DNA of 64,000 nucleotides, taken from the NCBI GenBank assembly GCA_965285935.1, contig OZ260662.1, positions 100,812,001 to 100,876,000 on the forward strand, read 5' to 3'. The position numbers and the translations under genes were made by a program. Below the pieces are notes generated by a model. It saw only the letters and a program-made list of their open reading frames with translations. It had not been told where the DNA came from and made no database searches. Source of the stretch: Ophelia neglecta. Its lineage: Eukaryota. Below, piece by piece: positions 1 to 64,000 of this stretch (position 1 is the stretch's first letter; each line of letters opens with the position of its first letter).

Positions 1-2252
1 CCAGACATTTTTTCCAATTTTTTTATTCTAAATAACATTAGAATTATCCTTAAAAATAACACATAATATTAAAAAGCAACATACTCAAACGCCATTAACC
101 AGAAGATCTGTACATTATATCATTAAAATGTCATCGTTTTGGATATTAACACTATTAGAAAACCAAAGGAAAAACACAAAATAAAATAATCCCATTAATA
201 AACAAATAGAATTCAAATACCCAGAGTATATTCCCACAATATAAGGAATGTATAAACCTTTTATGAACAAAGCCCTCCCATACATGCGAGTGTTGAAAAT
301 AAAAGACAACACCAAACCTAAGTTCTGGCTATCTTCTGCCAAACGCCAACTTTAAATACTGAAACCAAGGATAGGCGAAGAAGTGCAAAGATTATCGCCG
401 CAAAGGTTTCTGTTATTTAACAAATGATTGTGATTCGCAAAACCTTATTTATGTTACAACCTCTAATGGTTGTAATAAATATTATAATGGCGAAAACGGG
501 AATAAACCTAGATATAGATACAGGGTACACAACCAGGGTACAGCCAAAAACTAATAAAATTCTGCCTATCTGCTACAACATACATTAACTTATGTACTCT
601 TCAAAATAAGACCCGGTTCGCCTAGAATCACTTTGTGCCAAAGATACTTTTGACAAATTTACAAACACATTCTTGATTCAGGAAATTTGGCCGAGGAACT
701 AATGCAAAGTGCAGCGTGCCCATACTTAATACCAAATAGTCCTTAATTTGAACGAAAACGAACTTCGTTTTATCTTAAACAATTAACATATAAGCTCATT
801 ATTTGCTAGGCGTAATTCAGAGCAGGCACAACTTTCCCGTGATACAACTCGGAATGTTATAAAAAACACAGGTTTTAATTTACTTTGTAATATCTCAGCC
901 AATTATTACTGTCATGATATCACCATGCGTCATTCAGCAAAGTCACCTGACAATTTGGTAGAGCTATTTCCCGCGAACGAAAACATTTTTGTGTGTAGAT
1001 TTTGGGAGAACAACTTTATTCATTTTTTTACATATATGGTCGGATCTACTCTATTCATATGCCCGAAATGTTTATCATGGTTGTTGGTTGTTTATGGCTC
1101 TACGTGACTTTCAACACTTATATCACTACATATTTGTATGTCTTGGGTTTGGCGCGAACGAGAATTAAACACCGATTTTGCATTTGCGAAACGGACACCC
1201 TAACCACTCGTCCACGCTTGGTGGTTTGGAAATTATGATGACGGGCGTTACCCCCCCCCCCTTTCACCCACACCCTCATGTAAATTGATGTATTAAATGT
1301 GCCAAAAATGACCGTGCATATTTAAAATGAACATTCACCATTTGGTGGACTTGGATACGCATTTTACAAACTCTCCTGACTATTTTTAAAACATGATATT
1401 GTAGTTGCAGCCTGTTTCTGTGGGCAGTGAAATGAGATTTGTTTTAACTTAAAAAGATAAAATAAATCTCGTGATCAGGTTTACACAATATCGACGTGTG
1501 AAAAGCAGCAGTCAATAAAAAGAGAGAACAAATCCATTTTACCGAATGCTTGTAAACATCGTGTCATCGTGATATTATCAACCGGCTACAAGCGACCCGT
1601 TATTTTAAGAAGCAATCGTCTAGTTAAATATATGAATGTTACCCTTTGTTCCATGTACATGTATGCAAGAATATGTCTTCACGGATAGTGGAAATGTTGG
1701 TTTGAATAAAGCTGATGAAGCTGATGAGTTAAGTTAATGTGTACATTTAACAGCGTAATACAATGTATAAGTGAGCATGCGTATCTACAATTCAAATGTG
1801 CCAAACAAAATAAAATTAATATTCAAAATATACCCCTGAGAGAAAATGTCTATTTCATCATGGTTAAGGTGTTGCTACTAGGGAATGCGAGTGTTTGACC
1901 ATATTATTAGTCATTCTAGGAAAGTTTTCCATGCCACACACTTTGGGAACTTTTAATATGTATTTATTCACAACTCACTATATTCTGACATACAAGAAGA
2001 ATATAACAAGAAATAATTTCACAATAATGTAACTATATAACCTCGGTCAATCAATTGTTCTATTCTCATTGCTAAGATAAACTCTTACACAATAATAATT
2101 CTAGTAGCCTGAAACATAATTCTTTATAGAATTTCCAACATGGCATTTGCTCCTAAAATGCAATAACTACAGACTTGTCTATTCTCGTAAATATTCACAA
2201 TGTATACAGGTAAGCAATATACACCTACATCCAAGGTTTCTCTTAAATGGCT

Positions 2253-4330
2253 ACAATTCATAATGCACACTGATAACTGTATTTTAATAAACATTCATAT
2301 AATCAAATCAACAATAATACTTAAGCCATCAGGAAATATGTAAGATAATATAAGCAATAAGGAAATCAGATCATATACAAAACTGAGAGAAAGGCCTCTC
2401 TCTAATAATCTTATGCAGTAGAGTTTTTTTTATCATCTGGGGGTGGGGTTATGACCTCGGCTTTAGAATACGGCGCCCCCTAGTATGCAAAAACACAGAG
2501 GAAAAGCCTTGTCATAATATATCTTATGCTTAAGAGTTTTTGGTATCATCGGTAGTAGCGGGGGTTGGGGTGTGGTTCATCTCGTCATCGGCTTTTGGAA
2601 AAGGTGCTCACTGGTATAAAAACAGTGAGAGATAAAACCGGCCCACCTGCTATTTATCTATATTATTATATAGACTGTTGTAATCATCTGGCAATACATT
2701 CCATTTTTATTCATTTCTGACTGCATATACTGTCATGGAAACAGTGCATTATAACAAACTAATTAATTGAACATGTTACCTTATAACAAACTATTAATTA
2801 AACATGTTACCTTAAAACAAACTTGTTAATTGAACATGTTACCTGAAAACAAACTGGTTTAAACATAATTATGTACATAATTTGGATTTTGCAGAAGCCA
2901 AGAAGCTTAAAATGGTAATTTCCAAATAAAGCATTCCACAATATTTACGAATATGCGTGATATAAAGACATGATTTCACTAAATATTGCAACAATTCATA
3001 ATGCACACTGATAACTGTATTTTAATAAACACTTGTTATAAAGACGATTTCACATAACATTGCAACAATTCATAATGCACACTGATAACTGTATTTTAAT
3101 AAACAGTTCACAACACATTCAAATTATCAAATCAACACTAATACATAATCAATTATGAAATATATAGTTTCATTTAAACAATAGAAGAATCAGATCATAT
3201 ACAAAACAGAGAAAGTCGCCCTCTTATAAACTTATGCAGAAGAGTTTTTTTTATCATCTGGGGGTAGGGTTATTGCCTCGGCTTTAGGATACGGCGCCCA
3301 CTTGTATGTAAAACACAGTGCCCTGTCATAAGCTATCATAAGCTACCTTATGCTAAAGAGTTGTTGGTATCAACCAGAGGTGCGGGGGGGGGGGGTGGCA
3401 TCGCTTCCTTGGCTTTTGGAAAAGGTGCTCACTGGTATAAAAAACAGTAACAGATAACACCGGCGCATCTATATTATTCTATAGAGTGTTGTTATCATTT
3501 GGCAATGGCGTTTTGACCCTTCGCTTCCTCGGAGGATAAGGTGCTCACTAGTATACATAACAGAGGACCAAAAACCAGCCCACTTTCTAATAATCTATAT
3601 TGTGGTAAAGAATTTTGTTATCATCTCACATACTCGGCTTCGGGATAATGCACTTACTAGTATACAGGAACAGGGGAAACAAACCAACCCACCCTCTATT
3701 AATATTGATTATGCTATACAATGTTGTTTTCATCATGGGTAGGCGTTTTGACTCGTCGCTTTCTCGGCTGTAGGACAAGGCGCTAACTTGTATACAAAAC
3801 TCAGGGAATAACCCGCCACCGATCTAACAATCTATATTATGCTATTGTTTTTTGTTCGTCTAGGGATTGCGTTTTGACCATTCACAGCATATAACTGTCT
3901 CAATGGAAACTTTTTTTGGCAGATTACTATGTAAACTATCATTTAAACAGTACCTTCTAGAGATGACAACTATTGTTTATATACAACCAGGATTGTAATT
4001 CATTCCCTTTTATTAATTTCTGACTGCATATACTGTCATGGAAATAGTGCATTGTAACAAACTAATTAATTGGACATGTTACCTTATAACAAACTTATTA
4101 ATTGATTATGTTACCTAATTACAAGCTTATTAAATAAACGATTATCCTTATAATATATAGATTAAACAATCACATGATATTCCAACAAACAAATTGAGTA
4201 AACATGAAACTTTTAATCATAAAACAAACTTATTAACCAGCCATTTAATCATACAGCTACCTAATTAACCTATCATGTAAATGTACACCAAACTTATCAA
4301 CGAATCAGGTAACCTTAATAAGAAACTACC
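2253..4330. repeat. Degenerate tandem-repeat complex: ~110-135 bp satellite units, ~31 bp minisatellite and a higher-order block duplication
   Basis: Units of the form atcatc...ggcttt...aaggtgctcactrgtata start near 2432, 2545, 2683, 3253, 3369, 3494, 3620, 3731 and 3857. acaattcataatgcacactgataactgtattttaataaaca occurs at ~2253, ~2991 and ~3064. tttctgactgcatatactgtcatggaaa occurs at ~2714 and ~4017. aacatgttaccttataacaaact units lie at ~2750-2860 and ~4050-4330. Confidence 0.8.
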
Positions 4331-4356
4331 GGATCAGGGAACCCTATAAGATATTT

Positions 4357-7300
4357 TTAACAGATCATGTTTTGCCTGTGGCAATGATTATATAAATACA
4401 AAATTGGATTCACTGCCCAAAACACTGACAATACGTAACTATTGATAACAAACGCGTAATCAATGGGAATGGGCAGTTGAAACAAAGAGGTTAATGCAAC
4501 CAGTGGCATTGAAACCGAAAGTATGATGTCAATAGTTATCTGTTTAAGGAGCTTTCCTTCATTCTGACGCTTTCTCTGTGTTGTTTGTCCACCAGCCGCT
4601 ATGACACTGCGCGCTGACTCCCTAGATAATTTATATATATGCCATTGAAGAAGACAGCATATCAAGAGTGAAATTAAGTATATCACCAGATAAAATGAAA
4701 GAAATAGTATGCCTTGTTTCCTTGCAGTTTTTGGTGGAAAGAACAACGAGCATAGCTCTGACAAATCTGGGCCTGACCCAGCAGTATACAAACTGATATG
4801 AATGCTTACGAGCAGTGCCACTGGAACTAACCAAACGACGAAAACAACATTCCATATGGACTGATCCCCTAGTTTAATGGTCACACTGAAATGCCTCATT
4901 CGCTCATACATGGAATAGATATGAACTGCTTTTAAGGCAAATAATATGCTCATAACCAAATACTGAATGCAACTTGCTATTATGCACGATATATGTCGAA
5001 GGCTAAATTGAGAATAAATTGCATTGTGGTCAAACAGGATTTCTCGTGAAGCCATGATTTGAATGTATAATCCTAATGCAATCCCAGATAGATTAATAGA
5101 TGTTAGCGCAGACTGGCTACTATATAGATATTCTTTGTCGATCCGCAGTTTCGATACAATAGCATTTGGTACGATTAGGGCAAATGAAAGTAGTATGGAA
5201 ATATAGCGCTGGAAATCAGCGACATGTCCCAAACATAAACAACTTATAACTTGAAATTCAACGCATTCACTGTTTTCGAAAAGACAACAAAAGTACCCAA
5301 TGTCAGTTTCAATGGCGTAATTAGGAATCAAGTTAAAATGAATCGCCTTCTCTAACGGGTTATCTGTAAGAATAGCTTTTTCTAGCAGAGGAAAGCTCTT
5401 AAAGAGTGAAAAGTCTAATGTGGTCAATTCATTGAACGAAAAGTCAATGACAGAAACAGAAGATATGTTATAGAATGAATCTGGACTTATGTATTGTAAC
5501 TTCATACCTCGGAAATTAAGATGTTGCAGTTTCCCTAGATGAGTGAAGGCCAAAGGCTCTATTTCCTTTATTGCATTTCCAACAAATAATACCTTTCTTA
5601 GATTATTGAGACTTTCAAATGACCCTGATTTAATTAGCATAATATCATTATATGACAAATCAATGGCGGCCACATTTGGAACAGAATGAAACGCATCTGC
5701 CAATATGACTTTAAAAGAATTATGAGATAAATCTAAATATACTATACTGGCCGCGCCAAGTAACTTCGGGAAAACCAAGCCATTTCCATATACACTAACT
5801 GATTTTATATAATCAGCTTTAAACGTCTGGATAGCAGCATTATGGCATGTCATAGACGCCCATCTGCAAACACATTTTGTGTGGCACCTGGGTATCCTAC
5901 AGAACAACTCATCATCGCCATATAACACGCACTCAGTTATGCCGTCGCACACGCTACTTTGTGGAAGACAACCTCCACCTTTACACCGAAAAAAACCAGG
6001 GCAGTGAAGGTGTCCATTAGGGGGACAATCCAATTCGTCTTCACCACCATAACAGTGATATTCGCCATCGCAAACAAGGGACAAGGGTAGGCAGTAAGAG
6101 TCGGGACATTTAAACTTATCAGGGCATTGAAATTTACTGCACAGTTTCAAGTGATCACCGTTTCTACAATATTTGATTTTTCCGTGTACGCTTAGCTCGT
6201 AAACACACAGTTTATTTAAGGGAAAGCACCGAGAAGGAGGGTTAGAACATGGAATATGGGTGGCCGTTTGGCAGCTCATTATGCCCAAGGAATTATAGAA
6301 TTCCCATTGAAATGTCTCATCTTCAATGTAGTTCCTCGCTTGACAGTCCGGGTATTGATCATTCACCCAGTCCAATGGTATCCACGAGCTCGTAGCTGTA
6401 CACAAGAACAAGCCATCGGCTTCTGCTGCTTTGCGTTTGATGATCGAGGCAGGAATGGGATATCTTTGGATTGGTTCCAATATATCGATGCCAATCCGCG
6501 GTAATGATCCTGATAAACCGTGTCCGACACATATAGTCTCGTCCCCCTGATCAAGACAATCTAGTCTCGAGTCGCACACGCTGTGCCAAGGGATACAGCC
6601 GCCAACCTCACACTGGAAATAGTGCATGGCACATGTGCAAAATGGCTTCTTACACACTGTTGTGTTGGCACTGTCAATAGAATAAGAACTATTGCTGAGA
6701 CGGTGTATATCATATTCTTCGTCTGATCCGTCCACACAATCAGTTTGCCCATCTTTTACCGCCCATTCGGATATACATTCGCGACTTTTACAGGTGAATT
6801 GGTTTTTAGAACATTCTGTCTTTTCTATTACAATTGGCTCTTCAATGATAAGCGTTATATTGATACCATCTGAACATCTCATTGGACTTGATACTTTGGT
6901 TGTCAGTGATGTTTGATTGACAACAACGGTCCAGTCACAAAACCCGAGATACCGCAATTGCTTTATCGAACCAAATATATCATTAATATATTTCTCTTTC
7001 GTAAACTGTACATCTGATTTAAAATGTTCGGCCAAGTAGTTGCTTGTGGTTGGCCACATACATTTGTTACTATGTGCTATATCGTTGGACAGGCACCGTA
7101 AAGGTGGATCAGTCAACTTATTGTTCCTTACTTTGACAGAAATCATATCACTTGCAGCTTTCGCTTTCCCTGTGTATTGTATCAAATTAAAGCATATTTG
7201 CACAAGTACCAATTTTAGGTGACAAAACCATGTCAGCAATTTTCCAATACTTTTCGTTAGCCTCAGAACCATTTTAGCAGACACATGTGTTGGAGTATCC

Positions 7301-7695
7301 AGAAATTCGGTTAGGCAATTGTATGATCCTTTATTGGTGCGTCCAAGTGTTTGCAACCCGTCATCACAGCTTGGGTCCAGTAATGGGAATGGCATTAACG
7401 AAGCGTCAACGTAAATCACTAGGTGGCTACCGTATCCCGTGTCCCTGGAATTCTCAGCTTTATTATTAGGCCTTGTTTGACATATAAGGTTGTGCATGGT
7501 AAACTGTTGCCTACACGATATCCTATACCAAAGCATATTGTTTCTGCTATAAGCAGTCCATCTATGATTTAGTTTACCCATAACACAATCATCGTCCTCG
7601 TTGTTGGCGTCAGTATTTAGAAAACGTGATTGATCGTAAATTTCTGCAGGCCCTAAATTGTTAACAATTGCCTTACGCCCATTGTTCCAACGCTC
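4357..7695 (-). CDS. GPCR exon 2 (1112 aa): end of C-type lectin, LDLa repeats, LRRs, 7TM
   Basis: LDLa examples CSKNQFTCKSRECI...DCVDGSDE and CPDKFKCPDSYCL...CDG..HC..GEDE. LRRs LDLSHNSF, IDLSYNDI, IDFSFNEL. Seven hydrophobic segments; TM7 VNPILY; stop at 4357-4359. Confidence 0.92.
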   Translation of the reverse strand, partial: ERWNNGRKAIVNNLGPAEIYDQSRFLNTDANNEDDDCVMGKLNHRWTAYSRNNMLWYRISCRQQFTMHNLICQTRPNNKAENSRDTGYGSHLVIYVDASLMPFPLLDPSCDDGLQTLGRTNKGSYNCLTEFLDTPTHVSAKMVLRLTKSIGKLLTWFCHLKLVLVQICFNLIQYTGKAKAASDMISVKVRNNKLTDPPLRCLSNDIAHSNKCMWPTTSNYLAEHFKSDVQFTKEKYINDIFGSIKQLRYLGFCDWTVVVNQTSLTTKVSSPMRCSDGINITLIIEEPIVIEKTECSKNQFTCKSRECISEWAVKDGQTDCVDGSDEEYDIHRLSNSSYSIDSANTTVCKKPFCTCAMHYFQCEVGGCIPWHSVCDSRLDCLDQGDETICVGHGLSGSLPRIGIDILEPIQRYPIPASIIKRKAAEADGLFLCTATSSWIPLDWVNDQYPDCQARNYIEDETFQWEFYNSLGIMSCQTATHIPCSNPPSRCFPLNKLCVYELSVHGKIKYCRNGDHLKLCSKFQCPDKFKCPDSYCLPLSLVCDGEYHCYGGEDELDCPPNGHLHCPGFFRCKGGGCLPQSSVCDGITECVLYGDDELFCRIPRCHTKCVCRWASMTCHNAAIQTFKADYIKSVSVYGNGLVFPKLLGAASIVYLDLSHNSFKVILADAFHSVPNVAAIDLSYNDIMLIKSGSFESLNNLRKVLFVGNAIKEIEPLAFTHLGKLQHLNFRGMKLQYISPDSFYNISSVSVIDFSFNELTTLDFSLFKSFPLLEKAILTDNPLEKAIHFNLIPNYAIETDIGYFCCLFENSECVEFQVISCLCLGHVADFQRYISILLSFALIVPNAIVSKLRIDKEYLYSSQSALTSINLSGIALGLYIQIMASREILFDHNAIYSQFSLRHISCIIASCIQYLVMSILFALKAVHIYSMYERMRHFSVTIKLGDQSIWNVVFVVWLVPVALLVSIHISLYTAGSGPDLSELCSLFFPPKTARKQGILFLSFYLVIYLISLLICCLLQWHIYKLSRESARSVIAAGGQTTQRKRQNEGKLLKQITIDIILSVSMPLVALTSLFQLPIPIDYAFVINSYVLSVFWAVNPILYLYNHCHRQNMIC

Positions 7696-10600
7696 CTGAA
7701 AAAGTAAGAGAATTCTATAAAACAGAATACTATATCTAATGCCGTTTTAATTGCTGCAATGGTTAATAAACCTATATGTGGATATACTGTAATCAGTAGC
7801 TATTCGCGAAATGACATAAGATTCCTAAATCAATGAAGACAATCAATTGGATTCTAGTTTGACAGTATTTCAAACACATTATGTCTCCGGGTTTTCTATT
7901 GAAAATGCGGTTTCTGCTGTGTAAGGGTAGAAGGCTTAATTATTAAAGCTAAGCCAGCCTTTGCGGTTTTAAATTCTATGGTAATAATAGCCGTATGTGC
8001 GTCGATTTAACTATATGATACCGTAATAAACCGTAGTGCTCACGGTAGTATGAACTCTACATGTGGCATGTCATAGAAAATAAAACACAGAGTCCGCAGC
8101 CTGTAAACTTGTAAATACTCAAAAGTTCATTTAGCCATATTTAGACTAATGAATGTAAACGTTCAGTCAGAGAAGCCACTCATAGCATCATCATTGCCTT
8201 CTCTGAATGATTTTACATCTTTTATCGGGGCTGTATATATCTGGCTCTTTAACTATTTCATGTGTACTATTGATTAGCCCCTGCTGTGAGGTCAAATGGC
8301 TTAGTGACGATATGTACTGAAGAGGACTCGTTTTTTTTGTCATTTGGATTCCCCTTTTCTTTGTCGATCTGACATATTTGAGTAGAACTAGATCCCATAC
8401 TCGATGTGAAATCATTAAATCAATGGTGTAACCCTGACTAAAACCTAATAAAATATAGAATTTCTTTGTAAGCCCATAGAAAACCTATAGAAAACCGCAT
8501 GATGCTTATTTCATCGAGTGTTCAATTTGACGTTGCTGTGCTTCGTCAAGATAAAACCAATAAAATTATTTCTGGCTATTTCGGCAGCTAGAACCTAGAA
8601 CTTAATCGAGTGTTGGACCGAAAACACATCTTATCAAATATTATGTTGGAGAGTTGATTAAACCATTTGCTTAAGTAAGACTAACCAGCTGTTGGCAAAG
8701 CAGGCAAATATAGCTTGAATCAAATATGTTAGCCTTTGAGGCCAATTTGGTTGCACTTACTCATCTGTAGCTAGTTGTTACCTACCCCAAGAGGATTCTT
8801 GCATGGCTCTCTAGATGAGGTATAATTGTTGTTATAACTAAACCTTCAAGGCTAACAAGCTAAGGCTCGTAGCATAATTTTATCTTCTTTTCTACTTGTG
8901 CATTTCGTAGCGGATGACTTTGAGAATAAATGTAGTTGGATTCTGGATTCGCAAAAATACTTGCTTGGTTCCATTGTACATACTTGCACAAGTTTTCCAC
9001 ACCAATCTTTTCTTGAATGTGTGGGACCACCTTTTTACTATACCGATATTACAGACATGGTTAAACTTATTGAAAGTTGGTTAGTTCCAATTAAAATCAC
9101 AAGCCAAAGAAATTATTTTCAATCCTAAACAAAAAAATCCTGACATGAAAGAAATGTAAAGTTTTAGTATGTGGTAAAATTAAAGCCTTAGATTGATGTG
9201 TGCCACAAACAAGGCATTTAGAAATGCAAACTTGAGATTTATTGAAAAGGGAATAGAGTACATGTGTCTGACAGGCCACTAACATAGTAAAACATTAAAG
9301 TTAAACTTTTCTTCTTCTCTTAGCCACTTGAAATGTCTAGAAATGCAAAGAAAGTAACCTTATCTTAGCCCCCCACCCCCCAAGACCACCACTTTTTATG
9401 TTGCAGCCAATTGCGCAAGAATTGGCAATACCCTTGAGAGAGACAAGGAGAGAAAGAGGCAATGCGGATTATATGTTTCATATAAAGTTTCAAAATAAAT
9501 GATTCAAACTAGTTATTCTACCAGGTCCATGCAAGGATAATGAGAAATAAAACAAGATGTACGAAAATAATAACTCACAGACGACGCGTTAAGTCCTAGA
9601 AATATTCCCGTGTCAATAGTCAATCGCGATGGATTAGGAAAAGGCAACCTGTTGGTATCAAATCTGCTGCCAAGTATGAGGTTTTCCAAGATGGAAATCT
9701 CTGTAGGCGTTGACGCTGTCGGCAGATGACCTCCTACAGATTGACATCGTTCTTCTGCCTCCTCCCAAGATAATTTTACTGTCTCCCATATAACATAATG
9801 GGTCACTGTGTTTTCGTCACAACATGGCTCGTCAACAATTCGATAATAATGGTCGACTATATCACGCAGAGGAACAAGAGGATTGATTGTCATCGTGACG
9901 TTACAATTTTTCTCAAGGGTGCAAAGCCCCGTTTTGTGTTCATTGAATGGACTCACGGCCAAAAACCTTACAGAAAATATATAATAAAATCTGAACATGC
10001 TGTTGAACGCGCTCATTTTGTGTAATGATATACCTTCTTCCCTTATGTGTGCAATTCGTATAATACTCCTCTTCACTTCATCGTACTCAAATATTACGTG
10101 TTGCGCAGCAAAACGAAGGCACGTTTTATTGCAAGTGCCATATTCTTTGAATTCTACCTCCGTCACATTTCTGTACATTGTAGCATAACCTTTTAAATTA
10201 TTCCCTTGGAGTCCACCTGCGAGTTTATCTCTAAACTGATAATGAGATACTATAAAAGCAACGCCAAAGTCACTTAAATTGATAGGAATTTCTAGGTTCG
10301 TATATTGGAAAACTGCATTAATCATTAAATTCTTTATTAGATTTATGTCACTCATTAGTGTAACCAATGGTTTACCCGTGGAAAGAGGAAAACGAAACTC
10401 CTTTGTTCTATTTCTTTTTGCTAGCAGTGTGTATGTCTGGCAACCCGCATGAACAGAGTAATTGGTGTTGTGACTTATTTGGTCCAGGGCCCTCCTCTGT
10501 TGAGGCTTACATTCCGCTGTCATTTGTGTTCTTTGTTCTATGTAGACATCGACGACCTCTGATAGGTACTCCAAGGGACTGATACCAAGGCTACAGTCCT

Positions 10601-12305
10601 GTGTCGTCTGCCACTCTGTAAAGGTCGGAATGTACTGTAGCACCTGGCAACTTATATCATGGACGTTTCTCGCCAAATTGGTCAAGGATCCATCCAACAT
10701 TGTCATACAATTGGAACCAAGCGAATATTTAAGATACCACCTGTCATTTTCACTTTTATTACAATACCAGTTGTCAACCGGGTTTGGGGTGAGCGGGATT
10801 TGATCTCTGATATAAGCGATCTCTAGTAATACCGGAGATTTATAACCTTTAATAGGCTTGCAGTAGGCGAACTTTCCTTGGCATTGGCTGTCCTGTGCTT
10901 TGATGGTGATGTTCAGAAAGCTTCCAGGAAGTGGGAAAAAATAAAAGAATACAACAATGGCGTGGGTGTTGCTGCGATATCGTGTCATCATAGGTTGTTT
11001 TGTGTCACCTTCCCAAGTCCAAACCGACTTACAGAAGACAGTCACGGGAGAATAAGCTTGGAATAGCTTATTAGGCATGTTGTTCATCACGTCCAGCAGG
11101 CCTTGGCGCTTTAATTCAAAAATGGCAACTCCACGATAGCGACAATCATCCGTATTCGGTCCCGCTACCCCGAATTGAATAATCTCCAAGTCCAGGAAAC
11201 TGTTTTGGTCAGCGAGAAATAATTTGGAGCCGATGCAACAAGCACCAGGGCAGTTGAGAATACTGCTGTACTGCAAACCACTAGCGCCTATATCTAAACA
11301 AGACGGTTTAATTAACGTATTAAAGTGTACCATTGCCAACTGAAATGTTGCCATTAGATCAATTGTAAACCGTGAGTCATGACAGTTGGCCGCAGAATAA
11401 TATCTGACGTCCATTGATATTATAAACGCTGTTGATTTTCTGAACAGCACTTTCCTATGCGACCTTGTTGTAATCTCCAGGCTCTCTGTAACAAACAATG
11501 GTCCATCCAATACATGTGCCTGAAAACAAGCGAGGCTTCCACTAAGGCCTAAAAATATTTGTTTACTGTAGTCCGTTAAAATGGTAATCATGAACTCGGT
11601 CCCATAAACGTAGTCGTTGGGGAAAATATTAAAGAACTGCATTGCCATAATATTATCTATACGTTGATAGTTGTTTTTGAAGTGGGGCGTTCCGTAAAAT
11701 ATGTCTGTAACGACAGGGAACGGACCAACAACGATTTGATAAACAAGAGTAAAGCCATCATCGATACTGGTGTTATTACCCAAAGTTATTTCAACAGGTG
11801 AATTGAAGTTGCTGTACCGTACAGTAAGTATATTTGCCTCGATGAAAATGCTGTGAGACACGAGATGTCCGCAATACACGCGTTTAATTTCCTCGCCAGA
11901 TTGCCACCTTCCGTTTAGTGTGAGTCTCTCAAGTTGACATCTATGGACAGAATCCTCAAGTAAGAAATGTACGAATGTCAGATTTATGTTAAACGTAGAA
12001 TGGACTCTAATCTTCCAGGTTCTGGAAAAACCTGGTTGTAATTTATCGGAACGCAATACGCCACAAGGTGAGAAACGGTTTACCTTGACAGGGCCCGTCC
12101 CACCTGCCTTTAGGAAACAATGAGATACCGTGGCCCAAAGCCTGGACGTCACAGCAGCACGCGTTTCTCGAACATTTTCCAGTGCTTTCGAAGAACAATA
12201 TGCCAGGCTGGTTATAAAGCCTTCTGCCGCATTACTTAAGGTACTACATGGAAGGGTAATCATAAATATAATTAAAAACATACAAGATAAGCTTATCCTC
12301 GCCAT
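4357..12305 (-). CDS. GRL101-like LDLa/LRR class A GPCR with CUB-like and C-type lectin ectodomain; two exons, complement(join(4357..7695,9579..12305)), ~2021 aa
   Basis: The 930-aa ORF begins with a signal peptide and ends in a half C-type lectin (SWEEAEERCQSVGGHLPT...IFLGL). A GTGAGT donor at 9578 joins in phase 0 to a tttttcAG acceptor at 7696. The added 38 codons (ERWNNG...DDDCV) run in frame into the 1074-aa ORF and complete the lectin (W..ISC...ICQ). About 6 LDLa modules, LRRs and 7TM with NPILY follow. Confidence 0.9.
9579..12305 (-). CDS. GPCR exon 1 (909 aa): signal peptide, CUB-like domain(s), first half of C-type lectin
   Basis: MARISLSCMFLIIFMITLPCS signal peptide. CUB-like PCGVL...WKIRV..FNINLTF..F.LE....C...YCG...GF.L.Y. 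Donor GTGAGT at 9578-9573. Confidence 0.85.
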
Positions 12306-12356
12306 GCTTGGTGCTGGAAATGGACAGAAACACTAGCCCCAAACACAAGGTGCGTT

Positions 12357-12366
12357 CTTTTATATA
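12357..12366 (-). promoter_or_regulatory. Putative TATA box of the GPCR gene (duplicated at 18396-18405)
   Basis: TATATAAAAG on the minus strand ~52-61 nt upstream of the ATG (GCATGG context). Confidence 0.5.
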
Positions 12367-12868
12367 GTAATTGTGTGTCCAGATACGCAATGATCTATAA
12401 AATAAAACTATAAACTCTGTGTAGACGAAGTGATATATATCCAATATAAACGCAATAAAACCGACTTTTTGCAATAATAAACATTTTGAAATTGATAAAC
12501 GAACAAAAATTAATTAATTAGATTAATATGTGAGAAATAATCCAATTTTAAGAAATGCTAATATATCTATTTTATTTTGCATATTTGTTATCTTATAAAA
12601 TGTTTTTATATCGTGCGACATTGTGGAAACAAGCTTTGAGACCAATATCTTTTAACTTCTCTTATTCTTACAAGTAGGACATTCCCAGATATAAATAATT
12701 TGATATTAAACAGATTTATATTTTTACCTTAATAACATCAGGCATGTGTCATAAATAAGCGAGAAAATTGCTACAGGCAAAATGGCAGTAAAGGTATCAA
12801 TTGTAGGTGTTGTATTTAGAATTTCATTTACCAGTTAAAGCATCATGAACCTGGAATTGTTTGTTGTT

Positions 12869-13670
12869 AAATTGAACAATTTTAATAAAATAATAATATA
12901 TATCAAGGATTTGTCTATGATAAACAACACTAATGGGTTTCCCTCTTTTGTTTTTGAATCGAGTGCATGTTTAGGTCATTGAAGGCTGAAACGCAGTTGA
13001 CGGCTTGAAGTTAACTAGACCGTGACCATGGGCGTATAAAGCATAGCTTGGCTTGCATTCACTGACTTGACCGAACGAGATTATTGATATGTCAAAGATT
13101 TAAGTGGTTAAGTGTCTATCATGGACAAATCCATGATAAAAAATTATACTTTATCAAAATTGTTCAATTTTTATCAAGAGGGGGATTTGTATATGATAGA
13201 CAACACTTATGGGTTGATTGCTGTATCTTAGCCACTTAAATATTTTTGTATAAACCGCTAGGTATAGGAAACTTGTGTCGGAAATAACGTGTCGGTATTT
13301 AATTATATCTATTTATCTATTTATTTATTTATTACCTGTTATCATAGTGACGGGTCAGATAGATCTTTCCTCCGGTATGGCGTAGAGGGCGATTGGAAGA
13401 ATCTGATGAGCGCTTCTATCCTGCTTTGCATCGAATGCTGGTTGCAAGACCGCTCTCGTAGATGAATACTCTAGATGGTCCTGATCTACGTGATGTAGCT
13501 GGAGATCGCCGACTCTGCGAAGCGTCAAGAGAGCTAGTGTCATTGTAAGCTTACAAGTTAGGTTTGATATCTTGAGATTAAGCGGATCCTCCAATGTCTT
13601 TAGAAGTTACACAACTTCCGACACGTCCCAGGACAATCTTGTTTGTTATGAGGCAGCCCTCGGGATACTT
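12869..13670 (-). mobile_element. DIRS1-type tyrosine-recombinase retrotransposon remnant
   Basis: The minus strand 13670-13355 reads WDVSEVV*LLKTLEDPLNLKISNLTCKLTMTLALLTLRRVGDL...KQDRSAH, matching DIRS YR motifs (WDV, KL..LLAL...RV..L) with stops. Adjacent ~57-bp inverted repeats (12869-12925 / 13114-13170) and a 33-bp direct repeat (12907-12939 / 13183-13215) resemble an ITR/ICR terminus. Confidence 0.75.
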
Positions 13671-15735
13671 ATGATTGCGAAAACAGTATTTATTTTGATA
13701 GAGTTTTTTTTTTATAAAAATATCAATAAATCCCCCTCCCCCCATCATACACTTGATTTTTCAATCATGAATTGTAAAGATGCGGATTAATAAAATTATT
13801 AAATGATATCTATTCAAAACCTTAGTAAGATGCATTATTGTGAAATACAGGACACTTCCTTAGGAGAAAATCAACATTTAATTTGGATACAATGTTTATT
13901 GTGGGCACAGGCTAACACACACAGATGCTGCATTCCAACTAAAGGCACAACTGTTTTCAAATAAGATCGAACAAATCAGGCAAAAAAATCACTGCCACTA
14001 GTAGCAAGACCCTTGGCACGATCTAACTTTGACAACTACGTGTAATGTGACAGCAGACGGCTTCCCCCGACTTTCCACTACCCTGCTGGTCCGAAAGATG
14101 ATATCACGTGATCAGTTATAGTCGACTTTCTAAATTTAGTACGCCAAAGTATGAATGCATGGTCTGCCAACTTACTGACTTTTTGTCAACAATTTTAGCC
14201 CTGTTTTTAACATAAACTGCGCATTTCATTGACCTCTTAGTGGTTCAAGCCATGGCTAACCCGCTTCCACTTGTGTAGGAAGATAAGCACCTTTTTGTAC
14301 TTGGTTAGCATAGCGGCGGCTAGAATCCCACCAATTTTGATAAACCAAGATACGCTCCGGGATCAACGCTCCGCCTAATGCAAATTTGGCCCATGCAGAT
14401 ACGCCATCTAGTGGCACTCGGTTAGATCTGATGATGGCGGCAAACAGATTTCGGCCGCCGTTAGTCATCACCTATTCGAGTCACGTTATTCCCCTTTTTA
14501 CCCGTCTGATATTCCCTCTTTATTCCGGTCAAATTGGCTCCAGTTTATCTATTTGATTTTCCTAAAGTATTCGAGTAAAATTAGTTTCTGTTTACCTATC
14601 CTTTATTTTTTATTTATTCGACCTTAATTTGTTCCTGTTTTTCTTATTTGGTATGCCTTACTTATTTCAGCCACACCGGTCCTTGTATCCCTTTGCGCTT
14701 TCTTTTACTTAGTGACATCAAGCTTGTTCATGTTTCGCTGTCCGATATACATTACTTATTTGAGTCCTGAGTTTAAATCATGTTCACCTGTTCGAATCAC
14801 ATTACTTATCCGGGCAAAGTTAATTCTTTTTCCCTTATTCGATATGCGTTAGTTTTGCAAGCTGACTCGGTTCTACCTCGAACATACTAATTAGATTCTT
14901 TCTGTTTCCCTATTTCAAAATTCCTTAAACATTGGAATTAATCCACGTCGTGTTTCGCATTTGAAATTCTTTTATTAACAGAGGTATGACAGAGCTGTCA
15001 CATAGACGTATTATAAAGATACAGGCATCTCATGTTTGTTATATATAAAAATATTATATATAAATGCATATCCTGAAACGAAAATAAAACTAATGTTTAT
15101 ATATTATATATATGTATTTGTAGTCTGGATATATAGAATTACTATAGGGATGTTATATATGTATTATGAACATGTAATGTAGTGCTACAGATGGTTTGTT
15201 GTATAGGCTCCGAGACCGTTGAATGCACTGGCGATTTTTAGCATAAAACTCCGAACATTCTTTTTATGGATTCTTGTCCAATATTCTAATAATGGACATT
15301 CTTCTTAATGTTTTATAATCCTTAGTTTAGAACTTGTATTATGTTATGTACAATTTGTCCGCGTTATCTCAGAAATACAGCGCTTGGAAAAACGTGTTTA
15401 ATAGTTAGTTACGTAAAGCCTCGGACTAACATTTTCACTTTAAGCGCATTACCTGTCTGGGTGCTCTCTGTGCCACAATGTCCTGAGGGTTTTACCACAG
15501 ATACTATTAACAATTTCATTAGATTTTTTAATGAATTGTTAAAGCGACATTTGTTAAAAGGTAGTGGAATGTACAATTCCCACGGGCGTCCCAATGAAAT
15601 ATTAATGGAATTGATAATTAACCTAATTCATCCATACACACTTTTCGTATATATGTACCTTTATTTCTGTCTGATGCCGATTTTACCCATTGTTCAAGGG
15701 TTGTCTTTGCCACATTTTATCATGTATACACGTAT

Positions 15736-16802
15736 TCATGACGTTATCACTTCTTTTTCTATGACATATGTTTTGTTCCCTTTATTATTTCCTTTTCTGC
15801 TTTGCATATCTATGATAGCCGTAATCAGGACGAAGCAACCCGCTATTATCATTGAAAAAAAAAATCAGCTTTGAGTTAACAGCGAAAGCGAAAGGTGCGG
15901 CAATAGCAGCATTGTTAGCACATTAATCTATAATATCCGTTATTTTATAACCCAACCCTTACCCAAACATCTCGATTTTGTTCTTTTCGCCGCAGCTTTC
16001 GCTTTCGCTTTTAACCCAAAGCCAGGAAAACAGCAGAAAATAGTCATTGCCTCCTCCAGATAACATGCCTATTGTAAGAAATAATAATAATGAGAAATTT
16101 CATTATTCAATACCAATAAAACGGATTAAGGTCATAATGCTTTTATGTGATCTTAACACCATAAATGTATCAACAATACCTGCAATTGGTGACCCCAGAA
16201 TTGCAGCAATACCGCTTCCAATGTGCACTAGCGAAAGTACGAATGATAACAGGTCCAAGCCAAACGTCTGTTCTATAGCAACAATGAAGGTGGAACTCGT
16301 GTTCGCAAAGTACTGTGGGTCCACAAACTGATCAGTAGTATGGTCCTATAGCGTTTGGCTAAAGGCAAACATATCCCAATACCATTCTCAAAGCAAAAGA
16401 CAATGTAAAGGCGAACTGAGTTGATCCCAATATCCGAGATAACACACTCCGTAAAAGCAGATAATGCCAAGATTTGCGCTGCTGCGGCCTTGGACCCTAA
16501 CGTCACGTATATAAACTCGGCTAAGTACATGAACAGTGTATACAAAGAAACCGTCAGCATGACTGTACTAACAAACCAGCCATAGGTTTTGTAGTCCTTA
16601 AGAAGGTGACGACGCGAATTAAAGAACGATTTGCCACGTGATTTGAACGGGCTACAGGAATATACAGCGCCCCAAGGAAGCATTACTGCAACGTGGCGCC
16701 ACCTGTTAATATCATTGCCCCTCTCAATGAGTAATAATCTATAAGAATCCGGAAAATTGGAGCAAATACAATGTAAATGATTCCGAAATAGTAGCCAACA
16801 GC
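15736..16802 (-). pseudogene. SLC16/monocarboxylate-transporter (MFS) pseudogene, 3' half, copy 1
   Basis: FAPIFRILIDYYSLRGAMILTGGATLQ*CFLGAL (MCT TM5-6 motif with a TAA stop), a frameshift, then LLKDY...LFMYLAEF and FGLDLLS...GIAAILGSPIAG. Phase-1 intron at 16069-16179. The last TM is interrupted by a MITE, and there is an extra 1-nt deletion relative to copy 2. Confidence 0.8.
15867..16023. mobile_element. ~157-bp MITE with ~38-bp imperfect TIRs in the SLC16 pseudogene (second copy 20309-20465)
   Basis: gctttgagttaacagcgaaagcgaaaggtgcggcaa at the left end versus ttcgccgcagctttcgctttcgcttttaacccaaagcc at the right end. No clear TSD. Confidence 0.7.
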
Positions 16803-18160
16803 TAAAGAAGATAAAGAAGACAGCTAATAACTAATAGAAAGACGGGTTGTAATGTAAATGGCATCAAAGTCGTGGTTAAAGTGCTTTATTGTATATGCAT
16901 ACTATAACTAGAACAAGTAGAAACAGTAGTACACTGAAGCTCAACCTTGCTAGACTATTTTCGATTGCATTTTTGATATTCGTTACATGATCCACCTGTC
17001 ATGAAGGTCTTGTGTAACTGATAATAATATATACTGAAGATGTTTGTTATTAGATTGCTTACGATAGAAAGACAAAAATATCATTAAGTAGTATCTACAA
17101 TAACACAGCGTAGTATGTTTTGATTCTTTCAAGTAGTAACTTATTTAAACAATTATTTCAACAAATACCAATACCCATGTCCTCAATTATATCTTTATCG
17201 ACAGTGATATCTTATTTGGGGAGAGAATTTGTCCTTGCGCAGAACAGCAGAAGCGATCGCAAAATTCATTTCAACTCACAACATTGTATTTTTTCGGAAG
17301 TACCACTGCAACTTGTCTAGTTTTGAATCAAATTCATTGGTATTAATGAAAAACCGGAAATAAACCTAAAACTTCACTGAGCGACTGAGCTTTTATGAAA
17401 ACAAGAACCCACAAATAGAATAATGAATTTTTACATCCTAATTTACTGCTAATAAGCACAGTTCGCCAATGGGCATAGCATTTGGATTGATTGAGGAACA
17501 CGTTTAGAGTACACTGTTCGTTTCAAGTATCATAAGCTATCTGAGAGCCAGTACTTAATTGGGAGTTATGATTGTATAATGAATCTACTTTTCTCTACAC
17601 TGGATAAATTAGTTTCTTGGATCCTATCTTAATGGCTCTCCAGACGTGTATAATTCACCTGGTGCCTCCGGTAAATGTACAGAGTTCACAGTCAAAATTA
17701 CCTTAATTTACAATCCCCTATCACGTCCCTGTCAAGCAAAGCTAGATACGTAATTCCAGAGCTATACCTCATACAGGTACAAGCATACTACGAGTCCGTC
17801 GTGGACCATACAACTCTCAATTAAAGTGACTCTTACCATTTATCGAAATGATGCTATAGAAAAGGTTCAAATTTTGGTATGATAAACTAGCCATAGCATG
17901 TGGATGGGGCTGAAACTGCTGATTTCTGATGACTCCGGACCGATTACTGGACTGATCTAGATTAATGATTTGGCGTTGTCTGCCGGGTATCTACTTTTTA
18001 GTTAAGCACGGTATAAATAATCATTGCATTTGAAACATTCAATAATTTTTACTATACAATCACTAGAGATATAATCACAAAACCATGTCGTTCAATTAGA
18101 AGACGTTATTATGCTTTACGTCATTTATATTCAGGTGGAAAGGGCAGTGTTTAGAGATTG

Positions 18161-18380
18161 TCAATCATCTCCACTTCCCTCCTTGTCAAACGACCTAAAG
18201 GTGCGTCGCAGCACGGCTTCCCTATGAGATACAAAGGAAAAGATGAAGGCAGTTATAACCCGATAGCATAGTATAAGTATAGATAGATTCTTAGAGAAGT
18301 TGCAAAGAAAGTCATGTAGTCATTAGATGGTATGAATTGTACGCCTTTTTGAAGAAGTACCTGTGTGTTTTGACAGTCAT
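18161..18380 (-). pseudogene. EF-hand protein pseudo-exons, paralog of the 26473-31816 gene, copy 1
   Basis: An acceptor ctcatAG is followed by (R)EAVLRRTFRSFDKEGSGDD* (18221-18161), versus RDAVLRRTFRMFDKDGNGEID in the intact gene, in the same splice phase. The upstream ...CACAG|gt at 18361 mirrors the end of exon 2. Confidence 0.75.
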
Positions 18381-18385
18381 GCGCA

Positions 18386-21300
18386 AAGGTGCGTTCTTTT
18401 ATATAGTAATTGTGTGTCCAGATACGCAATGATCTATAAAATAAAACTATAAACTCTGTGTAGACGAAGTGATATATATCCAATATAAACGCAATGAAAC
18501 CGACTTTTTGCAATAATAAACATTTTGAAATTGATAAACGAACAAAAATTAATTAATTAGATTAATATGTGAGAAATAATCCAATTTTAAGAAATGCTAA
18601 TATATCTATTTTATTTTGCATATTTGTTATCTTATAAAATGTTTTTATATCGTGCGACATTGTGGAAACAAGCTTTGAGACCAATATCTTTTAACTTCTC
18701 TTATTCTTACAAGTAGGACATTCCCAGATATAAATAATTTGATATTAAACAGATTTATATTTTTACCTTAATAACATCAGGCATGTGTAATAAATAAGCG
18801 AGAAAATTGCTACAGGCAAAATGGCAGTAAAGGTATCAATTGTAGGTGTTGTATTTAGAATTTCATTTAACAGTTAAAGCATCATGAACCTGGAATTGTT
18901 TGTTGTTAAATTGAACAATTTTAATAAAATAATAATATATATCAAGGATTTGTCTATGATAAACAACACTTATGGGTTTCCCTCTTTTGTTTTTGAATCG
19001 AGTGCATGTTTAGGTCATTGAAGGCTGAAACGCAGTTGACGGCTTGAAGTTAACTAGACCGTGACTATGGGCGTATAAAGCATAGCTTGGCTTGCATTCA
19101 CTGACTTGACCGAACGAGATTATTGATATGTCAAAGATTTAATTGGTTAAGTGTCTATCATGGACAAATCCAATCTTGTTCATGTTTCGCTGTCCGATAT
19201 ACATTACTTATTTGAGTCCTGAGTTTAAATCATGTTCACCTGTTCGAATCACATTACTTATCCGGGCAAAGTTAATTCTTTTTCCCTTATTCGATATGCG
19301 TTAGTTTTGCAAGCTGACTCGGTTCTACCTCGAACATACTAATTAGATTCTTTCTGTTTCCCTATTTCAAAATTCCTTAAACATTGGAATTAATCCACGA
19401 CGTGTTTCGCATTTGAAATTCTTTTATTAACAGAGGTATGACAGAGCTGTCACATAGACGTATTATAAAGATACAGGCATCTCATGTTTGTTATATATAA
19501 AAATATTATATATAAATGAAACGAAAATAAAACTAATGTTTATATATTATATATATGTATTTGTAGTCTGGATATATAGAATTACTATAGGGATGTTATA
19601 TATGTATTATGAACATGTAATGTAGTGCTACAGATGGTTTGTTGTATAGGCTCCGAGACCGTTGAATGCACTGGCGATTTTTAGCATAAAACTCCAAACA
19701 TTCTTTTTATGGATTCTTGTCCAATATTCTAATAATGGACATTCTTCTTAATGTTTTATAATCCTTAGTTTAGAACTTGTATTATGTTATGTACAATTTG
19801 TCCGCGTTATCTCAGAAATACAGCGCTTGGAAAAACGTGTTTAATAGTTAGTTACGTAAAGCCTCGGACTAACATTTTCACTTTAAGCGCATTACCTGTC
19901 TGGGTGCTCTCTGTGCCACAATGTCCTGAGGGTTTTACCACAGATACTATTAACAATTTCATTAGATTTTTTAATGAATTGTTAAAGCGACATTTGTTAA
20001 AAGGTAGTGGAATGTACAATTCCCACGGGCGTCCCAATGAAATATTAATGGAATTGATAATCAACTCAATTCATCCATACACACTTTTCGTATATATGTA
20101 CCTTTATTTCTGTCTGACGCCGATTTTACCCATTGTTTAAGGGTTGTCTTTGCCACATTTTATCATGTATACACGTATTCATGACGTTATCACTTCTTTT
20201 TCTATGACATATGTTTTGTTCCCTTTATTATTTCCTTTTCTGCTTTGCATATCTATGATAGCCGTAATCAGGACAAAACAACCCGCTATTATCATTGAAA
20301 AGAAAATCGGCTTTGAGTTAACAGCGAAAGCGAAAGGTGCGGCAATAGCAGCATTGTTAGCACATTAATCTATAATATCCGTTATTTTATAACCCAACCC
20401 TTACCCAAACATCTCGATTTTGTTCTTTTCGCCGCAGCTTTCGCTTTCGCTTTTAACCCAAAGCCAGGAAAACAGCAGAAAATAGTCATTGCCTCCTCCA
20501 GATAACATGCCTATTGTAAGAAATATTAATAATGAGAAATCTCATTATTCAATACCAATAAAACGGATTAAGGTCATAATGCTTTTATGTGATCTTAACA
20601 CCATAAATGTATCAACAATACCTGCAATTGGTGGCCCCAGAATTGCAGCAATACCGCTTCCAATGTGCACTAGCGAAAATACGAAGGATAACAGGTCCAA
20701 GCCAAACGTCTGTTCTACAGCAACAATGAAGGTGGAACTCGTGTTCGCAAAAGTACTGTGGGTCCACAAACTGATCAGTAGTATGGTCCTATAGCGTTTG
20801 GCTAAAGGCAAACATATCCCAATACCATTCTCAAAGCAAAAGACAATGTAAAGGCGAACTGAGTTGATCCCAATATCCGAGATAACACACTCCGTAAAAG
20901 CAGATAATGCCAAGATTTGCGCTGCTGCGGCCTTGGACCCTAACGTCACGTATATAAACTCGGCTAAGTACATGAACAGTGTATACAAAGAAACCGTCAG
21001 CATGACTGTACTAACAAACCAGCCATAGGTTTTGTAGTCCTTAAGAAGGTGACGACGCGAATTAAAGAACGATTTGCCACGTGATTTGAACGGGCTACAG
21101 GAATATACAGCGCCCCAAGGAAGCATTACTGCAACGTGGCGCCACCTGTTAATATCATTGCCCCTCTCAATGAGTAATAATCTATAAGAATCCGGAAAAT
21201 TGGAGCAAATACAATGTAAATGATTCCGAAATAGTAGCCAACAGCTAAAGAAGATAAAGAAGACAGCTAATAACTAATAGAAAGACGGGTTGTAATGTAA

Positions 21301-22830
21301 ATGGCATCAAAGTCGTGGTTAAAGTGCTTTATTGTATATGCATACTATAACTAGAACAAGTAGAAACAGTAGTACACTGAAGCTCAACCTTGCTAGACTA
21401 TTTTCGATTGCATTTTTGATATTCGTTACATGATCCACCTGTCATGAAGGTCTTGTGTAACTGATAATAATATATACTGAAGATGTTTGTTATTAGATTG
21501 CTTACGATAGAAAGACAAAAATATCATTAAGTAGTATCTACAATAACACAGCGTAGTATGTTTTGATTCTTTCAAGTAGTAACTTATTTAAACAATTATT
21601 TCAACAAATACCAATACCCATGTCCTCAATTATATCTTTATCGACAGTGATATCTTATTTGGGGAGAGAATTTGTCCTTGCGCAGAACAGCAGAAGCGAT
21701 CGCAAAATTCATTTCAACTCACAACATTGTATTTTTTCGGAAGTACCACTGCAACTTGTCTAGTTTTGAATCAAATTCATTGGTATTAATGAAAAACCGG
21801 AAATAAACCTAAAACTTCACTGAGCGACTGAGCTTTTATGAAAACAAGAACCCACAAATAGAATAATGAATTTTTACATCCTAATTTACTGCTAATAAGC
21901 ACAGTTCGCCAATGGGCATAGCATTTGGATTGATTGAGGAACACGTTTAGAGTACACTGTTCGTTTCAAGTATCATAAGCTATCTGAGAGCCAGTACTTA
22001 ATTGGGAGTTATGATTGTATAATGAATCTACTTTTCTCTACACTGGATAAATTAGTTTCTTGGATCCTATCTTAATGGCTCTCCAGACGTGTATAATTCA
22101 GCTGGTGCCTCCGGTAAATGTACAGAGTTCACAGTCAAAATTGCCTTAATTTACAATCCCCTATCACGTCCCTGTCAAGCAAAGCTAGATACGTAATTCC
22201 AAAGCTATACCTCATACAGGTACAAGCATACTACGAGTCCGTCGTGGACCATACAACTCTCAATTAAAGTGACTCTTACCATTTATCGAAATGATGCCAT
22301 AGAAAAGGTTCAAATTTTGGGATGATAAACTAGCCATAGCATGTGGATGGGGCTGAAACTGCTGATTTCTGATCACTCCGGGCCGATTACTGGACTGATC
22401 TAGATTAATGACTTGGCGTTGTCTGCCGGGTATCTACTTTTTAGTTAAGCACGGTATAAATAATCATTGCATTTGAAACATTCAATAATTTTTACTAGAC
22501 AATCACCAGAGATATAATCACAAAACCATGTCGTTCAATTAGAAGACGTTATTATGCTTTACGTCATTTATATTCAGGTGGAAAGGGCAGTGTTTAGAGA
22601 TTGTCAATCATCTCCACTTCCCTCCTTGTCAAACGACCTAAAGGTGCGTCGCAGCACGGCTTCCCTATGAGATACAAAGGAAAAGATGAAGGCAGTTATA
22701 ACCCGATAGCATAGTATAAGTATAGATAGATTCTTAGAGAAGTTGCAAAGAAAGTCATGTAGTCATTAGATGGTATGAATTGTACGCCTTTTTGAAGAAG
22801 TACCTGTGTGTTTTGACAGTCATGCGCAAA
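18386..22830. repeat. Tandem segmental duplication, copy 2 (~4.4 kb; lacks 13134-14722 of copy 1)
   Basis: The offset to copy 1 is 6039 at the start and 4443 at the end. The junction ggacaaatcca-at-cttgttcatg at ~19171 replaces ~1.59 kb; there is a further 9-bp deletion near 19517. Confidence 0.95.
20179..21245 (-). pseudogene. SLC16/monocarboxylate-transporter pseudogene, copy 2
   Basis: Duplicate of copy 1. It retains GPPIAG and a longer open frame (20545-21126), but has the same TAA stop, frameshift and MITE. Confidence 0.8.
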
Positions 22831-22840
22831 TTCGCCCTAT
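22604..22840 (-). pseudogene. EF-hand protein pseudo-exons, copy 2
   Basis: Duplicate of 18161-18380 (exon 22664-22604, donor at 22803). Confidence 0.75.
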
Positions 22841-22861
22841 GGCTGAAAATGATCGACCTTT

Positions 22862-22870
22862 TTGATTATT

Positions 22871-22927
<57 letters not shown>

Positions 22928-23205
22928 AAATGCTCTAAAGCGCTTTACTTTGTCCTAAAAATATACATTGCACTATTTTTGTTACACGATAAAAAATATG
23001 GCAGCTTAGATATCACAGGGTAAAAGTGAATAAAATTTGAATGAATAAATAATGAATAATAATTAATTATGACTGGGTCTAAAATGCAGTAGGCCTATTT
23101 AAGAAAAAGATAAAAGTCAATTTGGGTATGCTAATTTAAAAATGTAAGTCTTTAGGTTCTTTTTAAAAGTTTCTAGTGATTTGGCACATTTAAGAGATTC
23201 CAGGC
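22862..23205 (-). mobile_element. 3' end of an L2/CR1-group LINE with (AAT)n tail
   Basis: The minus strand encodes KCAKSLETFKKNLKTYIFKLAYPN* (typical L2 ORF2 C-terminus FK..LKT.LF), then gtaaagcgctttagag and an (AAT)n microsatellite at ~22862-22927. Confidence 0.7.
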
Positions 23206-26200
23206 ATTCGTTCTAAGAGTAAATTTTATGTTGAATATAAAGCTAAGTAGAAATAAAAGCAAGCTAGACCCTTTATTGCACAATTCAGGTTGGACACAAT
23301 ACTTAAACGGAATCATTTCCCTTATTATAAAGGGGCTATATAATGTGTTTGTTGAAAGTTCAACCCAGTTTATGACTTATGATGTTATCACGGGCTAGTG
23401 AGCTATTTTATTTATGTGACACAATGCATCATATGCTTTGCCGCTACTCAGTTGGGATAAATAAGGAGCAAGAATGCAACTAGTTTACGAGCTTGCACAA
23501 TCTTCAGACAATACATTCTCTTGCATGCTTGTCGATCAAATCCCCGTGGCAATCACGATACAAAAAAAGCTGGATTATTTGCCATTAATAGCAATTAAAT
23601 GGTCGACGCTTTATTTTCTTTATTGGCTTTATATACAAATACAGATGGCAATGATGGGGCCAGCAAATAATAATCTCATTGGTCCAGTAACCTTTGCAGC
23701 AATGAACCAATCAGAGTAGAGCCCATCAATTGGTTAAAAAAGATACACCAATGATTGGCCAAGCGAGGATATATCTCTTCCATTTGGCTTTTGTCATTAA
23801 TGAACGAAGCAAAATTAACGTTGGCCATAATATTTTCTCCAATGATTTACAAAATACAAATCATCTCTTTGATCAATCACATGACTTACGCCAATTGTGA
23901 TCCATCCAATACAATCCCCTCCCATATCTGCTATACGATTTGCCATTTTATAGCAATTACAAAGAACAAACATACACTAACATTAATTGTAATTGAACAA
24001 AATAAACATGGGAAGGTAGTCTCTGTAGGGTAAAAACGGCAGTGGATATCCGGCATACAAGGCAAAGTCAACAGTCAAGAAAACATTAATATAACGGTCA
24101 GAAATCACCAGGAACAACCAGCTGCAGTCCCAAAATCACCAGTCGCAGCACTACAACAGTAAATCACTTTGTGATAAAATTGATACTAATAATAGTTCAA
24201 ATTAGTTATTATTTGCAATGAGAAGTAGTAAACAGTTTTCCATGATTCCAGAGTACACCACAAATGAGTCAGTGGTCAACGTAAAGATGGCTGTCCATTT
24301 CAACGCATATAATCATGAGAAATTTAAAAGTGGAAGGTTTAGAGGCTTAAGGCATGAAAACAGAGCTGCTTAGAAAAATATCAGAGAGTAAACGGAGCGT
24401 GAAACTTAAAACCCTAATACCTAAGGGGTTGATTTAAATAAATGATTGTTTTATTTCCCTCGAGATTAAAACCAAAACACTGTTTGTTTTTTATACACGA
24501 AGGTGCGATACTCCCACCTCCATGATATGGCGCAAAAGGCGTCTGTTGTATGCACTTCCTCTTGCCATGATTGTTTTTCTTAGCACCCATTGTGGAGCCG
24601 GAGGTGCCACCAATAAGGGAATGGCTTCAACCGTCTGTAATATTATTTTATGATTCTATTGACACCTTATCTTTACAGAACACTATGTATGCATGGGAGG
24701 GGAATCCCTATTTAGGGGAATGCTCCACCGTCGCCGGTAATCGTTACCGCCGATTAAACGCACTCAAAAGTTATGTGCCAATTAAAGCTTGGTATAAGCG
24801 CTTTGATCAAGTTGACGCACGTGGTCCACTTTTTTTCAGGTATTACTCGTTTTTTGTTTTTATACTGAGCGAGTATGTATTTAGCTTTACCATGTTCTAA
24901 TGTATAGGATCTGACAATGTAAACTTGCAATGGATAGGGAGTAAATGATGATAACTATCGCAATATAAATAAAGAGGTCCGTTGATAATTTTTCTCGCGG
25001 ATTAGTATAGACTAGGCCAGCTTCACAGATTAGGGACTTATTAATACTGATACATAATCCACTTAGGAACATATAAGGAATGTTCGTATTTTTGGCGCGT
25101 AGAACATCACCGTAGCTATTGAAAGCCCGCCATAATATCACCTAAGAAGTACTAAGCACACGCGTATTACCCTCATAGTATTCCCAATTTCATTAAAGGA
25201 ATCTTAATGAATAATCATAAGAAGTATACATCCTTACATTTCGCGAGCATTACTAATGACCCATAGAGCAAACTAGATTAGGTGGTATGTGTGATGGATA
25301 TCAAGTGCAATTGGTCATTATCTATACGTATTACAAATGAACAGTGTAATTATGCCTAACCTGACGCCATCTGCAGCACTGTGTATGATTATGAACTATG
25401 GAACGGTATTTTGATGCATGCGAATTAGAACGACCACATGGGAATAATGTGTGAAACACCCCATGACGGCAAGCGACATTTCATTCATTAGTCCCAGCTC
25501 ATTGATGGTTAGTAAGAAAAAGAATTTAACAGTGGAATGATTGTGTGCTCTATGTTATGGTTGCTAGCATTTTATTTAAGAAACGACTGCTACATTTACA
25601 AAAACAAATATAATATATTGTGTAGATGTTCGTTTGGTTAATTGTGACATATACTGTTGTTCCATAGGGCCGAGCGTTTCATGTTATTAATTTATAGATA
25701 ATGGAACATTTAACAACAATAATAGCATGCATTAGTTACCGAAAATACAGCACTTGCAACATAAATAAATATTCGTATACATGTATTGTAATCGCTATTT
25801 AAAAGCACGTTTCGTTAATATTAGCCATATTAAAATAATAATTGGAAATATGCATTCTATCGGTAACTTCCTCCCACGCAAAGCCTATTATAATAATACG
25901 TGCTATATACAAACTATGTGCTACAGATGTATATATAATATATTTTTGCAACAGCTATTATAAACAATGTACACGGTAATGTTAAAATCCACGTTTAGTG
26001 TAGTCCTTCGGACTCGGTGCAGCGGAAAACTCCACCGTCTAGCCAAGACGGCGCACAATTGTATCAATCAACATCTACACTTCAAAAGCAAACAAAATAC
26101 ACCTTGATACTAACTGACAATACGCCAAAAGGGTCTAAAAGATGTTTAGCAAATGTAAACTGATATTAACCCAGATAGATAGTTATTGTTATATAAAACC

Positions 26201-26472
26201 CTAGTCAAGTTCAATGATCTCTTCTTTAGCCGCCCCTTTAAGAAGATAAACTAGTTTAAACTTAAACTTGCTTTTACGCTGGAAGAAAACACAACACAAG
26301 ATAACCATTTGTTGTACGCTTTATTAGTTTGAATCTTTTTTAATTGAATTTAATACGGGCGATTCGACAGTATCGAAAACTTCAAGAATAAGCACATAAT
26401 ATCAATGAAATATAAGTACTCTCATCTCTTGAACAAGGAGCAGAGCTTTTGAATTAGTAATCATTTTCAGGA

Positions 26473-29400
26473 CTACGGCTTTAAGGTGTCAATGCCTGCT
26501 ATGAATTCCTCGTAATCTATGGTTCCTGATTGGTTTACGTCCACCAACTTCATTATTTCTGTCGTTTGCTCATCTGTTAACTGCTACAAATGTAAGATCA
26601 AAATTGTTTCATATTAATATTATGGCATTAGACATTTTGTCGAAACAAAAAATATGTCGTGGACCGGGTTATTATCACAAAGCAATGTATGTGCGCTGCT
26701 TTGCTTTGATAACCATGCACATTTAAAGCCCCAAATAGAATCAAGCCCAAGGACTATTAGGGTTAACAATCAACTCCATTGACTCTCCCGGTCCAGATGA
26801 TTTGGGACCAATTGAACGGACTATACTTAAATAACGATACTGCTTTATTTGCCGGGTATTATATCTCGTTTTTTTCTGTTAATAAATATGGTATCGTCTT
26901 GGTTAAAATATCCTTGCCAACATCATAGTAATACCTAAAGTTCGAGATTCCAAATATGTATTCAGTCGTGGGTAATGGTGCTAAAAAATACTTATTAACA
27001 TACTCTAAACACTTATATGAAACGCATTGTCGTGTTAAAAGAAAACATGGCATTTAAGCCGGGCCGGATGATTAGCAAGCTTGTTAGGTAAATAAGGACG
27101 TAGCATTGGACAGGGTGTGCACGACCCTCTCAGCAGCGCCGATGGCGGGTCTTGGTCTTTTATCTTTTTGAACGGCATGTCTTGAGGGCGTCGTTAACAA
27201 ACTCTCTTGATAGACAACACAAATCGCTAAAGATGCTGAGATAAGTACAAAGCAGGATATATTGATTGCAGGAAGTTCATTCCATTAGCCTTCTATACTG
27301 GTCATATTATAATGGATATGATTTTTCCATGTTTCTTATTAGTTTTGTTAATTGCCAGAACAAATCTATTTGGATTACAACATTTTACATGACAATTATT
27401 AATTAAGCCCCGGGTGCAATGTCTCTTGTCAAGGCACGGTAAATCATCGGGATTAGCAGTGAAAGCAACAAAGTATCTGACAGAGAATCGATATCAAGAG
27501 TTGAAATATAAAGGCCAGCCCTTTGCTATGAATGTGCTAAATACACGCTGATTAACTAGAATAATACTTTATCATAACATGTACTACATATTGATACAGA
27601 GCTGTTTTAAGTCCCGAAGTATATACTAATGTGACTGCATAAGCTTAATTAATATCGCCAGCTTAATTGAATGATGTGGATCTACGGGAATGGTGCGTCA
27701 CAGATACAAGACAGATAATGGAAAAAGGAAAATTAACCGAAAATTAACCGAAAATTAACCACTACATCCAAGCACCACAATATGTAAATAAGATTGCCAC
27801 AAACAAATACACCCATTATGAGCAGGAGTAGTATAGAAGTTACATTCATTTGATTCCAAGCAAAGAACAAACGAATTAGTGGGGATCACAGGGCGAAGAT
27901 TGAATATGCCACAGAATATTCTACGGGGGACTAAGGTATGCTTTGCTTTAAATATGAGAATGAAGGTGGAATTTTCTCCATAAACCAGATACGTGAATGA
28001 TCTAAGCCGGAAGAGGAAATTGATATGTTATCTCTTCTACGGGTAAATACACAACAAGTAAGGCTTCATTATGACTGCAAACAATTGGAAAGTCTGACAT
28101 AGCAATGCGTCCCTGCGGAGGTTCACAGAAATGAATAAACTGCATAAATATTAGATAAAATTGCGAAGTTATTCAGTTTACTTTTGGTAGGCTTAAAACG
28201 AGGATGCATTGCATATTACGTAGCAAATATTTAAAAAAATTATGGAGAAAATATTAATTAATTAAGTTCGAAATTGTCAGGAAACATCACAAATATCGAT
28301 CCAAAGTTCCCTAAATGCAAATACGTTGAAAATTAAAAAATAATAACTAACATATTCATCATCAGCAAATCAACAGTTTTACATGATAAACAGTGGAACC
28401 TGTGAATTAAGACCGCCCAAGGGACTCTAAAATATTGGTCTGATTATGGAGGTGGTCTGATTAGATAGGTTATTTAACATTGAAATTGCACCTTAGGGTC
28501 TCCATTTTAGTGGTCTGAATTGACAGGTGGTCTGAATGCGGAGGTGGTCTTTAAGGCAGGTTTCACTGTATGTCTGAAAACCAACTCAGAAATATGATGT
28601 CAACGTTTAACACAAATGAAATATACATAGGAGTGGCTATGATGGAAGCGTCACGTTCACAATTGTGTGCTAGCTTTATTCTAACCGATTAAATCTTATT
28701 TTAAACTAAAATCAGTTACCAAGTATAACGTGAAATACCATGCTAACCAGTTAGTTATCGGGCATTTATCAACTAGACCCTCGGCTTCTGTTGGCAGAAA
28801 ATAGTATGGCTATGTATAAATCGGTCTGTTTCCATTTGGGAGACATTTGAATGCAATAATTAATAAAGTACACTCGTTATTGACCTAGGTTATAAACACA
28901 TATGGTGTGTTAACCTATAAACCCAACTTCTGAATCAAAGGTGGGGAAAATTCTTTAAACTAGTAGATAAATATTTATGGCGGCCGTGTCTTCAACCAGA
29001 AAAGCCATGAAGGCAGCTAGGAAATAATGCGCCTGCTTGCATCACGTTTCTGCCATAATCTAGCTTAATCGATTTTTTGCAGAACTACACACCTGTATAT
29101 AAGTAGAATATTTTGCCGGTGAGGATTTCCAGCAACTAATCATGTATTTGTTTGGTAGATTTTCATGTTTGTGGATAGAGGCATTGACGCGCGTATACGT
29201 TGAATGGAATTAATGATTGGCTAAATGATCATAATATACAACCAAACGAAACAATATAGTCGACAGAAGCCTGTATGCAATAAAAGTACAATGACTTATG
29301 ATTGAAAACTTGCACCCTCCTGCACCATACGATGGCACAACCAAATGAAGACTGCACAAATGACACCCAGCCCCAGGATGAGTCGAAGTAGTTACAAGAG

Positions 29401-31816
29401 TAGCCTCTTATTGCGTTCGCGTTTAAAAAAGCAATAAGAACCTTAATCCAAACAAAAGCCAAAATGGAGGTCATCGGGTATATATTTACCCCCATTAAAG
29501 CTAGAAAACCCCACGGACGCTCATTTTCAACAATCCGGTTACGAACAAAAAGCAACATTACTAAATGTAACTAGCTCTCTCTTAGGATAATAAACTCTCC
29601 GTTTACACGGAATCAGGACTGCAGTGGGTGTTGTATGGTGTAAACACTGAGAGCGGGACAGAACGTTCTCCTTGTGAAATACTTTCCAATATTCTCAGGA
29701 AAAGTCTGTGGCATGGGATAGCTGAACTGACATGCAAGGCACAAGCAGTCGGAACGTACGCCACATATTATGTGCTCTGTGCAAATCAACCAAATCAATC
29801 AGTTCACTTCGTTAACATTCGAGTTCACTATCTTGGCCTAGTAGTGTTGACACCAGGACTACATGTCTATTGTTAATATAAGAGATGCAAGCACATGCTC
29901 GTACTACAGCCAAGCCTCGAATTGAACATTCCATAGGATACCTTATGGTCATTTATCGCTCACCTTGCCGACAGTAGCGAAAATCTGTTTGAGTTCACTG
30001 CGGTCAATTTCTCCATTTCCATCCTTGTCAAACATTCGGAAGGTGCGACGTAGCACGGCGTCCCTGTGGAGGTTAAAGGGAATGAATATGCTGCCTAACT
30101 GTTCTACACAATATGGAATCATATGGCGACAGGTTTCTTCTGGCAGGCCTAAATTATTAAAATGGCAAGAGTACAACTAACAACGAGAGTGGATACGCAG
30201 CAAACAACGCAGAATAAAAAAACAAAGAATATTGTTAATTAATTAAGCCCGTTTTCGTCAGTTGCAGGCTCACAAATATCAACTGCCAGTTCCCTTCCAG
30301 TAAATAAGTTAAGATGAAATAATGATAATAAATAAGGTATGTATCATCACTCGCAATGAGAGTTAATTAACAGTTTTTCATGATATGGGTCAAAAGGACC
30401 AAACAAATGATATCAACGTATAACACTAATGACATATCCATAAGATAAGCTATGATGGAAACGTAACGTTGGTTCATAGTTGTGTGCTGGTTATAATCTA
30501 CTGTGAATTGAAATGGAAAACCGTGCTAACCCGTTATAAATAGGCCACTCTATAAACCACACACTGGGCCAAAGTTGTCAAAAGGGAGTATGTCTATGTA
30601 TAATAGGGGCTGTGCTCGCATGAAAATAACGTACAATCGCTTGTGACCTGGCTTCTAAACACATATGCTGCGTGAGCCTATATACATAGTTTCTACATCA
30701 AAGGCGATGCCATTCGCTAAACCAAAAGAAAATATTCCTGCCCGCAGTGTCTTCAACCAGAAATGCCATAATGAAATAATTTTGCACTACGTTTTTACCA
30801 TTATCTAGCTTCATTGATTTTTGTATAACTACACACCTGTTAATGAGTACAATTATTGTCAGTGATGCATTTCAGCATCTAATCATGTTTTTGCTTTGAT
30901 CAATTATATACAACCAAACGAAATGATAGTGTTGATAGATGTCTATATGCAACAAGATTATACTGCAAAATGGAATATCATCGATTATAACATTTGCTGT
31001 GATATACGTGACTTTTGTTAATTGAAGCATTGCCTTGTTTCTTTATATATCCTTAGGAAGTATGCTCAATGACCCTGAAGTAAACAGCATCACCATATTT
31101 ATAATGCTTAGGGCGACTAAAATTGAAGGGCAAGGAGAAACAAGTAGTAACATTTTGCTAAACATTTAAGTAGGCGAGTTGTTGTTTTTATTCTTGTGTA
31201 CAAATACTGCGGGTTACATGATAAAGATATATTGGTATAATATTAAATGCAAAACAATGGCATAATATGTTATATATTAAAATGTTTAATTCTGCCATAC
31301 CTGTGGAAATCGGCGGGAAGTTTTTTCATGGCTGCCTTGCAATCGCTCAGTTTAATGAACTCCTCCCCTTTGGTGATGAAAGACTTGAAAAAACCCTAAA
31401 AAACATCGCATGCTTAACTAGTGTATCCGATAGTATATCTAAGCCATGGAAATACGGGAAAAGCAATGTCTGCAGGCATAACACGACAAGTCCACACGAA
31501 AGAAATTGGTGCTTCACAATATGTATGCAGTGACGATAGGCAAGTCCCTTTAAATATTTTATACCCACCAACTCATTTAGACCGCGTAGCACTATGAAGT
31601 CAGGTTTTCGGCCTTAATGATCAACTGTAATATTTCACTGTTTATCATCATATTAACCACTTAGCAGATGATATAGTTATTGTACATTACCATTATTTGG
31701 TCGTCACTCCCTTTGTAGCCGTAATGACGTAACGCTCCCGTCAGTTCTGATATCGTTAGACGACCATCACCGTCCTTGTCCGCATCCTCACAAAATTGAT
31801 CGTAGGCGCTCGCCAT
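26473..31816 (-). CDS. Calmodulin-like 4-EF-hand calcium-binding protein (16 kDa CaBP-like), 143 aa; complement(join(26473..26583,29964..30063,31301..31395,31691..31816))
   Basis: All introns are GT-AG with compatible phases (0, 2, 0). Protein: MASAYDQFCEDADKDGDGRLTISELTGALRHYGYKGSDDQIMGFFKSFITKGEEFIKLSDCKAAMKKLPADFHRDAVLRRTFRMFDKDGNGEIDRSELKQIFATVGKQLTDEQTTEIMKLVDVNQSGTIDYEEFIAGIDTLKP. AATAAA at 26325-26320. An acceptor at 31828 implies an upstream non-coding exon that I did not locate. Confidence 0.9.
28037..29290. repeat. Old intragenic duplication of intron-2 sequence plus the start of exon 3 (homologous to ~30030-30950)
   Basis: tagcaatgcgtccctgcggaggttcacagaaatgaata (~28100) versus tagcacggcgtccctgtggaggttaaagggaatgaata (~30051). 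Shared blocks include gctatgatggaa, gtgtcttcaaccagaaa, aactacacacctgt and tatacaaccaaacgaaa. Confidence 0.8.
28391..28568. mobile_element. CAGTG-ended Tc1/mariner/pogo-like MITE
   Basis: cagtggaacctg...caggtttcactg TIR with internal gaccacc/ggtggtc motifs. Absent at the homologous position near 30385. Confidence 0.75.
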
Positions 31817-32631
31817 GAATTCCTCAGCTATTTGTGTATAACAAGACGGATAGCGTGTTAAAATGTTTAGAATACAACAGCTACTATAAAATGCATATAT
31901 TCTTAGTTTTAACTCCTACCAACAGCAAAGTACTAACAATATCAATACGGGTTGTAAGTAATCACCGCTACTGCGCAGCTCATAACAGCCGCACTTGTGT
32001 TTTTCAAGCCATTTTGTTCCATTTGCTATGTTTTCAAATATATCATGTTTTTAGAGCATGTCACTGCCTGAAGCAATACAGCGTTAAACCTCACCAAACA
32101 AGCGGTCCACTGTATTTATTCTCAGCAACAAAAAATATTGAGATAAAATGAGTGAACTGGACAAGAACTGATATAAGATTTGCTCCGATACATTGACATA
32201 TAACACTGAAAAGGCTGGTGATATTTTTCACAATTAACATACGGTTTATTTATAATTACTTACACGCTATACTTGTATATTTCCAATCAATACACACTGT
32301 AAATTGGCAATCCGTGCAATCGTCCTTACTACGGCCCTACGTGTTGAATCCTGAAATTGTCTACTAGGCTTATTGACGGATCTGTCGAAATCCCAGCACG
32401 ATGCTGTTTTTCAATTGCTACATGAACGCATACGACACACGCAGGAATACACCGAGCAGATTGACACCGCCGAGCCCTGAAGACATTTGATCAACTCAGC
32501 AGGCGATTGGACGCATGTTCTAGGTTTTCCCGTGTTGTGTTGCTATAACGTTACACCTGCGCTCATCTTGTTAGTGAATAGTACCTTGAGGAATAAACCT
32601 GGAGATCAGATGCATGAAACCTGCATCCCAA

Positions 32632-32672
32632 ATATATATGTATGTATGTAAGCGTGCGTGCGTGCGTGCGTG
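32632..32672. repeat. Compound microsatellite (AT)(ATGT)n(GCGT)n
   Basis: atatatatgtatgtatgtaagcgtgcgtgcgtgcgtgcgtg. Confidence 0.7.
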
Positions 32673-33294
32673 TTTGTGTTAATGCAAGGTTTATGGCGGT
32701 TACCTAGAGGAATGAGAAACTAGCCGTAGGCGAGTTTTTTATCCTGATGGGAATCTTTAAGCCGTGCATTACCCCGGGTTTAGATTATGTCATCTTATAC
32801 GGCTTTTTGTTGCCTACGTTCTGATAGATATTAGGCGCGAGCACCAAGAAACAGGTCTAATTACACATCAGAATATATTTCCAGAAAGATCAGTGCAATT
32901 ACACGCCAGGCTGGTCTAATGAACTAGATTATTCAGGATGGTAAAATCAAAGGGGATCACAATGGAAATAGTAACAATCTCTAGTTCAATTCGTAACTCA
33001 GTGTATCTGACACCAACTTCATTATAAATCAAGCGGTAAGGGCCTTCTGACATTTCGAAATATATAATTACAAATTTGTTGTTCGATCAACTTGGTCTCT
33101 GGTTCCAATTTTTGTGGGTCTTCATGTATATTATACATGATTTCTGTTAAAAACCGGAGTGGATAAACGGCACATAAGCCAAATAGTTAATAAAAAACAG
33201 TCCATTAAATCGGAAGGGCGTATGTAGTTAGAAACTACGAATGTCATATCATAAATCCAAACACTAGTCGTGCATTACTCTTGCTGGGCACATA

Positions 33295-33471
33295 CAGTGG
33301 AAATGCCTGAAAGGCCACCTGTATAATCAGACCACCTGTCAATTTAGACCATTAATATGAGGGCCGTGATGTATACTTTCAATGTTAAATAACCTGTCTA
33401 AACAGACCACCTCTGAAATAAGACCAGTATGTTCCAGTCGTTTGGGTGGTCTTAATTCACAGTTTTCACTG
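33295..33471. mobile_element. CAGTG-ended MITE (same family)
   Basis: ta-cagtggaaatg...cagttttcactg; a reverse-oriented relative of 28391-28568. Confidence 0.7.
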
Positions 33472-36400
33472 TTGTTGTATTCTGGAATAGACCAGACAGT
33501 TTCTTGGCGTTGATTATGCATTACGCACTAAATAGAGCCATTGGAGTTCAAACAGTTCAAAAATTCGTACACAGATTTCGGACATTTACAGAGTTTAAAG
33601 AATCAAATATGTTATTCATGAAATTAAACCAAATAGCCACATAGCTTTAGCTTACACAGTCTAGATCGTCACAGGTATATTCGTTTTATATTATATGCTA
33701 GAAGTAGCAATGTTATTCAATTAAGTGCTACAACTACAATAATGTAGTCACTAGGTTGACATCATTACTAAATACTCAAAGAAACTTCAAATGTAAGGCC
33801 CATTCACATTTGAACATGATTCATGATCCATTATTTAATTGATGGCCACTGGGTAATCAGTGCACCTGCCTTTAAACTACTAAATAATTGAACAGGGGTG
33901 TGAGTAGTACACTGCCAAATCAGACAGGTGCAGCTCAACTTTATGAGAACAGCACACATGACGAACCGATACAAACATTTGTAGCTTTGTTACGACATGC
34001 CACGTCAAGGTATTTAATCTGCACTTACTGTCAATATCATTTTAAGCGACTATTGCGCGTGCATAATATAGCATAAGATGCAGAAGTAAATCAGCAGCCA
34101 ATATTGACGCTCAATTAGCTATAAAATGATGTAGACAAAATGTCAGAGCACTGTTGAATCAGTAGTGTCGGATAGCCCCGGATCCCATTTTAAGCTTTCC
34201 TAAACCCGAGGCCAGAGGCCATGTTGTATTGTGACGGTAAACCCAAGCACGTGTATTGACAGATGAGTTTGCTTGGATAGGTGGTCTTCGCCTCTACTCA
34301 ATTCAATCTGTACAAGTATGAGGGTGTTTTGAATCCCAACAGAACCCTTTAACGCAGTTTAAATCATAACATTCTCGCTGCTTTCGCATGAATATGATTT
34401 AATGAATAAGAAATACAAATTGCAAAGTACGGCAAAGGTGAAATTTATCAAGATTGGACACTACTAAGTGACATAACAACCCTTGGTTCAACTAACGATT
34501 AATCCGATTGAGTTTAATATAATCGGATTAAAAATATCGGCGCTTGATTCCGTTTCCAGCCACGCCCTTAATCCAGGTGATTAACTAATACAACTCTCTG
34601 AAATTAAATCCAAAGGTTTAAACTTGTTTCTAGTAGTCGGATCCACGGCTCGGTTGCTAGAAACAAAATTATTTCCTCTGAATAACTCTAAATGATTTTG
34701 TAACCAAATTAGAATGGTTTAATCATTTAGTAATCAGTAACCATAGCGGAAATAGCCATTGGCACGCACATATCTCTGATTTCAGTTATTGGTGAATGTC
34801 CTTACATAAGTGGGGACACGGCACATGTGATGGGATAGACCGAACATATTTTACAAAATGAACGTAGTTGGTTAAGAAAACTACTAAATAAGTATGCGTT
34901 CGAGCCTCGATCGTCCCTTAATTGTCAAAGGACAATGGGAAAGTTGTGATTGCTTATTGACAGAGGATATCGCCCAGTTCTAAGGTAAGCACCACGTTCT
35001 CTGGCTATCTGCCAACCTTTCGAAATGTTTGCAAAAGTGACACTTATACCTTAGTACCGTATATTCACTTATCTCCTATTCAATGATGTATAGCGTATAT
35101 TGGTTTATATGTGATAACGTAGTCGAGTACGCAGCGTTGACCTCTACAAATAGCGATCTAAACCAATCACATAACATTCGAACAGTTTATAGCACCGTAT
35201 TAGAATTTTTACACTCAAAAGCTTTACTGAGCGATGCTTAAAAACATATATCAGGAAAAGAATTACACAGTTGCTTAATATTCATTAAAATTTATAATGA
35301 CGTTTCATTTACTTGCAGTACTCCGAAAATAAAGACACAATGCAGGGCTTATGTGCATCTCCAATAACACAAGTGCTACTTATTACAAATGGTCGTTTGA
35401 TGGCTAATTAAAATTCATTTAATGTTGCGGTTAAATATAAGTGAATCAAAGGTGTGGCATTGGGCCAACATTCGCTTCAGAATGAAACACCGAATTATGC
35501 TGCGTAATATCTCGTGCAGTTTGAACGGTTTTTTCTGAACATTGCCTAAACAAAATAAAAGGGGTAAATAAAACAATTTCAAACTGCCGCTACAGCTGAC
35601 AACCGGCAGGTCGAAGATTAGGAAACTCAATGAAGCTAGTTTACACCCTTCATCAATATTCGAATTCTCCTGCATTTGGGGTTTATTCTTGTGGCCTGTG
35701 AAGGGAATTTGCATTTCTGGCCGATTCACAGGATAAATTAGGCCTGGTGTTAAAATTACTATCCCCTTATTAAGCAGAATAAACTCTCCATCTAACCGTC
35801 ATACCGAATATCCAACAAAAAAGCCACAATTGTTTATAGCGTTGTATAAACTATTAATGATATGTTCAGTGCAAATAAACCTGTGGCATGTTTTACCAAA
35901 ATCTTTGTCAACTTTATATTTTTTTTTTTTTTATTGAGTCCTTAAATCAGGGTGGAACTATCTGAGGCGGTGAAGGAGTTGACATTTTTATTAAAATGTA
36001 TCTTTAGTTAATGTGATAACTAAGAAATAAATGGATTTCATGATTCAACGGTTGCCGGTGTATTGATATTGAAATTAAAAACATCTGGAGTTTTAATAAA
36101 ATTAATTTAGCAATACATGTGATGAGTTTTAGGTGATTGTCACCTATTTTTGAGTTCGGTGATATTTCATCTGCAAATCTGTAGTGTCGGCCCAACTTTC
36201 TGCGCACTGTGGTATTTCGTCCAGAATGATAGTGCACCAATCTAAAAAGGAGAATGATGTCCCTTTGCCCTCGTATGTCGGTAAAAATTTGTAAGCAAAA
36301 TCTGCCCTGTTAGGTTCTAAGGCTATTGACATGATTAAGGGATATTTGAAACTCATCACGTTAATCGTATTTTACTAAAACTCCATATGTTTTAACTTCA

Positions 36401-37944
36401 CCCGTGTGGTGATTCGGGATAGGTGGTCCCAACACGCACGGACTACCAATCATTTCAGAAAAAAAATGTTAAAGTAATATTGAACACTGTTGTTTAAGCA
36501 TATAGTACACACACCCTTCATATGAAATAATATCATGTCCACAATCAATTGAAATTGTGATATTCATAATGCAGACCCATATGCAGCCATATCATGTATA
36601 GGGCGATGTATAGGCCCCCATCGGGCATTACTAGAAATGTAGGAATATATCCAATTCACTTTTTTAATTGGTTAAATATCCATATAGCTACCTTAAGAGT
36701 CTGTTTATATAATAAATCATCAGAAAAGTGAGGACATATACATTATTATGGTATTCTAGGTTAATAAGTGTGTAAAAACAGCCTATCTGGTCTAAAAACA
36801 TACTATTATTTTTGCAAAGTCCCGTTAATATATTGTACTTACAGTGATCAAGTGCTGTTGTTTTGGCATACAGTTTTCACGCCCTTCATATCAAAGTTTA
36901 TCTTCCCCAAATTGATTTACAATTAATATTTTCAATTTGATTTAAAACATCCTACAAAAATCTTTGTAGCGATAAACCTCGAAACAAAGTTATCGCTAGG
37001 GCCCGGTATCTGGAAGTGATCTTAAGTCTAAACTCGGATTTTAATCAGAATCAAAGGACTTTAGACCATTTTGGCCTTGAACTTAATCAAAACACTGGTT
37101 AAGTTGGTCCCGTCTAATCGGTAAAAGGCTAATCAAATCCATTATCTAAAGACCGCTTCGAAAAAAACCAGACCATGTAAAGTAGAGAATTTGGATAAAG
37201 TAATTAATTAATCCTTCGGTCTTCACACTCACAGCAATTATGGTTTGTTACTTTTCTTAAACTTGTAACTGCCATTAAACGGATTATTTTTTCCTCTCTC
37301 ATCGAAGCTTAACCAAACTTTACTCAAAATATATGCATATCTGCATACTTAACTAGAAAAAAAATGACAAGACAATAGTTATCAAGTTTTTGATACATGA
37401 AGAATGTCCAGATCAATACATCATAAACCAGAAGTCGAGGAATAATCTTCGATATATTCATCCATATGAAATTATTCACGTACATAATGTGAAAAGACAA
37501 AGATAGACATTTTCAATTTTCTAAACTTTTTGCATTCTTATGTGTAGAATTTTATTTTGTAAATTGCTTTAATTTATTAAATTTATCATCTTCCCTATTA
37601 ACAAAAAATCTACACAAGTTCATCAAAACCTGCCTTGATAATTTAAATCAATTTTCTGTGTAATCAATGCGTGTCGCTTGCCATTATCCAATGGCGCATG
37701 TGAGAATTGTGTTTGTTTGTTGCAGAATAGCGATCGAGAAGTAAAACATAACACAACATACCTTATGTACCTTTTATTAACGTTGAAAAATAGGAGTAAT
37801 GTCATAATTTATGCTTACTTCCTTTTAGACAAATATATGAGTAGATAGATAAATATATTGAAACGTTGTGAACTACATCTAAATGCATGCTTAGCCTATT
37901 CAAAGTATAAATCGTACAGGCTGGTGTTTTCCATAATGCCGTTT

Positions 37945-40900
37945 TCATGCATCATCCTCCAAACAAAATAGACTGCCCTGACTACCTGTAGGGAGGAAAA
38001 CAATACTCACAATATAGGTATACGTGGCTGATTGTTATTATAGCGCTCGGTTTGTTTCAAAATTACAGAGTACAGAGACAAACGTACTCAATGCTCTTAT
38101 TGGGTAGTGGTTGACTGTATATTATGATCATGGTCATACGCTCTAAGTACAGAAAAACCTGCCTTATATACCACCGCAGACCACATGTTAATTCAGTAAA
38201 CCAATATGAGTAAATTATTGCTTAATTTAAATGTCAAAATAATCTGTCTGAACAGACCATCTGCATGACCAGACTAGTAATTTTTTAGTCCTCTGGGTGG
38301 TCTTAATGCACAAGTTTTATTGTAACACCAATATTCAGTTACCAATCTGATCAGATTGAAACAAAGCTATACCAACTTGATGATTAAATATGAAAGTCGA
38401 GGTTCATATATATACCGTGTATTTGTCGAGCTCTTGCGCACAACCTCGAGTAGCCTCCAGTGCCAACCAGGTTCTGGAAGGCTTGGTTCCACCAGTCTAT
38501 CATCGAACTGCCATATCGGGCCATCACGGCAGAGCCTGAAGTACTCAATTAACAGCAATCGAGTTTAATGACACGTTTATGGGTATGTCGTTTTTGCTAT
38601 ATATGATAGCAAATTGAACTACTGGATAGTATGATACTGCACTAAGGTCTTGTTTCTTGAAATAAGTCAGTTATATATTCATTAGTCCTGATTCCTAAAT
38701 AAGTACTTCTCCCTAGTCAAGCACTTTCGAAGGATAAATGACGCCACCTTGATTTGCTCATTATGTTTGTTGATTATACCATAAGAGAAGGCGGGCTCTG
38801 CTTTCTGCCTAACGTGAGTAGTACACGAGAATCTAGGTTCTATTGCCTCCATCCCCATTTGGTGTCTTTCAGCTGAGTTGAAGACATCAACCGTGAGTAA
38901 AGCATCAACCCATAAAGGTAAAATTTAGGTTATCCATAACGCATAAGCATGTACTTTTAGCAATATTAACCAAATCGTAGTGCGGGTTTTTAATAGCTCT
39001 ATGAACGTATATTACAAAACATAGGTTATAAAACTCTCTTCGCCCTAACCTTGGCGCAAATATATAGAGTCCGCCCCACCCCCACCCCCACCCCTTCCGA
39101 ATCTCACCTGCCCAGTCCTGAGTCCAATTATGAGTTTTCGGTGTGTCTTGGAGATGTGTGGGATATAGTCTCCGGGCTGGTTACCAGTAAAAACACTCTG
39201 TCAGGGCAGACATTGCTTACCTAACGCCCAACCGTCGATAAAACCTAACAAACAACCATTCAAACATGTAACTTGAGCTTGTAACATTCAAGATGAATTA
39301 TTTTGATGTTGCATGAGAAATACTGACATGAGATCAAATATATTGACATGAAATGCTACAGAATATGATATGGCTCATTCTTGCTTCAGAAAACCAAAGT
39401 AATAAAGAATTTTTGTCTCATTTCTAATAGGTGGGAAGTAGTACAAATGGGAAATAATAAAAAGTTCAATTCTGCATTGCACGTGAATAAACTTTGTATC
39501 TCTTAATATTGATAAGGGTAAAAGATAAATCAACATACAATTATGTTAACTGTCACATTAACTGAACAATAGCGGTGAAGCTAGAATTTGTCTAACCTAA
39601 TTTCCGGCCAGTAAGATTGTAGGGCCTTACTGGTATTTCTCCCGCTCGATAGTGCAAAGCCACTTGAAAGTTTGGGCTGAATCCCAAAGTGAAGTTAAAG
39701 CTATTCAGTCTCTCTGGGCTTGGAAAGAGTCCTACACATCCGTCATACCAGCGATCCAACAAACCTAAGAAGGTACATGTTGTCGGAAATTAACAATTTT
39801 GAGGCATTCGGTGCAAAAATGGACAGCAGTACATTGATAACGGTAGAGAATACATTCAGAGCGAAGCGTGGATCCATATGTTAAGTATGTAGCGTTTTGA
39901 CCATTTAAACCACTTTGTTTTACTGCTTTATAATGAGATATGACAAGACTTTCATCTTCTGATTTAGCAGGCCTTTATGTTAATGTCATTGTCGTATATA
40001 GCTAACATGCATGTTAATATATATATGTGGCAAATAGAACAGAATTCAATGGATACCCTGGAATTTGTTTAGGATATATTTCCAGTGTGCCCCATGATTA
40101 ACTGCCATTATCGCGTTCGTAACATTGTGTTCAAAACTACTTACATTTCGTTTTAAAATTCAACCAACGGAAAAGGGTAGGGTAAGTATCATAGCCAGGT
40201 TTAATACCACAGTGTTAGTCTCTTTGAGCTTCGGGATAAGGAAAGAGATAGCTTGCGATAACTTATTCCTACGGGGGCAACTTATTTCTTTGTTTCATAG
40301 TTGGCAATGACTCCCAGCGTGGAATGAGTATGAAAGCCTCTCAATACAAGTTATATATTTTTGTTATTCGACTTTGGGTTTGACATTTTTGACACTATAT
40401 TTGGTTGTATACTTGTTTTTCTTAATGAAGTTGCGATTGTTGTTTTTTTGAGAGTGCGGTCGCACGTTTTCCGTGAATTCCGACTGACTAAATGGGTTAT
40501 TCTTAACCACCGAAGCTGCCTTGTCTTCAATGTGTTTTTCCTATTTGTTTTCAAACGTTTTGTGAAATGCTTACCTACACCAGGCAAATCCATATCCCCG
40601 GATGTGCTCCAGTAGTGTTGAAACGTGTCTAAGAGGTAGTGACATCTACCTGCCTGATGACATACTGTAAAATAACAGCGTGTATACATGCTTATAGGAA
40701 CCACTAAGGTATTGTATGAAGAATCAGACCATCTCTGGGCAATGAAACTGAATAAATCAAGCCCCCATGCCTCTGTCTGTGTCACAGTGAGCCTCGAGTT
40801 TGACTGTTACACAAAACGGGAGTGGATACCTGGACAAAACCAACTTATTAGTCAAGAATAATTCAATTATATCCAATATGAAAAGGCACGGCCTAGAGCT

Positions 40901-42479
40901 TTACAACCTCTTGAAACTATATCGCCGATCAAATGGCCCAAAAATACTAATATTGACATGTTAAGTAATGAATCCATAAAAACTCTATTCTCCTTGAATT
41001 GTGAAATATATCCTCCCGCAAACCATATAACGGCCCCCTATTTTCATCAATTGGCCACTGTAAAAATTGTTCGACTCTTGTTTGTCTTGTTTTTCCGCCG
41101 ATTTCAGATATGAAGCTTCAATGTCAACTTACCAGCCAGTACGACAGAAATCGCCGTGAAAATGGTTTTAATTGTCGAATACAGAGATAAAAAATGTTTG
41201 TCGATACCGCCAATGTGTAGTGGTCAGGCTAATACTCTTTGTCTTGTGAATGTAAAACTAATTGGTGTTCTCGTAGTCAGAGGTAATGAAGGTCCTGGCG
41301 CAGTTATCTCTATCTTGATCAAGGTCTGTGATACAATGAGGCCAAGTGTCGAGTATACAAAGACCTTGTTTATATCAGACATGGGTGGGCCTAGTAGACG
41401 TCCAGCACGGTTACTTCAGCGGTTACTTCAGTGTTGGTTTACACTTGGAAGGAAAACCGATCGGTGCTTATCTGCTCGCTTAAGGAAACAAATGATGTGT
41501 ATTCTAAAAAAAAAATTAGTTATTATAAAATGGGGTAACTTGGTCGATTTAAGTGGGAAGTCCATCATGCTTTCATGATAGAGGGGTGACAATATGGAAA
41601 ATGGTAGTTATTTTGCCTTCAACAATTAGACAGAAAACATAAATAACATTATTGGGAATACTTTTTTAAAATTATTTTGTTAGCCTAAAGATCATTTCAC
41701 ATGGAATCATGACTCCAAACTTGGCATTTAATACCTCTTTTTCAGAATAAAAATATATTAAAATAATTTTCTTCGGTTGAATGATGTTCATAATTACACG
41801 AGAAGAGGTAAGAAATAAACAACTCGGAAATAACAACGGGTTACCAGGACATTTTGTTGAAAACTGACTTGATATTAATCAAGGAATAGCCAAATGCCCA
41901 TAAAATATATGTTTCGCGGCTCATTTATTTCATCTTTACAGTGGAACCCCTGGTGAAAGACCACCCAAAAATGGCCAAAAAACCACTCTTTTTGCTAAAC
42001 GAGTTGCCCTACCTGCCATGTATTTCAACCCCTGATGAGGGAGCTTCGGGATACGGAAAGAGATAGCTTGCGATAACTTATTCCTACGTGGGCAACTTAC
42101 TTCTTTGTTTCATAGTTGGCAATGACTCCCAGCGTGGAATGAGTATGAATGCCTCACAATACAAGTTATATATTTTTGTTATTCGACTTTGGGTTTGACA
42201 TTTTTGACACTATATTTGGTTGTATACTTGTTTTTCTTAATGAAGTTGCGATTGTTGTTCTTTTGAGAGTGCGGTCGCACGTTTTCCGTGAATTCCGACT
42301 GACTAAATGGGTTATTCTTAACCACCGAAGCTGCCTTGTCTTCAATGTGTTTTTCCTATTTGTTTTCATACGTTTTGTGAAATGCTTACCTACACCAGGC
42401 AAATCCATATCCCCGGGTGTGCTCCAGTAGTGTTGAAACGTGTCTAAGAGGTAGTGACATCTACCTGCCTGATGACATA
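37945..42479 (-). pseudogene. Pseudogene (paralog C) of the secreted solute-binding-protein family, exons 4-9 only
   Basis: Exons at 40575-40664 (duplicated at 42390-42479), 39597-39764, 39108-39244, 38813-38909, 38416-38535 and 37945-37985. Their sizes (90, 168, 137, 97, 120, 41) match the intact paralogs except a one-codon deletion in exon 4. Lesions: in-frame TGA at 39203-39201, exon-7 acceptor TGG and donor TT, a conserved Cys changed to Tyr. Exons 1-3 were not found. Confidence 0.9.
38150..38322. mobile_element. CAGTG-family MITE, degenerate
   Basis: ta-cagaaaaacctgcctta...ggtggtcttaatgcacaagttttattg-ta; lies in the last intron of pseudogene C. Confidence 0.6.
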
Positions 42480-43856
42480 CTGTAAAATAACAGCGTGTAT
42501 ACATGCTTATAGGAACCACTAAGGTATTGTATGAAGAATCAGACCATCTCTGGGCAATGAAACTGAATAAATCAAGCCCCCATGCCTCTGTCTGTATCAC
42601 AGTGAGCCTCGAGTTTGACTGTTACATAAAACGGGAGTGGATACCTGGACAAAACCAACTTATTAGTCAAGAATATTTCATTTTATCCAATATGAAAAGG
42701 CACGGCCTAGAGCTTTACAACCTCTTGAAACTATATCGCCGATCAAATGGCCCAAAAATACTAATATTGACATGTTAAGTAATAAATCCATAAAAACTCT
42801 ATTCTCCTTGAATTGTGAAATATATCCTCCCGCAAACCATATAACGGCCTCCTATTTTCATCAATTGGCCACTGTAAAAATTGTTCGACTCTTGTTTGTC
42901 TTGTTTTTCTGCCGATTTCAGATATGAAGCTTCAATGTCAACTTACCAGCCAGTACGACAGAAATCGCCGTGAAAATGGTTTTAATTGTCGAATACAGAG
43001 ATAAAAAATGTTTGTCGATACCGCCAATGTGTAGTGGTCAGGCTAATACTCTTTGTCTTGTGAATGTAAAGTAATTGGTGTTCTCGTGGTCAGAGGTAAT
43101 GAAGGTCCTGGCGCAGTTATCTCTATCTTGATCAAGGTCTGTGATACAATGAGGCCAAGTGTCGATTATACAAAGACCTTGTTTATATCAGACATGGGTG
43201 GGCCTAGTAGACGTCCAGCACGGTTACTTCAGCGGTTACTTCAGTGTTGGTTTACACTTGGAAGGAAAACCGATCGGTGCTTATCTGCTGGCTTAAGGAA
43301 ACAAATGATGTGTATTCTAAAAAAAAACGATACTTATTATAAAATGGGGTAACTTGGTCGATTTAAGTGAGAAGTCCATCATGCTTTCATGATAGAGGGG
43401 TGACAATATGGAAAATGGTAGTTATTTTGCCTTCAACAATTAGACAAAAAACATAAATAACATTATTGGGAATACTTTTTTAGAATTATTTTGTTAGCCT
43501 AAAAATCATTTCACAGGGAATCATGACTCCAAACTTGGCATTTAATACCTCTTTTTCAGAATAAAAATATATTAAAATAATTTTCTTCGGTTGAATGATG
43601 TTCATAATTACACGAGAAGAGGGAAGAAATAAACAACTCGGAAATAGCAACCGGTTACCAGGACATTTTTTTGAAAACTGACTTGATATTAATCAAGGAA
43701 TAGCCAAATGCCCATAAAATATATGTTTCGCGGCTCATTTATTTCATCTTTACAGTGGAACCCCTGGTGAAAGACCACCCACAAATGGCCAAAAAACCAC
43801 TCTTCTTGCTAAACGAGTTGCCCTACCTGCCATGTATTTCAACCCCTGATGAGGGA
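40226..43856. repeat. Tandem duplication, 2 x ~1815 bp (40226-42042 / 42041-43856)
   Basis: Near-identical copies. Junction cctgatgaggGAgcttcggg with 2-nt microhomology. It duplicates exon 4 of pseudogene C. Confidence 0.95.
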
Positions 43857-43910
43857 CAATACCTCTTATCAGACCACTTATTTGGTGGTCTCTCATGAGG
43901 TGCTCCAATG
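43753..43910. mobile_element. CAGTG-ended MITE; truncated duplicate at 41939-42042
   Basis: ta-cagtggaacccct...aggtgctccaatg-ta with TA TSD. The breakpoint of the 1.8-kb duplication falls inside it. Confidence 0.7.
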
Positions 43911-44597
43911 TACTACATTTGACATTTAATTTAGTTATTGAAAAAACAGTCTGGCGATGCATCGTTTTTTCTGGAATTTATACAACTTTGACATCATTGA
44001 ATTGCCTCATGTCAGTTATAAAAACAATTCGAACGATGAACATTATTTTTATAAAATTGTTCCTAACATGGGCCTATAATATCTAAAAAGTCCTGGGTTA
44101 AGGACTCACGTGTGTTATGTCTCCGTGCATGCATGTTAGAAAATAATAAACAGGCATGTTTTAAAATATATTAATAAGTGATTTGAGTAAAAGAGTAATT
44201 ACAGATTTTATCTATGTGAAAAAAATTAATATTCCAGACAATGAGCTCACAACCCATGTAATAATCCGAATAGTTTAATGCAAAGTGGAGAATATGTAGA
44301 ATAATAACTATTTTCACAATAACAAATAAAGAAAACAGCCAGAACACAAAGAGATAGTATCAGATTTTTAGTTCCTAAGATGGGGGGGGGGGGGGATCCA
44401 ACTACTCTATAGTAAAATAGCAAAACTAAGACCTCTGAAGATATGGGTTTTAAAGAGGCTTATACAGGTTCGCTAGAATGATCTATGTTCAACATTTCCA
44501 AGTAAATACTACCCCTAAGGCCCCTGGGATTGTCTGGCTTATACCAGTCTGGTACACTGAAGGCGGACCACGGCGTGTGTAACACTGTTACCTGACA

Positions 44598-47500
44598 ATG
44601 AAGACCATTGTTTCCTCAATCGTAATGCTACTCGCTGGTAAGTATGTTAATCAAAAATTTTACTCTACCTAAATTTATTTGATCGATGCAGTTCCAATAA
44701 TGTTTAATTCATGAGTAATTTTGTTAATGCAGTGCCATGGGAAGAGATACAGATTTTAATGAATAAATTGGCATTGGCTTTACGATGCGGTAACTAATGG
44801 CTACTGTAGAGCGCTCTTAATCGGAGTTGACAAGTACATAATTCTCAGAGCCGCAGCATTATTAATATTGAAAATTGTTGTTTTTCCATGTCATCAACGA
44901 TCCTTTTTATTGTCTATGATACTTAAATTTAAGGTATTGTTTGATGAATCTACTTGTTTCAGCATCAGATGCACTTGGTCACAATATGAATGGCGCCAGG
45001 GGTCGCTACCAATATGCAAAGGAGCATCAAAGACGAGACGACGCTGATCAACAAATAGAAGAAAACGAGGAGAAACCCCCGGTTCAGAACAAACATAGAG
45101 CGCATAGCAACAGCGAACAAGGAAGGGTCTGGCATTTCCAGGTCGATCCCTACCACTCACCTTGGGAGTATATGCAAGTTATAAATATTTTCCTTTCCTA
45201 TACACACCTTGATGTTTAACTGTAATGGTTGTACCATTTTACTGCTCATCGTATTTTGTATAAAAGACAATAGTCTAATAATCGCGAGGGTTTTATTAAC
45301 TGCCTTTGTATATATGGCGCCTATATTAACCTTAAACTATGGCAAAGAACTAAATATACTTACATTACTTACTTAAAATCATAATGTTTCCAAGAGGTTT
45401 AGGTGGTAAAATTGGATCGATGGAATATTAAAAAGAGTACTTCACAAAAAGCTACGAAACGAGTTAAATTAATAACGAAATATAACATTTACTGCCACTG
45501 TACTGTAAGTGGTACTGTTAGTTTCGTATTATTATATTAATTGTCGTTGTTCCATTGTCGGGATATAAGGGTCTAAATGGACGTTTGTCTACGATAAGAG
45601 CAACATTTAACTTTAATGTTTTTAATAATGCTTCAAGAAGTATGTACATACACAATCATGATGACATAAACAGTCCTCAACAACTAAAGAGACTCCTATC
45701 ATTTGACCTGATATATTTATTTACTGAGTCATATGTGGCAGGCCAACGCGTACCTTGTAGTGGTGGTACGTGTACCGATACTGCGATGGTTTTCCCCTTT
45801 AGCTAGTATTAGACACATATGCATTATGTCTTGCATTATATTCTGTTTTAAATTTCCAGAGACGATGAGGGGTTTGTAAAAGGGATCACCATAGATCTCA
45901 TCCTAGAAGGTAAAATCTCCTCGGGTATCCAGTGCATCTAACTCTGATGCTAATTTCTGTAAAAAGAAAACAACATTAAAATATCAGTCCCTGATGACAC
46001 ACTCTGAACACTTATTAGATCATTGTCATACCATTTTATCACGACGTGCAATTAATTGTCGGCTTGCTAATAGGCTTTACCATTAAGTGTATGCTTAAGT
46101 ACACTACAAGAAGTAAACGTTTGTTATGACTAGGCTGTTTGTATGTTAATTTTGTGCCCTGCATTCGAATATTTTTCCTTTAACGTTTATTAAATATGAA
46201 AAGCTTTATAATGTAAACTCGTGTACTGTAAATACCATTTTTGTATTTTAATGGTGCGGTTATGGCCCAGTCACAATGTCGGCGATCTGTCGGGGATTAG
46301 TTTTGGCCGGGGGTCGTCGTAGAAAATAAAGAATCCTTGAACAATCCTAGCAATAATCCTAATAAAAGTCGAGCAGTCACATTGTCTGAGATTTTTTCAA
46401 GGATTTTGACCCGGTTTTGTCGAAAAATCGTGGGATTAGCCTCCGATCGCCCCCGACTGCATCGGAGGCGATCGGAGACGATATCTGCGAGCGTCTTTTC
46501 TTTTAATTTTTCCCCCACCACGGCGATTTACTACGATTCCACCGTACGATTCGTCGGAGACGATCACAGAAAGCGTCGGAGGGCGCCTCCGATTCAGTCG
46601 GAGGGCGCCGGAGACTACTCGCAGACATTTAATCTCAACCTGAATTTCCAATCCCACACAGAATCTTGCGACTAGTCTCAGATTATTCGGAGGACGCCTC
46701 CGATTAATCGGCATCGTAGGTCATCGGAGATTGTGTCTGGGATGCCCAAAATGGGTGAAAAATCGTGCGAGCAATCTTCAAATTTTAAGTTCAAAGTTGG
46801 GGACCGCGACGGGTGTTGCGATGCCTAAAAAATCTGCGACAAGCCGCAGGCGTCCGGAGAGCGCCTCCGACGGGTGAAAAATCGTGAGATCTGTCTCAAG
46901 ATTTTGTTAAAATTTCCCGGGTTTTACCCATCGCCGACGCATCGCAACTGATTTGTGACTGGCCCATTATGTAGAACAGCTTACATTGTTAATTTATTTT
47001 TTGATGTCAAAGTTCTAATTGTTTAGCATTCCAGTAGTCCTTACAGGAGTCCAATAAAGAATTTTTAATATATTTTTTCTTCGCACAGTCTGTCGCCAGG
47101 CCGGTAGGAAGTGTCACTTCATAGTGGATACTCACCTCCACTGCTGGGACACATCCGGTGACACACCTTACCCTGGTGTTGGTAAGATGCATTTTGTCAA
47201 CAGAGCTGGCGCATGTTCTTTCAGACATAATTAAAAATCATACCACAACATTCCACACGATTCAAAATGTTATACTTCTTATAATTTTCAAAACAAAAAG
47301 CCTGGAATAATTGCTTGAAAGAAATTTTAAATTTGCACTATGCATTTTTTTATTTTAGAATAACGAGTACCTTGCGCCACATTGGAACATGAGGAGCATA
47401 CTGATATTAGTGCTCTTGTACCATATCATTACTTCATTTTATTATAGCAAAAAATCTCAATGACAGGTAGTGGATCTCTAATTAAATATGCATCAATTTA

Positions 47501-49504
47501 ATACATATTAAATATTCAAATATTATATACCCAATGCAACACCCACCCGTTCCTCAGGAAAACGTCCAAGCAGAAGTCCATTTGTATTCGATGTTTAAAA
47601 AGAACTATTCATGTGATTAAACTTTTATTGCAACACAACAAACTGCTATCATATTCTTTGGTGCCACTGGGCATTAGTTAAACTAAATTTTTGTTCTGGT
47701 TATATAATGTTTGTGGAAACTGACGTCTACGGAATTATTCGTAGCGATTATGTTGGCAATAAAAATTCTGCACTGTAGGTTTATTTGACAGCTGGTATGA
47801 CGGATGTATAGGCATGTTTGGAGCCCCGGAAAGGCTAAACAGTTTTAATTTTACCGTGCCATTTACGCCTAATATAGAGATAGCTTTGCACTATCGCTTC
47901 GGAGAAATACCTATGATGCCCCACAATCTCACTGACAGGAAAATAGGTAGGGAAATAAAACCAATGTTCTGTATTATACGTTATCTGTGTGATTCTTTAG
48001 TTAATATATGAACTAGTTTATTTTTTAATGCTGCATAGATAGTTGAATATTCCTAAATTGAATATCCTAAGATTCCTTATTAAGCATTAGGTGCAACTCC
48101 GACTCGCATGATCAAAGGCTGTTGACTACTTCTCATTGCAAAATATCTCAATTATCATTTTTAATTTTTTCATTTGCATTAAAAATTCTTTTTTGTTTGG
48201 GAGCTGGCGAGTGATGTATTTGGGCCTGTGGCTACATGTTCCTGGTGTTTTCAGAACGATATATTGGAATATTTTTAATTAATACTTTTGCCATACTTTT
48301 TCCGATTAACGTCAAATAAAAAAAATGCAACAAAGACGATCTGTTACGATTTTGTATAACATGACAACATATGTCTACATTCGAATTGTATGGTCGTAAT
48401 TTTTCATCATATAACTTTATATTTGTATGCTCATATCACCCCCGCCCCCAAATGAGAAAATATGTCCCCTAAATTCTACCTGCGGTTCACTGAGAAGTTC
48501 TATTACACAGGTTTTATCAAGGGTTACGCGGGTGGTAAAGATTGTCTGGCCAGGCAGAGTGTGTTCACTGGCAACCAACCGGGATACTACACCCCAGTGA
48601 TGTACGAGACTCATAGACAACTGATAACGGGACTGAGAACCGGAGAGGTAGGTTCTTGAACAGTTGACCTAAACAGAATGACGCAAATATGCCATCAAAC
48701 AAACTGCAGGAGCGCAAATGTATACAAAGTTATTTCTGGAATTAACGTAAGTGTAGCCCGTCTGGCTCAAAGCATTTATCAAAATATATACATGTGCCTT
48801 AAATTTTCATCAACATCCCAAACTCTCTTTAAACAAAACCTAAAAGAGCACGTGTTGACTTCTTTTGACAGAGCGTTAATAACGTCCATGAACCATCTGA
48901 CAATGTCTTTTTCTTCTTTAGATTGATGCTATACCTTATTCTAACATTTTCGACCCTTCAAAACGACACCAGATGGGGATACAAGCCACCGAGCCTTGGT
49001 TTTCTTGTACTACTCAGGGTAGGCAAGAGCAAGCGTCAGTCGCGATTTCGCACACATTGAAATAAATCTTAAATGTGTGTGTCAGTATTCAGTTTCATAA
49101 TGGAAGTTTCAGTATGTAGTGTATATTCATTCTCTTAATACGTATCCGTGCTAAATGTATCCAATGAATTAACCCCCCCCCCCCCCCTTCCTCCTACAGG
49201 AGCCTCAGTGATGGCGCGTTACGGAAGTCCAATGGTAGACTGGTGGAACAAGGGCTTCCAGAATCTAGTGGACAGTGGGTCCTACTCTAGTTTGTGTACC
49301 CAGGCCAAAGCAGTACACGGTCAGTAAGGTTGTACTTACAAGAGTTAAACAGTGGCTTCAAAACCTTGTCGCTTTATATGTCTCAATCAAAATAAAGCAC
49401 AAAATTTGGATGACGATAGCATAATATTGGCTTTTCAATTATATACTTATCCAGGAGACCGTGTCAAGATATTTTGTTTGGAGGATGGGGAACTGCAATC
49501 GTAA
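44598..49504 (+). CDS. Secreted bacterial-type family-3 solute-binding protein-like (PBP2 fold), paralog A, 321 aa; join(44598..44637,44963..45173,45860..45909,47089..47181,47779..47946,48511..48647,48922..49018,49200..49319,49455..49504)
   Basis: Signal peptide MKTIVSSIVMLLAASDA. SBP3-like motifs: PWEYIDDEGFVKGITIDLILEVC, PERLNSFNFTVPF, LTDRKIGFIKG, YETHRQLITGLRTGEIDA, WNKGFQNLVDSGSY. Exon sizes and phases match paralog B. Intron 2 has a GC donor. AATAAA near 49753 and 49762. Confidence 0.88.
46263..46966. mobile_element. PIF/Harbinger-like non-autonomous element (704 bp) in intron 3 of paralog A
   Basis: TIRs tggcccagtcacaa / ttgtgactggccca flanked by TTA on both sides. The GC/CpG-rich interior has repeated tcggag/ctccga motifs. 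Confidence 0.8.
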
Positions 49505-51644
49505 AACAAGGTGGAAGTAAACCAGACTGCACTTACACAGCACAAAGTTATATGAACAAGTAAAGCTATACTATAACACGTATCTTCCTAATGTCTCATA
49601 TTAAATGAATGTAATTATATTTTATGTAGAATATGCTTTTATGTTCATGCAATGTCTGGCTCCAATTATGCAAAAAAAGGCCCAAATTAGAACATTTTCG
49701 ACTTATTGTGGGTTTATGACGTTCTTCTCTCATCAAGCAATCACTATGCTGGAATAAAATTAATAAATGGCATCATATTTGATTTCTAGATCTGTCGCGT
49801 TTTTCCTAAGATTTAGTGTATCGTGTTTACTTGATAGAACAAATGCTAGTTCTTCAGTGTGTAAATATCAAATTTCAATTTACTGGACTTATTTGCCCCA
49901 AAGAGGAAGCATGTAAACTGCTACACAGAAATGAAAGAAGAGCCCCTAAGCATAGGATGCGTGATTGTCTTGCAGTAAAGATATCTCCTTGTGTCCTTCC
50001 CCAACCAGCAAATAGGTATTTCTATGGTGAGTAAAAAACAGCCTTGAATTAAAAGTTGTCAATGGCTCCTGGCCCTTTTGTTACGAGATCAACTTGAAAC
50101 TTCATGTGCCTGAAAACTGTTTGAATTCTACTTGTCTAAGCGCTTTCGAAATGTCTGAATCTGCTATGGAAAAGCCAGGTTATCGATGCCAAATATACCA
50201 GACACAGTCAGTGTCTAATAGCAGGCCTTATGTTATATCAATGATAAACACTTGGAAAATACACAAAATGATATATATGCCACTTGATATATTATAAACA
50301 ATGATTCTTTTAATCTACTCGATAGCTGGATTTTTTATTGATTTTTTATTGATTTTGTGTCAGGCAAAGGAAATTTCTCTGAAATTCGAATCTATCGAAA
50401 AATAAAAAATTCAAAGACAGGTCACCTCGTTTCAGTATCATAATTAATCATATTCAACAAAATAACTATTTTCTTTTCAGGCTAGAGCGCACCACCCCAT
50501 TTTAAGTTGGTTAAAATGAATAATTGCTAAGACCTCGCTCCTAAATGGTCTAAGGGGGTATATATCAAAGACAGTAGGATGGTAACAAGACAGTGCTTTG
50601 GCTTGTCACTTGATACTCCCATATTTAACATCTTACACTGCTCATTGTGACCTAGATGAATTACGGTAACAATTATGTAGCCAATCAATTGCCTTATCTC
50701 TAGTGACCCTCGGAATGGTTTAAACAGAACTTGGCGACCAGCCGTTTGAGACAGATAACCGACCTACATAAACGGTTAGTTCAACTGTTAAGTTCTGAGG
50801 AGCGACCAAAAGCCGAATTCGGAGGGGTCGCCTGAAAGGTAATACAATAAATCCAGCTGCTGCAAATAGTGATTCGTGTCACAAATATGCTGTATTCGGT
50901 TTATCTCACTTAGCCATATTTTCAGTCGGAAATCACCTTCCGATCTACCTTAGCGATGGAATATCATGTCGATAATATAATGGGTATTGATTCATTTTCC
51001 AACATTTGTCCTAATTACTTGATTTCTAACGGTAGTGTCAAAAACACATAAATTGAAATATCAACAACTGCAAATAAATTGCAGAGAAATGAACGTAAAA
51101 GAATCAGTTATAAACCGACATATGAGAGAAGTCCTCTTTGATGTCAATAATACCAGACATTAAGCGAGTCAGTATTCAATGCACAATGCGGACGAAAAAT
51201 GCCACCCAAGGAGTCCGAAAGCAATAAGTCAGAAGAGTGTTGCAGTAGTATAAACGAGTGTGGACGATTGTGTTTAAGGTCCTGCATTTCATTGATTGAA
51301 AGGGATTGGTTTTCTTTTCCTTTAATGGTCAGATTTTTTGAAAATGTATGTATATTTCGTATTTCTAATTTGTGTGACCACTAACATCCAGAACTTGGAG
51401 AACTATTTCAGTTATGCTAGTTATGGGTAAGTGATTCTTACTCGATATTAATCATGTGCCGGGCATGGATGTTCTCTAAAGGTTTTGCTCTACAACGGTC
51501 ACAGGGTCGCCCCTAACCAACTTCTAATCTTATCATTATATAATAAATTATCAAGATCCATGATTGATATTTTCCAAACGTTTGTCCGGCCTTTATCAAG
51601 ACAAATTCCATGGCTACTAGAATTACACGCTGGCACTCGCCTCA

Positions 51645-51652
51645 TATAAATA
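51645..51652 (+). promoter_or_regulatory. Putative TATA box of paralog B
   Basis: tataaata ~70 nt upstream of the GCCATG start. Confidence 0.45.
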
Positions 51653-51715
51653 CCTCTCAGACAGTTCCCACTCTCAGAAGGACTTGATTCACGGGTGCGA
51701 CAGCAAGACTTGGCC

Positions 51716-54700
51716 ATGACTACATTTTTAACGGCAATTGTAATATTCCTGGCTGGTGAGTTTAACACTTTGTATTATAGTGGTGAGGTTCTAACTGGGT
51801 AAGTTGTCATTACTGATATAACAAAACATTAAATTGGAATAACAAAATAAAAATAAATGACAAATGAATATTATGATATATATACATATAGATACATAGT
51901 CAATATATGCATGATTATAAAAAAGTGTACTAAGCTCTTTAAGTCATCGGAGAAAACTAGGCTAACTTCATGGAGCTCTTAATCACTAGAAACATACCAA
52001 GCCAAGTGTTCTTAATATGCCTCATTCTGCCTTACCATCACTCATCCGATGACGGGACAGCATCATAATGCTTCATTGTATGATTATGTAGTTTGCATTG
52101 TAACATAGTTTGTGTCCTGTGTTTCCAGCCTCAGCTGTGCATGCCGATCATTGGGCTCGCTTTGGCCATTCACGTACCCAAGAAACCCCTTTTCGTCATG
52201 GACATTCGGGAAATGGTCGATCTCACGCCGAACGCACAAATGGCCATCAGGAACACAGCCACTCTGAGCACAGTCATGAACACCACCCCCACTCAGATGA
52301 TGACCACGGTCTAACCAGAGTAATCCACGCCTACATCCACTCCCAAGGCGGCTACGACCATACTCATTCAGGGGGCCCAACCCCGCCAATAGGCGATCAT
52401 CACCATCATTACCATGGTCCAGTTCATGTTCACAACCATATGGATTCAGGGGAGTCTTCGGAGGAAGTTGAAATTGAAATAGATCCCGAGGCCAGCAAGA
52501 ACGAAGAAAAACAAGCATCTTCTGAGAATGATGAGAGAGTGTGGACTTTCCAGGTTGGCCATTTCCTCGCTCCATGGGAGTACATGTAAGGACTGTATAT
52601 ACATCATCATTCTTTGCCTTGAAAGTTTCCTTCTATTGTACATATACTTGTGCATTACGTTTAATATGTGTAGAACCAAAAGCAATAGTAAAATTGAAAT
52701 CAAAGAAAAATCGTGGTCGAAAATCTTTGCAAGAAGCTGAATACATCCCTAGTATAATGACGTCTTGCCGAAGAGCAGAGAAAAACGTTAAGGTGGTTTG
52801 ATTTATGCAGGCTCCTCGTCGCCGCCCTATTATACTATTAAATATGCATCTGTGTGTTTGCATCAGATTAACCTTTCTCGGTTTAAAAACTTATTTTTTT
52901 GACATTACAAACGGAAAATAGAATATTAGCAAGTCACAGTCCTTGACAGGCGTAAATATCACTGCATACATAAGTGTTTACACAATTTAGTACCTGCCGC
53001 AGGCGCCGAGTCACGCAAAAATATGAATTATACTTATGAATGCGGTGCAGTATTTTCGTTCGTAATTTATATGAATCAAATAAGTATTAAGCCAGCTCAA
53101 TCTAGCAAGTGTTAACCAAATAAATGGATTTGTCTTGAAGAGGAGTGCGATTAAAGCCCGGATTAATCTGTCTAGCATAAACATCCAACTTTCCTCTAGC
53201 CTGAACATATAAAAAGTCACAGTGTTTTTTAACTCCAATTACATTTAGAGAACACACATCGTTCTCCCACTTTAAATTACAATATTAGCCAGAATCCATC
53301 CTGAGAGGCAAGACACCTAATCTGAACTGGGCCGAAAGGCATCTGTGAGAACAATCCAACATTTAACATACGGTTCAAACTCATTGGAATACTTCATGAA
53401 CAACTGGACCTTCATTTTATCTTGTCAACTACATTTTTTTGTATTGTGCGTCATCAATACGATGCATGACCGCGGAATGACATTTTTAAAACTTCGACTC
53501 CACTGCCATTCATCGAAGACACATATTTAATACCTCAATATATTTTGTTTCCTTTCTCTATCAAAGAGATGATGAGGGGTACGTGAAAGGCTTCCATATA
53601 GATCTCCTGCAAGCTGGTAAGTGTTACTCCCTACATGCATGACGAGTATTTTATAAAAGTTTAAAGTAAACCAAACATTCTGATACAGGGCATCTTTGCA
53701 CAATAAGACTGCAAAACGAATAATTTCACTGGCTTCAATAATATTTGGGTCATTTAGATTCCCTTATTATTAAATATTTCCATTAAATTGGACATTAGAT
53801 GTCTTCTTACCTTTATGGAATTACTCGATACATTGTCAATATATACTGGAATACTACAAGAACTGCAACCTTTATTATTCCCTAGTTCCGTTGGTGTGAA
53901 TAATCTAACATCTAAATAGGTCTGATCAAATAAATATCACCTTATAACAATTCCAATGATAATAAGTAAAACGTTGACCTATTGCATGTCCCGCCAAAAC
54001 ACAACCCAACAAGGCAGACGTGAGAATGTGAAATTGGCCGTTTTATGTCTTAACGTAACCTTTTGATAAATGATTAACGAAATGTACTGATCGGTACGTA
54101 GGAACGTAGTGATTACCATCTAAAAGATGCTAAATTGTTTGTCGGCATTTCAACTGACACGCTGACTGAACCATTTTAACAATCAAGGAATCAATCAAAG
54201 TTACAAACCGGCATAGTGCTAAATGCAATAAGGCATAACTGAGCGTCCGTATCGAAGCCTTTAGGTCCGTTACACATGTACACCGGGTGAAACTGACCCA
54301 TATTTGGGCGATAACCTCTTCACGACCTTTACGCTGGGAGTAGGAATCAACGAGCAGCATTCACCATGACAGGCGATACAACACAATCCTGCTAGCTCAA
54401 TTTTGGCCAAACTTTTTGGGGATTTACTGTGCTTAATATTGTATATATTGTAAGTAAATTTAAGGTTTCAATTGTTTGTTTTTATTCTTTTTTTTTTGCA
54501 TACGATCAATGTGTTATATACGAGGGGAGGGGGGGGGGCAGATTTGCTTCACAACACCAAGGTCAAGGATTATTTTACTTTATTATGTTTCTCTCTGTGC
54601 TTGTGACGTTACCTACGTTAAGTTAAGCCGTTTTCGCAAGACGACGCCATAACAAGGACCTCATTCCTCAGCTTAGCATTGTATATATCAAATACGAGCC

Positions 54701-57142
54701 TCTCAGTGTTCTCTTTTTTAACATAAAAATGCCGTCAGCAGAAGTTCACTCTGAAAGTTTGCTTCATTTATTTTTCGTTTTGTAGTCTGCCACGAGGCCG
54801 GTAAGAGATGCCACTACATGCTGGATGATGTTCAACACTGCTGGGATACGTCCGAGGAGATGTCTCTCCCGGGTATTGGTAAGATATGTCAACAGCCTTT
54901 GGGAATTCAAATGTAGCGCGTGCTTCTACTTTTAATTATAAATAACAAAAAATGTCTATCTGAAAACAAAATTTACACTTAATGCAATACATTGCCTGTA
55001 CATTGCAATACATTGCCTGTAAATGTGGCAACCACAAATATGAACGTTCCTTGATATTGGTCCTTTTTGAAACTACCTCTTAAGCCTCCTCGTATTAAGG
55101 CTCCTGGTAATGCTATTACAATGACACTATGAGCTTATACTCCTTTGTATTTGTCGGATATTTCTAAATAATGATTCAGCTATGTTTTGACATTTAGCTC
55201 GCAAACTGAACGAAAGACTTGTCTTGTCAAAGTCCAATTGTGAGTTTCGGCTAGGTTATGTAGGAGTATCTTACATGTTCTAAACCACTCCACTGTAGGG
55301 TTATTGGACCGCTGGTACGACGGCTGTATCGGAATGTTTGCCAGTCCAGAGCGACTGAATAGTTTCAACTTTACAATCCCATTTACCCCAAATATGGAGG
55401 TTGGCCTTTACTATCGATCTGGAGAGGTACCAATGAATCCCCAAAATCTCACTGGCAAGAAAATAGGTAGGATATATATACTAATTTGCGTTGGTAACAC
55501 CGGTACTTTTCATTCCATATTACAAAAAAAGTAAATTTAAATATTCCCTTTTTAATTATTATATATCGTTTTACCATTACTAAGCACTAATTACGCTGTT
55601 TCCGCTGAGAAATCAAATCCTTTTATCAAATGTCAGAGGCAGCTCCACCTCGGTTATTTTGACTGAGTTCTAATAAAACGTAGCCTACCTATTCTTAGCT
55701 ATTGTGTTGTTATAATACAGGTATTATCAAATTACTGGCTGGCGAGGAATGTCTGTCCAGACAGGGCGGGTTTACAGGTAACAAGCAGGGAGAATACATT
55801 CCTGTCATATACGACACACCCACGCAACTCATCATGGGACTTCGAAAAGTAGAGGTAAGTTCTTATTAGAATATTCGTCGAGTGAGACCTGATTATTATG
55901 ATGATATTGCAGAATATAGCAGATATAGCGCGATGGCCGATCGGTCCAGACTATACGTCCAGGGTATCGCTTGCGGACAGAGGGTTTTATGCGTTTCCAT
56001 TGGCAAGGTCGTTAATAACAATTTGGCGAGTGGATACCTGGCGGACAAGTGAATAGTCGTCTTTGAAGCTAAATGCGGCTGTTCCTTGTTTGATATCTGT
56101 GGCGTTGAGATGGTTCAGGAACAAAATGTATAAACAGGTCTAGGTGATTTAGGGGTAATTTTTACGGTTTTGCGAGCAGACCTAGACTAGACTGGAGCAA
56201 GATGTACATTTACCTTCAAAAACGCCAAAATGGTAAAATCAAAATATGCAGTTGCAGCAATTTAAACGTTCTGAACCTGTTTCGAACAGATAGTCGTCTT
56301 CTTTCTTTGTCTCATACTGATATATTACCAAATATTAGGAGAGTTCACGTATTTATCATTGACGCTTCACTGCAAAGCTAATATCAAAATATTAATTCCA
56401 GATTGATGCTTTTCTTGCCCCAAATGCATTCGACGCGGCAACACAGCAACATATGGGGCTAGAAGCCGTCGAACCTTGGTTCTTCTGTACTACTCATGGT
56501 AAAGGACTTTACGCCTTTATATAATCTATCAATTTGGTAATTTATGTAATTCCCCAATCTTATATTAATGTTGCATGTTTCCATTTCTACCATTCCAGGA
56601 GGCTCAGTGATGACGCGTTACGGCAGTCCACTCATTGACTGGTGGAACGAGGCCTTCCAGAATCTGGTGGACACTGGAGAATACTCTAGACTGTGTTCCA
56701 GGGCCAGAAGAATACACGGTCAGTTAATGTCACACACTCTGTATATTCCTATAACTTGGTCTTCTACGTCAATAACTTTATATCATTATTTTTATTTAGG
56801 ATTAAATAAATTGTAGCGCAATTGGTTAGATTAATGGCTGGTGTTGGGTCCCTTCGGCGTAAAATAATTTAAATATCCAAATAAACGAGACGAAAATAAA
56901 AGCTCTCGCCACACCGCTTTTTGTCCCGAGTGCGAATTATAGACTAATTTCTCAAGAAAATAGTAAATATTTACATCTAATTAGATAACAAATGGGATAA
57001 AAGTATTTTAGACTTCCTTATAGTTATCTTACTAGAGGTATTGTATGTGTTATTTATGACACTTTTATTTTCTTAATCATCGGCGACTGACTTTCTTTCA
57101 GGTTCCCGAAGCAGAGTGTTTTGTTTGGGGGATGGCATATAG
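51716..57142 (+). CDS. Secreted solute-binding protein-like (PBP2 fold), paralog B with His-rich N-terminal extension, 399 aa; join(51716..51755,52129..52585,53567..53616,54786..54878,55299..55466,55721..55854,56402..56498,56599..56718,57102..57142)
   Basis: All introns are GT-AG and the frame is open throughout. Signal peptide MTTFLTAIVIFLAASAVHA, then a His-rich tract and an acidic linker. SBP3-like motifs follow: PWEYIDDEGYVKGFHIDLLQAVC, PERLNSFNFTIPF, LTGKKIG, YDTPTQLIMGLRKVEIDA, WNEAFQNLVDTGEY. AATAAA near 57293. Confidence 0.9.
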
Positions 57143-58616
57143 GAACACTGCTCGTGGATAGAAAAGAACATTGTGCAGAATTATTCGCACTCTTGCTAAG
57201 AGTAATTTGGGTTCTTTAGTTGTATCAATTGTGTTATTTCTTTTCAGCTTATGATAAACGAACTTGAAATGCATGGCATAACGTTTTAATTGAATAAACA
57301 GCTAAATCGTGTATATTCACGTTTTCTGCATATTTATAATGAGAAAATAATATATTTACGTCTTTCCCTGTTGGTGAATGGTTGATGTTTACATCATGGT
57401 GTCGGGCTATCTATTATGTTTAAAATTGCTTCGAATTTAATAATTCCTTATTCATTACATACCTCTTAAATTACGCTTATGCTCTAAGCAGTTTGCCATA
57501 AATCAACGAGACCGAGAAATCAATGTGTCATTTGACATATGTGGTACCCATATCAAATTCCCAGCATAACGTTCTGCAAAACTCAAATATGCTCTAGCCC
57601 ACGTTTTATCCTAAGAAAAATTCGCACTTAGCTGACTTAACACCCCTTCCATATATTCATTAGTAGAAAATCATATTTTCTCATATGAACTGCCCGGCAA
57701 AAATAGTTAATTCGGTGCCTACATAGGAAGCATTGTAGTTTGCGGTCTAGAACCTTGCCTTCGGCGCAATGTGGATCTTCCTCTCTCCATTTATAAATAT
57801 GAGACTAAAAAATCATCATTCATAAAATGTTTTTTAAAACAGTCAGAAATTAAACATCAAGGCATAAAAAATGCTGGCATATTGATAACGAGTTGATTTG
57901 TCTGGTTTGAAGTGACTAACTAAATTGTTTAGGGTATACTCGACAAGCCATTAGCCTGGTCAAAAACAATTCTATGTTGACAATAAGAAAATATGGTTTG
58001 GCATAGTTAAGGGATTTATAATATGAGTATTATCCGTATGCTTTCTAGACTCTTTTCACTTATTCTAGGCAAAAAATAATAGATCTCTTCCGGATAAAAA
58101 TGATCAGTGGTCAATGATGCCTACTTAAATCGGACTGCATGTTGAATCAACCACGAATCAGTTGGAATTTTCTATGACTGAGAGAACTATTTGAACCCTG
58201 TTATTTTTCGAATTATTATTGATCGGTTTCAATTACTAACCGGGTATAAATCACTCGTCACCTAGTTGGACATGCTCCATGTTTAAGAATTCTAAGGTTT
58301 GTTGTTTAAGTTGTGTTTATCAGCTCTGACACATATATCAGTACAACCGACTTTACAAAACGGTAAATAAATCGGTGAGTGTTATCACAGGGCAGCAAGG
58401 TTATGTGACTCCCCCCATTGTGTTGTCAAAAAAATATTTATCGCTGCTTTTCTACTGTATGTTTGGACTTGATCAAGATAACCCAGATCCCGCCCAAGAA
58501 AGCTACAAAGACCAAAATAAACGTACTTTGCTGATGTATTAGTGTTTATATACAGCCCCTCGACAGGGCATTGCCTGAGTTGATTGATGTAGGCGACTTT
58601 CAACTGCTCTGAAGTA

Positions 58617-59191
58617 CAGTGAAACCAGTGTTTGTGGTCACCTGTGTAATAAGGTCACCTGTCCACTAAGGTCACTAAATAATTGTCTGATCCCCATTAA
58701 TGCCTGTGTTACATGACCTGCCTATTGGGCCACCTGTATAATATGTTCAGTTATTTCCAGTCCCTCGACTTAGGGAGCGTTCATTATTTATGGCCGGGGG
58801 GGGGGGGGTGGTAAATTTGGGGGGACAGTTTTTTTTCAACCCATTTCCATGGGGGGGACAGTTTTTTTTCAACCCATTTCCATGGGGGGGACAGTTTTTT
58901 TTTAGTCTATTCACAGGGTGCGCAATTTTATTTAGAAATATATATTGTACAAAAGTGTGTAGTGAAATTGATAAAACTTAGCCAAATTCTGTCTTTGATG
59001 GGGGGGGGGGCAATTTTTTTCCACCTATTTCTGAGGGGGGGGGGGCAATTTTTTTCCCACCTATTTCCAGGGGGGGGCAATTTTTTTTTGACGTACTCAT
59101 TTCAAAAATTTACCACCCCCACCCCCACCCCACCCCCCCCCCCGGCCATAAATAATGAACGCTCCCTTACATGATTAGACAGGTCTCACTG
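58617..59191. mobile_element. CAGTG-ended MITE (TA TSD) hosting a nested insertion
   Basis: ta-cagtgaaacc...ggtctcactg-ta with internal ggtcacctg repeats. Confidence 0.7.
58773..59166. mobile_element. PIF/Harbinger-like MITE nested in the CAGTG MITE
   Basis: Perfect TIR gggagcgttcattatttatggccggggg / cccccggccataaataatgaacgctccc with TTA TSD. Internal ~33-bp tandem repeats ggggacagttttttttcaacccatttccat. Confidence 0.85.
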
Positions 59192-60196
59192 TACATTATA
59201 TACAATACGAAAACTAATTTTAACACATTTAACATGACGCATTTCTAATAGTTTTTCCTGTGATGCGGAAAGCGTGGCTTTTGGACCTTTCCATGTTTTT
59301 CGTACATCTACATCCAAATTTAGATTTCAACCTCGAACAAAAAATAGACCCTGTGGATGCGAGGGTGCGATGGCGGGAGGAGGGGAGTACCAGGTTGCGG
59401 GGGGGGGGGGAAATAAGGTCTGCCGGGGAGCGTGGGTGGGAGGGGCACAGAAGTGGCTAGCCACGAATGGCTGGGGATGCTTAGGGAAGGAAGGGGACGT
59501 AATTGACGTTCTCGGGGTTTAGATGGGATAGGATGCTGAGGGGGTAGGGATCTGTTGGCAGTAAGTTCTTGCCCGGGAAAAACGTGCCGTTAGGAACCAA
59601 AAGATTAGAATTAAGCGAGCGACGCTAAATAGTCTTCCTAGTAACTATTAATAATTGACAGTACACTGTAGTGTGTTTTACATAATTACCAATCCAATTT
59701 TTGTTCCACCAACATCATTTTAACATGAACTCTCATAACACAATATCATCCCATCCCCAGAAATTTAGATATGCGGTCCCTTTGTTGGAGAACTGAGCTT
59801 GTGTTATTTATATACAAACTGATGGATTTTGAGTACCAATGCTTCAGTTTAAACCTTAGTTTTATTATGCTTAGTTCCCATGGGGACCTTGAGTCTCATT
59901 TTCTATGACAAATCGAAGGTCGAAAATAGGTGTTTATAAATACTTGTAAGGTCACTAATTAGTTAGTCGTGCCCTAGTTAAAAGAGTTTCTTTTTAATAT
60001 CCAAAAGTTTTGGTGGATTTTAATGAGAATATATACCCGGCAGACCCAGCCAGATAATTAACCCAGAATAGTTCATTTATCCGTCCGAAGTCGCCAGGAA
60101 CCAGCTTAACAATGCAAGATGGGCCGATCAAATAAATTGACCGCTAATTAGAGATGCTAAGCATGAAATGCAGTGCTGTATTGTACATAGATAATG

Positions 60197-60384
60197 CCCG
60201 GGGGGGGGGGGGGCACTCAGTCTAGAAATTGGGACATATTGGCCACCCAGTCTGAAAATCCCAGGCGCAAACATGGACGTAGTTCGAAAACAGGGATTCG
60301 AAATTCTACATAGGTCGAAAAAGGGTGGTCGAAACGGCGGCACATATATAACAACCTCAGTATACAGAGTTGGGGGGGGGGGGG
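60197..60384. mobile_element. Probable short non-autonomous repeat (cccggggggg-cactc type)
   Basis: Starts cccggggggggggggcactcag and ends cagagttgggggggggggg. Resembles short interspersed elements of marine invertebrates, but TIR and TSD are not clean. Confidence 0.35.
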
Positions 60385-63300
60385 TATGATGCAAAATGGA
60401 CATGTAAAATGTGTTAAAACACTAATCCAAGGAATCCCATGGTAATGGCGATATGGGATAAATAATAATCAGATAATCAGGCAGGGGCGGTTTGCTAAAT
60501 GGAACAACGCGGACAGCGGGACAATTGGCAGAACCGGCAGACAATGGACGAAATTGCTATTAGGTGCTGCGCCTAAATAATTGTGCGTTATATTAATTTG
60601 TCCTAAAAAGTGAGATCAAATGTTCAATTTCAACATGGGTCGTTTTATTGTCGTATGTGACAAGAATGATATTTGTCCTTTTCAAAAATTATTGGGGGGA
60701 GGAGGGGAGGTCACTGTCTCAAATCAAACTGGCAGTTAATACCCGGGCCCTTGGCCCCGGAACACAATAATCCGCAGTAATAAATAGCATATGCCTATAT
60801 ATCACGTAATTCAATCCAGCCTTTCTGCGCGAACGCCATGTTCGGCAGCCAAGAAACCGAGCACAAAACCAACAGTAGGCTAGATAATATTCAATATTTG
60901 ACGAAATCTTATTTTAAGCTGATTGTGAATAATTAATAGCCAGCGTCGGCATAGAAGCGACATGCGTAACACTAAGAAAACATGAGTGTTATTTCATCGC
61001 TCCAAAGTTATTGTGGAATATATGCTTTGTTAACTGGCGCGTGACCATTGAAATCTTAGAATTCAAAATTCTTTAGGGGAAATTTCATGTTGCATAGCGT
61101 CACAGCTTGTAGTACATCAGAGGCGAAATGGCCTGTTCCAAATAACTGGCTAAGACGTTGTTGTTACTGTTTGGTAGTTCATTTTGTTGCTGTTATCTGC
61201 ACATTTGCTCTCGTTCCATTCAATATATATATACAGGGATTTACTTATTTCATCGCACTCTCATCTAGAGGTGGTACATCTAATAACCGACTAGAGTGAC
61301 CTGGTTTTTTTTCAATTGGGTTAAACAGACAAATTTTACAAATCATGTCAGCTGGTGGATTCAAAAGGCTCTCTGGAGAAGACTGGGGCAGTTTGACGGA
61401 TCATTACAGTGGATTCACGCAAAATACGAGGATATGTATGGAGGTATGATGTATGGATATTTGTCAAATTTGGGAGCTAATAATGTATCGAATACACGGT
61501 AAAATATTTTGCAAACATAGGAAACAGATGTCTAATCCCTCCGCTATTCTTATAAAAGCGACTTTTCAGATTTGAACGTTAACGATAAACATGATGTCGA
61601 CAACTTTTACTGATGCATCTTGCATGTGTGTTGAAAGTTATTTATTTCAAATTTCAATTATTTACGCGCAATGTCCCTTTAGCCCCACCAGAATCCTTAG
61701 GAAGCCAAGCAATTTATTGATTAATTACTTGTCAATGTATAATCCCATTGAGTTTATTTAAGCCGAAAGCAGTAAAAAAAAGGAAGGAAAGCAATATTGA
61801 TAAGGCAATTCAATCATGCACGAGTGTACATTGTCACGCATGGCTCAAAGCCTGCAATTAAAAAAGGACTTAGGTCACTTCACCTCGTCCATGCTTGTGC
61901 TAATTACACCTTAACAGGATAATTTTCATTCTATTTATGATATTTTCCAAATTGATACCCTAAAACGGCTTTTGTTTAAAGCTGAAGCGCGGAGCCTAGC
62001 GGAGATATATCTCGAAATTAGAACACTAGAGCACTAGACATATTAAACTAGTTCCCTAACCTGTTCCCTGACCCTTAAAGTAAGCCTCAGCCCTAACCCT
62101 AGCCTTGCAGGCGCTATTTCGTTTCCTATCATTTTAAAAAAACCCATGACCTCCGAGTCCGCATAGTTTCCGCACGTAAAACTCTTAAAACTGTAGTCCT
62201 AAAATAATCTGAAATGCTGTGATAACTATATTGTCCGCCAGCGGACCTCTATGATTGGTTAATTCCCTGCCTTAACTCGCCCTATCTAGACCCAGTCGTA
62301 TAGTGCCTGCTCAGCTCCCAGAGAGGCACAGAATCTCGTGTATGTACAAAAAATGTACTGTTCCCAGGATAAATATATTATGTCACCCATAATAACGGAA
62401 AATGAGGACTACACCCCCTTTTTCCATTACTAATAGTTTTAGTGAATAAGCCAAGGAAACATAAACATATTAAAGAGCTTTTAATTTTGTAGACGATAAT
62501 GCCTGCCTTTTAGGAGTATACACGTTAAAGACGTCACCAATGGGGCGACACTTTATGCACAATTGCAAAATCACTAAGCTAGATTAAATGATTGATATAT
62601 CGTGCTTATATTTACACGGTTAACACATTTGTGCAATATTTAACTATCAATTTAAATAAGCTTCGAGATTAGCTTGGCTTGTATCCAATAAACAATCAAC
62701 AAGTAGATATGTGTTGCAGCTGCGCAGTGGTGACTTCCTCCCCGCCCGAGATTAGTTGCCTGTTTTATATTGCGTCTTCAACTTTTTTTTACAGCTATGA
62801 TTAGAGGAAAATAAACTTGTCTTCGCCCTATCCTTTTGATGGTAAGTTCCAGTCGCCCCAATGCTCTAGAGCGGCTACATATAATACACGTTAATAGGTT
62901 TGGAAGAAACTTAAATGATTAACTCCTACCTCGTGCTAGCATTTTGAATTTAGGATAGAGCTGCAATGAGAGAAAACAGCTGTCCTAAGAGGGTATTAAT
63001 GAGAGCTAACACAATGTTTCTGCAATGTGTTTGCTTTAATAAAATTTCAAATTGAGTAACGAATAAACGTATGAATTAGCAAATAACGGGGTGGAAAAAG
63101 GAGACCTTTTATACTGCAGCCGAAATTTTAAAATCCTACGTTAGGTTGTTTGATTTAAACATAGTGCACAATGCTTGCATAGGTTGCATGACGATAAATA
63201 AGAAGTTAACAAGCATTTATTCGATGGAGGTCCAAGGCAGGGTATTTCCCTACTAAGCTTATTTGTGTCCTTAACTTCCTTTCAATGATATTGCCTGAAG

Positions 63301-64000
63301 AAATCCGTCCTCTTTTACACAACCAAAACAGGTATACAACTTTAACAGGATGTTGTATTTGTTCAAAAAAGCAGTTCTTTGATGTCAGATATATTATCCA
63401 AACATGCATTGTGAAGCTGATATCAAATGTAAGTTCGTGTCCCCTAATTCAAAGTTGCAACTGTATTTTGCACATAAGTTTAACTGATGATCGTTAGCTT
63501 GATTATCTGGGTGTAACCGCACCGCCCCAGGCCTTTAACAGCAATCGTTGATGCTTTTTTACAATAAAATCGAGAGACCGGGCTATAATAAGCATAGTCA
63601 TATGATGATTTTGTCGTGCAGAAAAATGATAAGTATTTCCTATAAAACTGTACACAGAACACACGAATCTTCTATGCGGGAAATAGGATATATTTACGAA
63701 TAGCTGAGGCGATAAATCAGTTTTACCCATAATGAATGCTAGACGAGTCCGTGGGGTAGATTGTTGCAGTTTGCAGGATACATTCTATCATATAGTCGTT
63801 ATCTTGTACTGAGAGATTATTCGCACGCAAGGCAGTCGAAATAACGCGCAACCATTTGTAACATTATAATTCTAAAGTTAAGGAAGAGCATTGAAAAGCG
63901 TTAAAATATCATCGTAAAAATTCTATATATTTATAGCGAAGGTGGCGTGCGACATACACAGTGAGACAGAATATGTAGAAGTAAGAGAAATTGTATATCT

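Follow-up and report, generated by a model that had tools for sequence, protein, structure and literature searches.

Does an animal genome encode complete, secreted solute-binding proteins of bacterial type and, if so, what might such proteins do? The question is raised by a locus in a 64,000-nucleotide stretch of Ophelia neglecta DNA (contig OZ260662.1), hereafter called the window, within which all positions are given. In the usual view, the type II binding-protein fold occurs in animals only within larger proteins, such as the iGluR/IR ligand domains and transferrin, and animals have no transporter-linked solute-binding proteins. A preliminary description of the window, made from its letters alone, reported two intact nine-exon genes plus an inverted pseudogene for stand-alone proteins resembling the bacterial family-3 binding proteins.

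Two intact genes and a pseudogene

The genes were rebuilt from the sequence and the reported arrangement was recovered, with the stop codon of gene B ending at 57142 and that of the inverted copy, C, lying at 37945-37947. Gene A (44598..49504, forward strand), for which the splice sites and open frame were checked, encodes a protein of 321 residues in nine exons (44598-44637, 44963-45173, 45860-45909, 47089-47181, 47779-47946, 48511-48647, 48922-49018, 49200-49319, and 49455-49504). Gene B (51716..57142, forward strand) encodes 399 residues, also in nine exons (51716-51755, 52129-52585, 53567-53616, 54786-54878, 55299-55466, 55721-55854, 56402-56498, 56599-56718, and 57102-57142). The open frames are 966 nt for gene A and 1200 nt for gene B, each with its terminal stop. 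All gene B introns are GT-AG, and the only departure in gene A, where the acceptors are likewise AG, is the GC donor of intron 2. We infer splicing in Ophelia neglecta from the splice sites, the open frames, and the conserved introns described below; contigs of three genomic (DNA) runs span the introns and carry no splice joints.

Exon 1 of gene B (51716..51755, forward strand) supplies the start codon and the hydrophobic core of a signal peptide and ends in a phase 1 donor. Exon 1 of gene A (44598-44637) has the same length and phase. The N-termini of the A and B proteins are signal-peptide-like (MKTIVSSIVMLLAASDA and MTTFLTAIVIFLAASAVHA, respectively), with 13 hydrophobic residues coming from exon 1. 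Exon 2 of gene B (52129..52585, forward strand) encodes the end of the signal peptide, a His-rich and then acidic low-complexity tail, and the first strand of the domain (VWTFQV...PWEY); the whole protein contains 35 His residues. The most conserved exon is exon 5 (55299..55466 in gene B, with its counterpart at 47779..47946 in gene A, both on the forward strand), which encodes the motif WYDGC.G...PERLNSFNFT with an invariant Arg. A hydrophobicity scan in 19-residue windows found a strongly hydrophobic window only at residue 1 of either protein. The earlier reading of a signal peptide, no transmembrane segment, and one uninterrupted domain stands. Each protein has eight Cys residues, placed in the conserved columns of the family, and no membrane segment. 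Over 250 domain codons the dN/dS ratio between A and B is 0.24, and thus the domain is under purifying selection.

Copy C (37945..42483, reverse strand) is a pseudogene. It retains exon 9 (~37945-37987, with the final stop at 37945-37947), exon 8 (38411-38542), exon 7 (38814-38909), exon 6 (~39117-39266), which is interrupted by a premature stop at 39201-39203, exon 5 (39595-39765), and two copies of exon 4 (40573-40668 and 42388-42483). Exon 4 has lost one conserved Cys, and exons 1-3 were not detected at the locus. The doubling of exon 4 is due to a tandem duplication of ~1.8 kb inside copy C (40226..43855), the two units of which are 97-98% identical.

A and B match homologs in solute-binding protein family 3

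When the nine window exons were scanned singly with Pfam, the one match was weak (gene B exon 5 to PF00497, 12.2 bits, E 0.16), and a six-frame search of the genome with PF00497 gave 36 matches at iGluR-type loci, the A/B/C locus not being among them. Membership was assessed with a family profile built from 15 full-length homologs, 10 of which were scanned with Pfam. Nine of these 10 passed the SBP_bac_3 (PF00497) cutoff of 26.4 bits, with scores of 33-54 bits (best 53.7). All exons of A and B align to the profile in order. The per-exon scores of gene B sum to ~228 bits, exon 5 alone giving 77 bits, and a search with exon 5 alone found 11 close paralogs (E 1e-20 to 1e-33). As the exon matches are ordered and the homologs pass SBP_bac_3, the match of A and B to the family is not a chance one, and the motifs that had been aligned by eye are borne out. 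The architecture of A and B is that of homologs P0007, P0022, P0050, and P0051, namely a signal peptide, a variable tail, one domain, and a C-terminal Cys motif.

Searched against the PDB, the family profile matched bacterial polar amino-acid binding proteins at E values of 1e-31 to 1e-12, and no iGluR was present among the best 60 matches. One might suppose that the A and B exons are a piece of a larger iGluR/IR-like receptor gene, the channel and membrane exons of which lie elsewhere, and a few homologs do have weak matches to Lig_chan-Glu_bd (PF10613). However, these reach at most 21.7 bits, below the cutoff of 30, and the ligand-gated channel domain PF00060 had no match in the homologs scanned. 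The domain is unsplit, and in A, B, C, and every homolog an in-frame stop comes after the C-terminal Cys motif, which is itself conserved. Moreover, intron-free transcript-like contigs hold a complete frame of 280-360 residues together with untranslated flanks, and an iGluR-type reading frame from the same genome (L006) matched the family profile with an hhalign probability of only 3.7%. The stops after the Cys motif, the unsplit domain, and the lack of PF00060 in the homologs weigh heavily against a part of an iGluR gene, a reading to which we give next to no credence.

The fold was predicted for homolog P0007, which has about half of its residues in common with gene B in exon 5, rather than for A and B themselves. 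Over the domain (residues 111-354) the AlphaFold model has block-mean pLDDT values of 88-98, mostly >90. The best Foldseek matches of the model were GlnPQ SBD1, LAO, and GlnBP (E ~1e-16, target-normalized TM ~0.8, up to 0.83), and the best matches listed consist entirely of family-3 binding proteins of bacteria or their variants, although identity to the matched structures is only 15-23%. A and B are thus predicted, from the model of a homolog, to have the two-lobed type II periplasmic-binding-protein (Venus-flytrap) fold. These Foldseek matches and the PDB profile matches, of GlnPQ/LAO/HisJ type, agree with the stand-alone, bacterial family-3 type domain put forward in the preliminary description, and the AlphaFold and Foldseek check that it had proposed, run here on P0007, gave the expected fold. 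By sequence profile and predicted fold, the family is nearer to bacterial GlnPQ, LAO, HisJ, and ArtJ than to the iGluR ligand domains.

The family is old and widespread

The seven domain introns of A and B lie at profile positions (with phases) 72.2, 89.1, 120.1, 176.1, 222.0, 253.1, and 293.1. The annelid Owenia protein P0022 has all seven domain positions and phases in common with A and B, its sixth intron lying beside position 252 in the same phase. Six introns are common to A/B and the priapulid Priapulus (P0050), and four to A/B and the hemichordate Saccoglossus (P0051). Introns common to an annelid, a priapulid, a hemichordate, and the Ophelia genome indicate that the spliced gene predates the protostome/deuterostome split.

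Relatives are found in echinoderms, hemichordates, one brachiopod, the pearl oyster, and an annelid, and bear automatic names only. The entries are called "L-arginine-binding protein-like" in Saccoglossus, Glandiceps, Asterias, and Amphiura, "arginine-binding periplasmic protein-like" in Ptychodera, Anneissia, and Lytechinus, and [quoted passage not shown] in Pinctada, Owenia, Strongylocentrotus, and Patiria. These proteins have the Cys pattern, length, and architecture of A and B and, where checked, the same introns. The look-alikes in other marine invertebrates mentioned in the preliminary description are thus real homologs in several phyla. The 762 Mb Ophelia neglecta genome itself holds at least 29 family copies, with chromosomal tandem arrays. 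A protein homolog search returned P0007 alone when P0007 was the query and seven proteins when alignment A2 was used, numbers that reflect the word-index limit of the search and not rarity.

Among solved structures and ESM Atlas clusters alike, the closest matches are all bacterial, as would be the case had the genes entered the Ophelia lineage by recent horizontal transfer from bacteria or were they bacterial contamination of the assembly. Against this, each gene has eight spliceosomal introns, at domain positions and phases common to the other phyla, the copies form tandem arrays in the chromosomes of an animal genome, and the bacterial structures are distant in sequence. In addition, no close relative of P0007 turned up when 185,579 prokaryote genomes were scanned by pattern, nor did the exon 5 profile retrieve any bacterial protein of the A/B type from 1.84 billion representatives. 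(The long proteins that matched the exon 5 profile in multiple stretches, P0009, P0011, P0013, P0018, P0034, and P0037, are bacterial Ig-like or repeat proteins and were set aside as spurious.) The shared introns, tandem arrays, and low bacterial identity rule out recent transfer and contamination, for which we see only a trace of probability. Hence, of the earlier suggestion that the family was possibly acquired horizontally, a recent or lineage-specific event falls by the shared introns, and the data are compatible both with a far older transfer and with vertical descent.

A partly conserved putative ligand pocket

The Arg of the PERLNSF motif (Arg138 in profile numbering) corresponds in the alignment to the Arg in the ...T.EER... 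loop of the GlnPQ SBD and AncQR proteins. All 43 family sequences examined, which come from protostomes and deuterostomes and include A and B, have this Arg, and seven Cys columns show little or no variation in the same set. The Asp of the AncQR VDAVVTD segment, which follows the second hinge and contacts the ligand alpha-ammonium group, aligns with profile position 228 and is the equivalent of LAO D161 and GlnBP D157. Asp is not conserved at this position in the 43 family sequences, where Asn (17), Ser (6), Pro (4), and Ala (4) occur, with Ser in gene A and Pro in gene B. This makes a canonical amino-acid ligand doubtful. In place of the Thr/Ser of the bacterial G-x-T loop the family has an aromatic residue, and profile position 181 is aromatic in 36 of 43 sequences. 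A and B differ from one another at profile positions 63-67, 134-135, 177-183, and 225-230, segments that align with the ligand-contact segments of the bacterial proteins. The likeness to a family-3 binding site thus holds for the carboxylate-binding Arg and fails for the alpha-ammonium Asp, and the canonical site is half kept.

The half-kept site bears on two other readings of the family. The fold could be a mere scaffold, the proteins being extracellular structural, matrix, or metal-handling components (for example of mucus, tube, shell, jaw, or cuticle) that act through their His-rich or acidic tails and disulfide-rich surface and not through a small-molecule pocket. Such a role would suit the loss of the alpha-ammonium Asp, the eight conserved Cys residues, the large tandem expansion, and the recurrence of His-rich/acidic low-complexity N-terminal tails in B and in homologs P0007, P0016, P0017, P0028, and P0048. 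However, the tails are merely short in gene A and in many homologs, and the clear purifying selection falls on the domain and not on the tail. A scaffold that binds no ligand is also hard to square with a pocket Arg that is invariant across phyla and an aromatic residue kept at position 181, and we regard this role as unlikely, albeit deserving of some weight. Alternatively, the family could be an enzyme that evolved from a binding protein, as cyclohexadienyl dehydratase did from cationic amino-acid binding proteins. The PDB matches include this dehydratase along with reconstructions of its ancestors (E ~1e-12), and a pocket that has lost Asp and gained aromatic residues is a remodeled site. 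Yet the profile matches true binding proteins more strongly, no residues of a catalytic site were identified, and variation of the pocket among paralogs suits varied binding better than one conserved chemistry, all of which makes an enzyme quite improbable.

A proposed role as transporter-independent binders

On balance, we favor with moderate confidence the view that A and B are secreted, disulfide-stabilized, stand-alone SBP_bac_3 proteins of an ancient, expanded bilaterian family that bind small ligands independently of a transporter. Extracellular binding of small carboxylate ligands is the likeliest function. In the mechanism we propose, the two lobes would shut on a small carboxylate-bearing ligand, with the invariant Arg in PER.NSF gripping the carboxylate. 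Because paralogs vary at the segments lining the pocket, specificities may differ across the family. Binding of metal, or binding that depends on pH or matrix, may be added by the N-terminal tails, which are variable and in B are His-rich and acidic. The proteins would work outside the cell, carrying or scavenging dissolved small molecules or serving as perireceptor binders for them.

The lack of a partner transporter was as foreseen in the preliminary description. A search of the whole 762 Mb genome for the binding-protein-dependent permease domain PF00528 (BPD_transp_1) at E <=0.01 gave no match, while all 14 control prokaryote genomes scored positive; the search ran exon by exon, and thus a split gene may escape it. 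The literature also accords with the statement that no function had been described, in that no paper or experiment on this animal family was found.

A and B can be set beside several known systems. They share fold, domain length, and a single unbroken chain with the bacterial GlnPQ SBD1/SBD2, LAO, HisJ, ArtJ, GlnBP, and AncQR proteins, and the carboxylate-binding Arg lies in the same loop as in the bacterial polar amino-acid binding proteins. Unlike the binding proteins of bacterial ABC importers, they have eight introns, a eukaryotic signal peptide, eight conserved Cys residues, and variable N-terminal low-complexity tails, and the family has neither an operon nor a permease in the genome. 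Nor does it keep the alpha-ammonium Asp or the loop Thr/Ser. The iGluR/IR S1S2 ligand domain is of the same type II binding-protein superfamily and, like A and B, sits in an extracellular animal setting with disulfides, but the channel interrupts it and it is attached to membrane segments, whereas the A/B domain is soluble and runs without a break.

The IbpS-type proteins of plant pathogens set a precedent for secreted binders that work free of a transporter; they bind Fe3+ and Cu2+ and form a multigene family in eukaryotes, where the copies stem from several separate transfers with a patchy distribution (fungi, oomycetes, one springtail, and one nematode) (PMC6813330). Compared by description, IbpS is of a different binding-protein class, and the A/B family is monophyletic with introns common across bilaterians. 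Schistosoma mansoni SmGBP, reportedly a truncated metabotropic-glutamate-receptor Venus-flytrap protein (PMC3206071), is another animal Venus-flytrap binding module without its usual membrane part. It differs from A and B in being kin of the metabotropic (class C) receptors rather than of family 3, and it is a receptor that has been truncated, whereas A and B represent an old family in its own right.

More broadly, and tentatively, a set of extracellular family-3 binders that need no transporter may have come down to the bilaterians and been retained and enlarged in most marine invertebrate phyla. Together these soluble proteins would capture or sense small carboxylate metabolites dissolved in sea water, in mucus, or in body fluid. 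In origin, the family would be either kin to the module that gave rise to the iGluR ligand domains, but free-standing, or a pre-bilaterian acquisition from bacteria, and an unstudied class of binders in either case. In A, B, and their relatives the fold otherwise seen in animals within larger proteins is that of a complete, secreted, disulfide-braced protein, the exon structure of which is conserved from annelids to hemichordates and which is present in multiple copies in many marine phyla. Should these proteins turn out to bind ligands, they would add a new class to the soluble binding proteins of animals, with a bearing on chemosensation in marine invertebrates and on how these animals take up or withhold dissolved organic matter and handle metals, and the family would also be a useful outgroup for the origin of the iGluR ligand domain.

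Gene models of the cluster

Genes A and B were searched exon by exon, and their exons were concatenated only for analysis of reading frame, composition, dN/dS, intron mapping and tree placement. Protein-level matches between stop-free segments joined gene B to gene A over seven segments (42-75% identity) and to copy C at 47-69% identity, and exact exon borders were taken from the DNA around each matching segment. Gene A lies on the + strand with exons at 44598-44637, 44963-45173, 45860-45909, 47089-47181, 47779-47946, 48511-48647, 48922-49018, 49200-49319 and 49455-49504 (966 nt, 321 aa). Gene B, on the same strand, has exons at 51716-51755, 52129-52585, 53567-53616, 54786-54878, 55299-55466, 55721-55854, 56402-56498, 56599-56718 and 57102-57142 (1200 nt, 399 aa). 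Both reading frames are open and stop-terminated, all acceptors are AG, and all donors are GT except for a GC donor in intron 2 of gene A (AT/GCAAGT, window 45174-45175). A run of 15 C residues (window 49175-49190) lies just upstream of the gene A exon 8 acceptor.

Exon 1, which is of equal length in the two genes, encodes the start Met and 13 hydrophobic residues after it and ends at a phase 1 donor. The N-termini, MKTIVSSIVMLLAASDA in A and MTTFLTAIVIFLAASAVHA in B, look like signal peptides, and each protein has only one strongly hydrophobic 19-residue window, which starts at residue 1. Each also has eight Cys residues and two N-glycosylation sequons. Exon 2 of gene B (52129-52585) contributes a His-rich and then acidic tail (35 His in the whole protein) that is unique within the window. 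Other species have homologues with His-rich or acidic tails too (P0007, P0016, P0017, P0028 and P0048), and this type of tail is thus recurrent in the family.

Copy C is a pseudogene on the - strand that retains exons 4 to 9 and whose stop codon ends at 37945. Exon 6 carries a premature stop (39201-39203), a conserved Cys in exon 4 is gone (CW to YW), and no exons 1-3 were detected. Within C a tandem duplication of ~1.8 kb (40226-43855, 97-98% identity) has doubled exon 4; as a further result, the - strand has a pair of nearly identical open frames of 144 aa (40351-40785 and 42166-42600). The rebuilt borders, the open frames of A and B and the position of the stop of C confirmed the gene cluster and the coordinates of the preliminary description. 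Elsewhere in the window (4357-12305, - strand), a neighbouring receptor-type gene is represented by two long reading frames (1074 and 930 aa) that encode LDL-receptor class A, leucine-rich-repeat and CUB domains.

The encoded domain is of the stand-alone bacterial type

Pfam searches of single exons were nearly blank because the exons are too short, the sole match to PF00497 (SBP_bac_3, the family-3 binding proteins) being exon 5 of gene B (12.2 bits, E 0.16). A profile (A1) was built from exon 5 of 11 paralogues; run against 1.84 billion representative proteins, it found 48, among them full-length proteins of 240-360 aa having the architecture of A and B: a signal peptide, a variable tail, a single domain and the conserved Cys residues. 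Nine of the ten homologues scanned exceeded the PF00497 cut-off of 26.4, with 33-54 bits. A second profile built from 15 full-length homologues (A3) was matched in order by every domain exon of A and B plus exons 4, 5, 6 and 8 of C; the gene B exons cover profile positions 25-72, 60-88, 88-120, 116-176, 183-222, 221-256 and 251-294.

When A3 was compared with solved structures, it matched bacterial proteins that bind polar amino acids: the GlnPQ SBD1-SBD2 tandem (E 1e-31), AncQR (5e-21) and HisJ, LAO, ArtJ and others (1e-17 to 1e-12). For homologue P0007, the AlphaFold model shows the domain with block-mean pLDDT values of 88-98 (mostly >90) and the tail as disordered. In Foldseek this model gave GlnPQ SBD1, LAO and GlnBP as top matches (E ~1e-16; target-normalised TM-score ~0.8 for the best), and the nearest ESM Atlas clusters were bacterial SBP_bac_3 proteins.

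A domain of this kind might instead be a fragment of an ionotropic glutamate receptor (iGluR). That reading was ruled out: in the ten scanned homologues Lig_chan-Glu_bd (PF10613, the iGluR ligand domain) stayed below its cut-off and no channel domain was found, no iGluR was among the best 60 structure matches of A3, and L006, a reading frame of iGluR type in this genome that passes both PF00497 and PF10613, aligned with A3 at an hhalign probability of only 3.7%. From the structure, Pfam and L006 comparisons, the family is a stand-alone domain of bacterial type. The structural reading made at the outset, a secreted, uninterrupted binding domain of family-3 type, was correct.

Sequence C12 of the genome carries intron-free PF00497-matching reading frames of ~200-300 aa, including L003 (28.93 Mb) and L006 (14.01 Mb), both of which also match Lig_chan-Glu_bd, L006 above the cut-off. 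These loci look like parts of clustered iGluR- or IR-type genes and are only remotely like the A/B family.

Distribution and age of the family

Homologues were found in an annelid (Owenia fusiformis), a bivalve (Pinctada imbricata), a priapulid (Priapulus caudatus), a brachiopod (Lingula anatina), hemichordates (Saccoglossus, Ptychodera and Glandiceps) and echinoderms (a crinoid, a brittle star, sea stars and sea urchins). Those with names bear automatic ones throughout, such as 'L-arginine-binding protein-like'. Look-alikes in other marine invertebrates, as suggested earlier, do exist. The Pinctada protein P0025 (KAK3102726.1, 418 aa) contains two partial domain copies in tandem; either neighbouring paralogues have been fused in the gene model, or the protein truly has two domains.

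Three annotated genes were mapped exactly to their genomic loci and their introns set on profile coordinates. The introns of A and B lie at 72.2, 89.1, 120.1, 176.1, 222.0, 253.1 and 293.1 (profile position.phase). All seven recur in Owenia P0022, the sixth lying next to position 252 and in unchanged phase; Priapulus P0050 has six in common with A and B and a seventh at 252.0, and Saccoglossus P0051 has four. As intron positions are common to annelid, priapulid and hemichordate genes, the spliced gene is older than the protostome/deuterostome split. Introns common to such distant phyla exclude recent transfer or contamination, and the horizontal acquisition suggested earlier is tenable only if it was pre-bilaterian, with vertical descent as the alternative.

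A tree of 43 animal sequences, rooted at the midpoint and used descriptively only, puts A and B beside unnamed transcript-like sequences, within a broader clade to which the Owenia genes also belong. Ambulacraria form a separate clade, to which Lingula and Priapulus are nearer.

Copies and expression

Searching the 762 Mb genome with A3 gave at least 29 exon 5-type exons, located on C2 (52.8, 90, 98.8-99.0, 100.85-100.87, 101.70-101.75, 105.4 and 114-117 Mb), on C7 (69-78.7 Mb) and on C138. About 0.85 Mb from the A/B/C trio is an inverted near-copy (C2:101704500-101747200; L010, L013 and L020) composed of B' (- strand, exon 5 98% identical to that of B), A' (- strand) and a C-like fragment (+ strand), which either arose by a recent inverted segmental duplication or is a duplicate made in assembly. 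A further, less closely related subfamily (C7:69.0-78.7 Mb; C2:52.84 and 114.1-116.9 Mb; C138) has exons 7 and 8 fused in one open frame (profile 221-294), like the Saccoglossus gene.

Contigs of three genomic sequencing runs span exons and introns alike at the locus and contain no splice joints. Indirect evidence that the family is expressed comes from short contigs free of introns (L021, 1760 nt, for example), which hold a complete family reading frame plus flanks. The number of introns in family genes is seven to nine in each of the four genomes examined.

Selection and the binding pocket

Comparison of A and B across 250 codons of the domain gave 61% identity (dS 1.03, dN 0.25, dN/dS 0.24); both genes have evolved under purifying selection since their duplication. 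The Arg of the PER.NSF motif is invariant among the 43 sequences and in the alignment of A3 with structures coincides with the Arg that binds the ligand carboxylate in bacterial proteins. Seven Cys columns show little or no variation, and profile position 181 holds an aromatic residue (usually Trp) in 36 of 43. The AncQR Asp that binds the alpha-ammonium group, as the corresponding Asp does in LAO and GlnBP, aligns with position 228, which is N, S, P or A in the animal family. A and B differ at positions 63-67, 134-135, 177-183 and 225-230, which align with bacterial ligand-contact segments.

The family is best read as secreted Venus-flytrap binders of small carboxylate-bearing ligands, whose mode of binding is probably not that of canonical alpha-amino acids; each paralogue would have its own pocket specificity. 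The tails could contribute metal binding, or pH- or matrix-dependent binding. No BPD_transp_1 (ABC importer permease) was found in the whole genome, the control being positive in 14/14 genomes; the proteins would work without any transporter. Of this picture, gene structure, fold class, age, selection and the lack of a permease are demonstrated; ligand, tail function and physiological use are inference.

Our literature search found no papers on the A/B family. The closest analogue in function to emerge was IbpS, which is secreted, binds metal, acts independently of a transporter and reached some eukaryotes by several independent transfers (PMC6813330). IbpS resembles the A/B family in being secreted and lacking a transporter, but belongs to another class of binding protein. 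Present in public databases under automatic names and, as far as we found, uncharacterised, the A/B family is a family-3 binding-protein fold serving as a free, secreted animal protein.

What the first reader, a model, noticed from the sequence alone, without database searches (positions are those of the whole stretch)
52129..52585. His-rich plus acidic N-terminal extension unique to paralog B: candidate metal-binding or pH-responsive module on a solute-binding domain
Seen: exon 2 is 457 nt in B versus 211 nt in A. After the signal peptide B has 26 His in 98 residues (HQEHSHSEHSHEHHPHSDDDH, DHHHHYHGPVHVHNH), then an acidic linker (DSGESSEEVEIEIDPE...SSENDE). A has a shorter polar tract with a dibasic RR. 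Established: HxH and poly-His tracts bind Zn, Ni and Cu (ZnuA loops, ZIP ectodomains) and cross-link invertebrate biomaterials. Inference: a bifunctional secreted protein coupling metal binding or matrix anchoring to small-ligand binding, arisen by expansion of one exon.
Basis: partly seen in the sequence, partly recalled or inferred. Interest (0 to 1): 0.75.

Follow-up and report, generated by a model that had tools for sequence, protein, structure and literature searches.

The report
Histidine-rich tail on secreted binding protein
One exon of a worm-like animal's gene adds a floppy tail, rich in histidine and acidic residues, to a secreted bacterial-type amino-acid-binding protein; the tail is shared by a whole gene subfamily and probably binds metals or senses pH, which is untested.

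Summary
The sequence facts hold. Exon 2 of paralog B (52129-52585, 457 nt; 211 nt in A) is open in one frame. After a signal-peptide end it encodes 26 His in 98-99 residues, a 31-residue acidic/Ser block, then the first strand of an SBP_bac_3 domain.

- **Not unique to B.** Seven more paralogs on the same chromosome carry a homologous His-rich exon 2. cDNA-like contigs of other species show His/Asp/Ser-rich tails before the same domain, one with about 186 residues of (HHDSDES)n.
- **Not a B-specific expansion.** A tree puts a His-rich paralog outside A plus the B group in 270 of 300 bootstraps, so A probably shortened.

The tail is coding: conserved acceptor, in-frame indels, 7 invariant His columns. 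It evolves fast, and its N-terminal part looks near-neutral.

Metal or pH function stays inferred.

Seven paper searches found no description of this animal family.

The scan had noted the gene cluster on this same window (s1-750695), not on other DNA.

The parts
51716..51755 (+). Exon 1 of paralog B: start codon plus 13 hydrophobic residues (MTTFLTAIVIFLA) and 1 base; n- and h-regions of the signal peptide
   Evidence: ATG, phase-1 GT donor CTG|gtgagt; A has an equal 40-nt exon 1 at 44598-44637; splice table
52129..52585 (+). Exon 2 of paralog B (457 nt): the finding
   Evidence: canonical acceptor and donor, one open frame from 52131
52129..52145 (+). End of the signal peptide, (A)SAVHA, with the predicted cleavage before DHW
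   Evidence: Read from the sequence. The same motif sits at the start of exon 2 in 7 paralogues. No signal-peptide predictor was run.
52146..52442 (+). His-rich tract, 99 residues with 26 His (26%), 12 Gly, 9 Ser
52197..52304 (+). Variable sub-tract, about 36 residues (HGHSGNG...HSDDD). It is absent as one in-frame 108-nt gap from the 96%-identical copy B' and is reshaped by indels in other paralogues.
   Evidence: Three nonsynonymous variants (R35S, N37Y, E50G) lie here in DNA runs.
52305..52442 (+). Conserved core of the tail (HGLTRVIHAYIHSQGG...DHHHHYHGPVHVHNHM). 7 of its 20 His-bearing alignment columns are His in all 7 B-group paralogues.
52443..52535 (+). Acidic/Ser block, 31 residues with 13 Asp+Glu, 6 Ser and four S-x-E motifs
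   Evidence: The block is conserved in paralogues. Similar SEEEVEVEVDD-type blocks occur in P0024 and P0026.
52536..52583 (+). First strand of the solute-binding domain (RVWTFQVGHFLAPWEY)
   Evidence: Matches family-profile positions up to 82. Aligns with homologues.
53567..53616 (+). Exon 3 (50 nt). My first boundary, 53519, was wrong and was corrected with homologue guidance.
54786..54878 (+). Exon 4, with three of the eight family-invariant cysteines
55299..55466 (+). Exon 5 (corrected end), WYDGC...SPERLNSFNFT with the invariant Arg
55721..55854 (+). Exon 6
56402..56498 (+). Exon 7 (IDAF... with the invariant Asp)
56599..56718 (+). Exon 8
57102..57142 (+). Exon 9: (G)SRSRVFCLGDGI plus the stop codon. 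It carries the last invariant Cys. The CDS totals 1200 nt, i.e. 399 codons plus stop.
   Evidence: The pattern HG-x3-4-[IV]-x-C-L is seen in homologues. Its own profile score is not significant.
44963..45173 (+). Exon 2 of paralog A (211 nt): short polar/acidic tail, 4 His in 51 residues, RR, apparent GC donor (AT|gcaagt)

Best explanation
Exon 2 is a genuine coding exon of a nine-exon gene. The gene encodes a 399-residue secreted protein.

Layout of the protein:
- a signal peptide;
- an about 130-residue tail that is disordered by composition, made of a His-rich tract followed by an acidic, Ser-containing block;
- a disulfide-rich amino-acid-type solute-binding clamshell (SBP_bac_3 kind).

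The tail is not B's invention. It is the hallmark of a subfamily of at least 8 paralogues on this chromosome. Compositionally similar tails precede the same domain in other marine invertebrates.

Its sequence and length change fast through in-frame indels. Its composition and a core of His positions persist.

Most likely mechanism (inferred, not shown):
- The tail acts as a multivalent, low-specificity binder of divalent cations. Imidazoles would hold Zn, Cu or Ni. The acidic, possibly phosphorylated block would hold Ca or Mg.
- It also acts as a pH-dependent charge switch. By calculation the His tract goes from about -2 at pH 7.4 to about +19 at pH 5.5, next to a block of about -11.
- Either property would tether or concentrate the ligand-binding domain in an extracellular matrix, or condense it in secretory granules.
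For: Shown:
- All nine exons have GT-AG sites with matching phases, and the CDS is 1200 nt.
- Each of exons 2-8 matches, in order, a profile built from 13 natural homologues: e5 5e-24, e8 3e-17, e4 2e-10, e6 2e-7, e2 8e-7, e3 1e-5, e7 6e-4.
- 10 of 10 of the homologues tested pass PF00497, at 33-54 bits against a 26.4 cut-off.
- The nearest solved structures are amino-acid-binding domains: GlnPQ 6h30 at 5.9e-18, STM4351, ArtJ.
- The homologue alignment has 8 invariant Cys, one Arg and one Asp. All are present in B's exons.

Tail is translated:
- The acceptor sits at the same place in all paralogues. The signal-peptidase motif lies in the first five codons of exon 2, so a downstream acceptor would remove it.
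- Exon-2 lengths of 457, 349, 400, 325, 325, 325, 466 and 211 nt are all 1 mod 3.
- I count at least 7 indel events in the alignment, and all are in frame.
- 7 of 20 His columns are invariant.
- dN/dS is 0-0.2 for the acidic block and 0.33-0.36 for the core against L031 and L032.

Family feature:
- Tails have at least 13% His in 8 of 9 own-genome genes with a tail, and in 4 of 10 other-species sequences. One is 31% His and 32% Asp+Glu over 186 residues.
- Those sequences lie on contigs of 1.1-1.8 kb with uninterrupted ORFs. This fits cDNA origin, which is my inference.

Chemistry:
- 26% His, 11 HxH, the computed charge switch, and the disordered side of the charge-hydropathy plot.
- Established: His-rich invertebrate proteins respond to pH and Zn (passages of PMC9999432).
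Against: - No RNA run of this species was found. The three holders are DNA contigs of one sample, so splicing and expression are unproven here.
- The N-terminal half of the tract looks near-neutral: dN/dS 0.73 and 1.21 against L032 and L033. There are three nonsynonymous variants, and 36 residues are missing in the 96%-identical copy B'.
- Pairwise counts for the core are small and do not exclude neutrality, e.g. 12.5 synonymous and 28.5 nonsynonymous differences against L035.
- Five chromosome-7 paralogues have no tail. A and A' have a short one with few His. The tail is therefore dispensable for the domain.
- The tail matches no Pfam family and no PDB sequence. No orthologous exon-2 fragment was found by word search in the 83-264 aa range.
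- No metal, matrix or tissue datum exists.
- B itself could be scored against Pfam only exon by exon. The best was exon 5, at 11.8 bits against 26.4.
Confidence: 0.45

Rival explanations
1. The tail is an evolutionarily labile disordered spacer with no specific binding role. Histidine richness would be compositional drift of a low-complexity region, tolerated because only the signal peptide and the clamshell matter.
For: - The variable part has dN/dS 0.7-1.2 and many indels.
- B' lacks 36 residues.
- There are nonsynonymous variants in the DNA runs.
- The tail is absent from 5 chromosome-7 paralogues and short in A and A'.
- Other-species tails range from 0 to 31% His.
Against: - His richness persists in 8 paralogues whose binding-domain exons have dS of about 0.4-0.58.
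- It persists in L038 and in 4 of 10 other-species tails that barely align.
- 7 His columns are invariant, and the acidic block has dN/dS 0-0.2 against L031-L033.
- Drift alone does not predict repeated enrichment of His together with Asp, Glu and Ser.
Confidence: 0.22
2. The tail is a pro-region or cargo. It would be cut off after secretion and would act on its own as His-rich peptides, for example antimicrobial or metal-chelating ones. The clamshell would serve only as carrier, or would act separately.
For: - The (HHDSDES)n tail of contig L047 contains two RRHKR stretches, which look like furin-type sites (the site consensus is recalled).
- A has a dibasic RR.
- L033 has a stop at the last codon of exon 2. 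If expressed, it would yield a free tail.
Against: - B's own tail has no dibasic or R-x-K/R-R site (sequence).
- The junction ...SSENDERVWTF is conserved without a cleavage motif in 7 paralogues.
- The L033 stop may simply mark a pseudogene.
Confidence: 0.08
3. The His tract is not part of the mature message. B would be unexpressed or decaying, or would use another acceptor.
For: - No RNA evidence.
- Several in-phase AG sites lie inside the exon, e.g. before 52297.
- Neighbour C is degenerate, and L033 carries a stop.
Against: - B has nine intact exons with canonical sites and no stop.
- The upstream acceptor is conserved in all paralogues, and the signal-cleavage motif depends on it.
- Uninterrupted tail-plus-domain ORFs occur on short contigs of other species.
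Confidence: 0.08
4. The coding feature is the 182-codon antisense open frame at 52087-52632.
For: The frame is open on the minus strand. A like frame exists in the L033 locus.
Against: - His codons read backwards (RTG) cannot give stops, so such frames are expected by-products.
- The sense frame joins a signal peptide to a conserved domain. The antisense frame has no such context.
Confidence: 0.01

Closest known systems
Bacterial family-3 solute-binding proteins (Pfam PF00497 SBP_bac_3; GlnH/GlnPQ SBD, ArtJ, HisJ/LAO)
   Same: The domain after the tail. Natural homologues score 33-54 bits and hit GlnPQ, STM4351 and ArtJ structures. The Arg of the ...ER.NSF.F... motif and an Asp are invariant. 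Their ligand-contacting roles are recalled from bacterial proteins, not tested here.
   Different: This is an animal gene with 8 introns. It has 8 invariant cysteines, no partner permease is known, and it carries a long His/acidic N-terminal tail. B itself was scored exon by exon only.
Uncharacterised animal SBP_bac_3 proteins ('ABC transporter arginine-binding protein 1-like' of Lytechinus; LOC115918889 of S. purpuratus; Owenia fusiformis CAH1789007.1; Priapulus and Saccoglossus entries)
   Same: Same family by sequence, with the same cysteine pattern.
   Different: The sea-urchin, hemichordate and priapulid forms start with a hydrophobic membrane-anchor-like stretch and have no His-rich tail. 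The Owenia form has a short tail with 7% His.
His-rich metal-binding stretches of bacterial zinc SBPs (ZnuA loop, ZinT N-terminus) and vertebrate histidine-rich glycoprotein / histidine-rich Ca-binding protein (all recalled, none retrieved here)
   Same: Dense His with HxH or HH, or His mixed with acidic residues, attached to or near a binding protein. B even has an HHPH string.
   Different: No sequence relationship was detected. The position differs: an N-terminal tail on an amino-acid-type SBP, not a loop on a metal-type SBP. Metal binding is untested.
His-rich structural proteins of invertebrates (Nereis jaw protein NVJP-1, squid beak HBPs, preCol termini)
   Same: His content is similar: 26% here against 27 mol% in NVJP. 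Acidic residues are present. pH and Zn responsiveness is established for those proteins (passages of PMC9999432).
   Different: Those proteins are Gly-rich (20-36%) and repetitive, and have no globular ligand-binding domain. B's tract has 12% Gly and no tandem repeat.

Membership tests
Pfam PF00497 SBP_bac_3 | Whole-protein score above the curated cut-off (26.4 bits) | tested here: inconclusive
   B could only be scanned exon by exon. Its best score was exon 5, 11.8 bits, E 0.2. 10 of 10 full-length natural homologues tested pass at 33.3-53.7 bits. The joined B protein was not built or searched, by rule.
Pfam PF00497 SBP_bac_3 | Colinear match of the whole domain | tested here: met
   Exons 2-8 hit positions 30-82, 84-99, 101-129, 132-186, 195-229, 233-262 and 266-303 of a 313-position profile. 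The profile was built from 13 natural family members, 9 of them among the 10 that pass Pfam.
Pfam PF00497 SBP_bac_3 | Ligand-contacting Arg and Asp of amino-acid-binding members | tested here: met
   The invariant R193 and D278 columns of alignment A1 correspond to SPERLNSF and IDAF in B's exons 5 and 7. Their role is recalled, not shown.
Pfam PF00497 SBP_bac_3 | Works with an ABC permease | not testable with these tools
   No partner was sought. None is expected for a secreted animal protein.
Known His-rich metal-binding segments (ZnuA/ZinT/HRG type) | High His density with HxH/HH motifs | tested here: met
   26 of 99 residues are His, with 11 HxH and 4 HH positions.
Known His-rich metal-binding segments (ZnuA/ZinT/HRG type) | Sequence homology to a described family | tested here: not met
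   Exon 2 has 0 Pfam families. Its only PDB match has E = 1. The word search gave no hit.
Known His-rich metal-binding segments (ZnuA/ZinT/HRG type) | Measured metal binding | not testable with these tools
   Needs protein chemistry.
Invertebrate His-rich structural proteins (NVJP, HBP) | Gly/His-rich tandem repeats (GGH, GHG-type) making up most of the protein | tested here: not met
   12% Gly, and no repeat beyond a 9-bp unit x2.2. The protein is mostly a globular domain. The criteria come from passages of PMC9999432.
Invertebrate His-rich structural proteins (NVJP, HBP) | Location in a hardened or secreted material | not testable with these tools
   No expression or proteome data were found.

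The most novel reading that the evidence does not exclude
The His/acid tail is a metal- and pH-switchable anchor. It would fix an amino-acid-binding clamshell in the animal's cuticle, mucus or tube. In this reading, secreted tailed forms and the membrane-anchored forms of other phyla are two solutions for the same extracellular capture or sensing layer. That layer would take up dissolved amino acids, or metal-amino-acid chelates. The hypervariable tail would tune where and when the layer assembles.
Probability: 0.12. Interest if true: 0.8.

Novelty: new variant of a known kind. Interest (0 to 1): 0.45.

Why it matters
Stand-alone bacterial-type binding proteins in animals have no assigned function. 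A tail kept by composition across paralogues and species, on the secreted forms only, is one of the few handles on where and how they act.

If the tail binds metals or switches with pH, it gives three things:
- a testable route to the localisation of the family;
- a purification handle for the native proteins;
- a natural example of a disordered metal or pH module fused to a ligand sensor.

If it is only a drifting spacer, the finding is ordinary. In that case the interest lies in the gene family, not in this exon.

Tried and rejected
**Boundaries corrected.** My first boundaries for exon 3 (53519) and exon 5 (55493) read into introns. They were corrected with homologue guidance. The searches therefore carried 9 intronic residues at the query's end, and their hits matched residues 1-62 at most. 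The first dN/dS for the domain exons and the first tree were redone, with the same result.

**Led nowhere.**
- RNA evidence: no RNA run was found. Read laying showed only DNA contigs.
- Word searches were thin. P0010 gave 2 proteins. Alignment A1 gave 7. Exon 2 gave none. That blank covers only proteins of 83-264 aa and says little.
- The representative search gave 67 hits with at most 62% identity, so this species' own proteins are not visible there. Its top hits P0001 and P0002 are giant bacterial repeat proteins matching only residues 4-54. I set them aside as unrelated.
- My regex for the exon-2 end was wrong and found nothing. One search also found nothing until the pattern was relaxed.

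**Paper searches.**
- Seven searches gave no paper on this animal family.
- Searches also listed nothing on it.
- Searches were badly designed: generic terms swamped the listing, so they show little.
- I saw listings and abstracts only, plus passages of PMC9999432.
- Supplements were not asked for. Proteome tables in supplements of worm jaw, tube or mucus studies could name such proteins, and I could not see them.

**Considered and rejected.**
- DNA microsatellite origin of the tract.
- The antisense ORF as the coding feature.
- Homology of the tail to any Pfam or PDB entry.
Full report
**What is there.** The window is AT-rich animal DNA (GC 0.32-0.41). The stretch 52129-52585 lies between ttccag|CC and ACAT|gtaagg. 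It is open only in the frame that starts at 52131. Its 151 codons read, in order:
- SAVHA;
- a 99-residue tract with 26 His (26%);
- a 31-residue block with 13 Asp+Glu and 6 Ser;
- RVWTFQVGHFLAPWEY.

At an assumed 2.5% background the binomial tail is about 2e-19. The tract is not a DNA repeat: only a 9-bp unit x2.2 was found. It uses both His codons, 16 CAT and 12 CAC.

**Gene model.** I used comparison with paralogues and with natural homologues. B has nine GT-AG exons:

| Exon | Coordinates |
|---|---|
| 1 | 51716-51755 |
| 2 | 52129-52585 |
| 3 | 53567-53616 |
| 4 | 54786-54878 |
| 5 | 55299-55466 |
| 6 | 55721-55854 |
| 7 | 56402-56498 |
| 8 | 56599-56718 |
| 9 | 57102-57142 |

The total is 1200 nt, which gives 399 residues. 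Two of my first boundaries were wrong and were corrected. Exon 1 gives MTTFLTAIVIFLA. The c-region of the signal peptide and the likely cleavage site (SAVHA|DHW) are the first codons of exon 2. I read this by eye, as no predictor was available.

**The domain.** Scanned one by one against Pfam, only exon 5 gives a weak SBP_bac_3 hit (11.8 bits, E 0.2). A search of 1.84 billion representatives with exon 5 gave 67 hits at E up to 0.001.
- 10 of 10 natural homologues tested pass PF00497, at 33-54 bits against 26.4.
- One of them, P0010, hits amino-acid-binding structures: GlnPQ 6h30 at 5.9e-18, STM4351 at 3e-10, ArtJ.
- A profile of 13 such proteins matches B's exons 2-8 separately and in order, with E from 5e-24 to 6e-4.
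- The alignment has eight invariant Cys, one Arg and one Asp. All are in B's exons.

Named relatives come from the annelid Owenia fusiformis, sea urchins, Saccoglossus and Priapulus. Earlier notes of this scan call the genome an annelid's. I did not test that beyond the Owenia hit.

**Not unique to B.**
- In the whole genome, exon 5 finds 21 matches: 15 on contig C2 and 6 on C7.
- Exon 2 finds 9 matches at 7 loci, B included.
- I could delineate exon 2 in 15 genes.

| Group | Genes | Tail |
|---|---|---|
| His-rich | B, B' (L031), L032, L033, L035, L036, L037, L038 | 14-22% His over 87-144 residues |
| Short | A and A' | 4 His of 51 residues in A |
| None | five C7 genes | no tail |

- For L043-L045 I did not locate exon 2. 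For paralog C of the window no exon 2 is recognisable.
- B' is 96% identical to B but lacks 36 residues as one in-frame gap.
- The seven B-group copies share a core, (H)HPHSD..HG.T.VIHAYIHS.GG...HHHH.H.P.HVHN.M, followed by DSGESSEE....

**Other species.** Uninterrupted ORFs on contigs of 1.1-1.8 kb encode a signal peptide, a tail and the same domain:
- P0010: 22% His over 94 residues.
- P0073: 22% His, 44% Asp+Glu.
- P0019: HHDSESDD-type tail.
- P0024, P0026 and P0049: mainly acidic tails.
- Metagenome contig L047: 186 residues of (HHDSDES)n with 31% His.

Of 10 such tails, 4 have at least 13% His. I set the tail limits by eye. The echinoderm, hemichordate and priapulid forms instead begin with a hydrophobic anchor-like stretch.

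**Direction of change.** I built a neighbour-joining tree from per-exon aligned positions of exons 3-8, with distances summed over exons and no joined sequence. It places L038 (His-rich) outside A/A' plus the B group in 270 of 300 bootstraps. It places A outside the B group in 292 of 300 (261 and 294 before the boundary correction). L038's tail shares ordered motifs with B's: HSRAQ, HH..TD..H, HA.[IV]H and TPTPP. One loss in A is therefore more parsimonious than two gains.

**Constraint.**
- All exon-2 lengths are 1 mod 3. I count at least seven indel events in the alignment, and all are in frame.
- 7 of 20 His-bearing core columns are His in all seven copies.
- dN/dS against B, from small counts, was as follows.

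| Region | dN/dS against B |
|---|---|
| Domain exons | 0.16-0.33 |
| Acidic block | 0, 0.14, 0.21 (L031-L033); 0.64-0.71 (L035-L037) |
| Core | 0.33, 0.36, 0.48-0.51; 3.4 for L033 |
| Variable part | 0.16, 0.73, 1.21 |

- These pairwise values do not by themselves exclude neutrality for the core.
- L033 carries TAA at the last codon of exon 2.

**Expression.** No RNA run holds the locus. The three runs that do are contigs of one DNA sample. They cover the introns, show no intron-skipping joint, and list no indel inside exon 2. They show five differences there: R35S (two bases of one codon), N37Y, E50G and I87R. Splicing in this species therefore rests on sequence logic and on the cDNA-like contigs of relatives.

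**Mechanism.**
- The tail falls on the disordered side of the charge-hydropathy plot.
- With textbook pKa values, the His tract goes from about -2 at pH 7.4 to +8 at pH 6.5 and +19 at pH 5.5. It sits beside a block of about -11.
- Four S-x-E motifs lie in the acidic block. That these are secretory-kinase sites is recalled.
- His-rich invertebrate proteins are known to respond to pH and Zn (passages of PMC9999432).

I therefore favour a multivalent cation-binding, pH-switchable anchoring or packaging tail (0.45). The rivals are:
- a drifting spacer (0.22);
- a processed pro-region (0.08);
- a non-expressed or skipped tract (0.08);
- the antisense frame (0.01).

**Novelty.** Seven searches returned no paper on this animal family or its tails. 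Searches also listed nothing on it. Searches were poorly designed and show little. The tail has no Pfam or PDB relative. I class it as a new variant of a known kind: a His-rich low-complexity module on a known binding fold.

Noticed in passing
L033 (G000:C2:98842000-98851999), minus strand, end of exon 2: This paralogue has the richest tail (32 His in 144 residues). It has TAA where the others have TAC, at the last full codon of exon 2, and it has lost the alternative GGGA|gt donor. It is either a young pseudogene or a free-standing tail peptide.
   Followed up: partly
window 52305-52535 versus L032 and L033: Synonymous divergence of the exon-2 core and acidic block between B and L032/L033 is 0.03-0.19. 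That is far below the 0.55-0.58 of exons 3-8 of the same gene pairs. It suggests gene conversion of the 3' half of exon 2.
   Followed up: no
window 38400-57142 versus G000:C2:101.70-101.75 Mb: The C-A-B gene trio of the window recurs about 840 kb away in inverted order (B' L031, A' L034, a fragmentary C' L012/L020). Domain dS between B and B' is about 0.1, so this is a recent inverted segmental duplication.
   Followed up: partly
window 38387-43000, minus strand: Paralog C looks degenerate. It has an in-frame stop in its exon-6 match, a one-codon gap in exon 4, and no recognisable exon 2. Its 5' part (exon-1-like to exon-4-like) is tandemly duplicated about 1.8 kb apart (40576-40662 and 42391-42477).
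   Followed up: partly
window 45173/45174: Paralog A's exon 2 appears to end at a GC donor (AT|gcaagt). An in-phase GT donor lies 6 nt upstream. A' shows that GGGA|gtatat donor.
   Followed up: no
L047 (Ga0181508_1246604, 1661 nt): A cDNA-like metagenome contig encodes the same domain behind about 20 tandem HHDSDES heptads. Two RRHKR stretches interrupt them, which are possible furin-type cuts.
   Followed up: partly
window 52087-52632, minus strand: A 182-codon antisense open frame covers the whole exon. It is probably a by-product of His codons, whose reverse complements cannot be stops.
   Followed up: no
P0001, P0002: Giant bacterial proteins (2507 aa, Verrucomicrobiota MAG; 2572 aa, Saprospiraceae MAG) match exon 5 in 17 and 14 separate stretches; for P0001 the best stretch covers only query residues 4-28. 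This points to a repeated WYDGC-like module in bacteria.
   Followed up: no
alignment A1; P0054, P0064, P0066, P0074-P0076: The animal family has eight invariant cysteines. It comes in two architectures: secreted with a tail, or with an N-terminal hydrophobic anchor (sea urchins, Saccoglossus, Priapulus).
   Followed up: partly
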